Assembly (NCBI RefSeq): GCF_003019035.1
Contig: NZ_CP027447.1
DNA: 64,000 nt
Source of the DNA: Escherichia coli
GTDB lineage: Bacteria > Pseudomonadota > Gammaproteobacteria > Enterobacterales > Enterobacteriaceae
Reading direction: 5' to 3' (one strand)
How positions within the stretch are numbered: position 1 is the first letter of the stretch; every line of letters begins with the position of its first letter. The notes beneath the pieces are model-generated. The model ran no database searches, was not told the origin of the DNA, and worked only from the letters and a program-made list of their open reading frames with translations. Positions 1-64,000 of this stretch are shown piece by piece. The position numbers and the translations under genes were made by a program.

Positions 1-1073
1 GCGACGCGGTGCGCGGCTTGTTCCAGGTGACCATTTAACGACGCCCGCAAGGCATCATCGGCAATTAACGTTTCACCAAACCATTGACCCGCTCGTGCGA
101 TACGTTCTTTCACACGAGAATCTTCACTGTTGATATCCACTTTCAGCCATTCCCGTAAATCCCCCCACAATTCACTGAGATAGCGATTAAAAGCTTCATC
201 TTCTTTCAGATAGCTTTTTACGGCATCGGCTCGCGCTGCCATTTCCGGATCGTTTTTCAGCTTGTCGATCATGGCAAAGGTGGCGCGATCAAACGCATTG
301 CGGATCTGATGCGCACGATCGCGACTAATATCATCAAGCAAAGAATTCACCGCGTCAGAAACCAACTCCGCGCTATGTTCGCCCAGCCATTCGGTGGGGA
401 GAATTTTGGCTTTCAATGGATGCTCGCTCTCCAGCCAGCGAACAATTTGCTGGGCGATAAACTTGCGCGATTTATCGCGCTGGAGAAGGGCGATCAACTG
501 TGCGATCAGCGTATCCAGCAGCACCTGATGACGATCGTTTTTGGTCATACTCTCCAGCATCAACGCACTGGTGCCGGAAAGATCGACCTTATCAATCGCC
601 CGATGGACTGCGCGCTTAAGCAGGCGCTGAATACGCGCATCATCGGTCAGTTCAAGAAAACCACTCATGATCTGCAACAGATGCTGACCAACGCGGCGGG
701 CGTTTTCTGGCTGACTAAACCAGTTGCCAATCAACAACGCCGGTTCGTGACGTCGAATCAATGCCACCAGCGATTGGGTATCGAGAAATTTTTCCTGCAC
801 GAACTGACCGAGATTTTCGCCAATCCGGTCTTTATTACGCGGGATAATCGCCGTATGACGAGAAATGATCGGAATCGGCACGCGGCGAAATAGCGCCACC
901 ACCGCAAACCAGTCCGCCAGCGCGCCGACCATCGCCGCTTCAGCAATCGCCTTCACGCCGCTCACCCAAAAATTGGGCGGCAAAAACAGCGTAACGACAA
1001 AGGTAGCAGCGGCGATAAGCAGTAAAGAGAGCGCCAACATTTTGGCGCGTCTGAGTTCAATGAGTTTATTCAT
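1..1073 (-). CDS. yjiN: DUF445 family inner-membrane protein YjiN, 5' part only (3' end lies beyond window start)
   Basis: Reverse-strand translation from ATG at 1073 gives [30 protein letters not shown]..., open to position 1; sits downstream of mdtM as in K-12. Confidence 0.75.
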
Positions 1074-1113
1074 AACGTTAAGAATAGAGCCTGACGGCAG
1101 GATCGCGCAAAAA

Positions 1114-2346
1114 TCACCGCTCCTCCGCCAGCTCGGCAGCCTGATGCTGGCGCACGCGATTGAGCAATCCCGCCAGGGTGAAAACGACGATAACGCCCGC
1201 TAAAACGGCTAACAGATGAAACGGCAAGCGACCGCCGTTAAACCACAGCCAGCGGCCGATTTCGACTGAGACAGACATCACCATCAGGATCACCATATTT
1301 AGCGATGCGGAGACGGTCCCTTTCGGTAAGTTATTGGAAAACAGCGTAAAGCGGAATAAGGTCGGGAAAATCAAACCAATCCCGAAAGCATACAGACTGG
1401 TGCCCAGCACCGACCACAGCCAGACGTGCGGCGACAGCAGATTGCCGATAATCAACAGCGAGAGGCCGACCAGTTGAAGGGGTACGGCACGCCAGATAAA
1501 CCGCGGTTCGGTCGGATCTTTAACGAAACGCGCCACGATGGCATTCGCAACAATCACCGCGCCGAACACCGGAACCTGTGTCCAGGCGAACTGCGAAGTT
1601 GTTAAGCCGCCTGCATCGATAAGGATCACCGGCGAGACAGCCACCCAGCTCATCATCGGGATATAGCTTAAAGAGATGGTTGCTGCGCCAAAGAGGAACA
1701 GCCGATTGCAAAAGACATTACGAAAATCGCGCAAGACGCTTTTGGCGCTAAACGGAACCGCGCCGCGCTTCACCGTCTCTGGCATCGCCAACAGTAAGCC
1801 AACAAATGAGATAAAACCCATAACCGCAATGATGGCAAAAAGGACTTTCCAGTGCATAAAGTGCATCAGAGCTGCGCCGGAAAGCGGGCCGATAATCGGC
1901 GCAATCAGTACGATGGAGGTGATAATCGCCATCAACTTGATCCCTTTTGTCTGTCCGAACGCCTCCTGCACCGTGACATAACCAACGGTGGCAATAAAAC
2001 AGATACTGGTGCCCTGAATGGCACGCGCGATAAGAAACTGTGTCATAGACGTTGTGAACATTGTCGCGGCGCAGGCAAGGGTAAAAATTAGCGCCCCGGT
2101 AATCAGCACCGGCCTGCGGCCAATTCTGTCGGAAAGTGGCCCCAATAGCCACTGTAACGCCATACCGCCAGCGAGATAGAGACTGACGGCAGCAGGGGCC
2201 AGACTGACATCGGCATTAAAATCACGTACCACATTAATAATCCCTGGCTGGATTAGATCCGTCGACAGGTACGCGGCAAAGTCATACAAAATCAACGCCA
2301 TCGGGAAAAACAGCGTGGCGGCATGGCGGGCAAAAAAACGTGGCAT
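1114..2346 (-). CDS. mdtM: MFS multidrug efflux transporter MdtM
   Basis: 410 aa from ATG at 2346 ([10 protein letters not shown]...) with AAGGAG 8 nt upstream; track ORF starts 9 nt further up at TTG; MFS motifs [13 protein letters not shown]. Confidence 0.9.
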
Positions 2347-2813
2347 AAAAAACAACTCCTTGTCCGGAGAACCCCAATGGGGAAAACGAAATTCAATACC
2401 GTCGGTAATGACGAAAGGCAGGCGAGAAGGACAAATGTACTGAATTTCATGTAATCAACCACACTGCCTGTGAACACACAGACAGAGAAATACCTTCTGA
2501 CTCCAGGTCAGAATGTATAACGATTACAAATAGTCATCAGCACATTACACCTCTTGAATTGATGGATTGCATAGAAAATATACACCTTAAGTGTAATTAA
2601 AATTTGCGGTTAATCAAAAGAGCGCGGTGGAAAGGGGAATATCTGCCGGGTACAGGACATGTAAAAACACGAGCCTGTTTCCGGAAAAATGTATCGTTTG
2701 CAGAGGAACAAAAATAGCCTGGAAAGCACCTCGGGGAACGAGAAATTGCCGGGTGAGAATTGTTTTGTTAGTCGCTACAGTCGGGCCATCTTATCTACAG
2801 GTGACGGATCGCC

Positions 2814-3770
2814 ATGACAAACTTCACGACCAGTACGCCGCATGACGCATTATTTAAATCCTTTCTCACGCACCCTGACACCGCGCGGGATTTTATGGAG
2901 ATCCACTTACCCAAAGATTTACGTGAACTGTGCGATCTCGACAGCTTAAAACTGGAATACGCCAGCTTTGTCGATGAAAAATTGCGGGCGCTACATTCCG
3001 ATATTCTGTGGTCGGTAAAGACCCGCGAAGGAGATGGCTATATTTATGTGGTGATTGAACATCAGAGCCGCGAGGATATCCATATGGCCTTTCGCCTGAT
3101 GCGATATTCCATGGCGGTGATGCAGCGCCATATCGAGCGTGATAAACGCCGGCCGCTACCGCTGGTCATCCCGATGCTGTTTTATCACGGTAGCCGTAGT
3201 CCTTACCCCTGGTCTTTGTGCTGGCTGGATGAATTTGCCGACCCGGCTACCGCACGGAAGCTTTATACCGCAGCGTTCCCGCTGGTGGATGTCACTGTCG
3301 TGCCAGACGACGAGATTGTGCAGCATCGCAGAGTCGCCCTGCTGGAGTTGATCCAAAAGCATATTCGCCAGCGCGATCTAATGGGGCTTATTGATCAACT
3401 GGCAGTATTACTGGTTACAGGGTGCGCTAATGACAGCCAGATAACCGCGCTGTTAAATTACATTTTACTGACTGGCGATGAAGCGCGTTTTAATGAGTTT
3501 ATCAGCGAACTTATCCGTCGAATGCCACAACACAGGGAGCGAATAATGACGATTGCAGAGCGAATTCATAATGATGGATGGCTGTTGGGAAGGGAGAGGG
3601 GGAGGAAAGAAGGGAAAGAAGAAGGGGAAAAGAGCCTCCTCCGATTGTTGTTGCAGAATGGGGCGGATCCTGAATGGATACAACGATATACCGGACTTTC
3701 GGCAGAGCAAATGCAGGCATTAGATCAGCCCTTGCCTGAAAGCAAGCGCGATCCATGGATCGAGTACTAA
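2814..3770 (+). CDS. rpnD: Rpn (YhgA-like, PD-(D/E)XK transposase_31) recombination-promoting nuclease, intact 318 aa
   Basis: ORF track 2814..3770; family hallmarks [23 protein letters not shown] and Lys/Glu/Gly-rich C-terminus; position between mdtM and yjiR matches yjiP/yjiQ locus. Confidence 0.75.
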
Positions 3771-3797
3771 TCAGAGGCCGATGGCAAACGCAAAGCT

Positions 3798-3826
3798 GCC
3801 TGATGCGCTACGCTTATCAGGTCTAC
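3798..3826. repeat. REP-like palindromic element between convergent rpnD and yjiR
   Basis: gcctgatgcgctacgcttatcaggtctac resembles REP consensus (GCCTGATGCG...CTTATCAGGCCTAC), shortened. Confidence 0.4.
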
Positions 3827-4012
3827 ATAACCCATTAAATATATTGAATTTTAAAGATTTTGTAGACCTGGTAAGGTGTTCACATGGCATCCGGCATGAA
3901 CGAAGCGCATTTTGCCTAAGCCATGCTGGAACGTGGAGATGACCCTGCAAAGATAAAACGAGTCACACGCTATTCGTGAGAGGAAATCAGGGGGCTCGCC
4001 ACTATTTCGAAT

Positions 4013-5425
4013 TCATTCCATTGCCCGATACACGGCTTCGCCAATTTGCTTCAGTGCTTCGCGATAGGTTTCGCTGAGCGGCAAAGCGCAGTTGATGCGC
4101 AGACAATTACGGTATTTGCCGGAAGCTGAGAAAATCGAGCCTGCCGCCACCTGGATTTTCATGCGGTATAGCTGCCGCGCAACGCAAACCATATCGACCT
4201 GTTCAGGCAATTCGATCCACAGTAAAAATCCGCCTTTCGGGCGCGTAATACAGATTTCGCAGGGAAAATATTCCCGTATCCAGCAGGTATAAAGCGCCAA
4301 ATTGCGCTGATAGATCTGCCGCATCCGCCGGATATGGCGATGATAGTGACCTTCCAGCACAAACGTTGCCGCCGCCATTTGCGTGGACGGCACATTAAAG
4401 CTGCTGATGGCATATTTCATATGCAGCAGTTTATCGTGATAGCGCCCCGGTGCGACCCAACCCACGCGCAGGCCTGGAGCAATACTTTTACTGAACGAGC
4501 TGCACAACAGCACTCGCCCGTCGATATCCCAGGAATGAATGGTCCGCGGGCGCGGATACTCCGTCGCCAGTTCGCCGTAGACATCATCTTCAAAAATCAC
4601 AATATCATGACGCTGAGCGAGAGAGAGAACGGCCCGTTTGCGCGCGTCCGGCATAATAAATCCCAGCGGATTATTACAGTTTGGCACCAGAATGATGCCT
4701 TTAATCGGCCACTGCTCCAGCGCCAGTTCCAGCGCTTCAACGCTGATGCCTGTTTCTGGATCGGTGGGGATTTCAATCACTTTCACGCCCATGCCGCGCA
4801 GCATCTGCATCGAACCGTAATAACAGGGGGATTCGACCGCGACAATATCGCCCGGTTTACACACTGCCATCAACGCCAGCGACATCGAGTTATGGCAGCC
4901 GCTGGTGATGATGATGTCATCGGCGGTGACCACCGAGCCGCTGTCGAGCATCAGGCGGGCAATCTGCTCGCGCAATACCCGCTGGCCGGCTAACAAGTCA
5001 TAACCGAGAACGGTTTGCAGATTATGCTGCACCACCCGGCTTAGCTCCCGCCACAGCGGTTTCAGGCTGGGCGTTTCGACATCCGGCGTGCTTTTACTTA
5101 ACGGAACAATGGAACTGTCGCTATGCGCCTCCAGCATATCCAGCACCTGATCCCACTGGGTAATTTCCACCGGGCGCTGCACCGGACGCGTCATCGGCGG
5201 TACTGGCGGCTGGGCTTTACGTTGTGCGACAAAATAACCCGAACGCGGCTGCGGAGTGATGAGCTTCATCGTCTCCAGCGTCTGGTACGCCTGCTGCACG
5301 GTGCTAATACTGACGCCGTGCTCCTGACTCAAGCTGCGCACCGACGGCAATTTCTCCCCGTGACGATACAGCCCTTGCTCAATCCGCTCTGCAAGCAGAG
5401 TCGCCAGATGTTGATAACGCGTCAT
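4013..5425 (-). CDS. yjiR: MocR-subfamily GntR regulator with aminotransferase-like (PLP) domain
   Basis: 470 aa; N-terminal HTH (LPSVRSLSQEHGVSISTVQQAY) plus large C-terminal fold-type I aminotransferase-like domain. Confidence 0.85.
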   Translation of the reverse strand: MTRYQHLATLLAERIEQGLYRHGEKLPSVRSLSQEHGVSISTVQQAYQTLETMKLITPQPRSGYFVAQRKAQPPVPPMTRPVQRPVEITQWDQVLDMLEAHSDSSIVPLSKSTPDVETPSLKPLWRELSRVVQHNLQTVLGYDLLAGQRVLREQIARLMLDSGSVVTADDIIITSGCHNSMSLALMAVCKPGDIVAVESPCYYGSMQMLRGMGVKVIEIPTDPETGISVEALELALEQWPIKGIILVPNCNNPLGFIMPDARKRAVLSLAQRHDIVIFEDDVYGELATEYPRPRTIHSWDIDGRVLLCSSFSKSIAPGLRVGWVAPGRYHDKLLHMKYAISSFNVPSTQMAAATFVLEGHYHRHIRRMRQIYQRNLALYTCWIREYFPCEICITRPKGGFLLWIELPEQVDMVCVARQLYRMKIQVAAGSIFSASGKYRNCLRINCALPLSETYREALKQIGEAVYRAME

Positions 5426-5601
5426 GCTGTATTCCTTATTTGGACCATACAGAGGGAAAAACCGGTACAGATGAGGCTAAAAAACCGGATGCAGATGCTG
5501 TTTTAACCTGTCTGTATGTTAAATAAAAGTAATGTTTGAATCTGTATTGTGAACTGCCAAAAGGCGGATGATGAAGCCTCTGAAAGATGAGGAGGCAGCA
5601 G

Positions 5602-5766
5602 ATGGAATTTCACGAAAACAAAGCTAAAGCACCGTTTATTGGACTTGTGCAACTCTGGCAGGCAGTGAGGACCTGGTGGCTGAAAAAGCAGACCCGGCGC
5701 GTGTTACAGCAGATGAGTGATGAGCGGTTGAGGGATATTGGGTTACGCAGGGAGGATGTGGAGTGA
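5602..5766 (+). CDS. yjiS: DUF1127 small protein YjiS (54 aa)
   Basis: ATG at 5602 with AGGAGG 6 nt upstream; MEFHENKAKAPFIGLVQLWQAVRTWWLKKQTRRVLQQMSDERLRDIGLRREDVE. Confidence 0.8.
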   Translation: MEFHENKAKAPFIGLVQLWQAVRTWWLKKQTRRVLQQMSDERLRDIGLRREDVE

Positions 5767-5775
5767 TGGGGCAAT

Positions 5776-5800
5776 TTCCCTTCCCGTATGGGGAAGGGGA
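5776..5800. terminator. Hairpin between convergent yjiS and symE (possible bidirectional terminator)
   Basis: cccttccc-gtat-ggggaagggg inverted repeat in the 41-nt gap. Confidence 0.4.
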
Positions 5801-5807
5801 GAGAAAC

Positions 5808-6146
5808 TTAGCGTGGCGTTTTGCTACTAATCACCCCAATAAAATCCTGCACCTGCTTTTGTTTACGCGCCGACAGCTTGCACACCTGGCGCAGCGACAG
5901 CATCAGTTCGCTCTCTTCGGCGGCGGGTGGTTGGGCGGTGAGGACAATACAGCCTTCCATCACTTTGACATCTACCGCCGTGCCGGTGGCAAAACCGGCG
6001 GTTTCCAGCCACTGACCTTTCAGGGTGATGGCGGGAATACGGCTGTAATCCGGGTAGCGACTCGCATAACTCACGGTTAATTGACGGTTATTTGCCGGGG
6101 AGACTTCTGCTTCGAACGGTTGTGCAATAGAATGCGTGTCAGTCAT
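5808..6146 (-). CDS. symE: SymE, SOS-induced type I toxin (AbrB-fold RNA-cleaving protein)
   Basis: 112 aa [48 protein letters not shown]... matches remembered SymE; LexA-like box upstream. Confidence 0.85.
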
Positions 6147-6216
6147 GATTACTATTCCTTAGAAATAGGGATTGTGATTAGCGGTGCGGGTGTGTTGGCG
6201 CACATCCGCACCGCGC
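6138..6216 (+). ncRNA. symR: SymR antisense sRNA (antitoxin of symE), approximate ends
   Basis: By analogy with K-12, where SymR is antisense to the symE start and 5'UTR; candidate -10 TAGAAT at 6128..6133 on + strand and GC hairpin 6181..6214; boundaries not verified. Confidence 0.4.
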
Positions 6217-6223
6217 TAAATAC

Positions 6224-6239
6224 CTGGATATATCATCAG
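6224..6239. promoter_or_regulatory. LexA (SOS) box upstream of symE
   Basis: CTGGATATATCATCAG fits CTGT-N8-ACAG with AT-rich centre, about 80 nt upstream of the symE start codon. Confidence 0.5.
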
Positions 6240-6328
6240 TAAATATGGGGAAAGTCCAGCTAAAAATAGAAAATAATAAAAGCGTTACTGGAAAGATCTG
6301 GAAGAGAAATTAACGTTAATTCAGAATG

Positions 6329-6354
6329 GCCGGATAACAAAGTGTATCCGGCCT
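6329..6354. terminator. Hairpin immediately downstream of hsdR stop
   Basis: ggccggata-caaagtg-tatccggcc inverted repeat 7 nt beyond the hsdR stop codon. Confidence 0.35.
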
Positions 6355-6360
6355 TCATAA

Positions 6361-9300
6361 TTAGTTTAAAACACTCATATGATGTTCTTTAAAATTCTCT
6401 GCCTGTGCCAGCACTCCCATATAAACATCATCATTCGCTACTGGCGGGAACTTATGCTTGTGTAGAAGAAGAATAAGTTCAACTTTTAGTTTCGCTTTAA
6501 TATCATCGCGCTTACTCCAGTCAGGATATTTCGATGTGTTGTCAACCACGCTTTTCATCTCTTTTGCCAGTGACAGCATTTTTTCATCGTCATAGGTGAA
6601 CTGATATTTATCGCGCATATGAGCAAGAATGTCGAAAAACGCTTTTTCTTCAATATCAATACCTAAATCGGCCCATGTGCCCATTTCGGTTTTAATATCA
6701 TAGATAATATCGGTCATTTCCTGACTGAATGTATCGAATTCTTCACCGTTGAGTACATCATCTTCTCGCCGCTCATTATAACGATCTATAATCGCCTGGA
6801 AGCGGCGGGTGAAGTTAATCCCTTGCAACTGGTTCACTTTCTTGAAGTCGCTGATCGCTTTTTCCAGTAATTTTTGTAATAACTGGATCTTTGTTGCCGG
6901 AAGTTTGATCTTGTTAATTCGCGCCAGATAATCTTCGTCAAAAATATCGATGGATTCCGCTTTTTTATCGCCAAGAAAATAAATTTCTTCTACGCCATCA
7001 GCTTTTAGCGCTTCTGCAATCATTTCACGAACGCGTGCATTCATCTGGGTGACATCCGGTGCGTCACCTTTCGTCAGTTTGAAAACAATTGAACGAACAG
7101 CAAGATAATAGTGAATATGATCACGTTCTGTCTGTGATAGTGCTTCACTGCCGCAGCAGACGTCGTAGGCGGCTTTCATGCGTTTAACCAGTCCCATAAA
7201 ACGACGTTCAACTTTCTGGGTACGCAGAACAAATTCCGCCGCGCGGTTGAGGCAGGATAATTGCGCTTGTGGCTCACCACTAAAATAATCCCGACTGTCA
7301 AATTCGTAAAAGACTTGCCCCAACAAATCGAGATGGTTTTTAACTTCTATTACCGATTGCTGAATATCTTCAAAGTTGGTGGCATCAATGCGGGAATACA
7401 TTGCCAGTGCCTGGTTCATCTGACTTTTAATGCCGATGTAGTCCACCACTAACCCTTTACTTTTGCCTTCCAGTTTACGGTTAACGCGAGAAATGGTCTG
7501 GATAAGATTATGTTTTTGTAAGGGTTTATCAATATAGATGGTATCCAGTTCCGGGACGTCGAAACCAGTCAGCCACATATCAACAACAATGGCAATTTTG
7601 AAATTCGATTTAGCGTTTTTGAACTGCTTATCCAGCTCTTTACGATATTCTTTTGTGCCCAGTAAATCATAAAGCGCCTCGTCGTCATCTTTACCGCGCG
7701 TCATGACCATCTTCACCATTTCTGAAGGCGGTAACTCTTTCTGCTCCTGTTCCGTCAGGACGACGCCATCGGGGGCTTGCTTCACTTCAAACCAGGTAGG
7801 GCGAATAGCTTTAAGCTGGCGGTAGAAATCCCAGGCAATTTCACGGCTGGCACAAACAAACATGGCTTTGCCTTTTACGGTGGAACCTTCGGCTACGCGT
7901 TTTTCATAATGTTTAGCAAAATCTTCCGCGAGGGCTTTTAACCGATCTTCATCACCCAGTACCGCATTCATGGTTGCGGTGGCTTTTTTGCTTTCGTCGA
8001 TTTGCCACTCATTGGTGCCTGCGTTTGCGCACTCTTCGTAATACTTTTCGACTTCTTCCAGTTTGCTGGAGTCCAGGATCACTTTAGCCGCACGGCCTTC
8101 GTACACGATGCGTACAGTGATTTCATCCTGAACGGATTCGGTCATGGTGTAACTGTCGATCACCTCACCGAAGACATCGAGCGTCGCGTCAATCGGTGTG
8201 CCGGTAAAGCCAACATAGGTGGCGTTTGGCAGTGAATCGTGCAGGTATTTCGCAAAGCCATAAGTTTTGCGCACTTTTCCGCTTTCTTTATCGACGATGA
8301 CTTTCTGGTCGAGGTTAACCTGGCTGCGATGTGCTTCGTCTGAGATGCAAATGATATTGCTGCGTTCAGAAAGGAGTTCGGTGTCTTCGGTGAATTTATG
8401 GATCGTTGTCAGGAATACACCGCCACTATTGCGTCCCGCCAGTTGATTACGCAAATCTTCACGGCTGATAACAGGAACGATGGTGTCGTCGCCAATGTAA
8501 TTTTTGGCGTTGCACATTTGCGCAGAAAGCTGATCGTCCAGATCGGTGCGGTCGGTGATCAAAACAATGGTCGGGCTGGCAAACTCCACGCTCTTCATCA
8601 AAAGACGCGTTAAAAATTGCATGGTGTAACTTTTGCCACAGCCCGTTGCGCCAAAGTAGGTGCCGCCTTTACCGTTACCGAAAGGTTTACGCGCTTGCTT
8701 GATGCTGTAATAGAGTTTGCGGGCGGCATAGTACTGCGGATATCGGCAGCAAATTTTTACTTCGTGCTTAGCTTTATCCGGGAAGCAGATAAAGTTTTTA
8801 ATCACATCCAGCAGACGTACCGGATGAAACAGCCCCTGAATCATTGAGTGCAATGACGGAATTCCGTCCTGTTCACGGTTTTCATTACCGGTGACTTTGC
8901 GCCATGAGTAAAAATATTCATAGGGCGCAAACAGGTTGCCCATCCGGTTATTAACGCCATCGCTAATAATGCAGAGCGCGTTGTAGATAAACAGTTGCGG
9001 AATATCCCGGCGGTAGCGTTTACAGAGCTGCTTCCAGGCATCACCTATACTGGCTTCCTGCTCGCGCACCGCGCTTTTAAATTCAAAGACGACCAATGGC
9101 AGACCATTGATATAGAGAATGCCGTCAGGAATACGAGTCTGATTATCTTTGCCGGAGATTTTAAGCTGGTTAACAATCTTAATCCGGTTAAGCGGCGGAT
9201 TAATATAGGAGGGCGGGAGTTCTGCCGCCTGTTGCAACGGGACATCTTCGGCGTCAAATATCTGGCGCAGTGCGGCAGGTAGATGCCGGGTGTCGAGCAA

Positions 9301-9624
9301 TTCAATATAGAGATCTTTTTGTTGCCGATCGTCGCGTTTGAACAGAAAACCATTTGCCAGCCAGCGACAAAATGTTTTGTTGCTTTCATAAAGATCGGAG
9401 GCCGGAAGCGTGGTGAACTGTTTGATCAGTCGCTGAATCTCTTCTTCAGTAATGCCATCAGGCTGGTAGCGTGCCGCTAAATAATGACGGAGATCGTCTT
9501 CGATAATGACCTGATCGAGACTTGAACGAGGGACATTATCGCCGATCAGGTGTTGATATCCCTGATCCTGTAATAGTTCAATGATCGCTTGTTCTAATTT
9601 TGCTTCACTGAAAGAGAGACTCAT
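6361..9624 (-). CDS. hsdR: Type I restriction enzyme R subunit (HsdR; SF2 helicase/translocase plus nuclease)
   Basis: 1087 aa from ATG at 9624 (track starts at TTG 9636); helicase motifs YFGATGCGKS (Walker A), ICISDEAHRSQ (DEAH), VGFTGTPI. Confidence 0.9.
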   Translation of the reverse strand: MSLSFSEAKLEQAIIELLQDQGYQHLIGDNVPRSSLDQVIIEDDLRHYLAARYQPDGITEEEIQRLIKQFTTLPASDLYESNKTFCRWLANGFLFKRDDRQQKDLYIELLDTRHLPAALRQIFDAEDVPLQQAAELPPSYINPPLNRIKIVNQLKISGKDNQTRIPDGILYINGLPLVVFEFKSAVREQEASIGDAWKQLCKRYRRDIPQLFIYNALCIISDGVNNRMGNLFAPYEYFYSWRKVTGNENREQDGIPSLHSMIQGLFHPVRLLDVIKNFICFPDKAKHEVKICCRYPQYYAARKLYYSIKQARKPFGNGKGGTYFGATGCGKSYTMQFLTRLLMKSVEFASPTIVLITDRTDLDDQLSAQMCNAKNYIGDDTIVPVISREDLRNQLAGRNSGGVFLTTIHKFTEDTELLSERSNIICISDEAHRSQVNLDQKVIVDKESGKVRKTYGFAKYLHDSLPNATYVGFTGTPIDATLDVFGEVIDSYTMTESVQDEITVRIVYEGRAAKVILDSSKLEEVEKYYEECANAGTNEWQIDESKKATATMNAVLGDEDRLKALAEDFAKHYEKRVAEGSTVKGKAMFVCASREIAWDFYRQLKAIRPTWFEVKQAPDGVVLTEQEQKELPPSEMVKMVMTRGKDDDEALYDLLGTKEYRKELDKQFKNAKSNFKIAIVVDMWLTGFDVPELDTIYIDKPLQKHNLIQTISRVNRKLEGKSKGLVVDYIGIKSQMNQALAMYSRIDATNFEDIQQSVIEVKNHLDLLGQVFYEFDSRDYFSGEPQAQLSCLNRAAEFVLRTQKVERRFMGLVKRMKAAYDVCCGSEALSQTERDHIHYYLAVRSIVFKLTKGDAPDVTQMNARVREMIAEALKADGVEEIYFLGDKKAESIDIFDEDYLARINKIKLPATKIQLLQKLLEKAISDFKKVNQLQGINFTRRFQAIIDRYNERREDDVLNGEEFDTFSQEMTDIIYDIKTEMGTWADLGIDIEEKAFFDILAHMRDKYQFTYDDEKMLSLAKEMKSVVDNTSKYPDWSKRDDIKAKLKVELILLLHKHKFPPVANDDVYMGVLAQAENFKEHHMSVLN

Positions 9625-9690
9625 ATCGCGCTCCAACCCTGGCTAATTTCTGGTAAGCATTCCCGTATCAGTAGAAAACCTTACCAGAAA

Positions 9691-9710
9691 GCCCCTGATT
9701 TTACAGGGGC
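9691..9710 (-). terminator. Hairpin between hsdS stop and hsdR start
   Basis: gcccctg-atttta-caggggc inverted repeat; on the coding (minus) strand followed by tttctggtaagg; implies a separate hsdR promoter. Confidence 0.4.
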
Positions 9711-9718
9711 AAAATGCG

Positions 9719-11113
9719 TTATGCAGTTTCTGTATCGGTGTTGAGATCCGGAAGATCTTCCCGGGATAGCTCACCGGAGATGAGTTTCGGGAGCAGGGTG
9801 TCGCGGAGGTTGCTCAGGACTATTTGATTATTATTATGTGACTTGTCAATCCAAGGCATAACGATATTATAAAAAGTATTAATTATTTCAACATCTGGCA
9901 TAACTACATGTTCAGCCTCAAGAAAATATTTTGTCTGGAAGTTAGCGATTCCTGTACTTTGGTTTTGGTATTCCCACATTTTTCCATCGTTATATATTTT
10001 ATTGAGGTGTAAACTAATTATTAGCCCTATCTCTATAGATAACGGCTCAAACTTGCGACAAAAACTAGCAGGTTCAATAATACCCCCTAATCGACTTATA
10101 ATCTGTTCAGTCATGAAAATTGAACGGCCAGTTGACTGCGTTGGACTTCCTCCTGAAACTTCTATTATAATATCACCATTATTAATTTTTCTTTTTTCGA
10201 GTTTTTTGGGTTCTACCCATCTACATGGGGCAGAACTCATTTTCCCTGAAATTAACTCCGGGATATCAGTACCGCGCACTATCACTGCTTGAATTGTATG
10301 CTTTTCATCTCTGGAATCACTCCCCCAGTCACCACCAATTGTATTTTTTAGTAAACTATTAACATTTGAAAACTTCCAACCTTTAGGAATTAAACCTAAC
10401 TCCGTTTCTTCAAATTCACTTGGGAAAAGCGAGCGGATTTCCGCCGGAAGCGGTTTAAAATCTGTACTATTACGTACTTTTTGACGCAACTCGGCACGAG
10501 ATTGCAGAGCCTCCGGGATTGGATTTCCTGCATCCAGAGCGTTATCAACCACCGGATCAAAATCCACAAACCAGGATTTGAACAGGGTTTGGGACATTTG
10601 TTCTAATGACTTATTTATTACTTCATTGGATTTTAGCTTACTAAATATAAGAGTGTTTGTTTTTGCGATATGTTGGCAATATTTATCTGGTGCAAGATTA
10701 AATTCATAATCTAATATGGCTGTTTTATCACCCCTTGGCATTTTGGTGCCTTTGGATGTTAAAACAGTATGTTCGATGAATTTTTGATCCATTAATACTG
10801 ATAGAATATAATTAGAATTAATATTTTTTTTAGGACGGAATACAATTACATCGTTAGAACAGCCACCAGTTCGATCTGCAAGCCATAGTTTTTTAAAATA
10901 TGTTCTGATATTCGAGAATAAAATATCTCCAGAATGAAATTTTGTTATTTTCCCTGTGCTAGGTTTACTATTTGCTATTGATATACCTCCAAAATTGGTA
11001 AGCATATTTTCAGTTGATATGTAATCGCAAAGACTAATTTGCGATACATCAACTTTAGTAGTGATGATATCTACAACTTCTTTAAGTTTTATTTTCTCCC
11101 ACTTACTCCCCAT
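9719..11113 (-). CDS. hsdS: Type I R-M specificity subunit (HsdS), two target-recognition domains
   Basis: 464 aa from ATG at 11113 (MGSKWEKIKLKEVVDII...), overlapping the hsdM stop by 11 nt; TRD-like motif GDILFSNIRTYFKK; strongly AT-rich DNA by eye. Confidence 0.85.
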   Translation of the reverse strand: MGSKWEKIKLKEVVDIITTKVDVSQISLCDYISTENMLTNFGGISIANSKPSTGKITKFHSGDILFSNIRTYFKKLWLADRTGGCSNDVIVFRPKKNINSNYILSVLMDQKFIEHTVLTSKGTKMPRGDKTAILDYEFNLAPDKYCQHIAKTNTLIFSKLKSNEVINKSLEQMSQTLFKSWFVDFDPVVDNALDAGNPIPEALQSRAELRQKVRNSTDFKPLPAEIRSLFPSEFEETELGLIPKGWKFSNVNSLLKNTIGGDWGSDSRDEKHTIQAVIVRGTDIPELISGKMSSAPCRWVEPKKLEKRKINNGDIIIEVSGGSPTQSTGRSIFMTEQIISRLGGIIEPASFCRKFEPLSIEIGLIISLHLNKIYNDGKMWEYQNQSTGIANFQTKYFLEAEHVVMPDVEIINTFYNIVMPWIDKSHNNNQIVLSNLRDTLLPKLISGELSREDLPDLNTDTETA

Positions 11114-12722
11114 AACCCAGCACCTCCAGATTCTGGCGAATCGCACGATCCAGTTCTTCCGCCTGCTTCATCTGCTCAAACAACGTCTTCGACAATTCGC
11201 GCATTTTCGTCTCAAATGCCACGCCGTCCTCTTCCTGCTCGGCTGCACCTACATAGCGGCCCGGTGTCAGAACGTAGTCGTTATCTTTAATGTCTTGCAG
11301 GGTCGCAACTTTGCAGAAGCCAGCCTGGTCTTCATATTTTTCCAGCTTGCTGTCACCACGCGCAATCCGTGCAGCCAGTTCTTCCGGCGTACTGCGCCAG
11401 GCATGGTAGGTATCGGCGATGGTGGCAATATCTTCCGTTGTTAACTCTTTAGTTGTGCGGCTAATCATGGTGCCGAGGTTACGCGCATCAATAAACAGCG
11501 TCTCGCCCTGACGATCACGATAACCTTTGGCCGGATCGGCAGCCTTCGATTTGGTCATAAACCATAAACACACCGGGATCTGCGTGGTGTAAAACAACTG
11601 ACCTGGCAGAGCGATCATGCAGTCAATCAGATCATTTTCGATCATCTGTGCACGGATCTCGCCTTCACCGCTGGTGTTAGAACTCATCGAACCGTTTGCC
11701 AGCACAAAACCTGCTGTGCCGTTAGCCGACAGCTTGGAGAGCATATGCAAAATCCAGCCGTAGTTGGCGTTACCGGTTGGCGGCATACGATACCCAGCAA
11801 AACGTGGGTCTTTGGTTAATTCGGCTTCATTACGCCAGTCTTTCAGGTTGAACGGCGGGTTCGCCAGAATGTAGTCGGCTTTCAGGTCCGGGTGCTGGTC
11901 GCTAAAGAAAGTGTTTGCCGGTCGTTCGCCGAGGTTAGCTGAAAGACCGCGAATGGCGAGGTTCATTTTTGCCAGTTTATACGTCGTGGCAGTCAGTTCC
12001 TGACCATACAGCGCGATATCACGGCTTTTACCCTGATGGCTCTCGACAAACTTCACCGACTGCACGAACATCCCCGCCGAACCGCAGCACGGGTCATAAA
12101 TTTTGCCCTGAAAGGGTTCGAGCATTTCAGTTAACAGCGTAACCACACATTTAGGCGTGTAGAACTCACCACCGCCTTTGCCTTCAGTTGCGGCAAACTT
12201 ACCGAGGAAGTATTCGTAAACGCGTCCGACCAGGTCTTCTTTCGATAACGTTTCAACGTCAGTTTCGTGTGCCAGCGTTTCGATGTTGTCGATGGTATCA
12301 ATCAGTGACGCCAGTTTTTTGGTTTCCAGATTCTGACGGCTGAAGTAGTTGTCTGGCAGCGCGCCTTTCAGGGTTGGGTTACGTTTCTCAATGGTCGAGA
12401 GGGCGGTGTCAATACGAACCGCAATATCGTCCTGTTTGGCATTTTGTTTGATAAACGACCAGCGCGCCTCTTCCGGCAGGTAGAAAATGTTGTCCTGCTG
12501 GTAGAACACTTCCATCTCAAGGAAGTCAGCTTGCCCATCGGCAATCATTTTTTTGCGGCGTGCTTCAAACTTATCGCTGATGAATTTCAGGAACACGAGG
12601 CTCAACACCACGTGCTTGTATTCGGAGGACTCAACGCTACCGCGAAGCTGGTTTGCTGTATCCCATAATGTTTCTTCAAAGCCTTTCTTTGCTTTGGCTT
12701 TTTTAGTTGGTGCTTTGGCCAT
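11103..12722 (-). CDS. hsdM: Type I R-M N6-adenine DNA methyltransferase subunit (HsdM)
   Basis: 539 aa; SAM-binding IYDPCCGSAGMF and catalytic NPPF (ILANPPFNLKDW). Confidence 0.9.
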   Translation of the reverse strand: MAKAPTKKAKAKKGFEETLWDTANQLRGSVESSEYKHVVLSLVFLKFISDKFEARRKKMIADGQADFLEMEVFYQQDNIFYLPEEARWSFIKQNAKQDDIAVRIDTALSTIEKRNPTLKGALPDNYFSRQNLETKKLASLIDTIDNIETLAHETDVETLSKEDLVGRVYEYFLGKFAATEGKGGGEFYTPKCVVTLLTEMLEPFQGKIYDPCCGSAGMFVQSVKFVESHQGKSRDIALYGQELTATTYKLAKMNLAIRGLSANLGERPANTFFSDQHPDLKADYILANPPFNLKDWRNEAELTKDPRFAGYRMPPTGNANYGWILHMLSKLSANGTAGFVLANGSMSSNTSGEGEIRAQMIENDLIDCMIALPGQLFYTTQIPVCLWFMTKSKAADPAKGYRDRQGETLFIDARNLGTMISRTTKELTTEDIATIADTYHAWRSTPEELAARIARGDSKLEKYEDQAGFCKVATLQDIKDNDYVLTPGRYVGAAEQEEDGVAFETKMRELSKTLFEQMKQAEELDRAIRQNLEVLGYGE

Positions 12723-12785
12723 GATGAACTCTGTTCAGATAAATTGGGTCGCTATTGTAATGGTAGAGACGGCAGATTTCGCCCT

Positions 12786-13952
12786 TTAATCCATCTCCAG
12801 CTCATCAAACAACTGCAAATCTACATCCAGCAATTCCACTGCATTGCTGCGGCGAATGCCGACGTTATTTTCGATTAACAGTTCCAGTAAGCGATCGCCG
12901 TCGATAAGCGTAATGGGCGCGGCCCCCGGAAAGAGCGCCGCTTCTGCACATTTCGCTGCAAATTTCCCGGTGGTGATGAGCGTACCGCGAATGGCCTTGT
13001 GGTAAGGCAACGCTCCGCGCAACTGGTCGATATACGGTCGAGTGATGGTGTTCTGCATTCTTTTGACCTGCACCACTTCGGTAATAGTGGTGATGCCGAC
13101 CTGCACCTGACCAATCACGTCCACACCTTTATCGCCTGAGGCTTTGGTCACTTCGACCTGCTCGTAGCCCATTGCTTCCAGTAATTGACCGACCAGTTGT
13201 TCAAATTTGTACGGGTTCATCGTGCTGATTTGTTCGCGCAGCAGCTCTTTTTGCTGTTCGTTATAGCGTTTTACCGCTTCCAACAGCTCTTTACGCGGAT
13301 CGCTTTTTCGTGCAGGCAACGCTTTTCCAAGCCAGGCGCGCCCGGTATCGGTGATGCGATAGCTCATGCCTTCACGGTTAACCATGTCACGGTCGATAAG
13401 GTTATAGAGACGGGAGTAGAGCGTGCTTTTCACTGAACTTGCTGACGCGAATTTCGAATGCTGATGCAAAAAGGCCTGCCATTCCGGCAATAAATCGGCG
13501 CGGCGCGACATTTCCCGGCCAGCCAGCAGCTCAAGCAGTTGCAGAATGCCTTCCTGGTCGTCCAGTGAACGCAGCGTTTTTTCGTCATCTTGCAGGAATT
13601 TTTGCCCGCGCGAGGTGGGCTGCCAGGTATCGTCTGGCGTGCTTTCCATCAGCTCAAACTGGGGATAGTTGAGGAATAAGTAGCAGCCGTAGCTGTGGCG
13701 CGGGTTCAATATGTGATTATCGGTATCCCAAATACGACGGGCGATGTCGGCATCTTCACCCGTTAAGCGTTCGCTGATCCACAGGTCAGGTTCCGACCAG
13801 TCAACGGGTTTTTGCGGCGTTCCGGTTTGCTCGTGAATGGCAGTAATCATATTGCGCACCGCTTTCAGGGAATAGCCTGAGACGGCTTTCATCATAGCCT
13901 TAACTTGCGCATAGGTAGGAAAAAGCGGGGTAATGACTTTGTAGTTTTTCAC
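12786..13952 (-). CDS. Mrr-family (Type IV, modification-dependent) restriction endonuclease-like protein with extended N-terminal region
   Basis: 388 aa, GTG start at 13952 with AAGGGA SD; C-terminal region (GDKGVDVIG...VVQVKRMQNTITRPYIDQL...LITTGKF) resembles the K-12 Mrr catalytic domain as I recall it; N-terminal 250 aa not recognisably Mrr-like. Confidence 0.7.
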   Translation of the reverse strand: MKNYKVITPLFPTYAQVKAMMKAVSGYSLKAVRNMITAIHEQTGTPQKPVDWSEPDLWISERLTGEDADIARRIWDTDNHILNPRHSYGCYLFLNYPQFELMESTPDDTWQPTSRGQKFLQDDEKTLRSLDDQEGILQLLELLAGREMSRRADLLPEWQAFLHQHSKFASASSVKSTLYSRLYNLIDRDMVNREGMSYRITDTGRAWLGKALPARKSDPRKELLEAVKRYNEQQKELLREQISTMNPYKFEQLVGQLLEAMGYEQVEVTKASGDKGVDVIGQVQVGITTITEVVQVKRMQNTITRPYIDQLRGALPYHKAIRGTLITTGKFAAKCAEAALFPGAAPITLIDGDRLLELLIENNVGIRRSNAVELLDVDLQLFDELEMD

Positions 13953-14148
13953 GGTAATCCCTTAACGACAGCGAGGTGTTTAGTGTGCCATGTCAGGCGA
14001 GAAATTCTATTGGATGAATCAAGTCCAACTCACACATTGTCAATTTCATGGTTGATTATTCGAAACGTGATGCTATTTCCAACATCAACGCTATAATTGC
14101 AGAATAATTGTACATACATTTTTGTATATACAATTAGGGATGGCAACT

Positions 14149-14268
14149 ATGCCAATGGAGTTTGAATGGGATGCAAATAAGGCCAAAGGTAATCGGGTGA
14201 AACATGGCATCCGCTTTGAAGATGCGGTGTTAGTGTTTGATGATCCACAACGAACGGAATCGCTATGA
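14149..14268 (+). pseudogene. brnT: brnT (DUF497 toxin) remnant with internal deletion
   Basis: MPMEFEWDANKAKGNRVKHGIRFEDAVLVFDDP matches the BrnT N-terminus, stops after 39 codons; a BrnT-like C-terminus (NERNRYEHG-stop, ending 14278) is in the +1 frame. Confidence 0.55.
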
Positions 14269-14567
14269 GCATGGTTAAACATAAACGAGGGACCTCCTCT
14301 ACACTCGATGTGCAGCATGAGGCCGAACTGAAGGCGCTGGCGAATAAATCCGACGAAGATATTGATTACAGTGATATCCCACCTTCCAGCGATGAGCAAT
14401 GGTCTAACGCAGAACGCGGTAAGTTTTATCGGCCATTGAAAACTCAGGCCTCGGTGCGTATTGATTCTGATGTGATGGAATGGTTGAAGCGACCAGGTAA
14501 AGGCTATCAAACTCGCCTGAACGCAATTTTACGTGAAGCGATGCTGCGCGATCAGAACAAAAAATAA
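14265..14567 (+). CDS. brnA: BrnA-like antitoxin (ribbon-helix-helix / DUF4415 family)
   Basis: 100 aa; C-terminal ...VRIDSDVMEWLKRPGKGYQTRLNAILREAM matches BrnA signature; start overlaps the brnT remnant in typical TA fashion (alternative ATG at 14271). Confidence 0.6.
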   Translation: MSMVKHKRGTSSTLDVQHEAELKALANKSDEDIDYSDIPPSSDEQWSNAERGKFYRPLKTQASVRIDSDVMEWLKRPGKGYQTRLNAILREAMLRDQNKK

Positions 14568-14600
14568 TTCAGGCCGCCACATGGCGGCCATCATCCAAAA

Positions 14601-15557
14601 TTACTTCCTCAACCCCGCAAACGCCGCCCGAATCTCATCCTCCGGCAGCTGAATCCCGATAAACACCATCGTGCTATGCGGTTTTTCATCGCCCCATGGC
14701 CTGTCCCAGTCGGCGCTGTAGAGGCGCTGGACACCCTGGAACAGCAGGCGATTAGGTTCGCCGTCAATCCATAGCATCCCTTTGTAACGCAGTAGTTTAT
14801 CCGCCGACTCCAGCAGCAGGTTTTCCATCACGCGGGAAACTTCGCTGATATCTACCGGGTAATCCAGTTCCACCACAATCGACGAAATATCGTTTTGTTT
14901 GTCCGCGATAAAGTGGAAACGCGGTTTGGTGCTGACGACGTTCTCTTCCAGCATAAAACCGTTGGTGTTGAACAGCAGGCCCAGGTCGATGTCGCCGTGG
15001 GTGACGGTGTAGATCGGTGCACGGGCGTTGATGCGCGCCAGGCGTTCACGCAGTTTTTCTGCTTCGCCTGCGACGTCGGTTTTAGTCAGCAGAATACGGT
15101 CGGCGTAGCCAACCTGTGACTGGGCGATGGTGAACTGGTTCATCTGCTCATCGGCATGTACCGCATCCACCAGCGCAATCACGCCGTCCAGCAGGTAACG
15201 CTGGCATAAAATCTCATGGGAGAAAAAGGTCTGAATAATCGGGCCGGGATCGGCCATGCCGGTGCATTCAATCACCAGACGGTCGAACTGAATATTGCCC
15301 TTGTCGAGATTATCCAGCAGGTCGAGTAGGGCGTCTTCCAGCTCGTTGGAGCGCGAACAGCAGATGCAGCCGTTGGTCAGCGTTTTGATCTGCGTGACGC
15401 GATCGCCAATCAGTTGATCATCAACGGAGACTTCGCCGAATTCGTTTTCAATCACGGCAATCTTGTAGCCGTGTTGTTCGTTAAGAATATGGCGCAGCAG
15501 GGTGGTTTTGCCGGCGCCTAAAAAACCGGTGAGTAGGGTAACTGCAATCGGGTTCAT
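14601..15557 (-). CDS. yjiA: CobW/P47K-family GTPase (zinc-binding) YjiA
   Basis: 318 aa from ATG at 15557 (MNPIAVTLLTGFLGAGKTTLL; P-loop); track ORF extends upstream. Confidence 0.9.
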   Translation of the reverse strand: MNPIAVTLLTGFLGAGKTTLLRHILNEQHGYKIAVIENEFGEVSVDDQLIGDRVTQIKTLTNGCICCSRSNELEDALLDLLDNLDKGNIQFDRLVIECTGMADPGPIIQTFFSHEILCQRYLLDGVIALVDAVHADEQMNQFTIAQSQVGYADRILLTKTDVAGEAEKLRERLARINARAPIYTVTHGDIDLGLLFNTNGFMLEENVVSTKPRFHFIADKQNDISSIVVELDYPVDISEVSRVMENLLLESADKLLRYKGMLWIDGEPNRLLFQGVQRLYSADWDRPWGDEKPHSTMVFIGIQLPEDEIRAAFAGLRK

Positions 15558-15567
15558 GCTCTCTCCA

Positions 15568-15771
15568 TTAACAACAGCGCATACCGCCTTTACCATCGCC
15601 GCCGTAGCGCGCGTTCTGGCGTTCGCGGAAGAATTCTTCATAGCTCATGTACGGCTTGTCGGGATGGTTGGTCTTCATATGCTCGACGTAGTTGTCGTAG
15701 TCTGGAATGCCAATCAACATCTTCGCCGCCTGGCCGAGATATTTTTTTGCCTGTCCTAAGTTACCAAACAT
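15568..15771 (-). CDS. yjiX: DUF466 small protein YjiX
   Basis: 67 aa [48 protein letters not shown]... Confidence 0.85.
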
Positions 15772-15820
15772 AGTTCACTCTGATAAGAACAAAGCCCCGC
15801 CGAAGCGGGGCTAAACACGG

Positions 15821-17971
15821 TTAGTGGTGCGAAGAGATCTTCACGCCGCCTTCCGGGATTGGAACGTACGGTGTTTCTTTGTCAGTACGTTTGTCGCTGT
15901 TACGCACCTTCAGCCAGGTTTTGAAACCGTAGAAGATGATGCTGTACACCACAATCAGGAACAGAATACTCAGACCTGCGTTGGTGTAGTTGTTCACAAC
16001 GATGTGGTTCATGTTGGCAATCTGCTGCGCCGTCAGGTCAGTACCGTTAGCAATCTTCTCTTTGTACTGGCTTGCCATGTAGAAGAAGCCTTCCATCTGC
16101 GGGTTGGTGCTGAACAGTTTCAGGCCCAGCGCCCAGGTGGTGCAGATAAGCAGCCATACAGCCGGAACAACAGTTACCCAGATGTATTGGGTGCGCTTCA
16201 TCTTAATCAGCACAACGGTGCCCAGTACCAGCGCTACGGCTGCCAGCATCTGGTTGGAGATACCGAACAGCGGCCACAGGCTCTTAACGCCGCCCAGCGG
16301 ATCGACCACGCCCTGATACAGCAGGTAGCCCCACAGACCCACACAGCCCGCAGTACCGATGATACCGGCAACCAGAGAGTCGGTTTTTTTCAGGAACGGG
16401 ATGAAGTTACCCAGCAGGTCCTGCAGCATAAAGCGGCCAGAACGGGTACCCGCATCCAGCGCGGTCAGGATGAACAGGGCTTCGAACAGAATACCGAAGT
16501 GATACCAGAAGCCCATGTCAGCCATCGGCAGCACTTTGTGGAACACATGAGCGATACCTACCGCCAGCGTCGGCGCACCACCTGCACGGTTCAGGACAGA
16601 AGGCTCACCAATGTCTTTCGCGGTTTGCAGGATCTGCTCTGGCGAAATCACGAAGCCCCAGGAGCTGACGGTCGCTGCCGCGTGTGCGGTAACGTCTTTC
16701 AGCTGCGCCATGATGATCGGCGCGTTCTCGCCACCCATTTCATGCAGGTTAGGCATGGTGATGCCGAGGCCAGCAGGCGGGGTGTTCATCGCGAAGTAAA
16801 GACCCGGTTCGATGATGGACGCAGCAACCAGCGCCATAATCGCCACGAAGGACTCCATCAGCATTGCGCCGTAGCCAATGAAACGCGCGTCGGTTTCGTT
16901 AGCCAGCAGTTTCGGTGTCGTGCCGGAAGAGATCAGCGCGTGGAAGCCAGATACCGCACCACAGGCGATGGTGATGAACAGGAACGGGAACAGAGCGCCT
17001 TTCCACAGCGGGCCAGTACCGTCAATGTACTGGGTCATCGCAGGCATTTTCAGTTCCGGGTTCAGCACCACGATACCCAGCGCCAGGCCGACGATAACGC
17101 CGATTTTCAGGAAGGTTGCCAGATAGTCGCGCGGTGCGAGGATCAGCCACACTGGCAGCAGTGCGGAAACAAACGCATAGCCAATCAGTGCGAAGGTAAT
17201 GGTGGTGTCTTTAAAGGTCAGTGCCGGACCCCAGTACGGATCGTGAGCAATCACGCCACCGAAGTAGATAGAGGCAACCAGCAGCACGATACCAATGACA
17301 GAGACTTCACCTACACGCCCCGGACGAATAAAGCGCATGTAGATACCCATAAACAGCGCAATCGGTACGGTTGAGCAAACGGTGAAGACACCCCACGGAC
17401 TTTCGGCCAGGGCTTTAACCACAATCAGCGCCAGGACGGCAAGGATGATGATCATGATTAAGAAACAGCCAAACAGCGCGATAGTCCCCGGTACTGGTCC
17501 CATCTCTTCTTTGATCATCTCACCGAGAGATGCGCCGTTACGGCGAGAGGAGATAAACAGCACCATAAAGTCCTGTACCGCACCGGCCAGCACTACCCCC
17601 GCCAGCAGCCACAGCGTGCCAGGCAGGTAGCCCATCTGCGCGGCGAGAACCGGACCAACCAGCGGACCAGCACCGGCGATAGCGGCGAAGTGGTGACCAA
17701 ACAACACGTAACGGTTGGTCGGAACATAGTTCAGACCGTCGTTGTTAATAACCGCAGGCGTCGCGCGCGTGGGGTCGAGTTTCATCACCTTCTGGGCGAT
17801 GTACAGACTGTAGTAGCGATAAGCCACCAGATACACCGACACAGAGGCGACCACGATCCACAGGGCACTGACGTGCTCCCCCCGACGTAATGCAACTACC
17901 GCGAGGCAGAATGCACCGATGATTCCGAGAATCACCCAGGGTATGTGCTTGAATATCTTTTTAGTATCCAT
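15821..17971 (-). CDS. btsT: CstA-family pyruvate/H+ symporter BtsT
   Basis: 716 aa from ATG at 17971 (MDTKKIFKHIPWVILGIIG...); polytopic membrane protein. Confidence 0.9.
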   Translation of the reverse strand: MDTKKIFKHIPWVILGIIGAFCLAVVALRRGEHVSALWIVVASVSVYLVAYRYYSLYIAQKVMKLDPTRATPAVINNDGLNYVPTNRYVLFGHHFAAIAGAGPLVGPVLAAQMGYLPGTLWLLAGVVLAGAVQDFMVLFISSRRNGASLGEMIKEEMGPVPGTIALFGCFLIMIIILAVLALIVVKALAESPWGVFTVCSTVPIALFMGIYMRFIRPGRVGEVSVIGIVLLVASIYFGGVIAHDPYWGPALTFKDTTITFALIGYAFVSALLPVWLILAPRDYLATFLKIGVIVGLALGIVVLNPELKMPAMTQYIDGTGPLWKGALFPFLFITIACGAVSGFHALISSGTTPKLLANETDARFIGYGAMLMESFVAIMALVAASIIEPGLYFAMNTPPAGLGITMPNLHEMGGENAPIIMAQLKDVTAHAAATVSSWGFVISPEQILQTAKDIGEPSVLNRAGGAPTLAVGIAHVFHKVLPMADMGFWYHFGILFEALFILTALDAGTRSGRFMLQDLLGNFIPFLKKTDSLVAGIIGTAGCVGLWGYLLYQGVVDPLGGVKSLWPLFGISNQMLAAVALVLGTVVLIKMKRTQYIWVTVVPAVWLLICTTWALGLKLFSTNPQMEGFFYMASQYKEKIANGTDLTAQQIANMNHIVVNNYTNAGLSILFLIVVYSIIFYGFKTWLKVRNSDKRTDKETPYVPIPEGGVKISSHH

Positions 17972-18203
17972 AGTAAAACCTGGCATGTATTGATTAATAG
18001 TTGGCCGAAGCCGTTCTAGGTTTGCGTTGCGTTTGAGGAGGTAAATTGACCGCTATCCTGCAGTGATGTTGCCAGAGTTACGCGCGCGTAAAGTAAGGTA
18101 AATAACTGAGTGGTTATTTTAGGGATGTAAGCGGTCAGGAATGGCGGTGAGCGGTTGGGCAAGAATTATTCGTCGGGTGGATATGTGATTGAGATCACAA
18201 TAA

Positions 18204-18238
18204 AAATGCCCCTTCGATAATTAACCGAAGGGGCGTTC
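18204..18238 (-). terminator. Rho-independent terminator after the DSD1-like gene
   Basis: gccccttcg-ataattaac-cgaaggggc hairpin followed by T-run on the minus strand, directly 3' of the stop at 18239. Confidence 0.5.
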
Positions 18239-19459
18239 TTAGAAGAGAGTGTCTAATTCTGCCAGTACGTTGTAGTCGTCATCAGTCAATAACAACGTTT
18301 TCCATTTGTCGAAGGTCAGGCACGGATGCGATGTGCCAAACACCAGAATATCCCCCACTTGCACGTCGCTATTAGCTGACAGTTGCAACATGCAGTGCTG
18401 ATCCATAATACCTGTACTGCGAATCGCCTGTGGATCAAATGCCAGTGATTTGCCGTTGCGGTAGTGGGCGACTGGTTGCGGCAGTCCGGCGTCGAAGGCG
18501 CAATCACGCTTACCAAAATTTACCACCGCACGATCAGCTTCCGGCACCGATTGCACCATGGCGACCAGTTCCAGCGCAGATGTGAGATCGCCTGCCAGAT
18601 CGCAGGCCACAGGATCACGGGCAAGCAACTGTTGTTGTGCCGCGTCGTAGATCCCGGTGTCGTGAGTGATGTAGCAGCCAGGGCGAATAACAATGCGGCA
18701 GTTATCAGGCTTTTCTGCCGCCAGCCAGATATTGCACACCACGTCATACCAGACCGTGCCTGCTCCGGTGAGAATAAACTCGCCATCAACCAGACTTGCT
18801 ATATCACAGGCCAGTTGTGCGGCATCCCGCAGCAGAGCTTCTACCTGCGGTTGTGGATCGTCACCGTGTAAAACGCCTTCATATAACTCAAGCCCCCGCA
18901 GGCGTAACCCCGGTAATTGGGCTGCCTGTTTAGCCAGTGTCAGTGCGGCATCCCTTGAGCGGCAACCACAGCGCCCGCCGGGGACACCCAACTCAATCAT
19001 CACGTTCAGTGTCTGTTGCTGACTGGCAAAAAAGGCAGACAAAGCGCGGGCGTTCTCAATGCTGTCGATACAGCAGATAAAATCGACCGTCGGGTAATGT
19101 CGTTGCAACTGGGCAATCAACTGCATATTCGCCTTGCCGACCAGCTGGTTAACCATCAGCACTCGCTGAATACCGCTCGCCATTGCCGCACCAGCCTGCC
19201 ATGCGCTACCGACACCTATTGCCCAGGCACCAGCCGCCTGCTGCGCCTGAAAAATCCACGGCGTCATGGTGGTTTTACCGTGCGGTGCCAGTGAAACGCC
19301 GCGCGCGTCAGCGTAGCGTTGCATCCACGTAATGTTGTTCTCCAGGGCCTGCTTTTTAATGATCGCGGCAGGTAAACAGACATCTTCGGCAAGGAGATTT
19401 GCGGGCATTTGCATCAGGGCAGATTTATGGGGAACCAGAGGTTCTGAGTGGTATTTCAT
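18239..19459 (-). CDS. PLP-dependent alanine-racemase-fold enzyme, DSD1 family (D-serine/D-threonine dehydratase or aldolase-like)
   Basis: 406 aa; N-terminal TIM-barrel with PLP-lysine context LAPHGKTT; ATG at 19459. Confidence 0.7.
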   Translation of the reverse strand: MKYHSEPLVPHKSALMQMPANLLAEDVCLPAAIIKKQALENNITWMQRYADARGVSLAPHGKTTMTPWIFQAQQAAGAWAIGVGSAWQAGAAMASGIQRVLMVNQLVGKANMQLIAQLQRHYPTVDFICCIDSIENARALSAFFASQQQTLNVMIELGVPGGRCGCRSRDAALTLAKQAAQLPGLRLRGLELYEGVLHGDDPQPQVEALLRDAAQLACDIASLVDGEFILTGAGTVWYDVVCNIWLAAEKPDNCRIVIRPGCYITHDTGIYDAAQQQLLARDPVACDLAGDLTSALELVAMVQSVPEADRAVVNFGKRDCAFDAGLPQPVAHYRNGKSLAFDPQAIRSTGIMDQHCMLQLSANSDVQVGDILVFGTSHPCLTFDKWKTLLLTDDDYNVLAELDTLF

Positions 19460-19659
19460 AACATTTACCTTTTAAGTTTTTCACCGTATCGGATGTGAGT
19501 ATCATTTGTAACTAAATGAAATATAAATATTTAGTTTATTTATCTTATTATTTATGAATAAAAGTATCATAAAATCATCTGGGTTTTGCGTAGTTTTCCA
19601 CTGTTTTTCGTCCTTGTAAATGGTTAACTTGTCACCATTGCAGAAATGGAGTGACGAAC

Positions 19660-21102
19660 ATGCAGGTTGACTGGTTAATCAAAAATGTGACCGTTATCGA
19701 CGGTAGCGGCGGCCCTGAATTTCGCGGTGACGTGGCAATAACAGGTGATCGGATTGTCGATATTGCCCCTGCGCTTAACGTTACGGCGCAGCAGGTCATT
19801 GACGGGGAAGGGCGGGTGCTGGCACCAGGGTTTATCGACGTTCATACCCATGACGATATCAACGTTATTCGCATCCCGGAATATCTGCCAAAGATCAGCC
19901 AGGGGATCACTACGGTGATTGTCGGTAACTGCGGGATTAGTGCGGCGTCGGCGAAAATGAAAGGTGAAGTTCCTGACCCGATGAATCTGTTGGGGGAAGC
20001 AGAGCACTTTATTTATCCTACCGTTGAAAGCTATGCCCAGGCAGTGGAAGCAGCCAGGCCGTCACTGAACGTTGGCACGCTGATTGGTCATACGGCGCTG
20101 CGTAATAACCATATGGACGACCTGTTTCGCCCGGCGACGGTGGATGAAATTGCCGCTATGCGTGCCGACTTACGTCTGGCGTTGAGTCAGGGGGCGCTGG
20201 GGTTAAGTTCCGGGCTGGCCTATGCAACGGCATTTCAGGCGACTACCGAAGAAGTCATGGCGCTGGCGGAAGAATTAGCCGGTGAGAAGGGCGTTTATAC
20301 CACCCATCTGCGTTCTGAATTTGAACCGATTCTCGATGCCCTGGATGAGGCGTTTCGTATTGGGCGTCATGGCAAAGTGCCTGTCGTGGTTTCCCACCAT
20401 AAATGCGCCGGGGCGAAAAACTGGGGGCGGACAAAAGAAACGTTGGCCTTTTTTGACCAAATGCGTCAACACCAGGAAATTGGCTGCGATGTCTACCCTT
20501 ACTCGGCCAGTTCTTCAACGCTGGATCTCAAACAAGTCACCGACGAATTCGATATTGTGATCACCTGGTCACAAACACATCCGCAGCAGGCCGGGAAAAC
20601 ACTGGCACAAATCGCCATCGACTGGCAGATGAGTATGCTGGAGGCCGCGAAGTTGCTGATGCCTGCCGGGGCTATCTATTACAACATGGACGAGCGCGAC
20701 GTCCGCAGAGTGTTGAGTTATCCGGTCAGTATGATTGGCTCTGACGGACTGCCCAATGATCCCATGCCGCATCCGCGTTTATGGGGCGCTTTCCCTCGCG
20801 TGCTGGGTCACTATTGCCGTGATGAAGGCTTATTCCCACTGACCACGGCTATCCACAAAATGACCGGGCTTTCTGCCAGCCGTTTTCGTCTGCCTCAGCG
20901 TGGGCTGGTGAAAGTCGGCTATTTTGCGGACCTGGTGTTGTTCGATCCACAAACCATTCGTGATGTTGCCAGCTTTTCTGATCCCAAACGCCCGGCAGAT
21001 GGCATTGAGGCGGTGATGGTGAACGGCGTTATGAGCTATGGTCGCGATAAACACATTACAGGCCGTGCGGGACGCTTCCTGCGCCGCCAGACCTCACATT
21101 AA
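19660..21102 (+). CDS. D-aminoacylase (N-acyl-D-amino-acid deacylase), amidohydrolase superfamily
   Basis: 480 aa from ATG at 19660 (GGAG SD); MQVDWLIKNVTVIDGSGG..., metal-binding FIDVHTHDD. Confidence 0.8.
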   Translation: MQVDWLIKNVTVIDGSGGPEFRGDVAITGDRIVDIAPALNVTAQQVIDGEGRVLAPGFIDVHTHDDINVIRIPEYLPKISQGITTVIVGNCGISAASAKMKGEVPDPMNLLGEAEHFIYPTVESYAQAVEAARPSLNVGTLIGHTALRNNHMDDLFRPATVDEIAAMRADLRLALSQGALGLSSGLAYATAFQATTEEVMALAEELAGEKGVYTTHLRSEFEPILDALDEAFRIGRHGKVPVVVSHHKCAGAKNWGRTKETLAFFDQMRQHQEIGCDVYPYSASSSTLDLKQVTDEFDIVITWSQTHPQQAGKTLAQIAIDWQMSMLEAAKLLMPAGAIYYNMDERDVRRVLSYPVSMIGSDGLPNDPMPHPRLWGAFPRVLGHYCRDEGLFPLTTAIHKMTGLSASRFRLPQRGLVKVGYFADLVLFDPQTIRDVASFSDPKRPADGIEAVMVNGVMSYGRDKHITGRAGRFLRRQTSH

Positions 21103-21111
21103 GGAGTGAAT

Positions 21112-21501
21112 ATGAGTATTAAACGTTACGGTACGGAAGGTGGAACAGGCACTGGCGGGCAGCATTTGCCGTTTGCCAGGGCGGTTGAGGCGGGCGGCTG
21201 GCTGTACGTCTCCGGGCAAACCCCCATGAAAAACGGTGAAGTGGTAGAAGGCGGTATCGTTGAACAGTCACGACTGGCGATCCAAAACTGTGTCGACATC
21301 ATGACTGAAGCCGGTTATAGCCTGGCGGATGTGGTTCACGTGAAAGTGATCCTGACCGACGCCCGCTATTTCCAGTCATTTAATAAAGTATTCAGAGAAT
21401 TTTTTGGCGAGAATCCGCCTGCACGTATTTGTTGTGTAGCTGATCTGGTTGTCGATTGTAAAGTTGAAGTCGATGTGACCTGTTATAACGCGACCCGCTA
21501 A
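21112..21501 (+). CDS. RidA/YjgF-family enamine/imine deaminase
   Basis: 129 aa from ATG at 21112 with AAGGAG SD; starts 10 nt after the D-aminoacylase stop (operon). Confidence 0.8.
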   Translation: MSIKRYGTEGGTGTGGQHLPFARAVEAGGWLYVSGQTPMKNGEVVEGGIVEQSRLAIQNCVDIMTEAGYSLADVVHVKVILTDARYFQSFNKVFREFFGENPPARICCVADLVVDCKVEVDVTCYNATR

Positions 21502-21603
21502 TAAATTTAAGAATTAAAAAAATAGACCGCAATTGAGTGCTGAATACATTCAGCACTCCGGGAACTCTTACTTTATTCTCTCTCTACTGGCAGGATGTGA
21601 ATT

Positions 21604-23073
21604 ATGAACAGTCATATCTTTTTAGTCGGCTTTATTATTTATGCCATCGCCATGATTTGGCTTGGTTGGTTTGTGTCTCGTAATCAGAAAAGCGGAGAAG
21701 ATTTTCTGCTGGGCGGGCGTTCGTTGCCGCTGTTTCTGACGCTGGGCTCAACCGTTGCCACGATGGTTGGCACGGGTTCCAGTATGGGCGCCGTGGGCTT
21801 TGGCTACAGCAATGGCTGGGCCGGAATGCTTTATGGCGTCGGTGGGGCCGTAGGTATATTACTGGTGGCGTGGCTGTTTGCACCGGTACGTAAATTACGT
21901 TTTATGACCATGAGTGAAGAAATATCTTATTATACTGGCGGGAGTCATTTAATTAAAAATATTGTCGGCCTGATGATATTTATTGCCTCTATTGGCTGGC
22001 TGGGGGCGCATATATTAGGTGGCAGTATGTATCTTGCCTGGGCAACAGGTATTGATCTTACTGTAGCAAAATTAATTATCGCCTTAGCTTTTGCGATTTA
22101 CGTTATTATCGGCGGTTATTCGGCGGTAGTGTGGACAGACACCATTCAGGCCTTAATTCTGTTCTTTGGCTTTATATTGATGGCTATTCTCGCCGTTGTT
22201 CACGTTGGCGGCTGGAGTGCGATTGAACAGGCGATGGACCCAAAAGCGATGAGCCTGTTTGCGATTGATAAAATGGGCGTTCTACCTGCGCTTTCGCTGG
22301 CGCTGGTTATTGGTGTCGGCGTACTGGCCACACCGTCTTATCGCCAGCGTATTTACTCGGGTAAAGATGTTCCCTCTGTACGCCGTTCGTTTGTTATTAC
22401 TGGGGTGTTATATCTGTTCTTCTCGATTTTGCCTGCCATTATCGGCATGGCGGCGTTCACCATGAACCCAAATCTGGAAAACAGCAACTACGCCTTCTTG
22501 TTCGCGACCAGTTTCTTACCTGCCATTCTTGGGCTGGTGGTGCTGATTGCCGGGCTTTCAGCCACCATGTCTTCTGCCAGCTCCGATGCCATCGCGGCGG
22601 TGGCGATTATGATGCGCGACGTCTACACCATGATTACCGGCAGAATGCCGCCGGAGGACAAGGCCATTACTTACTCACGCTGGATGTTGACCTTTGTTAT
22701 TGGCCTGGCGCTGGTCTTTGCTCTGACCTCTAATGACATCATCAGCTACATTACCAAAATGATTTCGATGCTGATGTCCGGGCTGTTTATCTGCTCGATT
22801 CTCGGTCGCTTCTGGCTACGCTTTAACTGGCAGGGCGCGCTGGCGGCGTTAGTGAGCGGTATGGTGATGTCAATTGTGGTGCTGATGAATGCCGACTGGC
22901 TGGCTTACTGGGGTAACCCGTGTATTCCGTCAGTGCTGGGCAGCCTGGTCGCTGGCGTACTGGTGACGTTGGTAACGCCAGCAAGTCAGGTCAGCCGGGA
23001 AGAAGCTTTGGCTATTATCACCAATGAGCGTGAAAACCAGAGTGTCGTGATCACCAAACCTGAAGAAGCATAA
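21604..23073 (+). CDS. Sodium:solute symporter family (SSF) transporter
   Basis: 489 aa polytopic membrane protein; GGRSLP and SSF-like N-terminal helices. Confidence 0.8.
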   Translation: MNSHIFLVGFIIYAIAMIWLGWFVSRNQKSGEDFLLGGRSLPLFLTLGSTVATMVGTGSSMGAVGFGYSNGWAGMLYGVGGAVGILLVAWLFAPVRKLRFMTMSEEISYYTGGSHLIKNIVGLMIFIASIGWLGAHILGGSMYLAWATGIDLTVAKLIIALAFAIYVIIGGYSAVVWTDTIQALILFFGFILMAILAVVHVGGWSAIEQAMDPKAMSLFAIDKMGVLPALSLALVIGVGVLATPSYRQRIYSGKDVPSVRRSFVITGVLYLFFSILPAIIGMAAFTMNPNLENSNYAFLFATSFLPAILGLVVLIAGLSATMSSASSDAIAAVAIMMRDVYTMITGRMPPEDKAITYSRWMLTFVIGLALVFALTSNDIISYITKMISMLMSGLFICSILGRFWLRFNWQGALAALVSGMVMSIVVLMNADWLAYWGNPCIPSVLGSLVAGVLVTLVTPASQVSREEALAIITNERENQSVVITKPEEA

Positions 23074-23082
23074 CCGACAATG

Positions 23083-23988
23083 CTAATCGCCAAGTGGCTG
23101 GCGGTTAGCGCCCCCACGGTGGCTGTCTAACACGAGTTTTATCCGCCGCAGGCGATCTTTCGCCTGCGCTTTATTTGCCATTGCCAGTTCTGTTGCCAGT
23201 ACATCGACCATGGCTAACATCGCGTAGCGGGAAGGGGTGGGCTTAAAGATGTAATCACTTTCCTGAACCAGTAACGGCAATACCAGATCCACCTGTTCCG
23301 CCAGCGGTGTTTGTGCTGGCGTAATGGCAATAACACGCGCGCCATACTGACGGGCGATTGCCGCACTTTCGATGATTTCCGGTGTATAACCGCCCAGCGA
23401 AAGCACAATCACCACATCCTGCGGCATGACTGCCGAGCACATCATTCTCATCATCAGGGCATCATTCTGACTGACCACCGGTAGCCCCAGACGGAATAAA
23501 CGGTACTGAATCTCCTGTGAACAGATAGTGGAACCGCCGCCAGTTCCTAACGCAAGAATTTGCCGCGCCTGACTTAACCAGCTTACAGCCTGGCTGATGG
23601 CATTCATATCCAGCGAACGACGATGCGTCTCCAGCACGCTAATAATCGCTTCGTAGATCCCCTGAACACCGTCAAGATCCGGTACATCGAGAATAAACCG
23701 CTGCCCGACAGCCAGTGACTGCGCCAGTTTGACTTTCAACTCGCGGACATCTTTGCACCCCAGTGCACGGGCAAAACGCGTCACCGACGCCTGACTGGTT
23801 TGCGTTAACCGTGCCAGCTCAGCAATTGGCAACTCTACTGCGGCAGAGACGTCATCAAGAATAAATTGTGCGATACGCTTTTCAGTGGCTGTTAACGCCA
23901 TAAACCGTTCGGTAATGCAGGAGATGATATCGATGCTATAAGCCATAGGAGTATCACTGGTTCGAAGAAGATTGATACTTTGTACCAT
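23083..23988 (-). CDS. RpiR/MurR-family transcriptional regulator (HTH_6 + SIS domain)
   Basis: 301 aa; N-terminal HTH (LTATEKRIAQFILDD...IAELARLTQTSQASVTRFARALG) and SIS sugar-phosphate-binding domain; true start may be 23946 or 23901. Confidence 0.8.
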   Translation of the reverse strand: MVQSINLLRTSDTPMAYSIDIISCITERFMALTATEKRIAQFILDDVSAAVELPIAELARLTQTSQASVTRFARALGCKDVRELKVKLAQSLAVGQRFILDVPDLDGVQGIYEAIISVLETHRRSLDMNAISQAVSWLSQARQILALGTGGGSTICSQEIQYRLFRLGLPVVSQNDALMMRMMCSAVMPQDVVIVLSLGGYTPEIIESAAIARQYGARVIAITPAQTPLAEQVDLVLPLLVQESDYIFKPTPSRYAMLAMVDVLATELAMANKAQAKDRLRRIKLVLDSHRGGANRQPLGD

Positions 23989-24069
23989 AAACTGCCGCTA
24001 TAGAGTGTGACCCTCACAAAAAACGCAAGTTTGCTGCAACAAAAGCAGTGCCGACGCTTTTCCACAGCA

Positions 24070-24096
24070 TAAAGTTTTCCACCACCAGGCCGACAA
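24070..24096 (+). promoter_or_regulatory. Sigma-28 (FliA) class III flagellar/chemotaxis promoter for tsr
   Basis: TAAAGTTT-N11-GCCGACAA matches the sigma-28 consensus TAAAGTTT-N11-GCCGATAA, about 30 nt upstream of the tsr ATG. Confidence 0.6.
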
Positions 24097-24127
24097 CCAG
24101 TGTATCTGTCTAGTGGAAAGAGAAACC

Positions 24128-25792
24128 ATGTTAAAACGTATCAAGATCGTGACCAGCTTACTGCTGGTTTTGGCCGTTTTTGGCCTTTTACAACTGACAT
24201 CAGGCGGTCTGTTCTTTAATGCCTTAAAGAATGACAAAGAAAATTTCACTGTTTTACAAACCATTCGCCAGCAGCAATCCACGCTGAATGGCAGCTGGGT
24301 CGCGTTGTTGCAGACGCGTAACACCCTCAACCGCGCGGGTATCCGCTACATGATGGATCAGAATAATATTGGTAGCGGTTCAACCGTTGCTGAGCTGATG
24401 CAGAGTGCCAGTATTTCGCTGAAACAGGCGGAAAAAAACTGGGCGGATTACGAAGTGTTGCCGCGTGACCCGCGTCAGAGCACCGCCGCAGCGGCAGAGA
24501 TCAAACGTAATTACGATATTTATCACAATGCGCTGGCGGAGCTGATCCAACTGTTAGGTGCAGGCAAAATCAACGAGTTCTTTGATCAGCCGACCCAGGG
24601 ATATCAGGACGGTTTCGAGAAGCAGTATGTGGCTTACATGGAGCAAAACGATCGGCTCTATGATATCGCCGTCAGCGATAATAATGCCTCCTACAGCCAG
24701 GCGATGTGGATTCTGGTGGGCGTGATGATCGTCGTACTGGCGGTCATCTTCGCCGTCTGGTTCGGTATTAAAGCCTCGTTGGTAGCGCCAATGAATCGCC
24801 TGATTGACAGCATTCGTCATATTGCAGGCGGCGATCTGGTGAAACCGATTGAGGTGGATGGCTCTAATGAGATGGGGCAACTGGCTGAGAGTTTGCGCCA
24901 TATGCAGGGAGAGCTGATGCGTACCGTCGGTGATGTGCGCAACGGGGCCAATGCCATCTATAGCGGTGCCAGCGAAATCGCTACCGGCAATAACGATCTC
25001 TCTTCGCGCACCGAGCAACAGGCCGCTTCGCTGGAAGAGACGGCAGCCAGCATGGAGCAACTGACCGCAACGGTGAAGCAGAACGCCGAAAATGCGCGCC
25101 AGGCCAGCCACCTGGCGTTAAGTGCTTCTGAAACGGCGCAACGCGGCGGCAAAGTGGTAGATAACGTGGTGCAGACTATGCGCGATATCTCCACCAGTTC
25201 GCAGAAAATCGCCGATATTATCAGCGTAATTGACGGCATTGCCTTCCAGACCAATATTCTCGCTTTGAACGCGGCGGTTGAAGCAGCGCGCGCGGGTGAG
25301 CAAGGGCGCGGTTTTGCGGTGGTCGCGGGTGAAGTGCGTAATCTGGCCCAGCGCAGCGCTCAGGCGGCTCGTGAAATTAAAAGCCTGATTGAAGACTCGG
25401 TGGGCAAAGTGGATGTTGGCTCTACGCTGGTCGAAAGCGCCGGGGAAACCATGGCAGAGATTGTCAGCGCTGTGACCCGCGTGACGGACATTATGGGCGA
25501 AATTGCTTCGGCTTCTGATGAGCAGAGCCGTGGTATCGATCAGGTTGGCTTAGCAGTAGCTGAGATGGACAGAGTAACCCAACAGAACGCTGCGCTGGTG
25601 GAAGAATCTGCCGCCGCTGCCGCCGCGCTGGAAGAGCAGGCCAGTCGCCTGACCGAAGCTGTGGCAGTGTTCCGGATTCAGCAACAGCAGCAACATCAGC
25701 GTGAAACATCGGCTGTGGTAAAAACCGTGACGCCAGCTGCGCCGCGTAAAATGGCCGTGGCAGATAGCGGGGAGAACTGGGAAACGTTTTAA
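24128..25792 (+). CDS. tsr: Methyl-accepting chemotaxis protein I (serine chemoreceptor)
   Basis: 554 aa from ATG at 24128 ([19 protein letters not shown]...); HAMP and conserved MCP signalling domain. Confidence 0.9.
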
Positions 25793-25805
25793 TCGCCATA
25801 AAAAT

Positions 25806-25831
25806 GCCCGATAAGCAAAATGTTATCGGGC
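25806..25831. terminator. Hairpin between convergent tsr and lgoT
   Basis: gcccgataa-gcaaaatg-ttatcgggc inverted repeat. Confidence 0.5.
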
Positions 25832-25840
25832 ATAGGGAGA

Positions 25841-27202
25841 TTAATCTTTCCGTGGGTCGTTGATCGGCTGACGAACCAGGAAGATGTACGCCAGTGCACC
25901 CGCCGCAGTGACGCAACCGCAGATGATTAGTGCCAGACGGAATGAATGGGTGGTATCAACAATAAAACCAGTAATGATCGGCGCGAAAGAGGCGCAGATG
26001 AAGCTGGCAAAGTTCTGGATACTGCCCACCGACGCCGTCATGCGAGAAGCAACTGCGACGTGGATCAAGCCCCAGCAGGAAGTTCCGGCAAAGTGAATAC
26101 AAAACAGTGCCATGCCAATCAGCAGAACCGCTGTCATGGATGTTGTCGCTTGCGGTACGACCAGCGTAAAGGCGGCAGAACAGAACATCCCGGCAATAAT
26201 GCAGATCTTACGGCTTTTAATCGGAGCCATTCCCCCTTTGACCAGCCAGTCAGTAACGTAACCGTTGACCAGCATCCCGGCAGCCCCAAACAGGAAAGGG
26301 ATAGCCGCCATCAACCCTGTGCTTTTTAAATCCAGGTTATAGGCTGTTTGCAGGTAACCAGGAAGCCAGGCCAGATACAGCCACGCAGTGTAGTTGATGC
26401 CACTGAATCCGATCATCATTCCCCACATTGTGCGGTTACGGAACAGGCTGCGCCATTCGGCAAAACTGAGCGGATCTCGGCGGGCATTGACGCTACCAGC
26501 ATTGAGGTAAGCTTGTTCAACGGCAGTCAGTTCTACGTGCTCGCGGTTGCGATAGAGCATATACCAGCCAATGGCGAGAAAAATCCCCAGCACACCAATG
26601 GTAATAAACATCCCACGCCAGCCCATCACCAGCATCATCGCCGCCAGAATCGGTGGGCTTACGGCAACGCCAATGGTAGAAGCTGCGTTGAAGAAGCCCA
26701 TCGGGCGTCCGCGCTCTTTGATGTTGAACCAGTCGTTAATGACTTTTACACCGCATGGGTTCATCGGCGCTTCACCAATCCCCATACCGATACGCACCAA
26801 CACGAACTGCGTAAAGCTGTGCACCATGCCAGACATGGCCTGGAACAGTGACCAGAAGAACATCCCCAGTCCCAGCATCAGGCGCGGGCCTTTACGATCC
26901 AATAGTGGGCCGCAAGGAAGTTGCGCAATCCCGTAAGCGAGTGAAAACACGGAGAGCAAAGCGCCAATTTCGGTGGCACTTAATCCCAATTCTTCACGAA
27001 TCGTTAAATTTGCTACCGACAGCGAACTGCGGTCGAGATAATTGATTACCGCCGCAAAAAATAATAACAACATGGCGGTGGTTTGAATGCGTTTAATTCG
27101 GGTACTGCGTTGAACTAATCCATCTGGTGGCACGGGGATATCTGCCGACGAAGATGGAGTAAATGAAGAACGCGGATCGAGGGTGATATTTTCTTTTTCC
27201 AC
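25841..27202 (-). CDS. lgoT: MFS transporter, L-galactonate:H+ symporter (YjjL)
   Basis: 453 aa, GTG start at 27202 with AGGAG SD; MFS motifs. Confidence 0.85.
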   Translation of the reverse strand: MEKENITLDPRSSFTPSSSADIPVPPDGLVQRSTRIKRIQTTAMLLLFFAAVINYLDRSSLSVANLTIREELGLSATEIGALLSVFSLAYGIAQLPCGPLLDRKGPRLMLGLGMFFWSLFQAMSGMVHSFTQFVLVRIGMGIGEAPMNPCGVKVINDWFNIKERGRPMGFFNAASTIGVAVSPPILAAMMLVMGWRGMFITIGVLGIFLAIGWYMLYRNREHVELTAVEQAYLNAGSVNARRDPLSFAEWRSLFRNRTMWGMMIGFSGINYTAWLYLAWLPGYLQTAYNLDLKSTGLMAAIPFLFGAAGMLVNGYVTDWLVKGGMAPIKSRKICIIAGMFCSAAFTLVVPQATTSMTAVLLIGMALFCIHFAGTSCWGLIHVAVASRMTASVGSIQNFASFICASFAPIITGFIVDTTHSFRLALIICGCVTAAGALAYIFLVRQPINDPRKD

Positions 27203-27416
27203 GCCGGACTCCTGTATTTATAATTTTAATTGTTTACGTAATTGTGCATTACGCAAGGTTGACATTAACGGCAGGTTAAAGTTTTAGGACTTTACTACCG
27301 CTCACAAAAACATTTTTAGTCGACTGATTGTGAGCATAGGTAAGCGGGAATTTCCCGGTATTTATCTTTTGATAAAACCGTGCACCCGCTAATAGTTTGC
27401 TGTTTTTAATCCGTAC

Positions 27417-28331
27417 TTAATGAGCATAACGCGTGTTCTCATTAATGGATCGAATCATTGATTGTTTAGCTGAATTCAAATGGTTACGGAGCGCAAGGGT
27501 GGCATCCAGGTCACTGCGGCAAATCAGAGCGCTGAGAATGGTCATATGCTCATCGACGGCAATGATATTGCGCTGTTTAAGATCGCTTTCGTCCCATTGA
27601 TAGTGAAAATGAAAAATGACTGAGATGATCTCAAGCGATTGATCAAAAAAGATATTGTCGGCAGCTGAAAGCAGTAAGGAGTGAAAATCTCTGTCAAGTT
27701 GCGAGAACATGCGAAAGCTATTGCCGATGTTGTCACGCAGTAGCCGATGACGTTCGAGCATGGTTTTCGCCTGCAGCCAGCGGGGATCATGATCAGGCAG
27801 GTTGAGAAAGTGCTGAAGTGAATGTGTTTCGAGCATTTCGCGTAGCTCAAACAGCTGCTCAGCGTAGGATTGATCGAATTGCTTCATGCTCCACTGGCCG
27901 CGCTTTTCGCTTTGAATAAGATTATAACGGCCGAATTTTAAAAGATATTCTCTTACTACAACCGGGCTGACACCCGCGGCCCGAGCCAGTTGCAGTTCAG
28001 AAAAAGTTTCCCCAGGGCGTAACTGGCGCTGGTTTATCATCGTGAAAAAAGCCTGCTCAAACACTTTGTTTTGTTCACTCATTGAAGCGGTAGTACAGGC
28101 GAAACCGTCATCATGGTCAGGTTTACGCGCAATAACATAGTCGTTTCCAACCTGCGTTAAGACGCCGCATTCGCGTAAGTGGCTGAGAATATGACGCACT
28201 GTAGTGCGGCTGATGTTGTACATTTCCGCCAGCGCACTTTGCGATGGAAGTGGGGAAGGGATATGACCCCGCGCCATATCATCAATGACCTGGTTAATCA
28301 CATTGTGGCGTAAATTTTGTGAACGACTCAT
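27417..28331 (-). CDS. lgoR: GntR-family regulator of L-galactonate utilisation (YjjM)
   Basis: 304 aa; ATG with AAGGAGGA SD; HTH (LAEMYNISRTTVRHIL). Confidence 0.85.
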   Translation of the reverse strand: MSRSQNLRHNVINQVIDDMARGHIPSPLPSQSALAEMYNISRTTVRHILSHLRECGVLTQVGNDYVIARKPDHDDGFACTTASMSEQNKVFEQAFFTMINQRQLRPGETFSELQLARAAGVSPVVVREYLLKFGRYNLIQSEKRGQWSMKQFDQSYAEQLFELREMLETHSLQHFLNLPDHDPRWLQAKTMLERHRLLRDNIGNSFRMFSQLDRDFHSLLLSAADNIFFDQSLEIISVIFHFHYQWDESDLKQRNIIAVDEHMTILSALICRSDLDATLALRNHLNSAKQSMIRSINENTRYAH

Positions 28332-28469
28332 ATTTTCCTCCTTGTGAGTCCATTAAAACCCGATTTAAAACATTTTTATGCGTGTGTTTTCACAAAACAG
28401 ATTTTCCGTTCCGCTGCCATTTTTCATTTTCATTGATATCTAAGGCAACAAAAAATGGAGAGCCGAATC

Positions 28470-29492
28470 ATGTCTACGATGAATGTTTTAATTTGCCAGC
28501 AGCCGAAAGAATTAGTCTGGAAACAACGCGAGATACCTATTCCGGGTGACAATGAAGCATTAATAAAAATTAAGTCTGTCGGGATTTGCGGTACCGATAT
28601 TCATGCCTGGGGTGGAAATCAACCATTTTTTAGTTATCCACGTGTTTTAGGCCATGAAATATGTGGGGAGATTGTTGGGCTGGGTAAAAATATTGCTGAT
28701 CTTAAAAATGGTCAGCAAGTTGCTGTGATCCCTTATGTTGCCTGTCAGCAATGTCCGGCGTGTAAAAGCGGGCGTACCAATTGCTGTGAAAAAATTTCAG
28801 TTATTGGTGTGCATCAGGATGGTGGTTTTAGTGAGTATTTGAGCGTGCCGGTGGCGAACATTTTGCCCGCAGACGGTATTGACCCGCAGGCGGCAGCATT
28901 GATTGAACCTTTCGCTATTAGCGCACATGCGGTGCGTCGTGCAGCCATTGCTCCCGGCGAGCAGGTGCTGGTGGTCGGGGCGGGGCCAATCGGTCTGGGC
29001 GCGGCGGCAATCGCTAAAGCTGATGGCGCACAGGTGGTGGTGGCGGATACCAGTCCGGCACGCCGAGAACATGTGGCAACGCGTCTGGAGTTGCCCGTGC
29101 TGGACCCGTCAGCCGAAGATTTTGACGCGCAGCTGCGGGCGCAGTTTGGTGGTTCGCTGGCGCAGAAAGTGATCGACGCGACAGGTAATCAACATGCGAT
29201 GAATAACACCGTAAATCTGATTCGTCACGGCGGCACGGTGGTATTTGTCGGCCTGTTTAAAGGTGAGTTGCAGTTCTCCGATCCGGAATTCCATAAAAAA
29301 GAAACGACGATGATGGGCAGCCGCAACGCCACGCCGGAAGATTTCGCTAAAGTCGGTCGATTGATGGCGGAAGGGAAAATCACTGCCGACATGATGTTAA
29401 CCCACCGCTATCCGTTCGCCACACTGGCAGAAACCTACGAGCGCGATGTGATTAACAATCGTGAGTTGATTAAGGGCGTAATTACTTTCTGA
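28470..29492 (+). CDS. lgoD: L-galactonate-5-dehydrogenase, Zn-dependent MDR family (YjjN)
   Basis: 340 aa from ATG at 28470 (MSTMNVLICQQPKE...); GHEICGEIV zinc motif, GAGPIGLG Rossmann. Confidence 0.85.
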   Translation: MSTMNVLICQQPKELVWKQREIPIPGDNEALIKIKSVGICGTDIHAWGGNQPFFSYPRVLGHEICGEIVGLGKNIADLKNGQQVAVIPYVACQQCPACKSGRTNCCEKISVIGVHQDGGFSEYLSVPVANILPADGIDPQAAALIEPFAISAHAVRRAAIAPGEQVLVVGAGPIGLGAAAIAKADGAQVVVADTSPARREHVATRLELPVLDPSAEDFDAQLRAQFGGSLAQKVIDATGNQHAMNNTVNLIRHGGTVVFVGLFKGELQFSDPEFHKKETTMMGSRNATPEDFAKVGRLMAEGKITADMMLTHRYPFATLAETYERDVINNRELIKGVITF

Positions 29493-29585
29493 TAAGGCGA
29501 GATTATTCAAGTTGCCATGCAGCGTCCGGGGAAGTGTTGGGCGCTGTTTTTTTTGTTTCTTAATAATGTGTTGTGAGCCGGAGAA

Positions 29586-29620
29586 GGTGTGTAGGTCGCA
29601 CCTTATGCGACCTACACATC
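29586..29620. repeat. REP-like palindrome / terminator between lgoD and opgB
   Basis: gtgtaggtcgcaccttatgcgacctacac perfect inverted repeat. Confidence 0.4.
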
Positions 29621-29629
29621 AGTCAGGAA

Positions 29630-31921
29630 TTACCCTTCACGTTCCACCACTTTAATTTCCACCATGCCGATCCCGAGCTTACGCGGCGAGTGTCCGAGGA
29701 TATTCCCTTCGTTGGTTGAGACAGGTTCCGGCGGCACAATTACCAGCGTGCTGGCATCGGTTGGGTTATCGAAATGCAGCGTGGTGGTGGTCACTTCATT
29801 GCCCAGCACAAGGGTTTGTTCTTCATTGCCTACGCGTACCGGAATAGGACGGCTGGCGTTATTGCCGTATGCTTTGGCGGTAATCACCAGGTCAAATTTC
29901 TTCGGCAGCGGATGCTTGTACTCGATTTTTACTTCGTCGCCCAGCTGTGCGTTGGACCAGCGGCCCCACGACTCCGGACGAGAAATCCCGCTAAACTGTT
30001 TCACCTCTTCCGGCGCACCGGCGACGTTAAAGATGAAACTGTCGGCTTTGTAGCGAATATCGTTATCAACAATCTTCAGCGTATCGACATTGCCTTTGTA
30101 ACGCGCCATGTCGATGACCGTATCTTTAAATGCCGTTTTGCCCTTCCATGTTGTTTTGTCAACATGCTGAACAATTTGCTGACCGCCAAGCTGCCCTTGC
30201 GAGACACACCAGTCGGTGGAGAGTGCCAGTTCCGGAGCCCAAAGTTGTGCCATCTTGTAGCAACGGTCAACCCAGACGAAATTGTCGCGTGGAGCGAAAT
30301 CGGCCAGCTGGAAACGCAGCGGTGCTGAGTATTCACTTTCCGGCAGCGGTTCTACGCGCTTGTCTGAAACCCGCAACAGCAGCGGCAAACGGAAATGGCT
30401 ACCCGAGAAGGCAATCATGTTTTTCTGCTGGTCGATGGTGAACTCTTTCATCTCTTTAGGGAATTTCCACAGGCGGATGATATCCGGCTTCCACGCCAAT
30501 GTTTTCTCTTTGATATTGAGGAAGATTTCCGACATCGACTGCCCGGATAAACTGCTACGACCAAGTCCGAGATAGTTATCGCCACCGAGAATGTCCAGCA
30601 CCGTCGCGCCGTTATCCATCGTGTTACGCTTCACCGCCAGCGTCTCTTGCTGCGGCTTGTCGCCACGGATGACAAAAAACAGGTTATTGCGATCCTGTTT
30701 ATTGAGGTATTTCCACGCCGTGTTGTTCATCGCTAAATGGTCAGAAGAGACGACGATAACAGTATCTTTAAACCACGGTGACGCTTTGATTTTGTTGATA
30801 AACGTCGCGATATTCTCCTGACTGCAACTTACCGCGCTGAATGACTGATTCGGCTTACCGTCAAAATCATATTTTTTGCGGTTACAGGTACGCGAGATAA
30901 AACCATCCGGGTGATGGGTATCGACTGTCAGGGTAAACAGTGAGAATCGCTGACCTGAGCGGGAAAGCTCTTCAAACTTTTTCCACGCTTCATCGAGAAC
31001 GGTATCGTCGTAGAATCCCCAGTCGTTGCGATAGTGCGGGTCGGCCACCACGCTTTTCAGCTCTTCTGAGCCGAATAAGTGGTCGAAGCCGTGCGATTTC
31101 AGGAACACATCTTTACCGGCAAAACGCAGATTCGCGCCCTGCACGAAATAGTTCTGATAACCCGAGTTTTTCAGGATATCGCCCAGACAGATGTTCTGCG
31201 GGAAGAAGCTGGAGACAGAGGCGGAGGCGTTGCCTTCAAAGGGGGCAAACAGCGGTATGCCGCACTGAGAAGCCACCATGCCCGCAATCGTGTAATCCGT
31301 TCCTGGCAGCTGCTGCGTGTGGCTGAAATCCAGGCCTTCATTTTTCAACGCGCCCAGTTCAGGCGTGAGATCCGGGAAAGCTTCGTTATCAAAATAGGTT
31401 CGCTCGAGACTTTCGCCGTAGATATAAACCAGGTTGAGTTTCGGGTCAGGGATAGTTTTCGACGGCTCTTTATAATAAGCCGCAAAGTCCGGGTCGCCGT
31501 CGCGTGACTGGGATTTCACCAGTTCCGTTATCTGACGAAATGCCGGGCTGGCATCCACTGAACCCAGCGCCAGTAAGAGTGCCAGCAGGCTGTAACCAAA
31601 ATGGTGCGGATGATGACGACGACGGCGCAGGATCCAGCCCAGCGCACCGAACACCGCTGTCAGCCCCAGCACAATGCCGATACCCGGCAGAATGTATTTG
31701 CTGACGCCAGCACCGGTCAGGCTGTTGGTTAAGGTATAGAGAACCGCGTCGTTAATACCATCGCCAGTAAAATAGTCGCTGGCAAACAGGGTGATATTTA
31801 AAACGACAAATAGCCCCAGCACCGTTAACGTGGCTGCAAACCACCAGGTGTTACGTCCCGCTTTCCATGCGTAAATCAGCACAGAGGCGAGAAAAAGGGC
31901 GAAAGAGAGTAGTTCTGACAA
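29630..31921 (-). CDS. opgB: Phosphoglycerol transferase I (osmoregulated periplasmic glucan biosynthesis)
   Basis: 763 aa; N-terminal TM helices plus sulfatase-like domain. Confidence 0.9.
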
Positions 31922-32174
31922 CGGGCGATCCTCACTAAACCGGGCCGTTTAGCCAACGTTTAAGCTTTTTGAAAAGCACAATGTAATGGCGTCGCCATAT
32001 TGCTGCAATTCTAGTGTCAAAAAAATGCGATGTTGTTAGGAATTAGTTTATAAACAGACTTTTTTGATTACGGTCGCTTCCCGTGTAACAGGGGTAAAAC
32101 CGTCCAGGAGCAGGGAAAAGGGCAGGAGAGAGCCGCGTCAGCCGGGTAACAGCTAAAACGCGGCGTTTCGCGGT

Positions 32175-32672
32175 TCAGGAAATGAAGTTCAGCCCCTGCT
32201 TTAACACCAGATCGCAGGCTTTGGTTTTCACCTTTTCTGCCAGCGGAGTCGTTCCAATATTATCCAGATTGAGTTGCTGACCATCTTTGGTTTTCAGCAA
32301 ACCCTGAATGCCATCCAGATAGTTGGTGTCTTCTTTTTGCTCTTCACTGTTCAGGCCCAGTTTTTCCAGTACCTGATTCTTGATGTTTTCGGCGTCGGTT
32401 ACCGAAGCCAGCTTTTGCTTCGCGCAGTATTGCAGAATGCCTGCGGCATTGTTCATGTTATCTGCGCTTAAGGCCTGGTTTCCGCTGCTAAGCAAGTTAG
32501 TTAATGACGCGAGCGACCAACCGCCTTCCTGTGTCGTGCTGTTTTGGTTGCCAAGTTCGCTGGCGGCGCTGGAGAGCGCATCTTTCCAGGACGCAGCATG
32601 CACCCCGGTGGAAATTAATGCGCTGGCGGCAATGGCACAGCACAGAAGATGTTTAACAGTTTTCATCATCAT
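32175..32672 (-). CDS. yjjA: DUF2501 periplasmic protein YjjA
   Basis: 165 aa with signal peptide MMMKTVKHLLCCAIAASALISTGVHA. Confidence 0.8.
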   Translation of the reverse strand: MMMKTVKHLLCCAIAASALISTGVHAASWKDALSSAASELGNQNSTTQEGGWSLASLTNLLSSGNQALSADNMNNAAGILQYCAKQKLASVTDAENIKNQVLEKLGLNSEEQKEDTNYLDGIQGLLKTKDGQQLNLDNIGTTPLAEKVKTKACDLVLKQGLNFIS

Positions 32673-32717
32673 TACTCAAGGTGGAATTGTGTCGCAGTAT
32701 ACCGCCAGAAACGGGGA

Positions 32718-33455
32718 TTAATACTCTTTACCCGTTACCCGGCTACGGTAGCTATCCCAGTTGAAGATCACCCACAAACTGTTACCCAGGCGCATACGGT
32801 CCATCACGCGTTCGCCCAGCAACTTGGTCATCTCTTCCATATTACTGTTGGTCAGCATCCCGGTTGGGCGTTTGGAAGAAGAGCGGCGATCGACGATCTG
32901 GTTGATGATCACTTTTTCGTATTTCGATTCGGTCTGCACGCCGATCTCATCGATCACCAGCAGATCAACGTTGCTCAGATCGTTAAGCAGTTGTTCTTCG
33001 CTGGTACCGCTATTCCTGAAGGTATCTTTCATCGCCGACATAATATCGGCCACGGTGATGATCAATACGGATTTACCGCGTAGCAGCAGCTCGTTGCAGA
33101 TTGCCGCTGCCAGATGGTTTTTGCCGGTTCCTGGCTTACCAGAAAAGATGAAGCTGGCGATGTTGCCGTCAAACTCCTCGACATACTGGCGCGCTTTGCT
33201 TAACGCATTCATTTGCCCTTCACACTCAACGCGATAGTTCTCAAAGGAGCAGTTCTGATGCAGTGGACGAATACCGGAGCGGTTAAAGGTGCGCTGCATT
33301 TTCATCGCCCGATTTTCACGTTCGAGAGCGGCGGAGCGGATCGCTCCTTGTTCTTTCTGCCAGGCCAGTAGTTCTTCACCCGTTTTGAACGCAGGTTTGA
33401 TATGGGCAGGCATCATTTTTTGCAGGCGTTGCATCAGGTCGCCAACGTTTTTCAT
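32718..33455 (-). CDS. dnaC: DNA replication helicase loader DnaC
   Basis: 245 aa; AAA+ Walker A GKPGTGKNHLAAAI. Confidence 0.95.
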   Translation of the reverse strand: MKNVGDLMQRLQKMMPAHIKPAFKTGEELLAWQKEQGAIRSAALERENRAMKMQRTFNRSGIRPLHQNCSFENYRVECEGQMNALSKARQYVEEFDGNIASFIFSGKPGTGKNHLAAAICNELLLRGKSVLIITVADIMSAMKDTFRNSGTSEEQLLNDLSNVDLLVIDEIGVQTESKYEKVIINQIVDRRSSSKRPTGMLTNSNMEEMTKLLGERVMDRMRLGNSLWVIFNWDSYRSRVTGKEY

Positions 33456-33457
33456 CG

Positions 33458-33997
33458 TTACCCTCTGAATCCTGGTGGAATTTGGCTGTCAGGTTCACTG
33501 ACCGTATTCACATCTCGTTTCGGCAGTCCGCCGTTGCTGGCACGGCCGATTTGCAGGCTGCGCGCCAGTTTTTGTTGCCACTGCACATGGTGAAAGACTT
33601 TACCTTCCGCCTGCCAGTAGGCAATGAATGAGGCCAGTTCTTCGGTGGTCACCGGCTCTCTTAGCGCCACGCCCCATAGCGCCGCCAGGCGGATAAAGTC
33701 GGCATCGGGTTGCCAGTCCGGATACATGGCGAATTTCCCCATGGGTACAGCAACGGGAGCGGCTTGCGGTTCCTGATAGAGTTGATCGTCCAGAGCGACA
33801 TCGCTTCCCGGACGCGCCAGCTTTTCTTCCAGCGCCAGCAGTTCAGCCAGGCGTGCAGGCGTGACGGCATAAAACGCCGGGGCATTGTTAGCAAATACGG
33901 CAACCACACCGCCTTCAGCTTTTGCCAGAACGGTTTGGTGATCGTGTACCAGGGCGTCAATACCAACGACGTCCGGGGTCAAAACTCTGGAAGACAT
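33458..33997 (-). CDS. dnaT: Primosomal protein DnaT
   Basis: 179 aa from [17 protein letters not shown]; immediately upstream of dnaC. Confidence 0.9.
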
Positions 33998-34103
33998 ACT
34001 GTTTCTCAAATATGGAACGATGAACGAGAAGGGAGATAACTTTTATAGTAACACACGGAGGAGAGGAGGCTGTCTCTCATCCGTGTGCTTAAGCGAGGCA
34101 ATT

Positions 34104-34577
34104 TTATACGCGAGGGCGCTTGCGGTACAACCATAATCCAGGAATGGAAAGACCGATGGATAACGCACCAACAATCGATGAAGCTGTAAGAAAGTTGGTT
34201 AACAGGGTAATCATCAACGGTTCGCTGTAACCTAGCTGGCTGATTTTTACCGCCGAAATCATTGCGGTATAAGCTGATATGCCAGGGAACATAGGGATAA
34301 CAGCCGCCACGGTAAACACTTTCGGATGTGCCAGATACCAGCGCGACCATTGAATACCAATGGTGCCGACCAGCATAGAAGCCATAAAAGTTGACCACTC
34401 AATATTCAACCCGCTGGTCATTAAGATCATTCGGGAACCATGACCTATCGAGCCAAGCAGCGCACACCAGCGTAACGCCCGCACGGGAACGTTGAACACC
34501 ATTGCAAAGCCGACCGCTGGAATGGCGGCGAGGATCATATCCTGCGCCAACGCTAACAGAAATTCGATCACACCCAT
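34104..34577 (-). CDS. yjjB: Inner-membrane protein YjjB (ThrE-like C-terminal half)
   Basis: 157 aa from [20 protein letters not shown]; overlaps the yjjP 3' end. Confidence 0.8.
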
Positions 34578-35338
34578 CCGCGTAGCCCCCAAATCGTCAG
34601 TGCCATTACTACGCCGACACAGGTAGCCAGTGTCAGCAGACTGGCGATCGCCCAGCGTGCCAGTCCGGTATTGATGTGGCCTTTAAACATATCGGCGACG
34701 GCATTTATCAACGGAAAGCCCGGCACCAGCAGCAGAACGCTGGCGGCCATCGCAATGGTGGGGGTATTGCTGAAAGTGGGAAGTTGCAAAAGCAATCCGG
34801 AAATGGTGGTGGCGGCGAAAGCGGTGAGGCAAAAGTTGATCTGTGGATGAAGATGACGTTGTGCCAGTAGCTGGCGGATATACATCGCGGCCGTACTGGC
34901 AAAGAAGGTGATGACGGCACCATCCCAGCCACCTTTATTGAGTTTACAGAAACAGGCGCAGGAAAGGCCAACCATTAAGGCTACCAGCCATCTTGGGTAA
35001 CGTAATGGCTGAATTTGGCTAAATCGTTTCTCTACGCCTTTGTAATCCAGCAGATGATGCTCCGCCAGAATCACAATGTGCTGGACTTCAGTCACCACAT
35101 GCATATTAATGCCGCGATCGTGATTTTTACGTGTCGATGTCAGGCATTGCCCATCTTTAATAGTTGTCAGCACTATGGCGTTCGAAGAGATAGAACTTTC
35201 GACGCTGTCCATTCCCAACGCCCGACCCAGTCGTGAGGAAAGCTCATCAACCAACGCGCTTTCCGCACCATGTTGCAAAAGAAATAATCCACACTGGATA
35301 CAAAGCCGTGTTACGGCTCGCTGTTGCTCAGTTTGCAT
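34568..35338 (-). CDS. yjjP: Inner-membrane protein YjjP (ThrE-like N-terminal half)
   Basis: 256 aa from [17 protein letters not shown]... Confidence 0.8.
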
Positions 35339-35955
35339 AACTCGCCCTTTGTCATAGACGTGCTGCGTATTGTTCAGATAATGAGAATCCATTTGTATCA
35401 TGAAGCGCGGTTGTTTTGCGGCAGGTTAAGATCAAAATTGCGCTGATTAATCCTGGTTATCGGGAGAAGCTCGGTGTTAAAAGCGAATTATCTCTCGCCG
35501 CAAACAAATTATCGCATGAATATTATCACTATAATGAATTTATTGTTTAGCCCTTACGAATCAGGATAAAAGATAACTGGGCGCGTTTTTTAATTTTAAC
35601 AAGTTAAAACTATCAGATTTTATTGAATAAATATTGATTGTGTGATTTTGCATCCTGCGGGAAGGGATATCAGTTAATTATAAATTAAGTGAATGAGAAT
35701 TCTGTTTTTCATTAAGTATTTCTAACAACTTAATGTAGATATTTTAAATGTCTCCAGGCTATTTCACCAGGTTATCATTTGATGCTAACCTTCTGACACA
35801 TGCAGTGGAGTTGTTGTGCAGCAGGAGTATGCTGATATGAAAGTGAATGCTAAGGATAATTTATTCGCTTAATCTATTAATTTGCTGGAAACATTTAAGG
35901 AATGAATATCCTGAATAAACCATCATGATTTTTAGACAGTGGATGTGGAGGAAAT

Positions 35956-36681
35956 ATGTTGCCAGGATGCTGCAAAAATGGAATTGTTATCAGTAAAATA
36001 CCTGTTATGCAAGCAGGGTTAAAAGAGGTCATGAGGACTCACTTCCCTGAATATGAAATAATATCCAGCGCCTCTGCGGAGGACCTTACCTTATTACAAT
36101 TACGTCGTTCCGGATTAGTCATTGCTGATTTAGCCGGTGAAAGTGAAGATCCACGTTCTGTTTGTGAACATTATTATTCTTTAATCTCGCAATATCGGGA
36201 AATTCACTGGGTTTTCATGGTGTCACGCTCCTGGTATTCCCAGGCAGTAGAACTGCTTATGTGCCCTACGGCGACGTTATTGTCTGATGTTGAACCCATT
36301 GAGAATCTGGTCAAGACCGTACGTTCCGGCAATACGCACGCAGAGCGTATCAGCGCCATGCTGACCTCTCCGGCAATGACTGAAACTCATGATTTTAGCT
36401 ATCGCTCCGTCATTCTCACTCTTTCAGAGCGCAAAGTGCTTCGGCTATTAGGTAAAGGATGGGGCATCAACCAGATAGCTTCATTGCTTAAGAAAAGTAA
36501 TAAAACTATCAGCGCCCAAAAAAACAGTGCGATGCGTCGACTGGCAATTCACAGCAACGCTGAAATGTATGCATGGATAAATAGCGCGCAGGGTGCAAGA
36601 GAACTTAATTTGCCTTCTGTTTATGGAGATGCCGCAGAATGGAACACAGCCGAATTAAGAAGAGAAATGTCGCACTCATAG
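35956..36681 (+). CDS. yjjQ: LuxR/FixJ-type transcriptional regulator YjjQ
   Basis: 241 aa; C-terminal LuxR HTH; overlaps bglJ. Confidence 0.85.
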
Positions 36682-37316
36682 AAAAATGCGTCATGAGCAG
36701 TATCGGTATTGAGAGTTTATTCAGAAAGTTTGCGGGTAACCCTTATAAGCTCCATACCTATACCAGTCAGGAGTCATTTCAGGATGCCATGTCGCGGATC
36801 TCGTTTGCGGCGGTCATTTTTTCTTTTTCTGCCATGAGAAGTGCGCGCAGAGAGGGATTATCCTGCCTGACTGAACTGGCGATTAAGTTTCCGCGTACCC
36901 GGCGTTTAGTTATTGCGGATGATGATATTGAAGCTCGGCTGATTGGTTCATTGTCGCCATCACCGCTGGACGGTGTATTAAGTAAAGCGTCAACGCTGGA
37001 GATTTTTCATCAGGAACTCTTTTTGTCATTAAATGGTGTACGTCAGGCGACCGATCGACTGAACAATCAGTGGTACATTAACCAAAGCCGGACGTTAAGC
37101 CCGACGGAGAGAGAAATATTGCGCTTTATGTCGCGTGGCTACTCAATGACACAAATTGCCGAGCAGCTTAAACGCAATATCAAAACGATCCGTGCACATA
37201 AATTTAATGTGATGTCGAAACTGGGCGTCAGTTCTGATGCAGGATTGTTGGAGGCCGCAGATATTCTGTTATGTATGCGTCATTGCGAAGCAAGTAACGT
37301 GTTGCACCCCTATTAA
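36639..37316 (+). CDS. bglJ: LuxR-type transcriptional activator BglJ
   Basis: 225 aa; LuxR HTH ([25 protein letters not shown]). Confidence 0.85.
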
Positions 37317-37354
37317 TACGCTTAATGCCGGGTTTACTTCCCCGGCAAATTTTT

Positions 37355-38143
37355 CTATTTCAGCGTACAGTCACCACATTGCTGCACATCCGGCAAGCGA
37401 TAACGCTGGCAGCAAGTGCGGCGCACCAGCAGGCCGTCGCGCAGTACCACGGTACGCCAGAGTGGATTATCTTCACCGTTCGTGAGCATTTTCTCAAAAA
37501 AGAGGGCATGGCGCAGCGATTCAACCGTCGCCTCGCCAAGCAGCTGCTTCATCTCAGTGAGATACCAGTTGATCAAATAACCGGTATTACTCCAGATAAG
37601 TTTGCCGTTGATCTCTCCCGTCGCTTCTAATGCCTGCACAACCGGAACCAGCGCCTGGCTGATTAACGTTTCCATTCGCTGCTGCGGCGAATGTGGTGTT
37701 GCGTTTTTATCTTCACACACATCGACCCAGAAACAGGCGGCGCGTCCGGTTTCGTGAAACTCAACGTGGAAATGTTCCGGCGACACATCTAATGCTTTTT
37801 CCTGCGTCAGCAGCGCCAACATTAATGGTGGCACCATCAGGCCGATATACCATTGTACCCATAGTGAGATCAGCGGTTTGTTCTCGCGGCTCATCGTTGG
37901 TTGGTTGCGATAGATATGATCGGAATAGACCGCGAGTAGAGAACTTAGCGCATTCGGTGATGACCATTGCGCCAGCGTCATGGCGTTAAGCGGAGCGGGT
38001 TCATCCAGGCGGATAAACTCGAGCAAATGTTCACGATGTTCGGCGATCGTCGCCCGTACGGCTTGTGCAAGCCCAGCATCCTGCGGCTGGAGATGCATTC
38101 GCCAGATAACATCTTCATAGAGCGGTGCGGAACGATAGGCCAT
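37355..38143 (-). CDS. fhuF: Ferric-siderophore reductase FhuF (2Fe-2S)
   Basis: 262 aa; C-terminal Cys cluster (CCQRYRLPDVQQCGDC). Confidence 0.9.
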   Translation of the reverse strand: MAYRSAPLYEDVIWRMHLQPQDAGLAQAVRATIAEHREHLLEFIRLDEPAPLNAMTLAQWSSPNALSSLLAVYSDHIYRNQPTMSRENKPLISLWVQWYIGLMVPPLMLALLTQEKALDVSPEHFHVEFHETGRAACFWVDVCEDKNATPHSPQQRMETLISQALVPVVQALEATGEINGKLIWSNTGYLINWYLTEMKQLLGEATVESLRHALFFEKMLTNGEDNPLWRTVVLRDGLLVRRTCCQRYRLPDVQQCGDCTLK

Positions 38144-38159
38144 AATCGTGATAGTAATC

Positions 38160-38270
38160 TAAATGATAATGATTGCTAATCCTAGCGATAGGTTTACCCG
38201 ATAGCAAGGGATTTCTCTGGCTTGCAAATGATAAAAATTATCATATGATATTAGTTATCATTATCAATGA
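38160..38270. promoter_or_regulatory. Fur-box-like operator region upstream of fhuF
   Basis: gataatgattgctaatc and tatcattatcaatga match the Fur consensus GATAATGATAATCATTATC. Confidence 0.5.
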
Positions 38271-38283
38271 AAGAGATGAAACC

Positions 38284-38520
38284 ATGTTGCAACGTACGCT
38301 GGGCAGTGGCTGGGGAGTGTTGCTGCCGGGATTGCTGATTGCAGGGCTGATGTATGCGGATTTATCGCCGGATCAATGGCGGATTATCATTCTGATGGGA
38401 TTAGTATTGACGCCGGTGATGCTGTATCACAAACAGTTGCGGCATTACGTTTTGCTGCCATCGTGCCTGGCGCTTATTGCTGGCATCATGCTGATGATAA
38501 TGAATTTGAAGCAGGGATGA
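38284..38520 (+). CDS. yjjZ: Small membrane protein YjjZ
   Basis: 78 aa from ATG at 38284 (MLQRTLGSGWGVLLPGLLIAGLMYADL...). Confidence 0.7.
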   Translation: MLQRTLGSGWGVLLPGLLIAGLMYADLSPDQWRIIILMGLVLTPVMLYHKQLRHYVLLPSCLALIAGIMLMIMNLKQG

Positions 38521-38558
38521 TAAAACAGGGAAGCAACAAGAAAGGAAGTAAAGATAAT

Positions 38559-38645
38559 TGGTGCGAGGGGGGGGACTTGAACCCCCACGTCCGTAAGGAC
38601 ACTAACACCTGAAGCTAGCGCGTCTACCAATTCCGCCACCTTCGC
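38559..38645 (-). tRNA. leuV: tRNA-Leu(CAG), copy 1
   Basis: 87-nt reverse complement of canonical tRNA-Leu1 (GCGAAGGUGGCGGAAUUGGUAGACGCG...CCCCCCCCUCGCACCA). Confidence 0.9.
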
Positions 38646-38679
38646 ACAGTCATCTTACTTTTTTTGATATCGCCTCGTT

Positions 38680-38765
38680 TGGTGCGAGGGGGGGACTTGA
38701 ACCCCCACGTCCGTAAGAACACTAACACCTGAAGCTAGCGCGTCTACCAATTCCGCCACCTTCGC
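38680..38765 (-). tRNA. leuP: tRNA-Leu(CAG), copy 2, variant (86 nt)
   Basis: Same as copies 1 and 3 except G-run of 7 instead of 8 and aagaac instead of aaggac. Confidence 0.75.
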
Positions 38766-38793
38766 CCAGTGCGAGCAATATCAACGTGGTTTT

Positions 38794-38880
38794 TGGTGCG
38801 AGGGGGGGGACTTGAACCCCCACGTCCGTAAGGACACTAACACCTGAAGCTAGCGCGTCTACCAATTCCGCCACCTTCGC
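38794..38880 (-). tRNA. leuQ: tRNA-Leu(CAG), copy 3
   Basis: 87 nt, identical to copy 1. Confidence 0.9.
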
Positions 38881-38989
38881 ATACCATCAATTCTTAAAAA
38901 GAATTGCTACCACGGAGGCGCATTCTAGTGGTTTTCAGCTTTTCGTCAATAGTTAATTATCGCCGGAGGTGTAATTGCTGGAAAAATGT

Positions 38990-39175
<186 letters not shown>

Positions 39176-39180
39176 GATAC

Positions 39181-40212
39181 TCAACCTTTCTTCGCCTGGC
39201 GGGTCATAATGGCGCGATACACCTTGAAGCGCCCGGTTTGCGCGATCACTTCGTGGAAGCCAAATGTCTCATCCAGCACGTCCGGGTAAGGCAGGAAGGC
39301 GTTCGCTACAATTCGCAACTCGCCGCCGCTGTTCAGATGACGCACCGCGCCGCGAATCAGCGTTTGCGCGGCATCCAGGCTGGTTTGCATCCCATCGTGG
39401 AATGGCGGGTTGGAGATGATCATATCAAAACGACCTTTCACCTCGGAAAAGACGTTGCTGGCAAAGACTTCACCTTCAACACCGTTGGCCGCAAGTGTTG
39501 CACGGCTGGCTTCTACCGCCGGGGCAGAGACATCGCACAGAGTGAGACGAATCTTCGGCGAGTGGCGCGCAAACGCAACTGAAAGCACACCTGCACCGCA
39601 GCCGACATCCAGCACTTTACCTTTCGTGTGCGGGGTTAACGTCGAGAGCAGTAACTGGCTACCGACATCCAGACCGTCGCGGCTAAACACGCCCGGCAGC
39701 GTTTTGACCGTCAGGCCATCGACACTGTATTCGCCCCAGAATTTCTCGGCATCAAATACTGGCTGTTTTTCCAGACGACCAAAATAGAGGCCACAGCGAC
39801 GAGCGCTGTCCACTTTATTCAACGGCGCATAATCTGCCAGCATCTGCTCGGCGCTGCGCACGCCGCTGCGGTTCTCACCAACGACGAATATGTCAGTCCC
39901 CACCGGCAGCAGAGAAAGTAAATTCATCAACTGGAACTGGGCTTCCGGTTTGTTCTTCGGCCAGTAGTAAATCAGCGTATCGCAATCTGCGACATCATTC
40001 GCCGTGGCGACCAGACTAAAACGGGCGTTATCCCCCATCTGGCGGCTTAACACCTGCCAGTGGTGGAATTGCTGGGTATGAGCACGGCTGTCCGCGGTAT
40101 CTAAACGCGCGGGCAGGTCATCCTGTAAGTCTCCGGCAAACAGAATACGGCTTTGTTCGAAATCATCACTGTGACGCAGCAAGACTTCACTTGCCGGGGT
40201 AAATGCAGACAT
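39181..40212 (-). CDS. rsmC: 16S rRNA (guanine1207-N2)-methyltransferase
   Basis: 343 aa; SAM motif [12 protein letters not shown] and NPPFH. Confidence 0.9.
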
Positions 40213-40314
40213 GGAATGCTCCTCAATTGATACTGGCGGCGATTATAGCCATATGTTGGCGCGGTATCGACGAATTTGCTATATTTGCGCCCCTGACAAC
40301 AGGAGCGATTCGCT

Positions 40315-40728
40315 ATGACATCCCGACGAGACTGGCAGTTACAGCAACTGGGCATTACCCAGTGGTCGCTGCGTCGCCCTGGCGCGTTGCAGGGGGAGAT
40401 TGCCATTGCGATCCCGGCACACGTCCGTCTGGTGATGGTGGCAAACGATCTTCCCGCCCTGACTGATCCTTTAGTGAGCGATGTTCTGCGCGCATTAACC
40501 GTCAGCCCCGATCAAGTGCTGCAACTGACGCCAGAAAAAATCGCGATGCTGCCGCAAGGCAGTCGCTGCAACAGCTGGCGGTTGGGTACTGACGAACCGC
40601 TATCACTGGAAGGCGCTCAGGTGGCATCACCGGCGCTCACCGAATTACGGGCAAACCCAACGGCACGCGCCGCGTTATGGCAACAAATTTGCACATATGA
40701 ACACGATTTCTTCCCTCGAAACGACTGA
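40315..40728 (+). CDS. holD: DNA polymerase III psi subunit
   Basis: 137 aa MTSRRDWQLQQLGITQWSLRRP... Confidence 0.9.
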   Translation: MTSRRDWQLQQLGITQWSLRRPGALQGEIAIAIPAHVRLVMVANDLPALTDPLVSDVLRALTVSPDQVLQLTPEKIAMLPQGSRCNSWRLGTDEPLSLEGAQVASPALTELRANPTARAALWQQICTYEHDFFPRND

Positions 40729-41143
40729 TTTACCAGCGGCTTACCACATTGAACAACGCGCCCACGCCTTTCCGTGGAGTGAAAAAACCTTTGCCAGTAA
40801 TCAGGGCGAGCGCTATCTCAACTTTCAGTTAACGCAAAACGGCAAAATGGCGGCGTTTGCGATTACGCAAGTGGTGCTGGATGAAGCTACATTGTTCAAT
40901 ATTGCGGTCGATCCTGACTATCAGCGTCAGGGACTGGGAAGGGCGCTGCTGGAACATCTGATCGACGAACTGGAAAAACGCGGCGTGGCGACGCTATGGC
41001 TGGAAGTCCGTGCTTCAAACGCTGCCGCCATTGCCCTGTACGAAAGTTTAGGCTTTAACGAGGCGACAATTCGCCGCAATTACTACCCCACCACGGACGG
41101 TCGCGAAGACGCCATCATCATGGCGTTGCCAATCAGTATGTAA
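40697..41143 (+). CDS. rimI: Ribosomal protein S18 alanine N-acetyltransferase (GNAT)
   Basis: 148 aa; GNAT motif [14 protein letters not shown]; overlaps the holD 3' end. Confidence 0.9.
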
Positions 41144-41157
41144 GACAAGGTGGAATA

Positions 41158-41835
41158 ATGAAGTGGGACTGGATTTTCTTTGATGCCGATGAAACGCTGT
41201 TTACCTTTGACTCGTTCACCGGCCTGCAGCGGATGTTTCTTGATTACAGCGTCACCTTTACCGCTGAAGATTTTCAGGACTATCAGGCCGTTAACAAGCC
41301 ACTGTGGGTGGATTATCAAAACGGCGCGATCACTTCATTACAGCTTCAGCACGGGCGGTTTCAGAGCTGGGCCGAACGGCTGAACGTCGAGCCGGGTAAA
41401 CTCAACGAAGCCTTTATTAATGCGATGGCGGAAATCTGTACGCCGCTGCCGGGCGCGGTTTCTCTGCTTAACGCCATTCGTGGCAACGCCAAAATCGGCA
41501 TCATCACCAACGGCTTTAGCGCCTTGCAGCAAGTGCGTCTGGAACGCACGGGCCTGCGTGATTATTTCGATTTGCTGGTGATTTCCGAAGAAGTTGGCGT
41601 TGCCAAACCTAATAAGAAAATTTTCGATTATGCGCTGGAACAGGCGGGCAATCCTGACCGTTCACGCGTGCTGATGGTTGGCGACACTGCCGAGTCCGAT
41701 ATTCTCGGTGGCATCAACGCCGGGCTTGCGACCTGCTGGCTGAATGCGCACAATCGCGAGCAACCAGAAGGCATCGCGCCCACCTGGACCGTTTCTTCGT
41801 TGCACGAACTGGAGCAGCTCCTGTGTAAACACTGA
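41158..41835 (+). CDS. yjjG: HAD-family pyrimidine 5'-nucleotidase YjjG
   Basis: 225 aa; HAD motif [10 protein letters not shown]. Confidence 0.85.
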
Positions 41836-41924
41836 TTGCCTCCCCCCGTTGATGGGTAAAATAGCCGCAATTTTTCGTTTTCAACAAGCGCGGCGCGATG
41901 CCGCTTACTCAAGAAGAAAGAATT

Positions 41925-43514
41925 ATGACGTTGTCTCCTTATTTGCAAGAGGTGGCGAAGCGCCGCACTTTTGCCATTATTTCTCACCCGGACGCCGGTA
42001 AAACTACCATCACCGAGAAGGTGCTGCTGTTCGGACAGGCCATTCAGACCGCCGGTACAGTAAAAGGCCGTGGTTCCAACCAGCACGCTAAGTCGGACTG
42101 GATGGAGATGGAAAAGCAGCGTGGGATCTCCATTACTACTTCTGTGATGCAGTTTCCGTATCACGATTGCCTGGTTAACCTGCTCGACACCCCGGGGCAC
42201 GAAGACTTCTCGGAAGATACCTATCGTACCCTGACGGCGGTGGACTGCTGCCTGATGGTTATCGACGCCGCAAAAGGTGTTGAAGATCGTACCCGCAAGC
42301 TGATGGAAGTTACCCGTCTGCGCGACACGCCGATCCTCACCTTTATGAACAAACTTGACCGTGATATCCGCGACCCGATGGAGCTGCTCGATGAAGTTGA
42401 GAACGAGCTGAAAATCGGCTGCGCACCGATCACCTGGCCGATTGGCTGCGGCAAGCTGTTTAAAGGCGTTTACCACCTTTATAAAGATGAAACCTATCTC
42501 TATCAGAGCGGTAAAGGCCACACCATTCAGGAAGTCCGCATTGTTAAAGGGCTGAATAACCCGGATCTCGATGCTGCGGTTGGTGAAGATCTGGCACAGC
42601 AGCTGCGTGATGAACTGGAACTGGTGAAAGGCGCGTCTAACGAGTTCGACAAAGAATTGTTCCTTGCGGGCGAAATTACTCCAGTGTTCTTTGGTACTGC
42701 GCTGGGTAACTTCGGCGTCGATCATATGCTGGATGGCCTGGTAGAGTGGGCACCTGCGCCGATGCCGCGTCAGACTGATACCCGTACCGTAGAGGCGAGC
42801 GAAGATAAATTTACCGGCTTCGTATTTAAAATTCAGGCCAACATGGACCCGAAACACCGCGACCGCGTGGCGTTTATGCGTGTGGTGTCCGGTAAATATG
42901 AAAAAGGTATGAAGCTGCGCCAGGTGCGCACCGCTAAAGATGTGGTGATCTCCGACGCGCTGACCTTTATGGCGGGCGACCGTTCGCATGTTGAAGAAGC
43001 GTATCCTGGCGACATCCTTGGTCTGCACAACCACGGCACTATTCAGATCGGCGACACCTTTACCCAGGGTGAGATGATGAAGTTCACCGGTATCCCGAAC
43101 TTTGCGCCGGAACTGTTCCGTCGTATCCGCCTGAAAGATCCGCTGAAGCAAAAACAGCTGCTCAAAGGGCTGGTACAGCTTTCCGAAGAGGGCGCGGTGC
43201 AGGTGTTCCGTCCGATTTCCAACAACGACCTGATCGTTGGTGCGGTTGGTGTGCTGCAGTTTGATGTGGTGGTAGCGCGCCTGAAGAGCGAATACAACGT
43301 TGAAGCAGTGTATGAGTCAGTCAACGTTGCCACTGCACGCTGGGTAGAATGTGCGGACGCGAAGAAATTCGAAGAGTTCAAGCGTAAGAACGAAAGCCAA
43401 CTGGCGCTTGATGGCGGCGATAACCTCGCTTACATCGCTACCAGCATGGTCAACCTACGCCTGGCGCAGGAACGTTATCCGGACGTTCAGTTCCACCAGA
43501 CTCGCGAGCATTAA
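41925..43514 (+). CDS. prfC: Peptide chain release factor 3 (GTPase)
   Basis: 529 aa from [28 protein letters not shown] (G1 motif); track start 41898 is upstream in-frame ATG. Confidence 0.95.
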
Positions 43515-43906
43515 TTCTTGCCTCCAGGGTGCGGCAGCCGCTGCGCCCTGTCAATTTCCCTTCCTTATTAGCCGCTTACGGAATGTTCTTAAAACATTCA
43601 CTTTTGCTTATGTTTTAGCGGATATCCCGAGCGGTTTCAAAATTGTGATCTATATTTAACAAAGTAATGACATTTCTGACGGCGTTAAATACCGTTCAAT
43701 GCGTAGATATCAGTATCTAAAGCCGTCGATTGTCATTCTACCGATATTAATAACTGATTCAGAGGCTGTAATGGTCGTTATTCATCACCCATCGCTTTTG
43801 TGATGGCGGCCATTGACTTCTGTAGAGGGTGAAGTCTCTCCCTGTTCAGCAATGCAACCTCGTGTTGCCAGGCTCAAATTACGAGCAAACATACAGGAAT
43901 AAATCG

Positions 43907-44512
43907 ATGACTATGACAAGACTGAAGATTTCGAAAACTCTGCTGGCTGTAATGTTGACCTCTGCCGTCGCGACCGGCTCTGCCTACGCGGAAAACAACG
44001 CGCAGACTACCAATGAAAGCGCAGGGCAAAAAGTCGATAGCTCTATGAATAAAGTCGGTAATTTCATGGATGACAGCGCCATCACCGCGAAAGTGAAGGC
44101 GGCCCTGGTGGATCATGACAACATCAAGAGCACCGATATCTCTGTCAAAACCGATCAAAAAGTCGTGACCCTGAGCGGTTTCGTTGAAAGCCAGGCCCAG
44201 GCCGAAGAGGCAGTGAAAGTGGCGAAAGGCGTTGAAGGCGTGACCTCTGTCAGCGACAAACTGCACGTTCGCGACGCTAAAGAAGGCTCTGTGAAGGGCT
44301 ACGCGGGTGACACCGCCACCACCAGTGAAATCAAAGCCAAACTGCTGGCGGACGATATCGTTCCTTCACGTAAAGTGAAAGTTGAAACCACCGATGGCGT
44401 GGTTCAGCTCTCCGGTACCGTAGATTCTCAGGCACAAAGTGACCGTGCTGAAAGTATCGCCAAAGCGGTAGATGGTGTGAAAAGCGTTAAAAATGATCTG
44501 AAAACTAAGTAA
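43907..44512 (+). CDS. osmY: Osmotically inducible periplasmic protein OsmY (two BON domains)
   Basis: 201 aa from [28 protein letters not shown] (signal peptide). Confidence 0.9.
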
Positions 44513-44527
44513 TTCGTCGTAATTCGA

Positions 44528-44549
44528 CCTCCCGAACTTTGTCGGGAGG
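44528..44549 (+). terminator. Rho-independent terminator after osmY
   Basis: cctcccga-actttg-tcgggagg hairpin. Confidence 0.5.
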
Positions 44550-44638
44550 CGCGATGTGCACCACACTAAAAATATCGCATTGAGTGATTTTCACGCTCAT
44601 ATCAAGCGGTGACATTAACTATGGTAAAGGAGACGCTT

Positions 44639-44800
44639 ATGTTTCGTTGGGGCATCATATTTCTGGTTATCGCGTTAATCGCCGCCGCACTTGGGTTTGG
44701 TGGTCTGGCCGGTACTGCTGCAGGCGCAGCTAAAATTGTCTTTGTCGTCGGGATTATTCTGTTCCTGGTGAGTTTGTTCATGGGCCGAAAACGACCCTAG
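44639..44800 (+). CDS. ytjA: DUF1328 small membrane protein YtjA
   Basis: 53 aa [22 protein letters not shown]... with AAGGAG SD. Confidence 0.75.
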
Positions 44801-44921
44801 ATTTCAGACCATTAAGAAAATTTTATCCAAAGCCAGTCCAGCGGACTGGCTTTTGCGGTTTTAGCGAATAATAAATTGCGTTACTTTGTCATTCTTTCAC
44901 AACAAAAACAGGAAGGCAGAG

Positions 44922-45995
44922 GTGGGGCAGCGAATACCTGTAACGCTTGGTAATATTGCGCCGTTGTCGCTAAGGCCGTTCCAGCCTGGACGGATTGCTC
45001 TGGTGTGCGAAGGCGGCGGACAGCGTGGAATTTTCACGGCTGGCGTGCTGGATGAGTTTATGCGTGCGCAGTTTAATCCTTTCGATCTTTATCTCGGCAC
45101 ATCTGCCGGGGCGCAGAACCTCTCGGCGTATATCTGCAATCAGCCCGGTTACGCGCGCAAAGTCATCATGCGTTACACAACAAAACGCGAATTTTTCGAT
45201 CCATTGCGCTTTGTCCGTGGAGGAAATCTTATCGATCTCGACTGGCTGGTGGAGGCCACCGCAAGCCAGATGCCATTGCAAATGGATACCGCAGCGCGGT
45301 TATTTGACAGCGGCAAATCGTTTTATATGTGCGCCTGTCGTCAGGATGACTATGCGCCGAATTACTTTTTGCCAACTAAACAAAACTGGCTGGATGTGAT
45401 TCGCGCCTCCAGTGCGATACCTGGCTTTTATCGTAGCGGAGTGTCGCTGGAAGGTATTAACTACCTGGATGGTGGGATCAGTGATGCGATCCCGGTTAAA
45501 GAGGCGGCAAGGCAGGGAGCAAAAACGTTGGTCGTCATACGCACTGTGCCGTCACAAATGTACTACACGCCACAGTGGTTCAAACGCATGGAACGCTGGC
45601 TGGGTGACAGTAGCCTGCAGCCGCTGGTCAATCTGGTGCAGCATCATGAAACCAGCTATCGTGAGATTCAGCAATTTATTGAGAAACCACCGGGCCAGCT
45701 GCGGATATTCGAAATTTATCCGCCGAAGCCATTGCATAGTATTGCGCTCGGCAGTCGGATTCCGGCGCTGCGTGAAGACTATAAACTTGGGCGTTTATGT
45801 GGGCGTTATTTTCTGGCAACGGTCGGTAAATTATTGACTGAAAAAGCGCCGCTGAGCCGCCATCTGGTGCCGGTGGTGACGCCGGAGTCGATCGTTATTC
45901 CGCCTGCGCCAGTCGCCAACGATACGCTGGTTGCCGAAGTGAGCGACGCTCCGCAGGCGAACGACCCGACATTTAACAATGAGGATCTGGCTTGA
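44922..45995 (+). CDS. yjjU: Patatin-like phospholipase YjjU
   Basis: 357 aa from GTG at 44922; patatin motifs GGGQRG and GTSAGA. Confidence 0.8.
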   Translation: MGQRIPVTLGNIAPLSLRPFQPGRIALVCEGGGQRGIFTAGVLDEFMRAQFNPFDLYLGTSAGAQNLSAYICNQPGYARKVIMRYTTKREFFDPLRFVRGGNLIDLDWLVEATASQMPLQMDTAARLFDSGKSFYMCACRQDDYAPNYFLPTKQNWLDVIRASSAIPGFYRSGVSLEGINYLDGGISDAIPVKEAARQGAKTLVVIRTVPSQMYYTPQWFKRMERWLGDSSLQPLVNLVQHHETSYREIQQFIEKPPGQLRIFEIYPPKPLHSIALGSRIPALREDYKLGRLCGRYFLATVGKLLTEKAPLSRHLVPVVTPESIVIPPAPVANDTLVAEVSDAPQANDPTFNNEDLA

Positions 45996-46771
45996 TTTGC
46001 CGTTTTATCGACACCCACTGCCATTTTGATTTCCCGCCGTTTAGTGGCGATGAAGAGGCCAGCCTGCAACGTGCGGCACAAGCGGGCGTAGGCAAGATCA
46101 TTGTTCCGGCGACAGAAGCGGAAAATTTTGCCCGCGTGCAGGCGTTAGCGGAAAAATATCAACCGCTGTATGCCGCATTGGGCTTGCATCCTGGTATGTT
46201 GGAAAAACATAGCGATGTGTCTCTTGATCAGCTACAGCAGGCGCTGGAAAGGCATCCGGCGAAGGTGGTGGCGGTGGGGGAGATCGGTCTGGATCTCTTT
46301 GGCGACGATCCGCAATTTGAGAGGCAGCAGTGGTTACTCGACGAACAACTGAAACTGGCGAAACGCTACGATCTGCCGGTGATCCTGCATTCACGGCGCA
46401 CGCACGACAAACTGGCGATGCATCTTAAACGCCACGATTTATCGCGTGCTGGTGTTGTCCACGGATTTTCTGGCAGCCAGCAACAGGCTGAACGGTTTGT
46501 ACAGCTGGGCTACAAAATCGGCGTAGGCGGTACTATCACCTATCCACGCGCCAGTAAAACCCGCGATGTCATCGCAAAACTGCCGCTGGCATCGTTGTTG
46601 CTGGAAACCGACGCACCAGATATGCCGCTCAATGGTTTTCAGGGGCAGCCTAACCGCCCGGAACAGGCCGCGCGGGTGTTTGCTGTGCTTTGTGAGTTAC
46701 GCCTGGAACCCGCAGATGAAATTGCCGAAGTGTTGCTTAATAACACGTATACGTTGTTTAACGTGCCGTAG
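45992..46771 (+). CDS. yjjV: TatD-family metal-dependent hydrolase/DNase YjjV
   Basis: 259 aa; FIDTHCHFDF motif; TTG start overlapping yjjU stop. Confidence 0.8.
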   Translation: MICRFIDTHCHFDFPPFSGDEEASLQRAAQAGVGKIIVPATEAENFARVQALAEKYQPLYAALGLHPGMLEKHSDVSLDQLQQALERHPAKVVAVGEIGLDLFGDDPQFERQQWLLDEQLKLAKRYDLPVILHSRRTHDKLAMHLKRHDLSRAGVVHGFSGSQQQAERFVQLGYKIGVGGTITYPRASKTRDVIAKLPLASLLLETDAPDMPLNGFQGQPNRPEQAARVFAVLCELRLEPADEIAEVLLNNTYTLFNVP

Positions 46772-46895
46772 GCCGGATAAGGCGTTCACGCCGCATCCGG
46801 CAGTTGGCGCACAATGCCTGATGCGACGCTTGACGCGTCTTATCATGCCTACAAGTTTATGCCGATCCGTAGGCCGTATCCGGCATGTCACAAAT
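46772..46895. repeat. BIME/REP cluster between convergent yjjV and yjjW
   Basis: ggccggataaggcgttcacgccgcatccgg, gcctgatgcgacgcttgacgcgtcttatcatgcctac, gtaggccgtatccggc. Confidence 0.5.
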
Positions 46896-47751
46896 ACAGC
46901 GCCGGAAATATCAACCGGCTCACCCCGCGCTCCTGTAACGCATCAGCCAACGGCTCAACGTCTTCCGGCGTGGCGCTCGGCCAGCTTTGCGCCTCGCCAT
47001 ACACGCCGTGGGCATGAAACGCGTTCAGGCGTACCGGAACATCGCCAAGTCCCTTGATTAACGCCGCCAGTTCTTCGATGTGTTGCAAATAATCCACCTG
47101 GCCAGGGATTACCAGCAAACGCAGTTCCGCCAGCTTACCGCGCTCTGCCAGCAAACAGATGCTGCGCTTGATCTGCTGATTATCGCGTCCGGTTAATTGC
47201 TGATGACATTCGCTCCCCCACGCTTTGAGATCGAGCATTGCGCCGTCGCACACCGGAAGCAATTTTTCCCAGCCGGTTTCGCTCAACATGCCATTACTGT
47301 CCACCAGACAGGTGAGGTGGCGCAGTTGCGGATCATTTTTGATAGCAGTAAACAGCGCCACCACAAACGGCAGCTGGGTCGTGGCTTCGCCGCCGCTTAC
47401 CGTTATCCCTTCGATAAACAGCACCGCTTTGCGGATATGGCTAAGCACCTCATCCACGCTCATGGATTGCGCCATTGGTGTGGCATGTTGCGGACACATC
47501 TTCAGGCAGGTATCGCACTGCTCGCAGACTACAGCGTTCCACGCCACTTTGCCGTCAACAATCTGCAACGCCTGATGCGGACACTGTGGCACGCACTCCC
47601 CGCAATCATTGCAACGTCCCATCGTCCACGGATTGTGACAGTTTTTGCAGCGCAGATTGCAGCCCTGCAAAAACAGAGCCAGACGACTGCCTGGCCCGTC
47701 AACGCAGGAGAAGGGGATAATCTTACTGACTAAAGCGCATCTGCTGTTCAT
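46888..47751 (-). CDS. yjjW: Glycyl-radical enzyme activating protein (radical SAM) YjjW
   Basis: 287 aa; CxxxCxxC radical-SAM cluster ([10 protein letters not shown]) plus ferredoxin-like Cys motifs. Confidence 0.85.
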
Positions 47752-49273
47752 GGCTTATCACGCGCGGCTGGCGTTCCAGAATACGAGTGTTGCGTGCGGC
47801 CTCTTCGCCCAGCCAGGTGGTGTTGGTACGTGAGCCTTCGGCACGATATTTTTCCAGATCCGACAAACGCACCATATAACCAGTAACGCGAACCAGATCG
47901 TTACCGCTGACATTGGCGGTAAATTCACGCATTCCGGCTTTAAAGGCACCGAGGCAAAGCTGTACCAGCGCCTGCGGATTACGTTTGATGGTTTCGTCGA
48001 GTGTCAGAATGTCGCTGATGCCGGAATAATAATAAGCATGATGCGGGGCGACAGTTTGCAGATGGGTGATCGGATCTGGCTCATCGCCATACGGCAAACG
48101 TGCGCCCGGCGTGGTGCCGATATCGGAACTTATCCCCGACTGTGCGTGTAACATGGCGCGTTTTTGCCAGCCATATTTCACGGGGGTATTGGCGACAAAC
48201 TCCGCCAGTTGCGCGCTGATGCGATAACCCACTTCATTTGCGGCGGCTTCTTTACCGTAGCGCGCGGCAATCCCTTCTTTCTCACACAGCAAGTTAACCG
48301 CTTCCGCCAGCCCATACATGCCAAACATTGGCACAAAACGTTCAGGGTTAATCAGCCCTTCTTTCACCAGGAAGCTATTCTCAAAGAAGTGTGATTGTTG
48401 ATAGAGGAATTCACACCGCGCATCGATGATGGCGATCTGCTGCTGGCAGTAGTGCGGTAGAGTGCGCGTAAAGAAGTCCTCCAGCGATTCACTGCGCTCG
48501 GCAATGGCTTTCAGGTTTAGGCGTACCAGCGTGCTGCCACCACCCGCCAGCGGCAGTGAGTTGTAACAGCTCACAATCCCGTAGCCCCCTTTTGTGAAAA
48601 TTTTATCATGCACCGGACCGTTGGCGATGTGCGGTTTGCTACATTCACAGATGTTCTTCGCCACTTCCAGCAGCAGGTCATCAGGGGTGATTTCAGGATC
48701 GTAGATAAAGGTCAGATTCGGTGAAACCTGCTTCAACTCTGCGTCTGCACGTAAGATTGCGCGGGTAATGGGCGAATCAGACGGGCCGATATTGGCGTGC
48801 ATAAAGGCATCTGGCAGGGTTCTGTCGAGGTAACGCCAGAAACGTTTTATTCGAATATCGATCTCGTCTTGTGTTAGAATTCTAACATACGGTTGCAACA
48901 ACGCATCCAGTTGCCCCAGGTAGACCGGCATCGATGTGACCGACGGTACGTGGTGGTAAAGAATGGTCAGCAGAGAGAGTGCGTCATCAAGATCTTTCGC
49001 GCCTTCCAGCTCCAGCCATTCGGAACCGTTCGCCAGAAAACGGGCGTAATCGGGTAAGACATAGCGCGGTTTGTACGGCGCATGACCTTCAAACATATCG
49101 CAGATTACACCCTCATCCAGCGCGCGGCGGGCTTCGGCAGGCAACGCGGGGTAAGGCAGATTGTTTTCTGCTTCCAGTGCCAGAAAATGGCGCTTCTGCT
49201 CCGGGCTAAGCACTGGGCTGGTGACAATTTGCAGGCAACGTTGTTGCAGTGCATTTTCATGAGAAGTGGGCAT
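47723..49273 (-). CDS. yjjI: DUF3029 putative glycine-radical enzyme YjjI
   Basis: 516 aa; overlaps the yjjW start, consistent with co-translation with its activase. Confidence 0.85.
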
Positions 49274-49530
49274 CTTCTTTTCCTTTTATGCCGAAGGTGA
49301 TGCGCCATTGTAAGAAGTTTCGTGATGTTCACTTTGATCCTGATGCGTTTGCCACCACTGACGCATTCATTTGAAAGTGAATTATTTGAACCAGATCGCA
49401 TTACAGTGATGCAAACTTGTAAGTAGATTTCCTTAATTGTGATGTATATCGAAGTGTGTTGCGGAGTAGATGTTAGAATACTAACAAACTCGCAAGGTGA
49501 ATTTTATTGGCGACAAGCCAGGAGAATGAA

Positions 49531-50310
49531 ATGACTGATCTGAAAGCAAGCAGCCTGCGTGCACTGAAATTGATGGACCTGACCACCCTGAATGACGACG
49601 ACACCGACGAGAAAGTGATCGCCCTGTGTCATCAGGCCAAAACTCCGGTCGGCAATACCGCCGCTATCTGTATCTATCCTCGCTTTATCCCGATTGCTCG
49701 CAAAACTCTGAAAGAGCAGGGCACCCCGGAAATCCGTATCGCTACGGTAACTAACTTCCCACACGGTAACGACGACATCGAAATCGCGCTGGCTGAAACC
49801 CGTGCGGCAATCGCCTACGGTGCTGATGAAGTTGACGTGGTGTTCCCGTACCGCGCGCTGATGGCGGGTAACGAGCAGGTTGGTTTTGACCTGGTGAAAG
49901 CCTGTAAAGAGGCTTGCGCTGCGGCGAACGTACTGCTGAAAGTGATTATTGAAACCGGCGAACTGAAAGACGAAGCGCTGATCCGTAAAGCGTCTGAAAT
50001 CTCCATCAAAGCGGGTGCTGACTTCATCAAAACCTCTACCGGTAAAGTGGCTGTGAATGCGACGCCGGAAAGCGCGCGCATCATGATGGAAGTGATCCGC
50101 GATATGGGCGTAGAAAAAACCGTTGGTTTCAAACCGGCGGGCGGCGTGCGTACTGCGGAAGATGCGCAGAAATATCTCGCCATTGCAGATGAACTGTTCG
50201 GTGCTGACTGGGCTGATGCGCGTCACTACCGCTTTGGTGCTTCCAGCTTGCTGGCAAGCCTGCTGAAAGCTCTGGGCCACGGCGACGGTAAGAGCGCCAG
50301 CAGCTACTAA
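49531..50310 (+). CDS. deoC: Deoxyribose-phosphate aldolase
   Basis: 259 aa from [25 protein letters not shown]; AGGAG SD. Confidence 0.95.
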
Positions 50311-50387
50311 GGCTTGATTTGCCGGATGATGCAGCGATGCTCATCCGGTTCCCCGATTACCTCGTCTCTTTTCCACGGGAGGTTACC

Positions 50388-51710
50388 TTGTTTCTCGCAC
50401 AAGAAATTATTCGTAAAAAACGTGATGGTCATGCGCTGAGTGATGAAGAAATTCGTTTCTTTATCAACGGCATTCGCGACAACACTATCTCCGAAGGGCA
50501 GATTGCCGCCCTCGCGATGACCATTTTCTTCCACGATATGACAATGCCTGAGCGTGTCTCGCTGACCATGGCGATGCGAGATTCAGGAACCGTTCTCGAC
50601 TGGAAAAGCCTGCATCTGAATGGCCCGATTGTTGATAAACACTCGACCGGCGGCGTCGGCGATGTCACTTCGCTGATGTTGGGGCCGATGGTCGCAGCCT
50701 GCGGCGGCTATATTCCGATGATCTCCGGTCGCGGCCTCGGTCATACTGGCGGTACGCTCGACAAACTGGAATCCATCCCTGGCTTCGACATTTTCCCGGA
50801 TGACAACCGTTTCCGCGAAATTATTAAAGACGTCGGCGTGGCGATTATCGGTCAGACCAGCTCACTGGCTCCGGCGGATAAACGTTTCTACGCGACCCGT
50901 GATATTACCGCAACCGTGGACTCCATCCCGCTGATCACTGCCTCGATCCTGGCGAAGAAACTGGCGGAAGGTCTGGATGCGCTGGTGATGGACGTGAAAG
51001 TGGGTAGCGGCGCGTTTATGCCGACCTACGAACTTTCTGAAGCCCTTGCCGAAGCGATTGTTGGCGTAGCTAACGGCGCTGGCGTGCGTACCACCGCGCT
51101 GCTCACCGATATGAATCAGGTACTGGCCTCCAGTGCAGGTAACGCGGTTGAAGTTCGTGAAGCGGTGCAGTTCCTGACGGGTGAGTATCGTAACCCGCGT
51201 CTGTTTGATGTCACAATGGCGCTGTGCGTAGAGATGCTTATCTCCGGCAAACTGGCGAAAGATGACGCCGAAGCGCGCGCGAAATTGCAGGCGGTGCTGG
51301 ACAACGGTAAAGCGGCAGAAGTCTTTGGTCGTATGGTAGCGGCACAAAAAGGCCCGACTGACTTCGTTGAGAACTACGCGAAGTATCTGCCGACAGCGAT
51401 GCTGACGAAAGCAGTCTATGCTGATACCGAAGGGTTTGTCAGTGAAATGGATACCCGCGCACTGGGGATGGCAGTGGTTGCAATGGGCGGCGGACGCCGT
51501 CAGGCATCTGACACCATCGATTACAGCGTCGGCTTTACTGATATGGCGCGTCTGGGCGACCAGGTAGACGGTCAGCGTCCGCTGGCAGTTATCCACGCGA
51601 AAGACGAAAACAGCTGGCAGGAAGCGGCGAAAGCGGTGAAAGCGGCAATTAAACTTGCCGATAAAGCACCGGAAAGCACACCAACTGTCTATCGCCGTAT
51701 CAGCGAATAA
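50388..51710 (+). CDS. deoA: Thymidine phosphorylase
   Basis: 440 aa from TTG at 50388 (GGGAGG SD): [21 protein letters not shown]... Confidence 0.95.
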
Positions 51711-51740
51711 CGGTATACTGATCTGATCATTTAAATTTGA

Positions 51741-52985
<1,245 letters not shown>

Positions 52986-53041
52986 TGGATTTGGGCGGAG
53001 CGTTGACTCCGCCTTTGTTATGTCACAAAAAGGATAAAACA

Positions 53042-53761
53042 ATGGCTACCCCACACATTAATGCAGAAATGGGCGATTTCGCTGACGTAGTTTTGATGCC
53101 AGGCGACCCGCTGCGTGCGAAGTATATTGCTGAAACTTTCCTTGAAGATGCCCGTGAAGTGAACAACGTTCGCGGTATGCTGGGCTTCACCGGTACTTAC
53201 AAAGGCCGCAAAATTTCCGTAATGGGTCACGGTATGGGTATCCCGTCCTGCTCCATCTACACCAAAGAACTGATCACCGATTTCGGCGTGAAGAAAATTA
53301 TCCGCGTAGGCTCCTGTGGCGCTGTTCTGCCACACGTAAAACTGCGCGACGTCGTTATCGGTATGGGTGCCTGCACCGATTCCAAAGTTAACCGTATCCG
53401 TTTTAAAGACCATGACTTTGCCGCTATCGCTGACTTTGACATGGTGCGTAACGCGGTAGACGCGGCTAAAGCACTGGGCGTTGATGCTCGCGTTGGTAAC
53501 CTGTTCTCCGCTGACCTGTTCTACTCTCCGGACGGCGAAATGTTCGACGTGATGGAAAAATACGGCATCCTCGGCGTGGAAATGGAAGCAGCTGGTATCT
53601 ACGGCGTGGCTGCAGAATTTGGCGCGAAAGCCCTGACCATCTGCACCGTGTCTGACCACATCCGCACTCACGAGCAGACCACTGCCGCTGAGCGTCAGAC
53701 CACCTTCAACGACATGATCAAAATCGCACTGGAATCCGTTCTGTTGGGCGATAAAGAGTAA
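53042..53761 (+). CDS. deoD: Purine nucleoside phosphorylase DeoD-type
   Basis: 239 aa from [33 protein letters not shown]. Confidence 0.95.
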
Positions 53762-53793
53762 TTGTGTTTCGCTGAAAGGCGATTGCCTTGTGA

Positions 53794-53823
53794 AGCCGGA
53801 GCGGGAGACTGCTCCGGCTTTTT
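53794..53823 (+). terminator. Rho-independent terminator of the deo operon
   Basis: agccggagc-gggagact-gctccggct followed by ttttt. Confidence 0.55.
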
Positions 53824-53927
53824 AGTATCTATTCGTTTTTCTCTCCAGCTTGAATATTTTCGCTATACTTTTCAGTGAAATGTGTTAATAAATCTATTCA
53901 AGTATCTATTCACGAATCTATTCATTA

Positions 53928-55259
53928 ATGAGCGAACTGACCGATCTTTTACTGCAAGGGCCGCGTTCTGCCCCGGAATTGCGCCAGCGTCTGGCAATCA
54001 GTCAGGCGACGTTCTCACGCCTTGTTGCCAGAGAAAATCGGGTGATTCGCTTTGGTAAAGCACGGGCAACGCGATATGTACTGCTGCGTCCTTATCGCGG
54101 AATTGAGCGTATTCCCGTCTGGCGGGTGGACGATGCCGGAAAGGCGCATAAATTCGCCGACATCCGGTTGTGCTGGCCACAGGGAAGTTGTCTGGTAACA
54201 GGCGCAGATGGCGACGAACAGTGGTTTGATGGTTTGCCCTGGTATTTGACCGATCTGCGACCGCAGGGGTTTTTGGGGCGCGCGTGGGGCAGGAAGTTAG
54301 CCGCGCAACTGAATCTTACTGAAGATATCCGTCTCTGGCAGGAAGAAGATGTGCTCTACGCCCTGACCGTATTTAGCGGTGAATACACCGGCGGCTGGCT
54401 GGTCGGGGAGGGTAATTATCAGCGATGGATTACTGCACAACGCCCTGCGGAAATTCCTTTGGATCAAAAACTCACCCATTACGAACAACTGGCAAGCGAT
54501 GCTCTGGCAGGAGAAATTGTGGGTTCTTCTGCGGGCGGTGAGCAGCCAAAATTTACCTGCTATGCACAAACGCCGTCAGGCAATAAACATGTGCTGGTTA
54601 AATTCACCGTGCCACAGCAAACCGCGGTCAGCCAACGTTGGGGCGACTTGCTTATTGCGGAATCTATTGCCGCGCAAATCCTGCGCGACGGCGGGATCCA
54701 CGCCATCGAGTCAACGGTGCTTGTAACAAGTAACAGGCAGGTATTCCTTGAAGCGGAACGATTTGACTGCAAAGGTAACGATGGTCGCTTACCCATTGTG
54801 TCGCTGGAGGCGGTGCAGAGTGAGTTTATCTCTTCTCCGGGATCGTGGCCGGAGGCTATGCGCCGTTTGTGTGAGCAACAACTTGTCACTCACCAGAGCG
54901 TGGCGCAAACAGAAGTGATCTGGGCGTTTGGGCGACTTATCGCCAACAGCGATATGCACGCAGGCAATTTATCATTTTATTTATCTGAACCACCATTTGC
55001 GCTGACGCCCGTCTACGACATGCTGCCGATGGCCTATGCACCAAACAGCGCCGGAATGTTGCGTGATGCTGCCATTGAGGTGAGGTTTGATCTTAACGTC
55101 AGTAAAAGCGCATGGTTAACGGCGATCCCGCTGGCGCAGCAGTTCTGGCAAACGGTCGCCGGAGATCCGCGTATCAGCGAGGCGTTTCGCCACATTGCGC
55201 AGGAAATGCCGGAGAAAATCCGGCAAATCGAAGAGAAAGTTACCCGCATGGGCGGGTAA
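53928..55259 (+). CDS. yjjJ: HipA-like Ser/Thr kinase family protein YjjJ (N-terminal HTH + HipA-like kinase domain)
   Basis: 443 aa; N-terminal HTH (LRQRLAISQATFSRLVA); HipA-like catalytic motif NSDMHAGNLSF. Confidence 0.8.
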   Translation: MSELTDLLLQGPRSAPELRQRLAISQATFSRLVARENRVIRFGKARATRYVLLRPYRGIERIPVWRVDDAGKAHKFADIRLCWPQGSCLVTGADGDEQWFDGLPWYLTDLRPQGFLGRAWGRKLAAQLNLTEDIRLWQEEDVLYALTVFSGEYTGGWLVGEGNYQRWITAQRPAEIPLDQKLTHYEQLASDALAGEIVGSSAGGEQPKFTCYAQTPSGNKHVLVKFTVPQQTAVSQRWGDLLIAESIAAQILRDGGIHAIESTVLVTSNRQVFLEAERFDCKGNDGRLPIVSLEAVQSEFISSPGSWPEAMRRLCEQQLVTHQSVAQTEVIWAFGRLIANSDMHAGNLSFYLSEPPFALTPVYDMLPMAYAPNSAGMLRDAAIEVRFDLNVSKSAWLTAIPLAQQFWQTVAGDPRISEAFRHIAQEMPEKIRQIEEKVTRMGG

Positions 55260-56276
55260 CTACCGCACCGCCCCTGCCATCCACGTCGACAACTCCCGTA
55301 GCTCTTTTTCCTGGTCCGGGAAGTCAACCAACAGCGCTTCGCACTCCTGTTGCAGCATATCTGCGCGGTACAGGCAGCCTTGCAGTCGCCCGGCGAGGGC
55401 TTCCAGCGGCGCGGGGTTGAGGCTGTCGGTAAACACCTGGGCGCGGGTGATATGGCCTTTTTCAACGTCGAAATGCAGTTCCACGCCGCCCCAGGTGAAG
55501 CGTTCATCCAGCAGATGCGAGAACGCCGGAGCCTGACCGAAGTTCCACTCCCAGCTACTCTGACGGGCAAAGGTTTCGGCGAAGTTCGGCAAGTCTGGCG
55601 TTTTGTCCGGGGAGATGATTTCCGCTTCCACGCGCTCGCCATAATGGGCGAAAAAGGCCTCGGTTATGGCCTCGCAAACCTGCTCATGGGTAATTTCCGG
55701 CAGCAATTCGGTCAGATTGGTCACGCGGGAACGTACCGACGTAATGCCTTTCGCCGCCAGTTTCTTTTTATCCGGGTTGAGATAGTTTGCCAGACGGCTA
55801 AGGTCAGCATTGAGTAGCAAGGTGCCGTGATGGAAGCCGCGATCTTTAGTTTCGCGATAGGCTGAGCCTGAGACTTTGCGGTCGCCTTCGGCGGTTTTCA
55901 CCACCAGATCGTTACGGCCGGACGCTTCGGCGCTGACGCCGAGCGCGTTCAGAGCATTGAGCACAATCGACGTGGAGATAGTTTTATCGTACTCCGGCTT
56001 GCCTGCCATAAAGGTAAAACAGGTATTGCCGAGATCGTGGAACACCGCGCCGCCACCGCTACTGCGCCGCGCCAGGCGGACGTTATCTTCTTCCATCCGC
56101 CGGGTATTACACTCTTTCCACGGGTTCTGCGCGCGACCAATCACTACCGTGTCGGCATTGCGCCAGAGAAACAGAACGCGCTGCGTGGCGGGCATCTGGC
56201 GAAAAATACACTCCTCTACCGCCAGGTTAAACCACGGGTCGTAAGAGTCAGAGATGAGCAGGCGTAATGTGGACAT
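55260..56276 (-). CDS. lplA: Lipoate-protein ligase A
   Basis: 338 aa [25 protein letters not shown]... Confidence 0.9.
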
Positions 56277-56303
56277 AACGATTTCCTTTCTTGTAGTAAT
56301 GAG

Positions 56304-56948
56304 TCACTCTTTTTTCTCGCTTTCTTCCTCTTCCGGCACCGGTTTACTGGCGGTTAACAGGAAGGGCGATTGCTGCCAGCGGGTGCGTTTACCCTGTAGC
56401 AGCGTGCGGGTCAGCACTACGCCGATTGCCAGCGAGAGCAGCAACATCAGGCGTAAAATGTTAGTGGTGTTATCCACCTGTTGGGCTTCGGTGGCGAGCG
56501 TATGGGTGTCGAGCGTCAGGCGCAGATAGCCGAGCGGTCCGTTTTTACCCGCAATGGGTTCGACAATCTGCTGGTTAAAATAGCCGCCCGCTTTTTTGCC
56601 GTCGAGCGCCAGCCGGTCGCGCACGTCGACGCTTTCGCCAGAACGGGCGATAAGATCGCCTTGCTCATCATATACGCCCGCGTCGAGAATGCGACTTTCA
56701 TCCGTTAACTGATCGAGGATCGCCTGAATGCGTTTTTCATCCGGTGAGTCGGTACGCATCAGCGGTGCAACGTTCAGCGTCACCTGCCGCGCCAGGGTGC
56801 GGGCCAGTTCTTCCAGTTGCGGATTACGCTGTCGCTGGTGGTTTTGACTAAACCATGACGCTCCCTGCATCAGCGCCACTAACAAGGCAAGACAGAACAG
56901 GACAATCACTGCCCGATGCAGCCGGAATTTCAGTTTTGTGCGAGCCAT
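56304..56948 (-). CDS. ytjB: Inner-membrane protein YtjB (Smp)
   Basis: 214 aa with N-terminal TM helix. Confidence 0.8.
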   Translation of the reverse strand: MARTKLKFRLHRAVIVLFCLALLVALMQGASWFSQNHQRQRNPQLEELARTLARQVTLNVAPLMRTDSPDEKRIQAILDQLTDESRILDAGVYDEQGDLIARSGESVDVRDRLALDGKKAGGYFNQQIVEPIAGKNGPLGYLRLTLDTHTLATEAQQVDNTTNILRLMLLLSLAIGVVLTRTLLQGKRTRWQQSPFLLTASKPVPEEEESEKKE

Positions 56949-57053
56949 CTTCCACCCTTTGAAAATTTGAGACTTAATGTTGCCAGAAGCAATGGATACA
57001 AGGTAGCCTCATGCGTTATTTTCCCTGCTTCGAACGATTTTACAGGAGCCTTA

Positions 57054-58022
57054 ATGCCTAACATTACCTGGTGCGACCTGCCTGAAGATGTCTCTTTATG
57101 GCCGGGTCTGCCTCTTTCATTAAGTGGTGATGAAGTGATGCCACTGGATTACCACGCAGGTCGTAGCGGCTGGCTGCTGTATGGTCGTGGGCTGGATAAA
57201 CAACGTCTGACCCAATACCAGAGCAAACTGGGCGCGGCGATGGTGATTGTTGCCGCCTGGTGCGTGGAAGATTATCAGGTGATTCGTCTGGCAGGTTCAC
57301 TCACCGCGCGGGCTACGCGCCTGGCCCACGAAGCGCAGCTGGATGTCGCGCCGCTGGGGAAAATCCCGCACCTGCGCACGCCGGGTTTGCTGGTGATGGA
57401 CATGGATTCCACCGCCATCCAGATTGAATGTATTGATGAAATTGCCAAACTGGCCGGAACGGGCGAGATGGTGGCGGAGGTAACCGAACGGGCGATGCGC
57501 GGCGAACTCGATTTTACCGCCAGCCTGCGCAGCCGCGTGGCGACGCTGAAAGGCGCTGACGCGAACATTCTGCAACAGGTGCGTGAAAATCTGCCGCTGA
57601 TGCCAGGCTTAACGCAGCTGGTACTCAAGCTGGAAACGCTGGGCTGGAAAGTGGCGATTGCCTCCGGCGGCTTTACTTTCTTTGCTGAATACCTGCGCGA
57701 CAAGCTGCGCCTGACAGCCGTGGTAGCCAATGAACTGGAGATCATGGACGGTAAATTTACCGGCAATGTGATCGGCGACATCGTTGACGCGCAGTACAAA
57801 GCGAAAACTCTGACTCGCCTCGCGCAGGAGCATGAAATCCCGCTGGCGCAAACCGTGGCGATTGGCGATGGTGCCAACGATCTGCCGATGATCAAAGCGG
57901 CAGGTTTGGGGATTGCCTACCATGCCAAGCCAAAAGTGAATGAAAAAACGGAAGTCACCATCCGTCACGCTGACCTGATGGGTGTATTCTGCATCCTCTC
58001 TGGCAGCCTGAATCAGAAGTAA
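57054..58022 (+). CDS. serB: Phosphoserine phosphatase
   Basis: 322 aa from MPNITWCDLPEDVSLWPGLP; HAD motif LLVMDMDSTAI. Confidence 0.95.
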   Translation: MPNITWCDLPEDVSLWPGLPLSLSGDEVMPLDYHAGRSGWLLYGRGLDKQRLTQYQSKLGAAMVIVAAWCVEDYQVIRLAGSLTARATRLAHEAQLDVAPLGKIPHLRTPGLLVMDMDSTAIQIECIDEIAKLAGTGEMVAEVTERAMRGELDFTASLRSRVATLKGADANILQQVRENLPLMPGLTQLVLKLETLGWKVAIASGGFTFFAEYLRDKLRLTAVVANELEIMDGKFTGNVIGDIVDAQYKAKTLTRLAQEHEIPLAQTVAIGDGANDLPMIKAAGLGIAYHAKPKVNEKTEVTIRHADLMGVFCILSGSLNQK

Positions 58023-58070
58023 TTGCCTGCCCGTCATCCTGCGGGCGGCACAGCATTAACGAGGTACACC

Positions 58071-59453
58071 GTGGCAAAAGCTCCAAAACGCGCCTTTGTT
58101 TGTAATGAATGCGGGGCCGATTATCCGCGCTGGCAGGGGCAGTGCAGTGCCTGTCATGCCTGGAACACCATCACCGAGGTGCGTCTTGCCGCGTCGCCAA
58201 CGGTGGCGCGTAACGAGCGTCTCAGTGGCTATGCCGGTAGCGCCGGGGTGGCAAAAGTCCAGAAACTTTCCGACATCAGCCTTGAAGAGCTGCCGCGTTT
58301 TTCCACCGGATTTAAAGAGTTCGACCGCGTATTAGGCGGCGGCGTGGTGCCGGGAAGCGCCATTCTGATTGGCGGTAACCCTGGTGCGGGGAAATCCACG
58401 CTGCTGTTGCAAACGCTGTGCAAACTGGCCCAGCAGATGAAAACGCTGTATGTCACCGGCGAAGAGTCGCTGCAACAGGTGGCAATGCGCGCTCATCGCC
58501 TTGGCCTGCCGACTGACAATCTCAATATGTTGTCGGAAACCAGCATCGAGCAGATCTGCCTGATTGCCGAAGAAGAGCAACCGAAGCTGATGGTAATTGA
58601 CTCCATCCAGGTGATGCATATGGCGGATGTTCAGTCATCGCCTGGCAGCGTGGCGCAGGTGCGTGAAACGGCGGCTTATCTGACGCGCTTCGCCAAAACG
58701 CGCGGCGTGGCGATTGTCATGGTTGGGCACGTAACCAAAGATGGCTCGCTGGCTGGCCCTAAAGTGCTGGAACACTGTATCGACTGTTCGGTGCTTCTGG
58801 ATGGCGATGCCGACTCCCGTTTTCGCACCTTACGCAGCCATAAAAACCGCTTCGGCGCGGTGAATGAGCTGGGCGTCTTCGCAATGACCGAACAGGGTCT
58901 GCGTGAAGTCAGCAACCCTTCGGCAATCTTTTTAAGCCGCGGTGATGAAGTGACCTCGGGTAGCTCAGTGATGGTAGTATGGGAAGGAACGCGTCCGCTG
59001 CTGGTGGAGATTCAGGCGCTGGTCGATCACTCGATGATGGCGAATCCACGCCGCGTCGCAGTAGGGCTGGAGCAAAACCGTCTGGCAATCCTGCTGGCGG
59101 TGCTGCACCGTCACGGTGGGTTGCAAATGGCCGATCAGGATGTATTTGTTAACGTGGTCGGCGGCGTGAAGGTGACGGAAACCAGCGCCGACTTAGCGTT
59201 ACTGCTGGCGATGGTTTCCAGCCTGCGCGACAGACCGCTGCCGCAGGATCTGGTGGTGTTTGGTGAAGTCGGGCTGGCAGGGGAGATCCGCCCGGTGCCC
59301 AGCGGTCAGGAACGTATCTCAGAAGCGGCGAAACATGGTTTTCGGCGGGCGATTGTTCCGGCGGCTAACGTGCCGAAAAAAGCGCCGGAAGGGATGCAGA
59401 TTTTTGGCGTTAAAAAACTCTCCGACGCGCTTAGCGTGTTCGACGACTTATAA
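58071..59453 (+). CDS. radA: DNA repair protein RadA/Sms
   Basis: 460 aa from GTG at 58071 (VAKAPKRAFVCNECGADYPRWQGQCSACHAWNT zinc finger); Walker A GGNPGAGKST. Confidence 0.95.
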   Translation: MAKAPKRAFVCNECGADYPRWQGQCSACHAWNTITEVRLAASPTVARNERLSGYAGSAGVAKVQKLSDISLEELPRFSTGFKEFDRVLGGGVVPGSAILIGGNPGAGKSTLLLQTLCKLAQQMKTLYVTGEESLQQVAMRAHRLGLPTDNLNMLSETSIEQICLIAEEEQPKLMVIDSIQVMHMADVQSSPGSVAQVRETAAYLTRFAKTRGVAIVMVGHVTKDGSLAGPKVLEHCIDCSVLLDGDADSRFRTLRSHKNRFGAVNELGVFAMTEQGLREVSNPSAIFLSRGDEVTSGSSVMVVWEGTRPLLVEIQALVDHSMMANPRRVAVGLEQNRLAILLAVLHRHGGLQMADQDVFVNVVGGVKVTETSADLALLLAMVSSLRDRPLPQDLVVFGEVGLAGEIRPVPSGQERISEAAKHGFRRAIVPAANVPKKAPEGMQIFGVKKLSDALSVFDDL

Positions 59454-59473
59454 TGAGAGATACGGAGGGAGAT

Positions 59474-60706
59474 ATGTCGTCATTTGATTACCTGAAAACT
59501 GCCATCAAGCAACAGGGCTGCACGCTACAGCAGGTAGCTGATGCCAGCGGTATGACCAAAGGGTATTTAAGCCAGTTACTGAATGCCAAAATTAAAAGCC
59601 CCAGCGCGCAAAAGCTGGAGGCGTTGCACCGTTTTTTGGGGCTTGAATTTCCCCGACAGAAGAAAACCATTGGTGTCGTATTCGGTAAGTTCTACCCGCT
59701 GCATACCGGACATATCTACCTTATCCAGCGCGCCTGTAGCCAGGTTGACGAGCTGCATATCATTATGGGTTTTGACGATACCCGCGACCGCGCATTGTTC
59801 GAAGACAGCGCCATGTCGCAGCAGCCCACGGTACCGGATCGTCTGCGCTGGTTATTGCAAACCTTTAAATATCAGAAAAATATCCGTATTCATGCCTTCA
59901 ACGAAGAGGGCATGGAGCCGTATCCGCACGGCTGGGATGTGTGGAGCAACGGCATCAAAAAGTTTATGGCTGAAAAGGGGATCCAGCCGGACCTGATCTA
60001 CACCTCGGAAGAAGCCGATGCGCCACAGTACCTGGAGCATCTGGGGATCGAAACGGTGCTGGTCGATCCGAAACGCACCTTTATGAGTATCAGCGGTGCG
60101 CAGATCCGCGAAAACCCGTTCCGCTACTGGGAATATATCCCCACTGAAGTGAAGCCGTTTTTTGTGCGTACCGTGGCGATCCTTGGCGGCGAGTCGAGCG
60201 GTAAATCCACCCTGGTAAACAAGCTTGCTAATATCTTCAACACTACCAGTGCATGGGAATATGGTCGCGATTATGTCTTTTCACATCTTGGCGGCGATGA
60301 GATCGCATTGCAGTATTCCGACTACGATAAAATCGCGCTGGGACACGCGCAATATATTGATTTTGCAGTGAAATACGCCAATAAAGTGGCGTTTATCGAC
60401 ACTGATTTTGTCACTACCCAGGCGTTCTGCAAAAAGTACGAAGGGCGTGAGCATCCGTTCGTGCAGGCGCTGATTGATGAATACCGTTTTGATCTGGTTA
60501 TCTTGCTGGAGAACAACACCCCGTGGGTGGCGGATGGTTTACGCAGCCTCGGCAGTTCGGTGGATCGCAAAGAGTTCCAGAACTTGCTGGTGGAGATGCT
60601 GGAAGAGAACAATATCGAATTTGTGCGGGTTGAAGAGGACGATTATGACAGCCGTTTCCTGCGCTGCGTGGAGCTGGTGCGGGAGATGATGGGGGAGCAA
60701 AGATAA
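59474..60706 (+). CDS. nadR: Trifunctional NAD biosynthesis/regulator protein NadR
   Basis: 410 aa from MSSFDYLKTAIKQQGCTLQQVADASGMTKGYLSQLLN (HTH); NMN adenylyltransferase HTGH motif; P-loop GGESSGKST. Confidence 0.95.
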   Translation: MSSFDYLKTAIKQQGCTLQQVADASGMTKGYLSQLLNAKIKSPSAQKLEALHRFLGLEFPRQKKTIGVVFGKFYPLHTGHIYLIQRACSQVDELHIIMGFDDTRDRALFEDSAMSQQPTVPDRLRWLLQTFKYQKNIRIHAFNEEGMEPYPHGWDVWSNGIKKFMAEKGIQPDLIYTSEEADAPQYLEHLGIETVLVDPKRTFMSISGAQIRENPFRYWEYIPTEVKPFFVRTVAILGGESSGKSTLVNKLANIFNTTSAWEYGRDYVFSHLGGDEIALQYSDYDKIALGHAQYIDFAVKYANKVAFIDTDFVTTQAFCKKYEGREHPFVQALIDEYRFDLVILLENNTPWVADGLRSLGSSVDRKEFQNLLVEMLEENNIEFVRVEEDDYDSRFLRCVELVREMMGEQR

Positions 60707-60739
60707 CCGTGACGAAACGGCTCAAAGGCGAGGTATAAA

Positions 60740-61024
60740 TTGAGTTTTTTTGATGAGTTGAAAACCTCTCTGGAAGAGGCTGTCGAGATTAAACAAGGTT
60801 TAAAAGAACCTGCACGGGTGACCCGCTACGAAATTGCGGATGTTAAAGCTATTCGTGAGCAACTCAACGTTTCTCAAAGTGAGATGGCAAAAGCTCTGGG
60901 AACCAGTGTAGATACCATTAAAAGCTGGGAATCGAAGCGAAGAAATCCTACGGGATTGGCTGCAAAAGTACTTGCCACAATTAAAGAAAATCCTGCCTTT
61001 TTCCGGGAACTTGCCTCCCATTAA
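60740..61024 (+). CDS. Small XRE-type HTH protein, HigA/MqsA-like antitoxin family (no partner toxin)
   Basis: 94 aa, TTG start with GAGG SD; HTH core VSQSEMAKALGTSVDTIKSWESKRRNPTG. Confidence 0.55.
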   Translation: MSFFDELKTSLEEAVEIKQGLKEPARVTRYEIADVKAIREQLNVSQSEMAKALGTSVDTIKSWESKRRNPTGLAAKVLATIKENPAFFRELASH

Positions 61025-61038
61025 TCATTTAACTATTA

Positions 61039-61068
61039 CCGGATGCGATGCTGGCGCGCCGCATCCGG
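61039..61068. repeat. REP palindrome between the HTH gene and ettA
   Basis: ccggatgcgatgctggcgcgccgcatccgg. Confidence 0.45.
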
Positions 61069-61079
61069 CATTTTACGCA

Positions 61080-62747
61080 TTACTTCGCAATACGCTTGTA
61101 CTTGATACGCTTCGGCTCCAGTGCGTCTGCGCCCAGCGTGCGTTTCTTGTACTCTTCGTACTCAGTAAAGTTACCTTCGAAGAACTCAACTTTACCTTCA
61201 TCCTGGTAATCCAGAATGTGTGTGGCGATACGGTCGAGGAACCAACGGTCATGCGAGATAACCATCGCGCAGCCCGGGAACTCCAGCAGGGCGTTTTCCA
61301 GCGCGCGCAGGGTTTCGATATCCAGGTCGTTGGTCGGTTCGTCGAGCAGCAGCATGTTGCCGCCAACCTGCAGCAGCTTCGCCAGATGCAGACGACCACG
61401 CTCACCACCGGAGAGTTCGCCAACGCGTTTACCCTGATCAACCCCTTTAAAGTTAAAGCGACCAACGTAGGCGCGGCTTGGCATCTCGGTGTTACCGATC
61501 TTCATGATATCCAGCCCGCCGGAAACTTCTTCCCAAACGGTTTTGCTGTTATCCATTGAGTCACGGAACTGATCGACAGATGCCAGTTTCACCGTTTCAC
61601 CTAAAGTGATGGTGCCGCTGTCTGGCTGTTCCTGACCAGAGATCATACGGAACAGGGTTGATTTACCCGCGCCGTTCGGACCGATGATCCCGACGATCGC
61701 CCCTTTCGGGATCGAGAAGCTCAGATCATCAATCAGCAGGCGATCGCCGTAAGATTTACGCAGGTTGCTGACTTCCAGCACTTTATCGCCCAGACGCGGT
61801 CCAGGCGGAATAAACAGTTCGTTGGTTTCGTTACGTTTCTGATATTCGGTGCTGTTCAGCTCTTCAAAGCGCGCCAGACGTGCTTTACCTTTCGACTGAC
61901 GGCCTTTAGTTCCCTGACGTACCCACTCCAGCTCTTTCTCGATCGACTTACGACGCGCTGCTTCTTGTGAAGCTTCCTGCGCCAGACGTTGATCTTTCTG
62001 CTCCAGCCAGGAGGAGTAGTTACCTTCCCACGGAATACCTTCACCGCGGTCCAGTTCGAGGATCCAGCCCGCAACGTTATCAAGGAAGTAACGGTCGTGG
62101 GTAATCGCCACAACGGTGCCTTCGAAGTCGTGCAGGAAGCGTTCCAGCCAGGCCACGGATTCGGCATCCAGGTGGTTGGTCGGTTCGTCGAGCAGCAGCA
62201 TGTCTGGTTTTTCCAGCAGCAGGCGGCACAACGCCACGCGACGACGCTCACCACCGGAGAGGTTAGCGATTTTCGCGTCCCAGTCCGGCAGACGCAGCGC
62301 ATCCGCCGCACGCTCCAGCTGAACGTTCAGGTTGTGACCGTCGTGAGCCTGAATGATCTCTTCCAGACGGCCTTGTTCAGCGGCCAGCTTGTCAAAATCG
62401 GCATCCGGATCGGCGTACAGTGCATACACTTCATCCAGACGTTTCAGGGCGTTAACCACTTCAGAAACCGCCTCTTCAATGGACTCACGCACGGTGTGTT
62501 CCGGGTTCAGTTGCGGTTCTTGCGGCAAATAACCAATCTTGATATCCGGTTGCGGACGCGCTTCGCCTTCGATGTCTTTATCAATGCCCGCCATAATGCG
62601 CAGCAGGGTGGACTTACCCGCGCCGTTCAGACCCAGGACACCAATTTTTGCCCCAGGGAAGAAACTCAGAGAGATGTTTTTCAAAATATGACGTTTCGGC
62701 GGAACAACTTTGCCGACACGATGCATGGTATAAACGAATTGAGCCAC
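61080..62747 (-). CDS. ettA: Energy-dependent translational throttle protein EttA (ABC-F ATPase)
   Basis: 555 aa; two ABC cassettes (GLNGAGKST, GPNGAGKST; LSGGER signatures). Confidence 0.95.
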   Translation of the reverse strand: MAQFVYTMHRVGKVVPPKRHILKNISLSFFPGAKIGVLGLNGAGKSTLLRIMAGIDKDIEGEARPQPDIKIGYLPQEPQLNPEHTVRESIEEAVSEVVNALKRLDEVYALYADPDADFDKLAAEQGRLEEIIQAHDGHNLNVQLERAADALRLPDWDAKIANLSGGERRRVALCRLLLEKPDMLLLDEPTNHLDAESVAWLERFLHDFEGTVVAITHDRYFLDNVAGWILELDRGEGIPWEGNYSSWLEQKDQRLAQEASQEAARRKSIEKELEWVRQGTKGRQSKGKARLARFEELNSTEYQKRNETNELFIPPGPRLGDKVLEVSNLRKSYGDRLLIDDLSFSIPKGAIVGIIGPNGAGKSTLFRMISGQEQPDSGTITLGETVKLASVDQFRDSMDNSKTVWEEVSGGLDIMKIGNTEMPSRAYVGRFNFKGVDQGKRVGELSGGERGRLHLAKLLQVGGNMLLLDEPTNDLDIETLRALENALLEFPGCAMVISHDRWFLDRIATHILDYQDEGKVEFFEGNFTEYEEYKKRTLGADALEPKRIKYKRIAK

Positions 62748-62957
62748 GTTGGACTTCGCCTCTATGTTTATCGTGATGATGAGTTTTCAAAGGCGAAGTG
62801 TAGCCTGTTTCCTTATCTAATCCCAGCCGGTCGATCACCCTCGCAGTAAAAGTAAAAAAGTGTCCGTAACGTGGCGTAAACGGCAATGACTGGTTAGCAT
62901 AAATCTATTACGTGGCATGACGCTGCATTGATGTATTTACACTTAGAGGATGCGCTT

Positions 62958-64000
62958 GTGGAAAAAGCCAAACACGTTACCTGGCGGCTGTTGGCTGCCG
63001 GTGTCTGTCTGCTGACGGTCAGCAGCGTGGCGCGAGCCGACTCACTGGATGAGCAGCGTAGTCGTTACGCGCAAATCAAGCAGGCCTGGGATAATCGACA
63101 AATGGATGTGGTCGAACAAATGATGCCTGGACTGAAAGATTATCCGCTTTATCCCTACCTGGAATACCGTCAGATCACCGATGACCTGATGAATCAACCG
63201 GCGGTGACGGTCACTAACTTTGTTCGCGCTAACCCCACGCTTCCTCCCGCTCGCACGCTGCAATCTCGTTTCGTCAATGAACTGGCGCGGCGTGAAGACT
63301 GGCGTGGCTTGTTAGCCTTTAGCCCGGAAAAACCCGGAACTACCGAAGCGCAATGTAATTACTACTATGCGAAATGGAACACCGGGCAGAGTGAAGAAGC
63401 CTGGCAAGGGGCGAAAGAGCTGTGGCTAACCGGCAAGAGCCAGCCTAACGCCTGTGACAAGTTATTTAGTGTCTGGCGTGCGTCAGGTAAACAAGATCCG
63501 CTGGCGTATTTAGAGCGTATCCGTCTGGCGATGAAAGCGGGTAACACCGGCCTGGTAACAGTGCTGGCAGGGCAGATGCCTGCCGATTACCAGACTATCG
63601 CTTCGGCAATCATTTCACTGGCGAACAACCCTAATACGGTACTGACCTTCGCGCGTACAACCGGCGCGACCGATTTTACCCGTCAAATGGCGGCGGTGGC
63701 GTTTGCCAGCGTGGCGCGGCAGGATGCTGAAAATGCACGGCTGATGATTCCATCGCTTGCTCAGGCACAGCAGCTTAATGAAGATCAGATTCAGGAACTG
63801 CGCGATATCGTCGCCTGGCGTTTGATGGGCAACGATGTCACCGACGAGCAGGCGAAATGGCGCGATGACGCCATTATGCGCTCGCAATCCACCTCGTTGA
63901 TTGAACGCCGAGTGCGGATGGCGCTTGGTACTGGCGATCGGCGTGGTCTGAATACCTGGCTGGCGCGTTTGCCGATGGAAGCGAAAGAGAAAGATGAATG
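62958..64000 (+). CDS. slt: Soluble lytic murein transglycosylase Slt70, 5' part (continues beyond window end)
   Basis: GTG start at 62958: VEKAKHVTWRLLAAGVCLLTVSSVARA (signal peptide) ...DSLDEQRSRYAQIKQAWDNRQ...; open to window end. Confidence 0.85.
   Translation, partial: MEKAKHVTWRLLAAGVCLLTVSSVARADSLDEQRSRYAQIKQAWDNRQMDVVEQMMPGLKDYPLYPYLEYRQITDDLMNQPAVTVTNFVRANPTLPPARTLQSRFVNELARREDWRGLLAFSPEKPGTTEAQCNYYYAKWNTGQSEEAWQGAKELWLTGKSQPNACDKLFSVWRASGKQDPLAYLERIRLAMKAGNTGLVTVLAGQMPADYQTIASAIISLANNPNTVLTFARTTGATDFTRQMAAVAFASVARQDAENARLMIPSLAQAQQLNEDQIQELRDIVAWRLMGNDVTDEQAKWRDDAIMRSQSTSLIERRVRMALGTGDRRGLNTWLARLPMEAKEKDE

What the first reader, a model, noticed from the sequence alone, without database searches (positions are those of the whole stretch)
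5426..5601. Inverted and repeated CTGTAT/ATACAG motifs in the yjiR-yjiS divergent promoter region
CTGTAT-N14-ATACAG (5427..5452) lies right at the yjiR start, with further CTGTAT copies at 5512 and 5542 upstream of yjiS. This is a candidate operator for the MocR-type regulator YjiR (autoregulation and/or control of yjiS). It is not a LexA box; the spacing is wrong.
Basis: seen in the sequence. Interest (0 to 1): 0.25.

Follow-up and report, generated by a model that had tools for sequence, protein, structure and literature searches.

The report
Conserved YjiR operator boxes, yjiR-yjiS
The repeated CTGTAT/ATACAG motifs are real and are kept letter-for-letter, at fixed spacing, in over 50 enterobacterial species, so they are almost certainly the DNA sites where the regulator YjiR controls its own gene and the small-protein gene yjiS; this link was already predicted by comparative genomics in 2016 and has not been tested at the bench in any paper I found.

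Summary
CTGTAT lies at 5427, 5512 and 5542, and ATACAG at 5447.

Clustering inside the window is only modestly unlikely by chance. The decisive evidence is conservation.
- In 54 orthologous Enterobacteriaceae loci, the five best-conserved blocks of the 176-nt yjiR-yjiS spacer are exactly these boxes.
- The five core pentamers sit at 0/+21/+39/+85/+115 in 53 of 55 sequences, all five present in 52 (one shifted by 1 bp, one lacking a box).
- Spacers and synonymous sites are scrambled by comparison.

YjiR is a MocR-type regulator: a GntR wHTH domain, an aminotransferase fold and a retained PLP lysine. Multi-box arrays with a TGT core, in direct and inverted orientation, are the MocR operator signature.

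Using the yjiR start site implied by published ArcA data, box D sits at +1, box E in the promoter spacer, box F beside the inferred yjiS -35, and boxes A-C in the yjiR leader. The likely function is autorepression plus effector-switched control of yjiS.

It is not a LexA box and not an RNA element. Suvorova & Rodionov (2016) already list a "YjiR - Enterobacteriales" regulog (b4340, target DUF1127). This is an ordinary, already predicted operator that has not been tested experimentally in the papers I searched.

The parts
4013..5425 (-). yjiR, a MocR-subfamily regulator of 470 aa with an N-terminal GntR wHTH and a C-terminal aminotransferase-like domain
   Evidence: Pfam PF00392 (residues 4-66) and PF00155 (130-461). 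Similar to GabR 4n0b (2e-21) and PdxR 7pq9 (4e-20); the SFSKS lysine motif aligns to the aminotransferase TFSKI. RefSeq names it yjiR.
5427..5434 (+). Box A, CTGTAT(TC). It lies between the yjiR Shine-Dalgarno sequence and start codon, at +62..+67 of the yjiR leader, and is the left arm of the inverted repeat with box B.
   Evidence: CTGTAT is 52/52 invariant. It is CCGTAT in Salmonella and is not kept in the distant orthologue L068.
5445..5453 (-). Box B, CCATACAGA (TCTGTATGG on the - strand), at +41..+49 of the yjiR leader
   Evidence: 50-52 of 52 at every position. The core pentamer is +21 from box A in 53 of 55 sequences.
5462..5471 (-). Box C, CCGGTACAGA (consensus CCAGTACAGA), at +23..+32.
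   Evidence: TACAG is 51-52 of 52, 18 bp from box B in 53 of 55 sequences. The same 18-bp step is seen in L068.
5490..5495 (-). Box D, TGCAGA, a degenerate box over the yjiR transcription start (-2..+4)
   Evidence: C5492 47/52, A5493 48/52, G5494 48/52. It is a perfect TACAGA at the same spacing in L068 and a perfect TACAG in one Enterobacteriaceae sequence. In three sequences of the alignment a CTGTA in the opposite orientation lies 4 bp away instead.
5500..5505 (-). Probable yjiR -10 hexamer TAAAAC (read on the - strand), with the yjiR start near 5493
   Evidence: T5501 and T5504 are 52/52; A5505 is 49/52. The start was back-calculated from Park et al. 2013, who place the ArcA box at -43..-23 of the mapped yjiR start. 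That puts this hexamer at -12..-7. The promoter assignment itself is inference.
5511..5518 (+). Box E, TCTGTATG, in the spacer of the yjiR promoter (-18..-25)
   Evidence: 51-52 of 52 at all eight positions. TCTGTAT-N23-TCTGTAT is exact in 62 of 74 fetched loci at the same offset.
5516..5536 (+). ArcA box ATGTTAAATAAAAGTAATGTT, a second published regulator site between boxes E and F
   Evidence: It matches 20 of 21 bases of the K-12 ArcA~P box ATGTTAAATAAAAGTAATATT. Park et al. report a ChIP-seq peak 'yjiS/yjiR', and yjiR is 2.9-fold up in an arcA mutant (PMC3798270 supplements). The block 5519-5530 is conserved.
5541..5548 (+). Box F, TCTGTATT, a direct repeat of box E 30 bp downstream that abuts the inferred yjiS -35
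   Evidence: 50-52 of 52. The 30-31 bp direct-repeat step recurs in L068 and in the related MocR loci L071, L072 and L074.
5547..5575 (+). Inferred yjiS core promoter: -35 TTGTGA (5547-5552), a 17-bp variable spacer, and -10 GATGAA (5570-5575; GATAAA in most species)
   Evidence: T5547 50/52, T5548 52/52, G5549 49/52, A5571 52/52, T5572 52/52, with 5550-5566 variable. No start site was available and the consensus scan found nothing at 9 of 12 or better. This is inference only.
5602..5766 (+). yjiS, a 54-aa DUF1127 small protein and the predicted regulated target
   Evidence: Pfam PF06568, 3.6e-12. It is divergent from yjiR in every locus examined. AGGAGG lies at 5590-5595.

Best explanation
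The CTGTAT/ATACAG hexamers are the cores of a six-box operator array, about 5427-5548, for the PLP-dependent MocR-family regulator YjiR. The box consensus is (T)CTGTAT(G), and each box would be read by one GntR-type winged-helix domain. The orientations along the + strand are A-> B<- C<- D<- E-> F->, with centre-to-centre steps of 21, 18, 24, 22 and 30 bp.

The older core is C, D | E, F: two direct-repeat pairs facing away from each other. Boxes A and B are an added inverted pair in Enterobacteriaceae.

Proposed mechanism (inferred, not shown):
- YjiR dimers on D/E sit over the -10/+1 and spacer of the yjiR promoter and repress yjiR. Boxes A-C in the 68-nt leader stabilise the complex or act as a roadblock.
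- The dimer on the E/F direct repeat abuts the weak yjiS promoter and controls it.
- An unknown amino-type effector reacting with bound PLP changes which box pairs are occupied, as described for PdxR and, from my own knowledge, GabR.
- ArcA binds between E and F as a second input.

I lean towards activation of yjiS (roughly 55:45 over repression).
For: Shown here:
- The hexamers are at the stated positions.
- They coincide with five of the six most conserved blocks of the spacer in 52 sequences.
- Core-pentamer spacing is identical to the base pair in 53 of 55 sequences, all five present in 52. The spacer length is 176 +/- 3 nt in all loci.
- The neutral baseline is diverged: mean top-base frequency at fourfold sites is 0.65, and only 4.5% of sites are at least 95% conserved.
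- The YjiS protein is only 46-78% identical outside Escherichia, so the boxes are better kept than the target gene.
- TCTGTAT-N23-TCTGTAT is exact in 62 of 74 loci. These include Salmonella and a C. koseri YjiR that is only 45% identical.
- A 50%-identical YjiR with a divergent DUF1127 gene (L068) keeps steps of 18/24/22/31.
- A 43%-identical MocR with a different recognition helix (VSPGTVLNCY versus VSISTVQQAY) has changed boxes (ACTGTTA) in the same <- <- -> -> layout.
- YjiR has the MocR domains and the PLP lysine motif.

From papers:
- MocR motifs have 2-4 boxes, direct and/or inverted, with a TGT/TGG core and constant spacing within an orthologous group. A '<- <- -> ->' class exists (PMC5320631).
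- The same paper lists the regulog 'YjiR - Enterobacteriales', including b4340, with target COG5457, the paper's label for the YjiS-related (DUF1127) protein family.
- PdxR binds 48 bp carrying two direct and one inverted repeat, wraps the DNA, and PLP switches the motif pair used (PMC10450172).
- The yjiR start site was back-calculated from the ArcA table (PMC3798270).
Against: - No binding data for YjiR exist in the papers I could search.
- I could not see the RegPrecise motif itself, so its identity with these boxes is inferred.
- The steps of 18 and 24 bp are not whole helical turns.
- Box D is degenerate and is replaced by an opposite-orientation CTGTA in three sequences of the alignment.
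- The yjiS promoter and start site are inferred. Its -10 lacks the usual final T, and the tool's consensus scan found no promoter.
- The meaning of the '**' beside the yjiR start-site entry was not seen.
- The within-window clustering statistic alone is weak.
Confidence: 0.8

Rival explanations
1. The boxes are bound by some other DNA-binding protein, such as LexA (whose half-site is also CTGTAT), ArcA or IHF, and YjiR is a bystander.
For: CTGTAT equals a LexA half-site (own knowledge), and A/B is CTGT-N18-ACAG, one helical turn wider than a LexA box. ArcA does bind this spacer in vivo, and yjiR is derepressed in an arcA mutant. AATCTGTATGTTA is one mismatch from the loose IHF consensus (own reading).
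Against: - No CTGT-N8-ACAG with one mismatch or fewer lies in the spacer.
- The published ArcA box is the TGTTA-type block at 5516-5536 between E and F, not the CTGTA boxes.
- None of these proteins explains five or six copies in mixed orientation at fixed 18-30 bp steps.
- The boxes travel with yjiR in every locus and change when the MocR recognition helix changes.
Confidence: 0.05
2. The A/B inverted repeat acts as RNA. In the yjiR leader, CUGUAU...AUACAG would form a hairpin around the Shine-Dalgarno sequence and control translation or stability of the yjiR mRNA. This could be in addition to any DNA role.
For: With the yjiR start near 5493, boxes A, B and C are transcribed. Box A sits between the SD and the AUG. 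The minimum-free-energy fold of the leader does pair the two arms. The Salmonella change CTGTAT to CCGTAT still allows a G-U pair.
Against: - The leader folds no better than shuffles (z = -0.06).
- It would be a 6-bp stem with a 14-nt loop.
- Both arms are invariant, so there is no covariation.
- Boxes C, E and F have no RNA partner yet are equally invariant.
- E and F lie upstream of the yjiR start.
- There is no Rfam match in the spacer above noise.
Confidence: 0.07
3. The hexamers are a chance cluster, or simply core promoter and AT-rich spacer sequence with no dedicated regulator.
For: 7 of 200 whole-window shuffles reach 5 pentamers in 121 bp. CTGTAT overall is not enriched in the window (25 found against 18.8 expected). 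The copy inside yjiR at 5366 is just codons.
Against: The boxes are invariant, and their spacing fixed, across more than 50 species whose neutral sites are scrambled. The boxes do not match -10 or -35 hexamers. Three of them lie in a transcribed leader.
Confidence: 0.02

Closest known systems
Published in-silico regulog 'YjiR - Enterobacteriales' (Suvorova & Rodionov 2016, Microb Genom, PMC5320631; deposited in RegPrecise)
   Same: It covers the same regulator (E. coli b4340), the same predicted target (COG5457, the YjiS-related DUF1127 family) and the same kind of evidence (conserved repeated boxes upstream). Further YjiR regulogs are listed for Pseudomonadaceae and Oceanospirillales.
   Different: The held text gives no motif sequence, so I could not confirm that their motif is the CTGTA array. 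The table lists only COG5457 for YjiR, without the 'TF' tag carried by other rows (which I take to mark the regulator's own gene). My anatomy (six boxes, bp-rigid spacing, positions relative to the yjiR start and the ArcA box) is derived here.
Bacillus clausii PdxR operator in the pdxR-pdxST divergent region
   Same: A MocR dimer, a divergent regulator/target pair, a mix of direct and inverted repeats, A/T-rich tracts between boxes, DNA wrapping, and an effector (PLP) that changes which repeat pair is bound (PMC10450172).
   Different: PdxR uses three motifs within 48 bp. Here there are five or six boxes over about 121 bp, implying more than one dimer. The box sequence differs, and the effector and target function (a small DUF1127 protein rather than a PLP synthase) differ.
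Bacillus subtilis GabR operator in the gabR-gabT region
   Same: The MocR paradigm of autorepression plus effector-dependent activation of the divergent gene from one shared site made of direct repeats (PMC5320631 introduction and own knowledge). YjiR is similar to GabR 4n0b at 2e-21.
   Different: GabR uses two ATACCA direct repeats about four turns apart. Here the box is CTGTAT, the E/F step is 30 bp, and additional inverted boxes extend into the regulator's own leader.
E. coli YdcR, the other MocR regulator of E. coli K-12
   Same: Same family in the same organism. PLP binding and an EMSA shift on its own promoter region were shown (PMC9321722).
   Different: It has a different target. In that EMSA, YjiR was used only as a negative control on YdcR DNA, so YjiR's own DNA binding remains untested.

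Membership tests
MocR subfamily of GntR regulators (for YjiR, the presumed binder) | N-terminal GntR-type winged helix-turn-helix domain | tested here: met
   PF00392, residues 4-66, E = 5.9e-16
MocR subfamily of GntR regulators (for YjiR, the presumed binder) | C-terminal fold-type I aminotransferase-like domain | tested here: met
   PF00155, residues 130-461, E = 1.1e-38. Best PDB matches are aminotransferases 1x0m and 3aov at 4e-45; GabR scores 2e-21 and PdxR 4e-20 over both domains.
MocR subfamily of GntR regulators (for YjiR, the presumed binder) | Retained PLP-binding lysine (S-x-S-K motif) | tested here: met
   YjiR 'SSFSKSIAPGLRVGW' aligns to 'GTFSKILAPGFRIGW' of aminotransferase 1x0m. 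That this is the catalytic lysine is from family knowledge. Actual PLP binding was not tested.
MocR-type operator | Lies in the regulator's own upstream region, usually shared with a divergent target gene | tested here: met
   All boxes lie in the 176-nt yjiR-yjiS spacer. The divergent pair is present in all orthologous loci that carry an intact yjiR.
MocR-type operator | Two to four (rarely more) repeated boxes in direct and/or inverted orientation with a conserved TGT or TGG core | tested here: met
   Five invariant boxes and one degenerate box, core CTGTA, orientations -> <- <- <- -> ->. The criterion is taken from PMC5320631.
MocR-type operator | Box spacing constant within an orthologous group and equal to one or several helical turns | tested here: inconclusive
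   Constancy is met strongly: core-pentamer offsets are identical in 53 of 55 sequences, and the distant orthologue L068 has 18/24/22/31. Whole-turn spacing is only partly met: 21, 22 and 30 bp fit, 18 and 24 do not.
MocR-type operator | Boxes co-vary with the regulator's recognition helix across related regulators | tested here: met
   Same helix, same boxes in L068. Changed helix (VSPGTVLNCY), changed box (ACTGTTA) in L071. The sample is small, so this is qualitative.
MocR-type operator | Direct, sequence-specific binding by the regulator, with a response to PLP or an effector | not testable with these tools
   No EMSA, footprint or ChIP data for YjiR were found in the searched literature.
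LexA (SOS) box | Palindrome CTGT-N8-ACAG | tested here: not met
   No match with one mismatch or fewer between 5426 and 5601. The A/B pair is CTGT-N18-ACAG.
Cis-regulatory RNA element (Rfam families or a structured leader) | Match to a curated RNA family, or a fold more stable than shuffles with covarying pairs | tested here: not met
   Rfam finds only SymR at 6141-6217; the spacer hits are sub-threshold archaeal C/D-box noise. The yjiR leader has z = -0.06. The arms are invariant, so no covariation is possible.

The most novel reading that the evidence does not exclude
The array could be more than a simple operator: a bp-rigid nucleoprotein switch of about 120 bp holding two or three YjiR dimers. 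In this reading an unknown host-associated amine or amino-acid effector re-pairs winged-helix domains between direct (E/F, C/D) and inverted (A/B, D/E) box pairs. YjiR would then be the missing regulator behind the extreme intracellular induction of yjiS in Salmonella. The YjiS characterisation paper attributes that induction tentatively to SsrB and never mentions YjiR. Box A, lying between the SD and the AUG, might add a translational layer.
Probability: 0.25. Interest if true: 0.55.

Novelty: already known. Interest (0 to 1): 0.3.

Why it matters
YjiR is one of only two MocR regulators in E. coli K-12 and was still listed as uncharacterised in the 2016 and 2022 transcription-factor surveys I read. 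[quoted passage not shown] That paper discusses only a possible SsrB site and does not mention the divergent regulator.

The box map gives exact bases to mutate. It also gives a clear prediction to test: deleting yjiR or mutating the boxes should change yjiS induction. The strict spacing suggests a multi-dimer MocR complex larger than the PdxR and GabR examples studied structurally.

As a class of feature, though, it is an ordinary autoregulatory operator in a divergent promoter. The regulator-target link was already published as a computational prediction.

Tried and rejected
- **Consensus promoter/terminator scan of 5300-5850:** nothing found. Promoters had to be inferred from conservation and from literature start-site data.
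- **Rfam scan of 5200-6400:** only SymR. The spacer hits are chance C/D-box matches (GAUGAUGA...CUGA).
- **RNA folding:**
  - The yjiR leader shows no excess stability.
  - The yjiS leader in this strain folds at z = -2.75, with GCCUCU pairing to the SD.
  - RNAalifold finds no consensus structure in 28 species, and pair counts barely beat shuffles (78.8% against 76.9%). I did not adopt this structure.
- **LexA box:** rejected on spacing.
- **The ATACAG inside yjiR at 5366:** rejected as a box, because it varies synonymously.
- **Idea that S. Typhimurium-type yjiS loci lack yjiR, giving a natural knockout test:** rejected. In every contig context returned for this Salmonella YjiS sequence, yjiS sits next to a 470-aa MocR gene and keeps boxes B, C, E and F.
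- **Looking for the RegPrecise motif:** the 2016 paper's supplement holds only regulon tables.
- **Looking for genome-wide yjiS/yjiR start sites:** the Thomason 2015 id I tried was not held, and the Kim 2012 supplements contained no matching entries.
- **Relatives at about 40% identity (L069-L074):** most are EamA-linked MocRs rather than YjiR orthologues. They were useful only for showing the shared 30-31 bp direct-repeat step.

Full report
**1. Observation**

Reading 5200-5900 shows yjiR ending its reverse-strand reading frame with its start codon at 5425-5423. yjiS starts at 5602, behind an AGGAGG at 5590-5595. Pfam confirms the genes. The 470-aa product of 4013-5425(-) has a GntR wHTH domain and an aminotransferase class I/II domain, and the 54-aa product of 5602-5766(+) is DUF1127. 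RefSeq annotation of matching E. coli genomes names them yjiR and yjiS.

CTGTAT is at 5427, 5512 and 5542, and ATACAG at 5447. CTGTAT-N14-ATACAG is unique in the window, with none in 100 shuffles.

- GTACAG at 5465-5470;
- a weaker TGCAGA at 5490-5495;
- an ATACAG inside yjiR at 5366.

**2. Is it more than chance?**

Inside the window alone the case is only moderate. Five CTGTA/TACAG pentamers in 121 bp is the window maximum, yet 7 of 200 shuffled windows reach the same count. Shuffling only the spacer gives 5 or more in 1 of 20,000.

- A scan of one genome per species returned 59 loci. In 54 of them a YjiR orthologue (69-100% identical) sits divergently from a DUF1127 gene, with a spacer of 176 +/- 3 nt.
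- In the alignment, the runs of columns at least 95% identical among 52 sequences are 5427-34, 5445-53, 5466-70, 5511-18, 5525-28 and 5541-48. These are the five boxes plus an A-tract.
- The core pentamers lie at 0/+21/+39/+85/+115 in 53 of 55 sequences, and all five are present in 52. One further sequence has the whole set shifted by 1 bp and one lacks box B.
- By contrast, fourfold-degenerate sites in yjiR have a mean top-base frequency of 0.65, and only 4.5% reach 95%.
- The YjiS protein itself is only 46-78% identical outside Escherichia.
- The hexamer inside the coding sequence encodes Leu-Tyr and varies synonymously in 7 of 30 orthologues, so it is not a box.
- The exact string TCTGTAT-N23-TCTGTAT occurs once, at the same offset from the yjiR ATG, in 62 of 74 loci. 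These include Salmonella and a C. koseri YjiR that is only 45% identical.

**3. Anatomy**

The box consensus is (T)CTGTAT(G). Along the + strand the boxes are:

| Box | Coordinates | Orientation |
|---|---|---|
| A | 5427 | -> |
| B | 5445-53 | <- |
| C | 5462-71 | <- |
| D | 5490-95 | <- (degenerate) |
| E | 5511-18 | -> |
| F | 5541-48 | -> |

The centre-to-centre steps are 21, 18, 24, 22 and 30 bp. A-rich tracts precede boxes C and D and lie between E and F.

Relatives show which part is older.
- A 50%-identical YjiR with a divergent DUF1127 gene (L068) keeps B-C-D-E-F at 18/24/22/31 and has a perfect TACAGA at D. It lacks an equivalent of A.
- A 43%-identical, EamA-linked MocR (L071) has the layout <- <- -> -> -> with steps 24/21/30/28, but with ACTGTTA boxes.
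- Two other EamA-linked relatives (L072, L074) have just two direct CTGTA boxes 31 bp apart.

So the E/F direct repeat, about three helical turns, is the oldest unit. C, D | E, F matches the '<- <- -> ->' class reported for MocR motifs. A and B are an enterobacterial addition.

The recognition helix tracks the box. It is VSISTVQQAY here and VSISTAQEAY in L068, which has the same box. It is VSPGTVLNCY in L071, which has a changed box.

**4. Placement relative to promoters**

The consensus scan found no promoter. Published data help.

Park et al. 2013 report an ArcA ChIP-seq peak 'yjiS/yjiR' and an ArcA~P box ATGTTAAATAAAAGTAATATT. That box matches window 5516-5536 at 20 of 21 bases. They also report 2.9-fold derepression of yjiR in an arcA mutant and reduced anaerobic sigma-70 occupancy. 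The box is listed at -43 to -23 of the mapped yjiR start site.

Back-calculating puts the yjiR start near 5493 on the minus strand. The conserved TAAAAC (5505 to 5500) is then at -12..-7. This agrees with the hexamer I had picked from conservation alone. I did not see the footnote for the '**' beside that entry.

On this frame:

| Feature | Position relative to the yjiR start |
|---|---|
| Box D | -2..+4 |
| Box E | -18..-25 |
| Box F | -48..-55 |
| Box C | +23..+32 |
| Box B | +41..+49 |
| Box A | +62..+67 |
| AUG | +69 |

For yjiS I infer a -35 of TTGTGA (5547-52; the three TTG positions are 50/52, 52/52 and 49/52). A variable 17-bp spacer follows, then a -10 of GATGAA (GATAAA in most species), with A5571 and T5572 at 52/52. 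The start would be near 5582, and box F abuts the -35.

This is consistent with the remark that a putative SsrB motif lies about 50 bp upstream of the Salmonella yjiS start. It is still inference. Shimada et al. 2014 found RNA polymerase holoenzyme binding in this spacer and suggested other hexamers by sequence inspection.

**5. Mechanism**

YjiR has the MocR hallmarks, including an SFSKS motif aligned to the aminotransferase PLP-lysine motif and similarity to GabR and PdxR structures.

In PdxR, a dimer wraps about 48 bp carrying direct and inverted repeats. A/T tracts guide bending, and PLP changes which repeats are bound.

By analogy I propose the following. All of these steps are inferred.
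- YjiR dimers on D/E occlude the yjiR promoter, giving autorepression.
- Boxes A-C in the leader stabilise a higher-order complex or block elongation.
- The dimer on E/F controls the weak yjiS promoter. An unknown effector switches the pairing of boxes.

What is shown is the conservation, the spacing, the family membership and the co-variation of box with recognition helix. The sign of regulation is open. I lean to activation because the yjiS -10 is poor and because most characterised MocRs activate the divergent gene (own knowledge).

**6. Rivals**

- **LexA.** The half-site is the same, but no N8 palindrome exists in the spacer.
- **ArcA.** It binds the separate TGTTA-type block, not the boxes.
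- **RNA hairpin from A/B.** The leader folds no better than shuffles. Boxes C, E and F have no partner, and Rfam finds nothing.
- **Chance.** This is excluded by the conservation data.

**7. What is known**

Suvorova & Rodionov 2016 list the regulog 'YjiR - Enterobacteriales'. It covers E. coli b4340, C. koseri, Enterobacter, Pectobacterium, Klebsiella and Serratia, with target COG5457, the paper's label for the YjiS-related (DUF1127) protein. Sister regulogs are listed for Pseudomonadaceae and Oceanospirillales. The regulator-target link and a conserved motif here are therefore already published as a prediction. The motif sequence itself was not in the held text.

I found no experimental work on YjiR binding. 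One study used YjiR only as a negative control in a YdcR EMSA. The 2025 characterisation of Salmonella YjiS calls yjiS usually the most highly induced gene after invasion. It does not mention YjiR or MocR.

**8. Verdict**

This is a real and very strongly constrained operator array of a well-known kind, already predicted in silico and experimentally untested in the papers I searched. Interest is low to moderate. Its value lies in the exact box map and in the testable link to yjiS induction.

Noticed in passing
window 5516-5536: A published ArcA~P box lies between boxes E and F (K-12 sequence ATGTTAAATAAAAGTAATATT; 20 of 21 bases match here). Park et al. report a ChIP-seq peak and 2.9-fold derepression of yjiR in an arcA mutant. 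yjiR is therefore under redox control as well.
   Followed up: partly
window 5576-5596: In this strain, GCCUCU can pair with the yjiS Shine-Dalgarno AGGAGGC; the 80-nt fold has z = -2.75. Across 28 species RNAalifold finds no structure, and pairing barely beats shuffles (78.8% against 76.9%). If the yjiS start is near 5582, the 5' arm would not even be transcribed.
   Followed up: yes
window 5808-6146 (-) and 6141-6217 (+): This is the SymE toxin gene (PF08845) with its antisense SymR RNA (Rfam RF01809, 93 bits). A LexA-like CTGGATATATCATCAG lies at 6224-6239, upstream of symE.
   Followed up: partly
window 5766-6361: yjiS is followed directly by symE and then a 1091-aa ORF on the minus strand (6361-9636, not scanned against Pfam; I guess an hsdR-type restriction subunit from its sequence). 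A 2010 tiling-array paper lists yjiS and mcrC as neighbouring genes in K-12, and from memory K-12 also carries yjiT/yjiV there, so this strain appears to have a different immigration-control region.
   Followed up: no
window 5602-5766 and 4013-5425: YjiS here is 98% identical to proteins of unnamed Escherichia sp. isolates but only about 81-87% identical to most of the E. coli entries. YjiR is 100% identical to that of Escherichia sp. E1V33. The window may therefore come from a divergent Escherichia lineage rather than typical E. coli.
   Followed up: no
E. coli genome search with window 5380-5640: Only 3738 of 5426 complete E. coli genomes carry this yjiR-yjiS spacer. One (TW10573) keeps only the yjiS-proximal half, from about 5500 onward, so the locus is dispensable and sometimes partly deleted.
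   Followed up: no
window 2814-3770 (+): A 318-aa YhgA-like putative transposase (PF04754, E = 1e-85) lies next to the yjiR 3' end.
   Followed up: no
L017, L021, L022, L026 (aligned position of window 5488-5499): In these four loci (record titles: Klebsiella pneumoniae, oxytoca, grimontii and michiganensis) the degenerate box D is missing. Three of them instead have CTGTAC in the opposite orientation 4 bp away (TCTGCTGTACG), and L017 has TCTGGTGTACG. This is a lineage-specific rearrangement of one box within an otherwise fixed array.
   Followed up: no
L062-L067 (Salmonella loci): In Salmonella the yjiR-yjiS pair is flanked by toxin-antitoxin genes (CcdA/CcdB, or a TacA-like gene plus an acetyltransferase) and a DotM_C-domain gene. 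This suggests a variable, island-like neighbourhood.
   Followed up: no

Follow-up and report, generated by a model that had tools for sequence, protein, structure and literature searches.

A probable alternative haplotype of the Escherichia coli immigration control region, with a Type I restriction system most likely of family ID and an Mrr-type nuclease

The immigration control region (ICR) of Escherichia coli is defined by variable defence genes between the anchors yjiN...yjiS and yjiA (PMC12707154, PMC3874165). In the window analysed here, a stretch of 64,000 nucleotides from an E. coli genome, the initial annotation took positions 5602–14600 to be rearranged relative to K-12. The K-12 gene order that it gave was borne out at the MG1655 locus, which reads yjiS-yjiT-yjiV-mcrCB-symE-hsdSMR-mrr-yjiA. 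The order in the window is yjiS / symE+symR / hsdR-hsdS-hsdM / Mrr-type nuclease / brnT remnant-brnA / yjiA (Table 1), with yjiT-yjiV-mcrCB missing from 5602–14600, as had been claimed for mcrBC. It was also correctly seen that yjiS is directly followed by a convergent symE after a 41-nt gap, and that the symE promoter adjoins the 3′ end of hsdR, the hsdR stop lying 214 nt from the symE start. The flanking genes, mdtM-rpn-yjiR-yjiS at the left and yjiA-yjiX-btsT at the right, identify the locus as the ICR, or defence hotspot 36, and outside the variable block the region is collinear with K-12.

Table 1. Features of the variable block and its anchors (window coordinates)
Feature	Position	Strand	Evidence
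yjiS (DUF1127, 54 aa), left conserved anchor	5602–5766	+	ORF; annotation in SCU-301 and K-12
57 nt specific to the empty-left-slot haplotype	5772–5828		no K-12 match; four-haplotype alignment
symE (112 aa)	5808–6146	-	NCBIfam NF010128, 218 bits (cut-off 132)
Conserved symE/symR block, common to all haplotypes, separating left and right variable slots	5829–6277		blastn against K-12, 94.2%; four-haplotype alignment
symR, antisense RNA overlapping the symE start	6141–6217	+	Rfam RF01809, 93.1 bits (gathering score 61), full length 1–77
LexA-box-like CTGG-N9-CAG (CTG-N10-CAG) in the symE promoter	6224–6239		read from sequence
Right-slot cassette, 8.3 kb, without DNA similarity to K-12	6278–14600		blastn
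hsdR (1087 aa), Type I restriction subunit	6361–9624	-	TIGR00348, 465 bits; PADLOC REase_I, 1719 bits, full length
Putative terminator-like hairpin in the 94-nt hsdS-hsdR gap	9691–9710	-	consensus scan
hsdS (464 aa), specificity subunit	9719–11113	-	PADLOC Specificity_I, 451 bits
hsdM (539 aa), methyltransferase subunit	11103–12722	-	PADLOC MTase_I, 641 bits
388-aa nuclease, tandem winged-helix N-terminal domains and Mrr_cat (PADLOC PDC-S02)	12786–13952	-	PDC-S02, 687 bits, full length
brnT remnant (39 codons)	14149–14268	+	alignment against intact brnT of WW2 and Ecol_743
brnA antitoxin (100 aa), intact	14265–14567	+	annotation; named BrnA antitoxin family
GC-rich hairpin between convergent brnA and yjiA	14572–14589		kept in all brnA-yjiA haplotypes aligned
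yjiA (GTPase), right conserved anchor	14601–15557	-	annotation; blastn against K-12

Alignment to MG1655 by blastn placed the limits of K-12 similarity at 5771/5772, 5828/5829, 6277/6278 and 14600/14601. The matches near the locus cover 3852–5771 (yjiR-yjiS, 96.4%), the symE/symR block, and 14601 onward (yjiA and beyond, 98.1%); 5772–5828 and 6278–14600 gave no MG1655 match. Homology ends 5 nt past the yjiS stop and resumes exactly at the yjiA stop codon, while the second break falls inside the last 7 codons of symE and the third just upstream of the symE promoter, conservation around symE/symR stopping near 6270–6278 in a four-haplotype alignment. Besides the last 7 symE codons, by which the SymE C-terminus reads SSKTPR against AGKQKVA, the 57-nt segment contains a hairpin (TTCCCTTCCCcgtatGGGGAAGGGGA) that separates yjiS from the convergent symE. 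The 46 nt directly following yjiS are common to E. coli C122, and blastn-short found no K-12 trace above chance in the yjiS-symE spacer. Identity to K-12 drops modestly near the breakpoints (93.5% in yjiS/symE and 96.6–96.8% in the 3′ half of yjiA, against 98–99% further out), and a strongly raised flank divergence was rejected on this basis.

Each of the three Hsd subunits has its full length, and together they constitute a Type I restriction-modification (R-M) system, made up of the helicase-nuclease HsdR, the N6-adenine methyltransferase HsdM and the specificity subunit HsdS. The TIGR00348 match of HsdR exceeds its cut-off, the match of HsdM to TIGR00497 (173 bits) stays under its cut-off of 243, and the hsdM 3′ end and the hsdS start share 11 nt. 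The genes would be transcribed in the order hsdM-hsdS-hsdR, with the hairpin of Table 1 in the gap before hsdR; promoter and terminator scans gave counts equal to the shuffled expectation, so that individual sites are hints only. From what is known of the family, HsdM2S would methylate a bipartite target that the two recognition domains of HsdS specify, and a complex of HsdM2S with HsdR would cut unmodified incoming DNA.

HsdR is 24.7% identical to its K-12 counterpart (Type IA) and 22% to that of CFT073 (Type IB), the corresponding values for HsdM being 24.5% (EcoKI of K-12) and 27%; the Type IC system EcoR124I gave only 87 bits for HsdR and 136 bits for HsdM. Identities between Type I families lie at ~17–33% (PMC2481252), and HsdR and HsdM stand in this inter-family relation to IA, IB and IC alike. 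Judged by sequence, these hsd genes make up a third Type I family, non-homologous and unrelated to EcoKI, in which the gene order is M-S-R. The initial annotation was right that the locus differs from K-12, but its term ‘rearranged’ does not fit, as the hsd family is non-homologous with a protein identity of 22–27%.

This family is most likely Type ID (StySBLI/EcoR9I/KpnAI), an assignment made by exclusion, from a published survey in which IA, IB and ID are the only Type I families of the ICR, and from the genera represented in protein clusters. Klebsiella, Salmonella, Citrobacter, Enterobacter and other Escherichia species are represented in the HsdR and HsdM clusters at 90% identity, the Klebsiella and Salmonella members having lengths of 1087–1088 aa (HsdR) and 539 aa (HsdM); cluster members from these two genera are only suggestive of Type ID. 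Membership of Type ID is defined by high identity of HsdM and HsdR to the prototypes, and also by complementation of subunits and cross-reacting antibodies among the members. The Type ID target has 6 bp between two methylated adenines (PMC12707154, PMC3874165).

HsdS has a layout of two target recognition domains (TRDs), of which TRD2 (~aa 246–435) is swapped relative to strain EC9, with TRD1 and the conserved regions kept. The allele, and TRD2 especially, is rare, occurring in 1 of the 788 complete genomes that carry the cassette, and its 90% cluster has 11 members; the local GC content of hsdS is 33–41%. In this strain the Type I system is probably active, and its rare specificity allele bears on transformability and on phage or plasmid uptake.

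The Mrr-type gene and hsdM share a strand, the former lying 63 nt upstream. Its product has a PD-(D/Q)xK catalytic domain, Pfam Mrr_cat (PF04471), at residues 243–359 (E=3.8e-29), in which D278, Q295 and K297 are invariant in 34 homologues, and its best family match is PADLOC PDC-S02. No match to Mrr_N was found in the protein, and K-12 Mrr aligned by BLASTP over the C-terminal 173 aa only (31% identity), so that it does not qualify as an orthologue of K-12 Mrr. A single-sequence AlphaFold model (pLDDT 35.8) was discarded and redone with a 34-sequence alignment; in the resulting AF2 model (pLDDT 80.8), the N-terminal 210 aa were modelled as tandem winged helices. Foldseek related the catalytic domain to MspJI/AspBHI and the N-terminal part to the recognition domains of FokI/BpuJI/N.BspD6I. 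From family knowledge, the enzyme would probably cut DNA bearing foreign modifications.

Close homologues of the nuclease span Klebsiella, Salmonella, Citrobacter, Enterobacter and other Escherichia. Six of six distant homologues inspected (51–64% identity), from Kushneria, Thiocystis, Halomonas and three metagenomic/MAG contigs, are each located within a Type I operon of another family or directly adjoin one. This linkage, together with the 63-nt distance from hsdM, is the basis for supposing that PDC-S02-type nucleases are dedicated partners of Type I systems, beyond being neighbouring Type IV enzymes, a supposition that we consider unlikely. By analogy with PrrC/EcoprrI, such a partner would act as a back-up nuclease tied to the Type I complex, or set free by it, upon phage DNA modification or restriction inhibition.

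The initial annotation had placed mrr-like and brnTA genes between hsd and yjiA. Their positions are confirmed, yet the brnTA pair is not intact, as brnT is a deletion pseudogene with a frameshifting internal deletion of 158 bp (junction 14251/14252), leaving 39 codons against 95 in WW2, EC9 and Ecol_743. The gene is likewise annotated as a pseudogene in OkiPb01706 and in SCU-301, a near-identical strain. With brnT deleted, the locus lacks an intact BrnTA type II pair and brnA would be an orphan antitoxin; an identical sequence, named as BrnA antitoxin family, is present on at least 1000 contigs.

The symE block retains all parts of a SymE/SymR type I toxin-antitoxin-like module: the symE ORF, symR over its 5′ end (symE start at 6146), and the LexA-box-like site, which alignment shows to be kept in IA, IB and ID haplotypes. 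SymE is 93% identical to both K-12 and CFT073 SymE. On family knowledge, symE would be SOS-inducible and repressed by the antisense RNA symR; the role given to the LexA box goes back to an account of symE regulation reportedly given by Kawano and colleagues in 2007. In a search of the region with Rfam, symR was the only RNA gene found, two weak archaeal snoRNA matches (E ~0.2) being dismissed.

The frequency of the cassette was assessed in 5,426 complete E. coli genomes, presence being defined as at least 80% coverage of 6278–14600. It occurs in 788 (14.5%), at the same site, and at a single chromosomal site in every genome inspected, which makes it about as common as Type IA (hsdR in 935 genomes) or Type IB (hsdR in 946) and commoner than mcrBC (582, or 11%). 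The direct yjiS-symE junction is present in 919 genomes and the junction of symE with this hsdR end in 924, so that the empty left slot and the cassette are almost completely linked. SCU-301 is 99.8% identical over the cassette, and the other carriers, among the matches listed, ~97–98%. This is about the same as the divergence of the strain from K-12 in the adjacent chromosome, and argues for age and not for a recent sweep. OkiPb01706 is a natural recombinant, in which a GmrSD-type left slot and this right-slot cassette are joined at symE, and WW2 is an internal-deletion derivative.

Taken together, positions 5602–14600 would represent the variable core of the ICR in one of its standing alternative haplotypes, composed of two variable slots parted by the conserved symE/symR block. 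The left slot, from yjiS to symE, is empty here, being filled by yjiT-yjiV-mcrCB in K-12 and by GmrSD in other strains; the right slot, from the symE promoter to yjiA, holds the complete Type I R-M system, the Mrr_cat gene, and the decayed brnTA adjoining yjiA. The polymorphism would be old, inherited and occasionally swapped, the conserved flanks (yjiR/yjiS, symE, yjiA) serving as sites of homologous recombination, and we regard such a haplotype, with no rearrangement or mobile insertion, as very probably the correct explanation. Given the near-complete linkage of the slots, vertical descent of the haplotype as a whole, and its loss in other lineages, may account for most carriers, and slot-by-slot exchange seems rare. 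The earlier proposal of recombinational cassette exchange at a defence hotspot is supported by the breaks at gene ends, the absence of mobile genes, the 788 carriers at the same site, the OkiPb01706 recombinant and published reviews; from these we infer homologous recombination in the flanks as the mechanism.

A recent rearrangement in this strain, by which a K-12-like hsd operon was inverted or reordered and mcrBC deleted, would account for the same gene names at the same site and for symE adjoining hsdR instead of hsdS. It is refuted by the alignments, given that 6278–14600 has neither DNA similarity to K-12 nor proteins closer than 22–27%, and the same arrangement is found in 788 complete genomes that have mutually diverged by ~2–3%, which leaves it hardly any probability. 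Still smaller, to the point of being negligible, is the chance of an assembly chimera or a misjoin across a repeat: 12 kb are collinear with SCU-301 at 99.1%, and with hundreds of independently closed genomes, which refutes it.

A rival with more in its favour is delivery of the cassette by the Rpn nuclease encoded nearby, or by a mobile element such as an integrative island, a transposon, a plasmid or a phage. An intact gene for an Rpn-family recombination-promoting nuclease lies 1.8 kb to the left (2814–3770) and matches a PHROG ‘transposase’ family with 304 bits; IS1 or IS621 is present at the ICR in SCU-301 and Ecol_743; the hsdS and hsdR 3′ regions are AT-rich; and the same proteins occur in several genera. 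Against this, K-12, CFT073 and E. coli C likewise carry rpn, so that it does not track this haplotype, and the breakpoints lie at conserved gene ends common to all haplotypes. In agreement with the initial annotation, no integrase or transposase was found among the ORFs of 5602–14600 or at its edges, and the block does not qualify as an integrative element or transposon. The search for flanking direct or inverted repeats gave only short matches such as chance would produce, and none of these brackets the cassette; terminal repeats are absent. Only one plasmid record, itself of 834 kb and probably chromosomal, contains at least 80% of the cassette. Genuine plasmids do not carry the cassette, and a plasmid origin was rejected; three other records (655 kb twice, 22 kb) hold the brnTA segment only, and one plasmid carries hsdM at 79% identity. 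Mobile delivery is, on balance, improbable, although RecA-independent events are possible, given rpn and the IS1/IS621 copies in some strains.

The difference from K-12 is real but ordinary, the haplotype being old and common and not newly acquired by this strain. That restriction genes vary in cassette fashion between yjiS and yjiA has been described since the 1990s–2000s, and the variation was surveyed in 2025. Loenen et al. (2014) described Type I systems on alternative DNA segments lying between these genes, and cited Sibley & Raleigh (2004) for their cassette-like variation (PMC3874165). The EcoSal Plus 2025 review lists Types IA, IB and ID in the ICR, each with its own Type IV enzyme, as well as brnAT, symE-symR and rpn (PMC12707154). 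The locus therefore carries little weight as a discovery and is chiefly of use for annotation. With mcrBC in so small a share of genomes, K-12 is not the reference state here, and symE/symR appears as a fixed divider between two independently variable slots, rare as their separate exchange looks.

Compared with the K-12 ICR, the site, the anchors (yjiR/yjiS, symE/symR, yjiA) and the combination of a Type I system with a Type IV nuclease and symE are the same, whereas here the left slot is empty, the hsd order is M-S-R instead of R-M-S, Type I identity is that between families, and brnA with its brnT remnant is present. The Mrr-type gene, on the hsd strand, has only the catalytic domain in common with K-12 Mrr. 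The CFT073 ICR (Type IB, EcoAI family) likewise places symE immediately after the hsd operon, and a gene for an accessory nuclease between hsd and yjiA, but differs in its 810-aa HsdR, in GmrSD fragments in the left slot, in a DUF262 protein in place of Mrr_cat, and in lacking brnTA, yjiR and yjiS. The ‘empty’ ICR of E. coli C122 has the same yjiS-proximal hairpin sequence; all that is left there is an hsdR fragment next to a DUF262 gene, as at the CFT073 Type IB locus, and symE has been lost. EcoprrI resembles the window in an extra nuclease gene tightly linked to hsd, the Type I-associated accessory nuclease PrrC (PMC3874165), with the difference that PrrC is an anticodon RNase latent in a Type IC complex, whereas the candidate partner here is a PD-(D/E)xK DNA nuclease with winged helices. 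The enterobacterial Type ID loci (StySBLI, EcoR9I, KpnAI) are reported as one of three mutually allelic Type I families at the ICR. The system described here shares their location, is neither IA, IB nor IC, has near-identical HsdR and HsdM counterparts in Klebsiella and Salmonella, and reaches in E. coli a frequency close to the 12% given for Type ID among 8,424 enterobacterial ICRs (EcoSal Plus 2025, PMC12707154); its rare HsdS allele is a point of difference.

The initial annotation had described a rearranged immigration control region (ICR), the variable defence-gene site between yjiS and yjiA, lacking mcrBC, with symE abutting hsdR and additional genes beside yjiA. The gene content and order over 5602–14600 were confirmed with a single correction, concerning brnT, as was the convergent yjiS/symE gap of exactly 41 nt, and the K-12 gene order given for comparison matches the MG1655 annotation. 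The first 20 kb of the window (1–20 kb) corresponds to the 98-min region of the E. coli chromosome.

Gene content around the ICR of the window
Feature	Position	Strand	Details
mdtM	1114-2355	-	
Rpn-family gene	2814-3770	+	intact, 318 aa; PHROG 'transposase' family, 304 bits
yjiR	4013-5425	-	
yjiS	5602-5766	+	
symE	5808-6146	-	
symR	6141-6217		Rfam, 93 bits (gathering score 61)
hsdR	6361-9624	-	1087 aa
hsdS	9719-11113	-	464 aa
hsdM	11103-12722	-	539 aa
Mrr_cat protein	12786-13952	-	388 aa
brnT remnant	14149-14268	+	
brnA	14265-14567	+	
yjiA	14601-15557	-	followed by yjiX and btsT

Alignment to MG1655, proposed in the initial annotation for placing the breakpoints, was performed with blastn, and yielded only three aligned segments near the locus. 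The first, 3852–5771 (yjiR–yjiS; 96.4% identity), ends 5 nt past the yjiS stop codon; the second, 5829–6277 (94.2%), covers symE and symR together with the symE promoter, which includes a LexA-like box; and the third restarts exactly at the yjiA stop codon, from 14601 onward (98.1%). Between them, 5772–5828 and 6278–14600 showed no resemblance to MG1655 by blastn. The 7.6-kb yjiT-yjiV-mcrCB segment of K-12 corresponds to 57 nt in the window, consisting of a hairpin and a different set of last seven symE codons, and the 7.9-kb hsdSMR-mrr segment is replaced by an unrelated 8.3 kb, here termed the cassette. Identity to K-12 dips modestly beside the breakpoints, to 93.5% at yjiS/symE and 96.6–96.8% in the 3'-terminal half of yjiA, from 98–99% at greater distance.

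A four-way alignment of the window, K-12 (Type IA), CFT073 (Type IB) and OkiPb01706 revealed a single conserved symE/symR block with haplotype-specific sequence to either side, so the ICR comprises two variable slots divided by symE. The last symE codons (5808–5828) track the state of the left slot, reading SSKTPR when yjiS is directly adjacent and AGKQKVA when mcrBC or GmrSD intervenes, which places a cassette boundary inside the symE reading frame. As OkiPb01706 combines GmrSD fragments on the left with the window's cassette on the right, the slots are able to reassort at symE.

By sequence, the hsd system belongs to a Type I family distinct from that of EcoKI, and is no reshuffled version of the latter. 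Identity to the K-12 proteins is 24.7% for HsdR and 24.5% for HsdM, and to those of CFT073 22% and 27%, values of a size reported between families (PMC2481252); the Type IC enzyme EcoR124I gave weak matches to the two subunits (87 and 136 bits, respectively). Gene order also differs, being hsdM-hsdS-hsdR in the window and hsdR-hsdM-hsdS in K-12; the hsdS start overlaps the hsdM stop by 11 nt, and a 94-nt gap containing a hairpin separates hsdS from hsdR. A 2025 survey of 8,424 enterobacterial ICRs found only Types IA, IB and ID, the last at 12% (PMC12707154), and the 90%-identity clusters of HsdR and HsdM include Klebsiella, Salmonella, Citrobacter and Enterobacter proteins. Together with the inter-family identities, this makes Type ID (StySBLI/EcoR9I/KpnAI) most likely, an assignment made by exclusion and context rather than by comparison with a prototype sequence.

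The HsdS 90% cluster has 11 members, those of HsdR and HsdM thousands. Relative to EC9, the window HsdS retains both conserved regions and an identical TRD1, with a replaced TRD2 unlike that of most carriers, which is variation of the classic modular kind. The whole allele is rare, being shared only with the near-identical strain SCU-301 among the 788 complete genomes carrying the cassette.

The 388-aa protein contains Pfam Mrr_cat (E=3.8e-29), had no Pfam match to Mrr_N, and shares with K-12 Mrr only the catalytic domain (31% identity over 173 aa). PADLOC candidate PDC-S02 matches it over its full length (687 bits). An AlphaFold model built from 34 homologues (pLDDT 80.8; >85 for residues 10–210) predicts an N-terminal part resembling the winged-helix recognition domains of FokI, BpuJI and N.BspD6I, and a C-terminal domain resembling the catalytic domains of MspJI and AspBHI (Foldseek); D278, Q295 and K297 are invariant among homologues. 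All six distant homologues examined (51–64% identical; from Kushneria, Thiocystis, Halomonas and three metagenomic or MAG contigs; L012, L014, L016–L019) are encoded within or immediately next to Type I operons of other families; in four of these, HsdR bears the EcoEI_R_C domain, which Type IB enzymes can also possess. Further embedded genes encode TIR_2 in Kushneria, AbiEii and DUF6088 in L018, and PemK in L017. This conserved linkage is a side observation outside the original claim.

The annotated brnTA pair beside yjiA stands only in part: brnA is intact and in place, but brnT carries a 158-bp frameshifting internal deletion (junction 14251/14252) leaving 39 codons, by comparison with the intact 95-codon gene of WW2, EC9 and Ecol_743. 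SCU-301 has the identical deletion, and the OkiPb01706 annotation also gives brnT as a pseudogene truncated at the C-terminus; in the window and in some other carriers, brnA is thus left as an orphan antitoxin.

Counting single-location matches that cover ≥80% of the query, the cassette occurs in 788 of 5,426 complete E. coli genomes (14.5%), compared with 935 (17.2%) for K-12-type (IA) hsdR, 946 (17.4%) for CFT073-type (IB) hsdR and 582 (10.7%) for K-12 mcrBC. The direct yjiS-symE junction is present in 919 (16.9%), and symE joined to the window-type hsdR 3' end in 924 (17.0%); these near-equal counts indicate that the slots seldom reassort and that, as a rule, the haplotype moves as a unit. 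Their excess over full cassettes is due, at least in part, to decay products such as WW2, which has an hsdR'-'hsdM deletion. The brnT-brnA segment alone was matched in ~1,400 further genomes, and in the one inspected, Ecol_743, adjoins yjiA. Cassette identity is 99.8% in SCU-301 and ~97–98% in other carriers among the matches listed, similar to that between the window and K-12 over the adjacent 40 kb (96.6–97.5%), so the haplotype is old rather than a recent arrival.

Elsewhere, between btsT and tsr, the window carries 5.9 kb (18155–24067) that K-12 lacks, having 136 bp at this position; the matching SCU-301 genes are annotated as an amino acid deaminase, N-acyl-D-amino-acid deacylase, RidA, sodium:solute symporter and MurR/RpiR regulator, and the segment resembles a small islet for D-amino-acid catabolism. 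Two further, minor differences in length relative to K-12 occur at alignment-block breaks near yjjV/yjjW and nadR/ettA (46766–46879 and 60853–61055). SCU-301 carries an IS621, absent from the window, between the Rpn-family gene and yjiR; rpnD, the K-12 counterpart of the former, is a pseudogene.

The evidence supports the proposal of recombinational cassette exchange at a defence hotspot, a phenomenon already known. Neither transposase nor integrase was found within the block or, as initially noted, at its edges, and the suggested search of the flanks revealed no terminal repeats. Only one plasmid record, of 834 kb, carries the cassette, and this is probably chromosomal DNA. These absences, the OkiPb01706 combination and the identity dips fit a mechanism in which alternative cassettes would persist vertically and be swapped by homologous exchange. 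Loenen et al. (PMC3874165) report alternative segments of DNA bearing Type I systems in the yjiS–yjiA interval. The Rpn nuclease gene, which is conserved and lies 1.8 kb leftward, could conceivably have a role in the exchange.

The locus is a common, already published alternative ICR haplotype: according to the EcoSal Plus 2025 review cited above (PMC12707154), Types IA, IB and ID each come with their own Type IV enzyme, together with brnAT, symE-symR and rpn. In the classical 'empty' strain E. coli C122, the hairpin following yjiS is the same as in the window (L010, the C122 locus, 6126–6735), and beyond it lie part of an hsdR and a DUF262 gene, as found beside the Type IB hsdR of CFT073; the empty site thus seems to derive from a Type IB haplotype by a deletion that also removed symE.

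Follow-up and report, generated by a model that had tools for sequence, protein, structure and literature searches.

A symE/SymR type I toxin-antitoxin locus that carries an SOS box and lies directly beside a restriction operon raises the question of whether it is the familiar K-12 locus with a different neighbour or an arrangement with a regulatory logic of its own. The window analysed here, a 64,000-nucleotide stretch of an Escherichia coli genome (assembly GCF_003019035.1, contig NZ_CP027447.1), poses this question at positions 5808 to 6239, where an initial annotation had proposed an intact symE gene, a LexA-like box upstream of it and an antisense SymR, with the promoter region abutting hsdR rather than hsdS as in K-12. 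The locus is very probably an orthodox, intact symE/symR type I toxin-antitoxin locus in the long-described immigration control region (ICR) of E. coli, situated downstream of an hsdM-hsdS-hsdR cassette that is not that of K-12. The features on which this reading rests are collected in Table 1.

In the K-12 record hsdR, hsdM, hsdS and symE lie in this order on one strand, with symR (RyjC) opposite the 5′ end of symE (yjiW) and mcrBC beyond symE. Kawano, Aravind and Storz (2007; PMC1891008) reported that LexA, SymR and Lon repress SymE additively, that SymR is stable and present in about 10-fold excess, and that it works mainly on translation, requiring neither RNase III nor Hfq. Their Figure 1 aligns alleles from K-12, O157:H7, CFT073, UTI89, Shigella and Salmonella, and the paper already noted that SymE genes are associated with restriction-modification systems.

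Table 1. Position and description of the symE/SymR features and neighbouring genes in the window
Feature	Position	Strand	Description
yjiR	4013..5425	−	
yjiS (DUF1127)	ends 5766	+	
Inverted repeat	5778..5798	.	Between convergent yjiS (ends 5766) and symE (ends 5808); folds at −15.5 / −19.9 kcal/mol, z ~ −2.6
symE	5808..6146	−	112 aa plus stop; ATG 6146..6144, stop at 5808; from ORF list and translation
symR −10 TAGAAT	6128..6133	+	Inside symE ORF; 7 nt upstream of SymR 5′ end (6141); identical to K-12
SymR	6141..6217	+	77 nt; full-length match to Rfam RF01809 (all 77 model positions; E = 2e-17; 93.1 bits, gathering threshold 61)
symE Shine-Dalgarno AAGGA (putative)	6156..6160	−	9 nt before ATG, within SymR-complementary region; read from sequence
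SymR hairpin 2	6181..6214	+	GC-rich 3′ stem-loop, SymR terminator hairpin; Rfam RF01809 model positions 41-74; also in minimum-free-energy fold
LexA box TACTGATGATATATCCAGGT	6222..6241	−	Core CTG-N10-CAG at 6224..6239; 19/20 identical to K-12 yjiW/symE box
Conserved block upstream of LexA box	6242..6277	−	End of constant symER module; K-12 homology stops at 6277
Hairpin after hsdR stop codon	6324..6356	−	GGCCGGATA...TATCCGGCC; REP-like; −21.3 kcal/mol, z = −5.0; without U-tract
hsdR	6361..9636	−	1091 aa; Pfam HSDR_N, SWI2_SNF2, T1R_D3-like, T1RH-like_C; 3′ end faces symE
hsdS	9719..11146	−	Pfam Methylase_S
hsdM	11103..12722	−	Pfam N6_Mtase, HsdM_N
Mrr_cat nuclease	12786..13952	−	
brnT (truncated)	14149..14255	+	
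brnA (intact)	14265..14567	+	
yjiA	from 14601	−	

The symE gene and its antisense RNA

The symE reading frame, which had been called intact, is so throughout its 112 codons and contains the expected domain (Pfam PF08845 SymE_toxin, AbrB/MazE-like; 75 bits against a cutoff of 29). Its product is identical to K-12 SymE at 101 of 109 positions (93%), and the counterpart ORF in matching E. coli genomes is annotated symE. The two proteins part at the C-terminus, where the window reads ...ISSKTPR and K-12 ...IAGKQKVA, because the downstream edge of K-12 homology at 5829 falls within the last symE codons. The segment from 5772 to 5828, a gap between blocks of K-12 homology that is without K-12 counterpart and carries the inverted repeat at 5778..5798, replaces these codons, so that the two genomes share no homology over the final ~4 SymE residues and the 3′ flank of the gene. 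In RefSeq the K-12 protein is named a nucleoid-associated protein, and PMC11894785, summarising Thompson et al. 2022, states that SymE binds DNA nonspecifically and condenses the nucleoid, and that RNase activity was not found; the label 'toxin/endoribonuclease' is thus now disputed.

Opposite the 5′ end of symE lies SymR, the sole Rfam family match in the first 20 kb of the window, and this full-length match to RF01809 bears out the antisense arrangement that the initial annotation had put together from a hairpin and a candidate promoter hexamer. SymR occupies the position of the annotated K-12 symR and has the same length of 77 nt and the same start 3 nt beyond the start codon. Its complementarity to symE takes in the 5′ UTR, the ATG with the codon that follows, and the Shine-Dalgarno sequence, for which AAGGA at 6160..6156 is the candidate. 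It folds into the two hairpins known from K-12 (−41.4 kcal/mol, z = −7.2), with a few base changes in the loop of hairpin 1, and the GC hairpin previously marked at 6181..6214 is hairpin 2 of the Rfam model.

The candidate −10, TAGAAT, corresponds to a hexamer that has been mutated in K-12. There the symR promoter was located within the symE ORF, and the silent change of CATTCT to CACTCC on the symE strand abolishes SymR (PMC1891008); this CATTCT hexamer stands at the complement position of TAGAAT at 6128..6133. A consensus promoter and terminator scan of 5700..6450 returned no symE-strand promoter, no symR promoter and no intrinsic terminator, so that identity with K-12 and the published −10 mutation were used in place of the scan to place the promoter hexamers.

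The LexA box and its allele

The LexA-like box proposed upstream of symE also holds in its coordinates, with the core CTGGATATATCATCAG located at 6224..6239 and one of the 20 bases differing from the validated K-12 box. In both genomes 4 nt separate the box from the 3′ end of SymR, and its distance to the symE ATG is 75-94 nt on the upstream side. Read along symE, the box is TACTGATGATATATCCAGGT in the window and TACTGATGATATATACAGGT in K-12; the two alleles thus differ as ...ATATCCAG... and ...ATATACAG..., and the single substitution adjoins one half-site, turning ATACAG into ATCCAG on the symE strand and CTGT into CTGG on the plus strand. The bare CTG-N10-CAG pattern, which occurs 26 times in the 64-kb window against 13 expected (not significant), was rejected as evidence of a LexA site; as it is uninformative, 20-mers were scored by the Berg-von Hippel heterology index, using an ad hoc matrix of 27 E. 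coli SOS boxes from which the symE box was left out. With this ad hoc matrix 6222..6241 is the best LexA-like site on both strands of the 64 kb, at an index of 8.8 compared with 10.9 for the next unrelated site, and the K-12 symE box scores 7.2.

The rise from 7.2 to 8.8 that accompanies the substitution beside the half-site, again on the ad hoc matrix, could mean that this allele is too weak for SOS control and that symE is transcribed constitutively, restrained by SymR and Lon alone. K-12 symE is itself a weak responder, being listed as LexA-dependent with a heterology index of 7.9, an induction by AZT of 1.5-fold and a LexA dependence of 2.5-fold (PMC11228462), and strain SCU-301 has a further change in its box, a provisional version of which has an index of 10.7-13.8. 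We nevertheless consider constitutive transcription unlikely. An index of 8.8 falls within the range of accepted SOS boxes scored with the same matrix (polB, ftsK and dinG among them), and CTGG half-sites are present in the ruvAB and cho boxes as well. Among complete E. coli genomes, 335 carry the exact 56-mer around the window box and 435 that of K-12, so that the window box is a common natural allele; the same box allele is present in E. whittamii, and its CTG and CAG half-sites are near-invariant across genera.

An orthodox locus would be bound by LexA and transcribed from the symE promoter upon DNA damage, as LexA regulation of yjiW/symE has been reported for K-12 (PMC1891008, PMC11228462). 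Because the symE −35 and −10 hexamers fall below the threshold of the consensus scan, how the box sits on the promoter can be given as a putative layout: the −10 would lie within the LexA box, and the conserved block at 6242..6277 presumably carries the candidate −35, TGGACT (6258..6253).

Conservation of the module in other genera

A degenerate SymR pattern, scanned over one genome per species, gave 38 loci distributed over Escherichia, Citrobacter, Pseudocitrobacter, Klebsiella, Raoultella, Kluyvera, Enterobacter, Lelliottia, Leclercia, Kosakonia, Pantoea and others. The complement of the start codon, CAT, stands at SymR positions 4-6 in all 38, and a SymE-like ORF of 95-115 aa is present in 33 of the 36 loci with a readable ORF. 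A full CTG-N10-CAG, starting 4-10 nt past the SymR 3′ end, occurs in 34 of the 37 loci with sequence there (from other Enterobacterales); in the alignment its two half-sites show little or no variation, in contrast to the spacer. At the symR −10, 37 of the 38 aligned loci have TAGAAT or TACAAT. The combination of ORF, antisense RNA and LexA-like box thus recurs in about ten Enterobacterales genera.

The fold of SymR is retained along with these elements. Over the 38 sequences the structure pairs of the Rfam model are paired in 92.9% of cells, compared with 20-50% in slid controls, and in hairpin 2 the figure is 97.6%, with changes on both sides at 8 of its 14 pairs. Hairpin 1 is mostly invariant across the loci and hence uninformative on covariation, its invariance being partly forced by the search pattern and by overlap with the symE ribosome-binding site and start codon. 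The K-12 model gains modest comparative support from the near-constant half-sites, from the conservation of the symR −10 and from the compensatory pair changes in the hairpin of SymR.

Three loci carry a truncated symE ORF: Candidatus Pantoea persica (L005; 42 aa), Pseudocitrobacter vendiensis (L039; 30 aa) and Leclercia adecarboxylata (L034; 83 aa). SymR is kept in each, and the CTG-N10-CAG is full in L034 and L039 and degenerate in L005. These genes may be pseudogenes that have retained their antisense RNA.

The existence of such truncated genes in other species (30, 42 and 83 aa), taken with the 6 synonymous and 6 nonsynonymous codon differences that separate the window symE from that of K-12 over 106 codons, might suggest that symE is a decaying remnant, retained only by its position between selected genes. 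This is scarcely credible for the window, where the ORF has its full length, the domain is intact, and the start codon, Shine-Dalgarno, SymR and LexA box are all in place; decay is also at odds with the 95-115 aa ORF kept by 33 of the 36 readable loci.

Boundaries of the symER module

BLAST alignment with K-12 yields three homology blocks around the locus, at 1827..5771 (mdtM to yjiS), 5829..6277 (symER) and from 14601 (yjiA) on. Since 5829..6277 is all that the two genomes have in common between 5771 and 14601, symER is, on this alignment, a conserved islet in a variable region. Its upstream edge at ~6277 lies 36 nt beyond the LexA box. Within the islet, the stretch that begins at the LexA box, takes in SymR and enters the ORF is nearly identical in the window, K-12 and strain LR-28, and the orientation relative to yjiR/yjiS and to the hsd operon is that of K-12. 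Outside it the neighbours differ: K-12 has the hsdS 3′ end upstream (R-M-S order) and mcrBC, yjiV and yjiT downstream of symE, whereas the window has the hsdR 3′ end upstream and yjiS downstream.

That the symE promoter abuts hsdR here, unlike in K-12, had been noticed correctly, and it follows from the order hsdM-hsdS-hsdR of the upstream type I operon. The junction had further been taken to mark one breakpoint of a cassette exchange. A boundary at ~6277 is indeed present; a second lies at 5829. The symER core is found in 2,859 of 5,426 complete E. coli genomes; of the 5,426, 967 have the window-type junction with hsdR and 918 the K-12-type junction with hsdS. In the sampled genomes with other cassettes only the first 72-78 nt of a probe spanning 6200..6560 matched, so that by sequence matching the constant symER module recurrently gives way to a variable hsd cassette at ~6277. 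The placement of an SOS box directly beside a restriction locus, which the initial annotation had singled out, is true of the window and equally true of K-12, and the arrangement with hsdR is common rather than unusual.

The ICR of the window is 99.7% identical overall to that of strain SCU-301, the closest genome, yet the best matches to 5560..6400 are at 96.8-97.4%. When the two strains are compared over 5401..14700, 41 of the 43 differences fall within 5438..7008, and one of the differences, at 6229 (T versus C), is inside the LexA box. This clustering suggests a local recombination tract comprising yjiS, symER and the 3′ part of hsdR and ending inside hsdR. The lower identity over 5560..6400 had raised the idea that the window might come from outside E. 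coli, an idea rejected in view of the 99.7% identity of the remaining ICR and the local clustering of the mismatches.

The neighbouring restriction cassette

The genes to either side of symER mark the region as the ICR: yjiR and yjiS stand on one side, and hsdRSM, a nuclease of Mrr type, brnTA and yjiA on the opposite side. Cassette variation in the ICR was reportedly described by Sibley and Raleigh in 2004. A 2025 EcoSal Plus review (PMC12707154) describes an ICR holding type IA, IB, ID and type IV enzymes together with brnAT, symE-symR and rpn toxin-antitoxin loci, and limits its type I systems to IA, IB and ID. The window conforms to this description without substantive difference, with a variable locus between conserved anchors that contains a type I system, an Mrr-type type IV nuclease, brnTA, symE-symR and rpn; its brnT is truncated.

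HsdM of the window is 24-27% identical to the K-12 type IA protein in tblastn matches. A second type I family, of R-M-S order and distinct from the window family, is presumably IB, and the upstream cassette is accordingly assigned, by elimination and gene order, as a putative type ID system, the family of StySBLI, EcoR9I and KpnAI.

Several features of the region are recorded here in their own right. The longest hsdS ORF, which opens with a GTG at 11146, has 44 nt in common with the end of hsdM (11103..11146); because the HsdS annotated in SCU-301 is shorter (464 aa), the true hsdS start probably lies further downstream. In brnT only residues 1-34 align to the 95-aa BrnT of LR-28, the truncation being due to a ~162-bp deletion, and SCU-301 is annotated in the same state; the BrnA antitoxin gene is intact and 99% identical. 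An intact 318-aa ORF at 2814..3770 takes the place of the K-12 rpnD pseudogene, with a counterpart in LR-28/SCU-301 that is annotated as an Rpn family recombination-promoting nuclease. The ~6 kb at 18155..24067, in the btsT-tsr interval, are without K-12 counterpart and in LR-28/SCU-301 are annotated as encoding an amino acid deaminase, a D-aminoacylase, a RidA family protein, a sodium:solute symporter and a MurR/RpiR regulator.

Between the hsdR stop codon and the conserved block lies the REP-like hairpin at 6324..6356, at which the consensus terminator scan called no intrinsic terminator. At the same place K-12 has an unrelated hairpin and T-run after hsdS, so that each cassette has its own 3′ hairpin. 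As the window hairpin has no U-tract, transcripts from hsdR may run on toward the symE promoter.

This hairpin bears on the proposal that a functional link ties symER to the type I operon upstream and that their juxtaposition has been selected, whether because SymR silences hsd read-through or because SOS-induced SymE aids restriction alleviation. In 12 of the 38 loci, from several genera, the immediate upstream neighbour of the symE promoter is a type I operon, always co-oriented, and these operons belong to three type I families: the K-12-like IA, the second R-M-S family and, in Citrobacter sp. On2M, the window-type M-S-R. Replacement of hsdSMR in CFT073 by a resistance cassette altered expression of the flanking yjiW; the authors, however, ascribe this effect to the resistance cassette (PMC8287963). 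In the other 26 of the 38 loci the SymR/symE/LexA-box module stands beside unrelated housekeeping genes, or beside yjiA without hsd, which argues that the module works without restriction genes alongside. Co-orientation in three families could also easily arise by chance, and we judge a selected coupling to be quite improbable. The more particular proposal, that symER forms a fixed downstream frame for hsd cassettes of three unrelated type I families and is functionally tied to restriction, is very doubtful. Were such a tie to exist, constitutive SymR might silence hsd read-through, and SOS-induced, DNA-coating SymE might shield chromosomal DNA that is damaged or has been repaired from the restriction enzyme encoded next to it. 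On the orthodox reading the hsdR junction reflects a cassette replacement upstream of the constant symER module and not a special regulatory design.

Discussion

Every sequence element of the K-12 locus is present, intact and conserved in the window. By homology with the K-12 model, LexA would sit on 6222..6241 over the symE promoter and keep its transcription off, and DNA damage would lead to LexA cleavage and the production of symE mRNA. SymR, expected to be made constitutively from the promoter in the symE ORF (−10 at 6128..6133) and to be stable and abundant, would pair with the symE 5′ UTR, Shine-Dalgarno and start codon, blocking translation and modestly lowering the mRNA, and Lon would degrade SymE. 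Any SymE that escapes this control would inhibit growth, probably through DNA binding; an endoribonuclease was first proposed, and nucleoid condensation is now reported. By analogy with K-12, the strain of the window should likewise express symE and SymR, bind LexA at the box and produce an active SymE.

The tisB/istR-1 and dinQ/agrB systems share this general plan, in that a LexA box governs transcription of the toxin and a small RNA represses its translation. TisB and DinQ are small membrane peptides, and their small RNAs are divergent or adjacent and have limited pairing. SymE differs from them as a 112-aa soluble protein of the AbrB/MazE fold, and SymR as a cis-antisense RNA with full complementarity, which is stable where theirs are labile. 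Both tisB and dinQ are listed alongside symE in PMC11228462.

The locus is therefore one already known, in an ordinary arrangement, and represents no new kind of system. Its main use lies in the correct annotation of an intact symE/SymR module with its LexA box, while the module edges at ~5829 and ~6277 help to map the exchange of restriction cassettes between strains.

Follow-up and report, generated by a model that had tools for sequence, protein, structure and literature searches.

The 64,000-nucleotide stretch of Escherichia coli DNA analyzed here (the window) carries, between symE and yjiA, what is very probably (a probability of about 0.9) an intact chromosomal restriction-modification system of Type ID (the StySBLI family), which is allelic to the IA (EcoKI) and IB (EcoAI) cassettes known from this position. 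This supports the core of an earlier sequence-only reading, namely that the immigration control region holds a Type I system from another family, ordered hsdM-hsdS-hsdR. The host strain would then carry the ID alternative at this locus, which matters little beyond annotation. The cassette is an already known, textbook feature described in the literature (PMC12707154, PMC4659465), and the only rare feature of the window copy is the pairing of its two recognition domains.

Subunit genes

On the minus strand, hsdM (539 aa), hsdS (464 aa), a hairpin, and hsdR (1087 aa) follow one another in the order and at the positions given by the sequence-only reading. The hsdM gene (11103..12722, minus strand; its product starts MAKAPTKKAKAKKGFEETLWD) encodes the Type I N6-adenine DNA methyltransferase subunit, which contains the Pfam domains HsdM_N and N6_Mtase (E = 8e-106), matches PADLOC MTase_I with 641 bits, and has DPCCGSAG as motif I (residues 210-217) and NPPF as motif IV (residues 288-291). 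The specificity subunit is encoded by hsdS (9719..11113, minus strand; PADLOC Specificity_I, 451 bits), the open frame of which reaches an upstream GTG at 11146. Searches of NCBIfam returned no model matching HsdS.

The restriction subunit, which combines nuclease and translocase, is encoded by hsdR (6361..9624, minus strand); its open frame reaches an upstream TTG at 9636, and GGAG lies 8 nt upstream of its ATG. HsdR matches NCBIfam TIGR00348 (hsdR) with 465 bits (cutoff 284.55) and PADLOC REase_I with 1719 bits, and its Pfam domains are HSDR_N, SWI2_SNF2/ResIII, T1R_D3-like, and T1RH-like_C. The nuclease motif PD...EFK (residues 166-183), DEAH (429-432), TGTP (474-477), and QTISRVNR (709-716) are all present, and GATGCGKS is seen in the translation. 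All three reading frames are full length, with catalytic motifs and diagnostic domains intact. [quoted passage not shown]

Extent of the cassette and its frequency in E. coli

A blastn comparison of the window with the K-12 immigration control region delimits a variable cassette at 6278..14600 (no strand assigned), homology stopping at 6277 on the symE/symR side and restarting at 14601 in yjiA. The flanking symE and yjiA are 94-98% identical to K-12, whereas the DNA between them is wholly different, in agreement with the allelic replacement of EcoKI-type genes that had been proposed. The cassette contains hsdR, hsdS, hsdM, an Mrr-like gene, a brnT remnant, and brnA. Base composition also sets parts of it apart: against 51.4% GC for the window overall and 54-56% for flanking genes, hsdM has 50.9%, hsdR 45.5%, and hsdS 36.2%, so that the previously described AT-richness, strong in hsdS and lesser in hsdR, is confirmed.

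The Mrr-like nuclease gene (12786..13952, minus strand; 388 aa) is part of the replaceable cassette; it shares the strand of hsdM and lies 63 nt upstream of it. Its product has a Pfam Mrr_cat domain at residues 243-359 (E = 4e-29), matches PADLOC PDC-S02 over its full length (687 bits) and mREase_IV at its C-terminus, and is only 31% identical to K-12 Mrr, a similarity limited to the catalytic domain; no NCBIfam model matching the protein was found. The gene also adjoins hsdM in EC958, Salmonella, and Klebsiella, and was named Mrr by Forde et al. (PMC4659465).

The arrangement is not unusual. An ID-type hsdM is present in 872-951 of 5,426 complete E. coli genomes (about one in six), compared with 929 for IA and 966 for IB, which makes IA, IB, and ID three allelic families of about equal frequency at the E. 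coli hsd locus. According to a 2025 review (PMC12707154), the immigration control region hosts IA, IB, and ID systems at 14%, 11%, and 12%, respectively, and these make up practically its whole Type I complement (36%). Elsewhere in the window, the reading frame at 1114-2355 was considered as an insertion relative to CFT073 and dropped, since its position and size are those of mdtM as annotated in EC958.

Assignment to Type ID

The Type ID family is reportedly that of Titheradge et al. (2001), comprising StySBLI (Salmonella Blegdam), EcoR9I, and KpnAI, and the order hsdM-hsdS-hsdR is said to have been stated for it. The window system has this order, which is common to relatives in Salmonella, Photorhabdus, Vibrio, and Aeromonas, and it occupies the expected position between symE and yjiA in the immigration control region (yjiN-yjiA). 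The Type ID family was originally defined operationally, by subunit complementation or exchange with StySBLI or EcoR9I and by antibody cross-reactivity (PMC12707154, PMC2481252); the criterion applied here was high HsdR and HsdM identity within a family as opposed to ~17-33% between families. By this measure the closest named system is EcoMII, to which HsdM and HsdR of the window are each 99.4% identical. EcoMII is an hsdM-hsdS-hsdR operon, with 92% identity between its R subunit and that of StySBLI (Forde et al. 2015, PMC4659465), and these two identities together place the window system in Type ID transitively, by way of EcoMII and the published figure rather than by direct alignment to StySBLI, EcoR9I, or KpnAI. 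The family, which the sequence-only reading had considered impossible to tell from sequence alone, can in this manner be given as ID.

As this route runs through EcoMII, a separate, undescribed family or an IE (KpnBI-like) system merely sharing the locus has to be weighed. The chain of R-subunit identities through EcoMII makes such an explanation highly improbable, as do the enterobacterial HsdM homologues, 94% identical to the window HsdM, among them those of Salmonella and Klebsiella, the genera that yielded StySBLI and KpnAI, and the finding that IA, IB, and ID make up all Type I systems at the locus (PMC12707154). Given the evidence for ID, membership in Type IE (the KpnBI family) is itself unlikely. 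The HsdM homologues of S. Enteritidis are 91-94% identical to that of the window; a connection of this serovar to the ID family (StySENI shares the StySBLI target) was dropped in favor of the EcoMII link, a methylome study of two Enteritidis isolates having found no motif for their Type I methyltransferase (PMC4393132).

The other families at the locus are remote. HsdM is only 24.5% identical to that of EcoKI (IA), a dissimilarity that had already been pointed out, while HsdR is 24.7% identical over only 219 aa and the gene order differs; for IB the corresponding values are 26.8% for HsdM and 22% over 223 aa for HsdR, with different subunit lengths and order. A Type IC (EcoR124I-like) system would share the hsdM-hsdS-hsdR order, and amongst the PDB chains of named families those of EcoR124 (136 bits for HsdM, 87 bits for HsdR) outscore EcoKI. 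However, these scores represent between-family similarity only, the window HsdR has a T1RH-like_C C-terminal domain, both subunits are tied to StySBLI through EcoMII, and no IC system was present at the immigration control region among 9,040 genomes (PMC12707154), so that the IC reading is effectively refuted. Type ID systems have as their hallmark a 6-bp interval separating the methylated adenines (PMC12707154), and the target of the window allele is predicted, from this family hallmark, to have the same spacing, its two half-sites flanking a spacer of N4-N6. The EcoMII motif A(m6A)C-N4-CTTT would fit this interval provided that the methylated adenine lies opposite the first T of CTTT.

Recognition domains of HsdS

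The domain layout of hsdS was taken from a conservation profile across 113 homologues. On the minus strand, this places the first recognition domain (TRD1) at approximately aa 5-160 (10634-11101), a central conserved region at approximately aa 170-240 (10394-10606), TRD2 at approximately aa 250-430 (9824-10366), and a C-terminal conserved region at 9722-9811. The GC content is 30.1% in TRD1 and 35.0% in TRD2, compared with 46% and 56% in the conserved regions. In the conserved, HsdM-contacting regions, identity to other alleles is 93-100%, and the identities compared domain by domain show hsdS to be a TRD mosaic with AT-rich TRDs, consistent with the earlier suggestion of horizontally exchanged specificity domains.

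Neither TRD has significant similarity to those of EcoKI and EcoMII, and comparison with the N-terminal TRD of CFT073 (EcoAI-type) yielded a negligible match (27.7% identity, E = 0.039); in the PDB there was just a weak match (7VRU_C, E = 4e-8). TRD1 was found in 56 and TRD2 in 4 of the 5,426 complete E. coli genomes, and the two occur together in a single one (strain SCU-301, NZ_CP051751), which suggests that the pairing may specify a recognition sequence unlisted for characterized enzymes. A literature search by strain name for methylomes of strains carrying TRD1 or TRD2 found none, and the methylome papers on O145:H28 and ST101 describe no system matching that of the window. Whether the pairing gives a bipartite target new among characterized Type I enzymes, and secondarily whether ID systems control their R:M ratio at the structurally conserved two-hairpin element described below, a so far unstudied site, is put at slightly worse than an even chance. 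The specificity of the window allele would have arisen in a recombinant hsdS joining two pre-existing AT-rich TRDs, and the locus would thus be a clean example of how new Type I specificities are generated by TRD reassortment on a conserved M/R backbone.

Gene overlap and intergenic hairpins

The 11-nt overlap of hsdM and hsdS (11103..11113, minus strand) could be read in two frames as ATGGGGAGTAA, just as the sequence-only reading had it, and an overlap of identical length occurs in EC958 and in the Salmonella, Photorhabdus, Vibrio, Aliivibrio, and Aeromonas relatives. Translational coupling likely takes place there, as judged from the analogous case of EcoKI (PMC3510504).

A terminator-like scan and folding revealed two tandem hairpins in the hsdS-hsdR intergenic region (9625..9718, minus strand). 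The first (GCCCCTG-TAAAAT-CAGGGGC, 9710..9691), a match in the terminator-like scan, starts 8 nt past the hsdS stop codon and has a 7-bp G+C-rich stem followed by TTTCTGG; the second is longer (~9690-9647). For the 101-nt stretch, the folding energy is -37.6 kcal/mol (z = -3.6 compared with shuffled sequences). The hairpins are kept in EC958 and Salmonella, the two-hairpin architecture is retained with a different sequence in Photorhabdus, and Vibrio and Aliivibrio have one hairpin. Functionally, the pair probably terminates or attenuates transcription between hsdMS and hsdR, in which case hsdR would be expressed apart from hsdMS or at a lower level. A consensus scan of the intergenic region found no convincing candidate for an hsdR promoter, and promoter-like and terminator-like matches overall were no commoner than in shuffled sequence; for these reasons we can only infer the transcript structure.

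Predicted activity

From general knowledge of Type I systems, hsdM and hsdS would be co-transcribed and translationally coupled through their overlap, and HsdM and HsdS would form an M2S1 methyltransferase that marks both strands of a bipartite target with m6A, each TRD reading one half-site. Two HsdR subunits would join this complex to give R2M2S1, which on meeting an unmethylated target would translocate DNA using ATP and cut at a distance. Transcription would probably be stopped or attenuated at the hairpins that follow hsdS. A system working in this way would give the host methylome an m6A motif specific to the strain, and in practice its target sequence would hinder the transformation or transduction of DNA into the host strain.

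A genuine ID locus might nevertheless be silent, or only methylate, in the host strain (e.g., if unexpressed, or if restriction is alleviated). Two S. Enteritidis isolates carry a Type I methyltransferase with no detectable motif (PMC4393132), indicating that an intact-looking system can be silent, and the neighboring brnT toxin gene, truncated in the window and intact in EC958, points to some erosion of the island. Silence is considered unlikely, given the three full-length reading frames with their catalytic motifs, the near identity of HsdM-contacting regions in hsdS to those of other alleles, and the activity of the nearly identical EcoMII subunits, which methylate >99% of their sites in EC958 (PMC4659465).

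Comparison with known systems

Of the named systems, EcoR124I (IC) shares the hsdM-hsdS-hsdR order with the window and is weakly related to it in sequence; systems of its type are plasmid-borne or located at the leuX hotspot and are absent from the symE-yjiA locus (PMC12707154). EcoKI (IA, K-12) and EcoAI/EcoCFTI (IB, CFT073) occupy the same symE-yjiA slot and follow the same three-subunit Type I logic. Unlike the window, however, both K-12 and CFT073 have the order hsdR-hsdM-hsdS, which the sequence-only reading had correctly given for the EcoKI locus. Their subunits are only ~22-27% identical to those of the window, HsdR being alike in the helicase core only, and differ in length (R 1170 and M 529 aa in IA; R 810, M 489, and S 589 aa in IB). 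The Type IV neighbors differ as well, with mrr in K-12, DUF262/GmrSD genes in CFT073, and the Mrr-like gene in the window.

EcoMII of the E. coli ST131 strain EC958 (EC958_0076-0078) lies in an identical neighborhood (symE, hsdR, hsdS, hsdM, the 388-aa Mrr-like gene, brnTA, and yjiA), with the same 11-nt overlap and intergenic hairpins. The possibility of an identical, already characterized system with the same TRDs, raised in the sequence-only reading, is realized for HsdM and HsdR (99.4% each, with 98.7% for the Mrr-like protein) and not for the TRDs, both of which are unrelated to those of EcoMII. Only the conserved regions of the two HsdS proteins (464 aa in the window, 434 aa in EC958) align, at 83% and 50%. 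Knockout of EcoMII abolishes AAC(N4)CTTT methylation (PMC4659465), and since neither TRD is shared, this sequence would not be the target of the window system.

StySBLI, EcoR9I, and KpnAI are encoded at the allelic chromosomal locus, with an R subunit ~92% identical to that of the window by way of EcoMII. They differ from it in specificity, recognizing CGA(N6)TACC, AGCA(N6)TGA, and GGCA(N6)TTC, respectively (PMC12707154). In the homologous loci of Salmonella and Klebsiella, the Mrr-like gene, hsdM, hsdS, and hsdR lie beside yjiA in the arrangement that they have in the window.

Gene Content and Catalytic Motifs

Open reading frame lists and translations place three Type I restriction-modification genes consecutively on the minus strand: hsdM (12722..11103; 539 aa), hsdS (11113..9719; 464 aa from its ATG, with an open frame reaching back to a GTG at 11146) and hsdR (9624..6361; 1087 aa from its ATG, with an open frame reaching back to a TTG at 9636). 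This is the arrangement that the sequence-only reading had described, including the 11-nt overlap between the hsdM stop and the hsdS start (ATGGGGAGTAA), which is read in two different frames; the feature is real and was correctly read, and all of its factual elements were right. HsdR scores 465 bits against the NCBIfam hsdR model, passing the cutoff of 284.55, and carries HSDR_N, SWI2_SNF2/ResIII, T1R_D3-like and T1RH-like_C Pfam domains; HsdM contains HsdM_N and N6_Mtase, and PADLOC recognizes HsdR, HsdM and HsdS as REase_I, MTase_I and Specificity_I. The catalytic motifs are intact in both HsdR (PD...EFK, 166-183; GATGCGKS; DEAH, 429-432; TGTP, 474-477; QTISRVNR, 709-716) and HsdM (DPCCGSAG, 210-217; NPPF, 288-291). 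Given the intactness of the genes and the activity in E. coli EC958 of near-identical M and R subunits, we infer that the cassette is active; silent Type I methyltransferases are a documented occurrence. As expected for the family, a single transcript would yield HsdM and HsdS, with translation coupled across the 11-nt overlap by analogy with EcoKI (PMC3510504), hemimethylated targets would be methylated by M2S1, and at unmethylated targets R2M2S1 would translocate DNA and cut.

Family Assignment

The mismatch with EcoKI HsdM suspected earlier is confirmed by an identity of 24.5% to the K-12 (Type IA) protein, and HsdR aligns with its K-12 counterpart over only 219 residues of the helicase core. 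Identities to the Type IB subunits of CFT073 are 26.8% (HsdM) and 22% (HsdR), while the matches to PDB chains reach 136 bits (HsdM) and 87 bits (HsdR) for EcoR124 (IC) and 71 bits for EcoKI HsdM. Identity between Type I families is 17-33% (PMC2481252), and the values for the IA, IB and IC subunits lie at these between-family levels. The region of the ST131 strain EC958, on the other hand, is identical in architecture (symE, hsdR of 1087 aa, hsdS, hsdM of 539 aa, a 388-aa nuclease gene, brnT, brnA, yjiA) and shares the 11-nt overlap, with identities of 99.4% for HsdM, 99.4% for HsdR and 98.7% for the Mrr-like nuclease. The EC958 system, EcoMII, has been described as an hsdM-hsdS-hsdR operon that methylates AAC(N4)CTTT, as established by knockout and SMRT sequencing, and its R subunit is 92% identical to that of StySBLI from Salmonella Blegdam (Forde et al. 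2015, PMC4659465). StySBLI is the Type ID prototype. Among 9,040 enterobacterial genomes, the yjiN-yjiA region holds IA systems in 14%, IB in 11% and ID in 12%, which together make up nearly the whole Type I complement of the region (36%), with no IC (2025 EcoSal Plus review). Because of the near-identity to EcoMII, the published link from EcoMII to StySBLI and the documented presence of ID systems at this region, a Type ID assignment is well supported, if transitive; the family, which had been noted as unknown from sequence alone, can thus be named through EcoMII.

Locus and Linked Genes

The hsd genes occupy the immigration control region. Over 6000-13000, the most similar complete genome is that of E. 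coli SCU-301 (99.8%), where the RefSeq order is symE, Type I R, S and M, a 'restriction endonuclease', BrnT (partial), BrnA, yjiA, yjiX and btsT. The K-12 slot comprises symE, hsdS, hsdM, hsdR, mrr and yjiA and is transcribed in the order hsdR, hsdM, hsdS, as is the system of CFT073, so that the reported departure from the K-12 gene order holds. Homology with K-12 ends at 6277 and restarts at 14601, delimiting a replaced cassette of ~8.3 kb with hsdR, hsdS, hsdM, a 388-aa Mrr-like gene, a brnT remnant and brnA. At the cassette edge (5808-6277), symE and the region of the K-12-annotated symR antitoxin RNA are kept at 94% identity to K-12. The mcrBC genes, which lie beyond symE in K-12, are absent, with yjiS and yjiR there instead, as in EC958, and positions 1-3860 (yjiN, mdtM, rpn, yjiR) are collinear with that strain. 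The one complete genome that shares this hsdS, that of SCU-301, has no mdtM and carries an IS621 insertion at that site, indicating that the window comes from a different strain carrying the same hsdS allele.

The Mrr-like gene (12786-13952, minus strand) lies 63 nt upstream of hsdM. Its product has a C-terminal Mrr_cat nuclease domain, no confident Pfam match in the N-terminal ~240 aa, and a full-length match (687 bits) to the PADLOC candidate defence family PDC-S02. The gene accompanies the ID cassette in E. coli, Salmonella and Klebsiella, and in Aeromonas a canonical Mrr gene (Mrr_N plus Mrr_cat) lies 14 nt upstream of hsdM. From this shared neighbourhood, the linkage of the Mrr-type nuclease gene with the ID-type hsdMSR genes looks conserved, and the two may be co-transcribed. 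On the plus strand, a brnT toxin gene remnant (about 14149-14260), missing ~167 bp relative to EC958 and also partial in SCU-301, and an intact brnA antitoxin gene (14265-14567) form a decayed toxin-antitoxin pair at the cassette edge.

The hsdS-hsdR Spacer

The 94-nt spacer contains the hairpin noted previously (9710-9691; GCCCCTG/TAAAAT/CAGGGGC, then TTTCTGG), directly followed by a second, longer one, the tandem pair spanning 9647-9710 on the minus strand (corresponding to 9990-10115 and 12014-12113 in relatives' loci L009 and L006). The folding energy of the region is -37.6 kcal/mol (z = -3.6 versus dinucleotide shuffles). In EC958 and Salmonella the hairpins 3' of hsdS are kept with an unchanged stem and one loop substitution; Photorhabdus has two hairpins in the same layout, with different sequences in both stems and UUUU after the first, and in both Vibrio quintilis and Aliivibrio one hairpin lies just past the stop codon. 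The two-hairpin architecture in E. coli, Salmonella and Photorhabdus looks like compensatory conservation. The pattern of hairpins across the relatives supports a putative terminator or attenuator separating hsdMS from hsdR, which fits the general rule of separate hsdR expression. No hsdR promoter was identified in the spacer.

Mosaic Structure and Specificity of hsdS

The AT-richness claimed for hsdS, and to a lesser extent for hsdR, is evident in GC contents of 36.2% and 45.5%, compared with 50.9% in hsdM, 54-56% in neighbouring core genes and 51.4% in the whole window. A conservation profile over 113 homologues divides HsdS into a first target-recognition domain (TRD1, ~aa 1-165), a conserved central region (~aa 166-245), TRD2 (~aa 246-430) and a conserved C-terminus; the two TRDs have GC contents of 30% (TRD1) and 35% (TRD2) and the conserved regions 46% and 56%, so the AT-richness is concentrated in the exchangeable domains. 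In TRD1, alleles of E. coli, E. albertii and E. fergusonii reach 99-100% identity, with only 9-15% in TRD2; for alleles of Shigella dysenteriae and E. coli, the identities are 98-99% in TRD2 and only 10-17% in TRD1; TRD2 of Klebsiella, Citrobacter and Salmonella alleles is 87-88% identical. These opposite patterns bear out the proposed horizontal exchange of specificity domains, and hsdS is a mosaic; reassortment of exchangeable TRDs is the classical route of Type I specificity diversification (PMC3874165; PMC8287963).

Of 5,426 complete E. coli genomes, 56 have a nucleotide match to TRD1, 4 to TRD2 and one, SCU-301, to the entire gene; public assemblies yield a cluster of 11 member sequences whose representative differs from HsdS by two residues. 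Neither TRD aligned with similarity to those of EcoKI or EcoMII, the match to the CFT073 (EcoAI-type) TRD was negligible, the PDB gave a weak match only, and a literature search by strain found no methylome paper for strains with these TRDs. The TRD pairing is uncommon and probably confers an uncharacterised target sequence.

Distribution and Comparison with Known Systems

Homologues of HsdM are found at 94% identity in Salmonella, Klebsiella, Citrobacter and Raoultella, and at 78-79% in Vibrio, Aliivibrio, Marinomonas and Aeromonas. Systems of Salmonella, Photorhabdus, Vibrio quintilis, Aliivibrio and Aeromonas share both the M-S-R order and the 11-nt overlap, and the one in Salmonella also adjoins yjiA and is accompanied by the 388-aa Mrr-like gene. 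The Aeromonas veronii locus carries an inserted Abi_C (abortive-infection) gene that separates hsdS from hsdR (locus L011, 9920-10600), and McrB-like genes lie downstream; in Aliivibrio, McrBC genes adjoin the Type I system.

Across the 5,426 complete E. coli genomes, the hsdM gene matches 951 (872 over at least 80% of its length), compared with 929 for the K-12 (IA) and 966 for the CFT073 (IB) hsdM, and 6000-13000 is covered to at least 80% by a match in 809. IA, IB and ID are about equally frequent alternatives in E. coli. Occupation of the immigration control region by a Type ID cassette is documented, with a frequency in this species like that of the K-12 type, and the sole distinctive trait of this cassette is the uncommon TRD pairing in hsdS.

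Follow-up and report, generated by a model that had tools for sequence, protein, structure and literature searches.

[quoted passage not shown]

We describe a gene of the Escherichia coli immigration control region (ICR) that probably encodes a single-chain, NTP-independent, modification-dependent Type IV endonuclease of the Mrr family, which would make it an alternative 'mrr allele' of this region. The Mrr class is well known and the family to which the protein belongs has been catalogued as PDC-S02; what is new is the pairing of an Mrr nuclease with a different, undescribed module in the place of a reader. We predict that this N-terminal module, consisting of two winged helices, binds DNA and reads a base modification that the host does not make. 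A long helix (residues 219-244) would join it to the C-terminal PD-QxK nuclease, which would cut nearby. If K-12 Mrr and MspJI are a guide, the active form is probably an oligomer. In the literature we found no functional characterisation of the family; Sibley & Raleigh (2004) and Titheradge (2001) might describe the allele.

The gene and its surroundings

The window analysed is a stretch of 64,000 nucleotides of E. coli DNA, and the features discussed here are listed in Table 1. The open reading frame at 12786-13952 (388 aa) given in a preliminary description of this DNA is confirmed by the list of open reading frames and by the RefSeq coordinates in E. coli SCU-301. The record of that strain (NZ_CP051751) is 100% identical over the query, and RefSeq annotates the same ORF coordinates there, with the product name 'restriction endonuclease' (WP_000800829.1). 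An AAGGGA Shine-Dalgarno-like sequence lies 5 nt 5' of the GTG start. From N- to C-terminus the protein comprises the tandem winged-helix module, the linker helix and an Mrr_cat domain, and the four peptide strings quoted earlier (GDKGVDVIG, VVQVKRMQNTITRP, LITTGKF and GMSYRITDTGRAWLG) are all present in its translation.

The genes that follow on the same strand, 3' of the nuclease gene, are hsdM, hsdS, hsdR and symE. As had been claimed, the nuclease gene is co-directional with hsdM and upstream of it, and the start of hsdM at 12722 leaves a spacing of 63 bp. On the 5' side are a brnT remnant, brnA, yjiA and btsT. The locus, next to yjiA, is the E. coli ICR. In K-12 the yjiA-adjacent slot of the ICR holds mrr; the length of about 304 aa and the orientation divergent from hsdR, both given in the preliminary description, agree with the K-12 sequence (304 aa). 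The HsdM of the window shares 24% identity with EcoKI HsdM and belongs to a non-IA Type I family. Type I families reported in the ICR are IA, IB and ID (PMC12707154). In view of this low identity and of that report, Type ID was considered as a label for the hsd system of the window; it would be a conjectural one.

Table 1. Features of the nuclease gene and the adjacent Type I genes (positions in the window)
Feature	Position	Strand	Basis and remarks
Mrr-family nuclease gene	12786..13952	minus	ORF list and sequence; 388 aa, GTG start
N-terminal module, residues 1-215 (~210 aa)	13308..13952	minus	phmmer coverage; AlphaFold2 model
First winged-helix-like domain (predicted), residues ~50-120	13593..13805	minus	predicted structure and conservation
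Second winged-helix domain (predicted), PadR/MarR-like, residues ~124-211	13320..13583	minus	predicted structure
Mrr_cat (PD-QxK) nuclease domain, residues 243-359	12876..13226	minus	Pfam PF04471, E 3.8e-29
Predicted catalytic codons: D278 (13119-13121), Q295 (13068-13070), K297 (13062-13064)	13062..13121	minus	BLAST, conservation
Candidate promoters: two sigma-70-like matches	14055..14146	minus	consensus scan, 9/12 each
Gap between nuclease gene and hsdM, 63 bp	12723..12785	minus	sequence, terminator scan, six-genus gap alignment
hsdM (539 aa)	11103..12722	minus	PADLOC MTase_I, E 8e-193; RefSeq annotation
hsdS	9719..11113	minus	PADLOC Specificity_I, E 1e-135; start per RefSeq; 11-nt overlap with the end of hsdM
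hsdR	6361..9624	minus	PADLOC REase_I, 1719 bits; start per RefSeq

The nuclease domain and family membership

The Mrr catalytic-domain hallmarks that had been noticed at the C-terminus were borne out by the Pfam scan and by alignment: the Mrr_cat match, well outside what chance would give, spans model positions 2-115 of 115, and the D...QxK residues are intact. A BLAST alignment with K-12 Mrr is limited to residues 216-383 (31% identity over 173 aligned positions) and pairs D278, Q295 and K297 with D203, Q219 and K221 of the K-12 protein. Among 38 homologues from different phyla, with identity as low as 50%, these three residues never vary (alignment A1), and neither do the GDKGVD and EVVQVKR motifs around them. 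The role of D203, Q219 and K221 in K-12 Mrr has reportedly been treated by Bujnicki in 2001 and by Orlowski in 2008. By its Mrr_cat profile match and its catalytic residues, the protein is a member of the Mrr family. The Pfam scan also gave a secondary match to NA-iREase1, an 'inactive restriction endonuclease' family (E 1.7e-13), which is far weaker than that to Mrr_cat. A search of NCBIfam with the protein returned sub-threshold noise and nothing more.

The protein would work like EcoKMrr, which it resembles in being a single chain with a C-terminal PD-QxK Mrr_cat domain and an N-terminus of winged-helix type, and in occupying the same ICR slot beside yjiA and next to a Type I system. It differs in having a tandem module of ~210 aa where K-12 Mrr has one winged helix of ~90 aa (Mrr_N), and in length (388 versus 304 aa). 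The genes are also placed differently, that of K-12 divergent from hsdR and that of the window co-directional upstream of hsdM, and the nuclease of the window accompanies a non-IA Type I family with the order M-S-R. Membership in the EcoKMrr orthologue group was ruled out, as Mrr_N is lacking and only the C-terminal 173 positions align.

The best PDB matches of the modelled nuclease domain are the nuclease domains of MspJI and AspBHI (Foldseek, E about 1e-6), and a phmmer search of PDB sequences gave MspJI alone, weakly and in the nuclease domain (E 0.019). These enzymes have the same layout of a reader joined to Mrr_cat, but they read with an SRA-like beta-barrel, which flips m5C or hmC, and have no winged helices in that role.

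The earlier word 'unrecognised' proved too strong, as a full-length PADLOC model for PDC-S02 exists along with hundreds of database entries named 'restriction endonuclease'. Residues 1-386 match profile positions 1-383 of 390 of the PADLOC model PDLC04796 (E 2.1e-207); judged by this match, the protein is of the same family as the phage-defence candidate PDC-S02. PDC-S02 is a bioinformatic candidate represented by four HMMs, the other three of which match just the Mrr_cat part of the protein. In a preprint, one PDC-S02 representative, of unspecified sub-family, gave no protection against T4, T5 and T7 in E. coli B. A further preprint, on embedded defences, deals with Hma systems and not with this nuclease gene.

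The N-terminal module

That the N-terminus is unlike that of K-12 Mrr had been suspected and is substantiated here. Comparison of the module profile with K-12 Mrr by hhalign gave a probability of 6.6%, so that homology to Mrr_N was undetected, and the Mrr_N domain (PF14338) was absent from the Pfam scan of the protein. For ~215 residues there is no significant Pfam family: nothing significant was matched before residue 150, and weak winged-helix matches occur at 151-208. Foldseek against AFDB50 returned only family members without annotation. By these searches, the tandem winged-helix module falls outside known Pfam families.

An AlphaFold2 model of the module alone, built from a 40-sequence alignment, has a pLDDT of 96.9 and a pTM of 0.92. 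The model supports a confidently predicted fold of two winged helices in tandem, and the earlier guess of tandem winged-helix-like segments thus fits the predicted structure. The modelled first winged helix comprises helices at 55-62, 65-76 and 84-95 and strands at 102-104 and 110-112; two helices precede the domain.

The N-terminal region is the better-conserved half of the protein (alignments A1 and A2). The most conserved motifs of the family lie in the first winged helix and read GTPQxPVDW..PD.WI..RL and NPRH.YG, the latter opening the third helix. Written out as QTGTPQxPVDW..PD.WI.ERL, the first of them, like the second, shows little or no variation. Residues Q42, G44, P46, D51, W52, P55, W58, R62, L63, A71, W75, N83, P84, R85 and G89 are invariant in A1, and P55, A71, N83 and P84 stay invariant in the more divergent alignment A2.

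Fusions of the module to other effectors

When 1.84 billion representatives were searched by phmmer with residues 1-215, 380 matches were obtained, nearly all of which cover ~5-210 as a single stretch. Among the best 150 of the 380, the majority have Mrr_cat behind the module, and one protein has two modules in tandem. Other effectors also stand behind it. In 7 of 22 proteins examined, these are a McrB-type AAA_5 GTPase and McrB_lid, and further fusions are to GmrSD_N/DUF1524, HNH, a KAP NTPase, an NsnA-like domain and BrxC-like regions; an AFDB match has the module fused to PLD. In one locus (L088) a gene encoding module, AAA_5 and McrB_lid is followed by an overlapping McrC gene. The DNA-binding N-terminal domain of E. 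coli McrB occupies the position that the module holds in this fusion. Some family members have an extra Mrr_N or HARE-HTH domain preceding the module.

Such an exchange of effectors behind one module is typical of DNA-reader domains in Type IV enzymes. The combinatorial joining of readers and effectors has been described for Type IV enzymes (PMC12707154), and winged helices are used combinatorially as modification readers in them (PMC11037411). [quoted passage not shown] 2024 mention wH-Mrr_cat-NTPase and NTD-wH-NTPase/McrC forms (PMC11037411). The module of the window, unlike the DpnI-type winged helix, is a fixed pair of winged helices with its own conserved motifs. These fusion enzymes read Dam-type G6mATC, which would be lethal in Dam+ E. 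coli; the comparison with the nuclease of the window is one of design only.

We tentatively propose that the module is an undescribed and widely shared DNA-modification reader of Mrr-, McrBC-, GmrSD-, HNH- and PLD-type enzymes in many bacterial phyla, and that the E. coli protein is a second 'Mrr' with a new specificity; we hold this broader proposal to be a serious possibility, not the expected outcome. Because homology of the module to proven modification readers was detected in none of the Pfam, structure and profile comparisons, modification reading is argued from architecture. The extra Mrr_N or HARE-HTH domains ahead of the module suggest that it might not be the primary reader.

Distribution and genomic linkage

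Of 5426 complete E. coli genomes, 879 (about 16%) carry the gene, full-length and at 95-99% identity, in place of the canonical mrr, and K-12-type mrr is present in 944 of the complete E. coli genomes surveyed. The two E. coli 'mrr alleles' are thus about equally common. Carriers include Nissle 1917 and ATCC 25922, and their gene order is brnTA, nuclease gene, hsdM, hsdS, hsdR, symE. The same nuclease-hsdM junction occurs in all carriers but one (878/879). Truncated alleles also exist (206 aa in E. coli S88; clusters P0072 and P0077). With 3 matches in 72,556 plasmid records, the gene is not a plasmid trait.

Linkage was surveyed in 59 full-length loci from species representatives, with HsdM, HsdS and HsdR seeds of four Type I families. 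The loci span Proteobacteria, Chloroflexi, Bacteroidetes, Firmicutes, Deinococcota, Gemmatimonadetes, Planctomycetes and Actinobacteria. An hsd gene is directly adjacent on the same strand in 23 of the 59, and is nearby in roughly half when convergent, divergent and <2 kb cases are added. Together with the E. coli junctions, this makes the Type I linkage, claimed earlier for the window, real and extends it well beyond that stretch. With X standing for the nuclease gene, the co-directional arrangements are R-X-M-S (10 loci), X-M-S-R (7), X-R-M-S (2), M-S-R-X (2), M-S-X(-R) (2) and R-S-M-X (1). In Thiocystis, for example, 5 bp separate hsdR from the nuclease gene and 28 bp separate the latter from hsdM. 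Three of the 59 loci follow BREX genes, and one (L064) follows a Type IIG-like methyltransferase.

About half of the 59 loci have no hsd gene within 10 kb, and these include enterobacterial ICR loci (L011, L016), from which we conclude that the nuclease gene is not dependent on hsd. Clustering of the neighbouring ORFs in the loci that lack Type I genes yielded no recurrent partner family.

Transcription and the gap to hsdM

A terminator scan found no intrinsic-terminator-like site on the minus strand of the gap, and a sigma-70 consensus scan gave no promoter match within it. The two candidate promoters upstream of the gene sit 100-190 nt 5' of the GTG, and the number of such matches is not above shuffled expectation. 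The gap contains a TACAAT -10-like box (12759-12754, minus strand), 31 nt before the hsdM ATG. The box is conserved in the gaps of Escherichia, Klebsiella, Enterobacter and Pluralibacter, and the bases 5' of it vary. In Yokenella, where another Type I system follows the nuclease gene, TGTATAAT occurs in the gap. The conservation of TACAAT amid variable upstream sequence suggests that hsdM likely has its own promoter, probably within the gap.

A co-transcribed module of nuclease and Type I genes had been suggested for this locus. The missing terminator makes co-transcription plausible, but to call a single transcript obligatory would be an overstatement, as the TACAAT box suggests a separate hsdM promoter. 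Read-through from the nuclease gene into hsdM may occur but need not. In the arrangement that we propose, the nuclease gene would have its own upstream promoter region, and transcription would probably run on into an hsdM that is itself likely promoter-bearing. At other loci, those with the R-X-M-S order, the nuclease gene is clearly intra-operonic.

Proposed function and alternatives

Under the Type IV reading, the gene would move as a cassette alongside systems that tell self from non-self by methylation, in most cases Type I and occasionally BREX. Nuclease and methylation system would together cover unmodified invaders and also those that escape through modified DNA. Because the hosts carry Dam, Dcm and resident Type I m6A methylations, we infer that the target is none of these. 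Stand-alone copies with no methyltransferase within 10 kb (L011, L016) indicate that the nuclease by itself does the host no harm, which fits an enzyme whose cutting depends on modification.

These same copies weigh against a reading in which the nuclease cuts unmodified DNA and is shielded by the adjacent m6A methyltransferase, as an extra restriction subunit would be. Such an enzyme would be expected to recur next to systems that form m6A, as this gene does (Type I, BREX and the Type IIG-like L064). However, the many copies that stand alone, with no methyltransferase nearby, would then be lethal, and the specificities of the partners are diverse and hsdS variable, yet the module is highly conserved. 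The layout of Mrr_cat with a reader is moreover typical of modification-dependent enzymes (PMC12707154). We regard this reading as very improbable. We give equally little credence to the idea that the protein is a relic, decaying or no longer nucleolytic, that mainly binds DNA, for instance to regulate hsd or as a nucleoid-associated factor, and whose nuclease domain is inactive or vestigial. The secondary match to NA-iREase1 and the truncated alleles could be read in this way, and even K-12 Mrr is without reported in vitro activity (PMC12707154). Yet no catalytic residue varies across phyla, Mrr_cat is matched far better than NA-iREase1, and a full-length ORF is maintained at high identity in the 879 E. 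coli genomes.

The linkage to Type I genes is open to a closer interpretation, modelled on PrrC. The Type I or BREX complex would keep the nuclease inactive or work together with it, and inhibition of that complex by a phage, of an Ocr- or Stp-like kind, would set the nuclease free to destroy DNA, either as a second line of defence or in an abortive response. A nuclease inside a Type I locus has its precedent in PrrC (PMC3874165, PMC12707154), whose gene is embedded within the hsd operon of the EcoprrI Type IC locus. In the present family, 10 of the 59 loci have the nuclease gene between hsdR and hsdM with gaps of roughly 0-30 bp, the five other adjacent arrangements involve different Type I families, the gene also stands at the end of BREX operons, and the hsdM junction is shared by almost every E. 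coli copy. The frequent embedding in Type I operons with such short gaps means that a functional tie closer than complementarity could exist. PrrC itself, however, is a tRNA anticodon nuclease of the ABC-ATPase type that the T4 Stp peptide activates, and is unrelated in fold and sequence. A nuclease of the PrrC kind would always be found inside a Type I locus, but in about half of the 59 loci neither Type I nor BREX genes lie within 10 kb. The partners that do occur range over BREX and Type I families unrelated to one another, a diversity that speaks against a specific protein-protein interface, and the module is common to McrBC-, GmrSD- and HNH-type enzymes, which need no Type I partner. Independent, complementary Type IV genes beside Type I or BREX systems are also already known (the K-12 ICR; BrxU). 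We therefore consider release from a Type I or BREX complex unlikely, and favour the modification-dependent Type IV endonuclease.

Significance

If active, the nuclease would impede transformation, conjugation and phage therapy in Nissle 1917, ATCC 25922 and other carriers, as a barrier so far unrecognised. If the module does act as a reader, the protein would be a candidate tool enzyme and the barrier to DNA transfer a hidden one in about one in six E. coli strains. The ligand of the module, once defined, would give specificity to a whole set of McrBC-, GmrSD- and HNH-type systems, and might provide a new reagent with which to map a DNA modification. Repeated insertion in Type I and BREX operons would illustrate cleanly how a modification-blocked and a modification-dependent defence are paired, and this pairing could be used to distinguish mere co-inheritance from functional coupling.

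The nuclease gene and its surroundings in E. coli

We identified the nuclease gene in 879 of 5426 complete E. coli genomes and the K-12-type mrr, which encodes the 304-aa Mrr of E. coli K-12, in 944, so the two are about equally frequent. Both genes adjoin yjiA and thus appear to be alternative alleles at a single slot.

The stretch from yjiA to the nuclease gene contains a truncated remnant of the toxin gene brnT and, adjoining it, an intact gene for the antitoxin BrnA (see table). The brnTA pair is intact at the equivalent position in Nissle 1917.

The gap separating the nuclease gene from hsdM contains a TACAAT box. Comparison of this gap across Escherichia, Klebsiella, Enterobacter and Pluralibacter showed that the box is kept and that the sequence 5' of it is variable. 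Judged from the sequence, hsdM probably has a promoter here, with the box as its -10 element. The GC content of hsdS (window 9800-11000) is 0.36, against ~0.5 for the flanking hsdM and hsdR; this composition would fit an exchange of target-recognition domains.

Features adjoining the nuclease gene (window coordinates)
Feature	Position	Strand	Remarks
brnT toxin remnant, truncated	14149-14250	+	annotation of identical record
brnA antitoxin gene, intact	14265-14567	+	annotation of identical record
TACAAT box	12754-12759	-	in the 63-bp gap, 31 nt upstream of the hsdM ATG

Homologous loci and other architectures

In Modicisalibacter ilicicola (L021), the neighbours of the Mrr-like gene are the BREX genes for PglZ, BrxD and BrxHI. 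An in-frame stretch directly 5' of this gene (9683-10000) matches Kushneria HsdM (E 7e-39), and looks like an hsdM 3' remnant that came along with the cassette as it moved, or at the replacement of the Type I system. Further genes accompany the Mrr-like gene within Type I operons: a TIR_2-domain gene lies between hsdS and hsdM in Kushneria (L004, 5520-6482), and a MNT/HepT toxin-antitoxin pair is located 3' of hsdM in Thiocystis (L006, 11266-11920).

The N-terminal module, a predicted tandem winged-helix pair, also occurs in other arrangements. A metagenomic protein of 637 aa (P0121) carries it twice in series (residues 2-207 and 243-447), followed by a single Mrr_cat domain. In a McrBC-like pair (L088, 949-4207), the module is present on the McrB-like protein; the McrC gene overlaps the end of the McrB-like gene, and a gene for an Eco57I-type methyltransferase is next.

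Truncated alleles of the nuclease gene encode only the N-terminal ~206-244 residues (UniProt B7MMP1 of E. coli S88, and protein clusters P0072 and P0077). Some of these alleles are common, the clusters comprising 133 and 46 member sequences. The truncated alleles are possibly pseudogenes or, alternatively, may encode stand-alone reader proteins.
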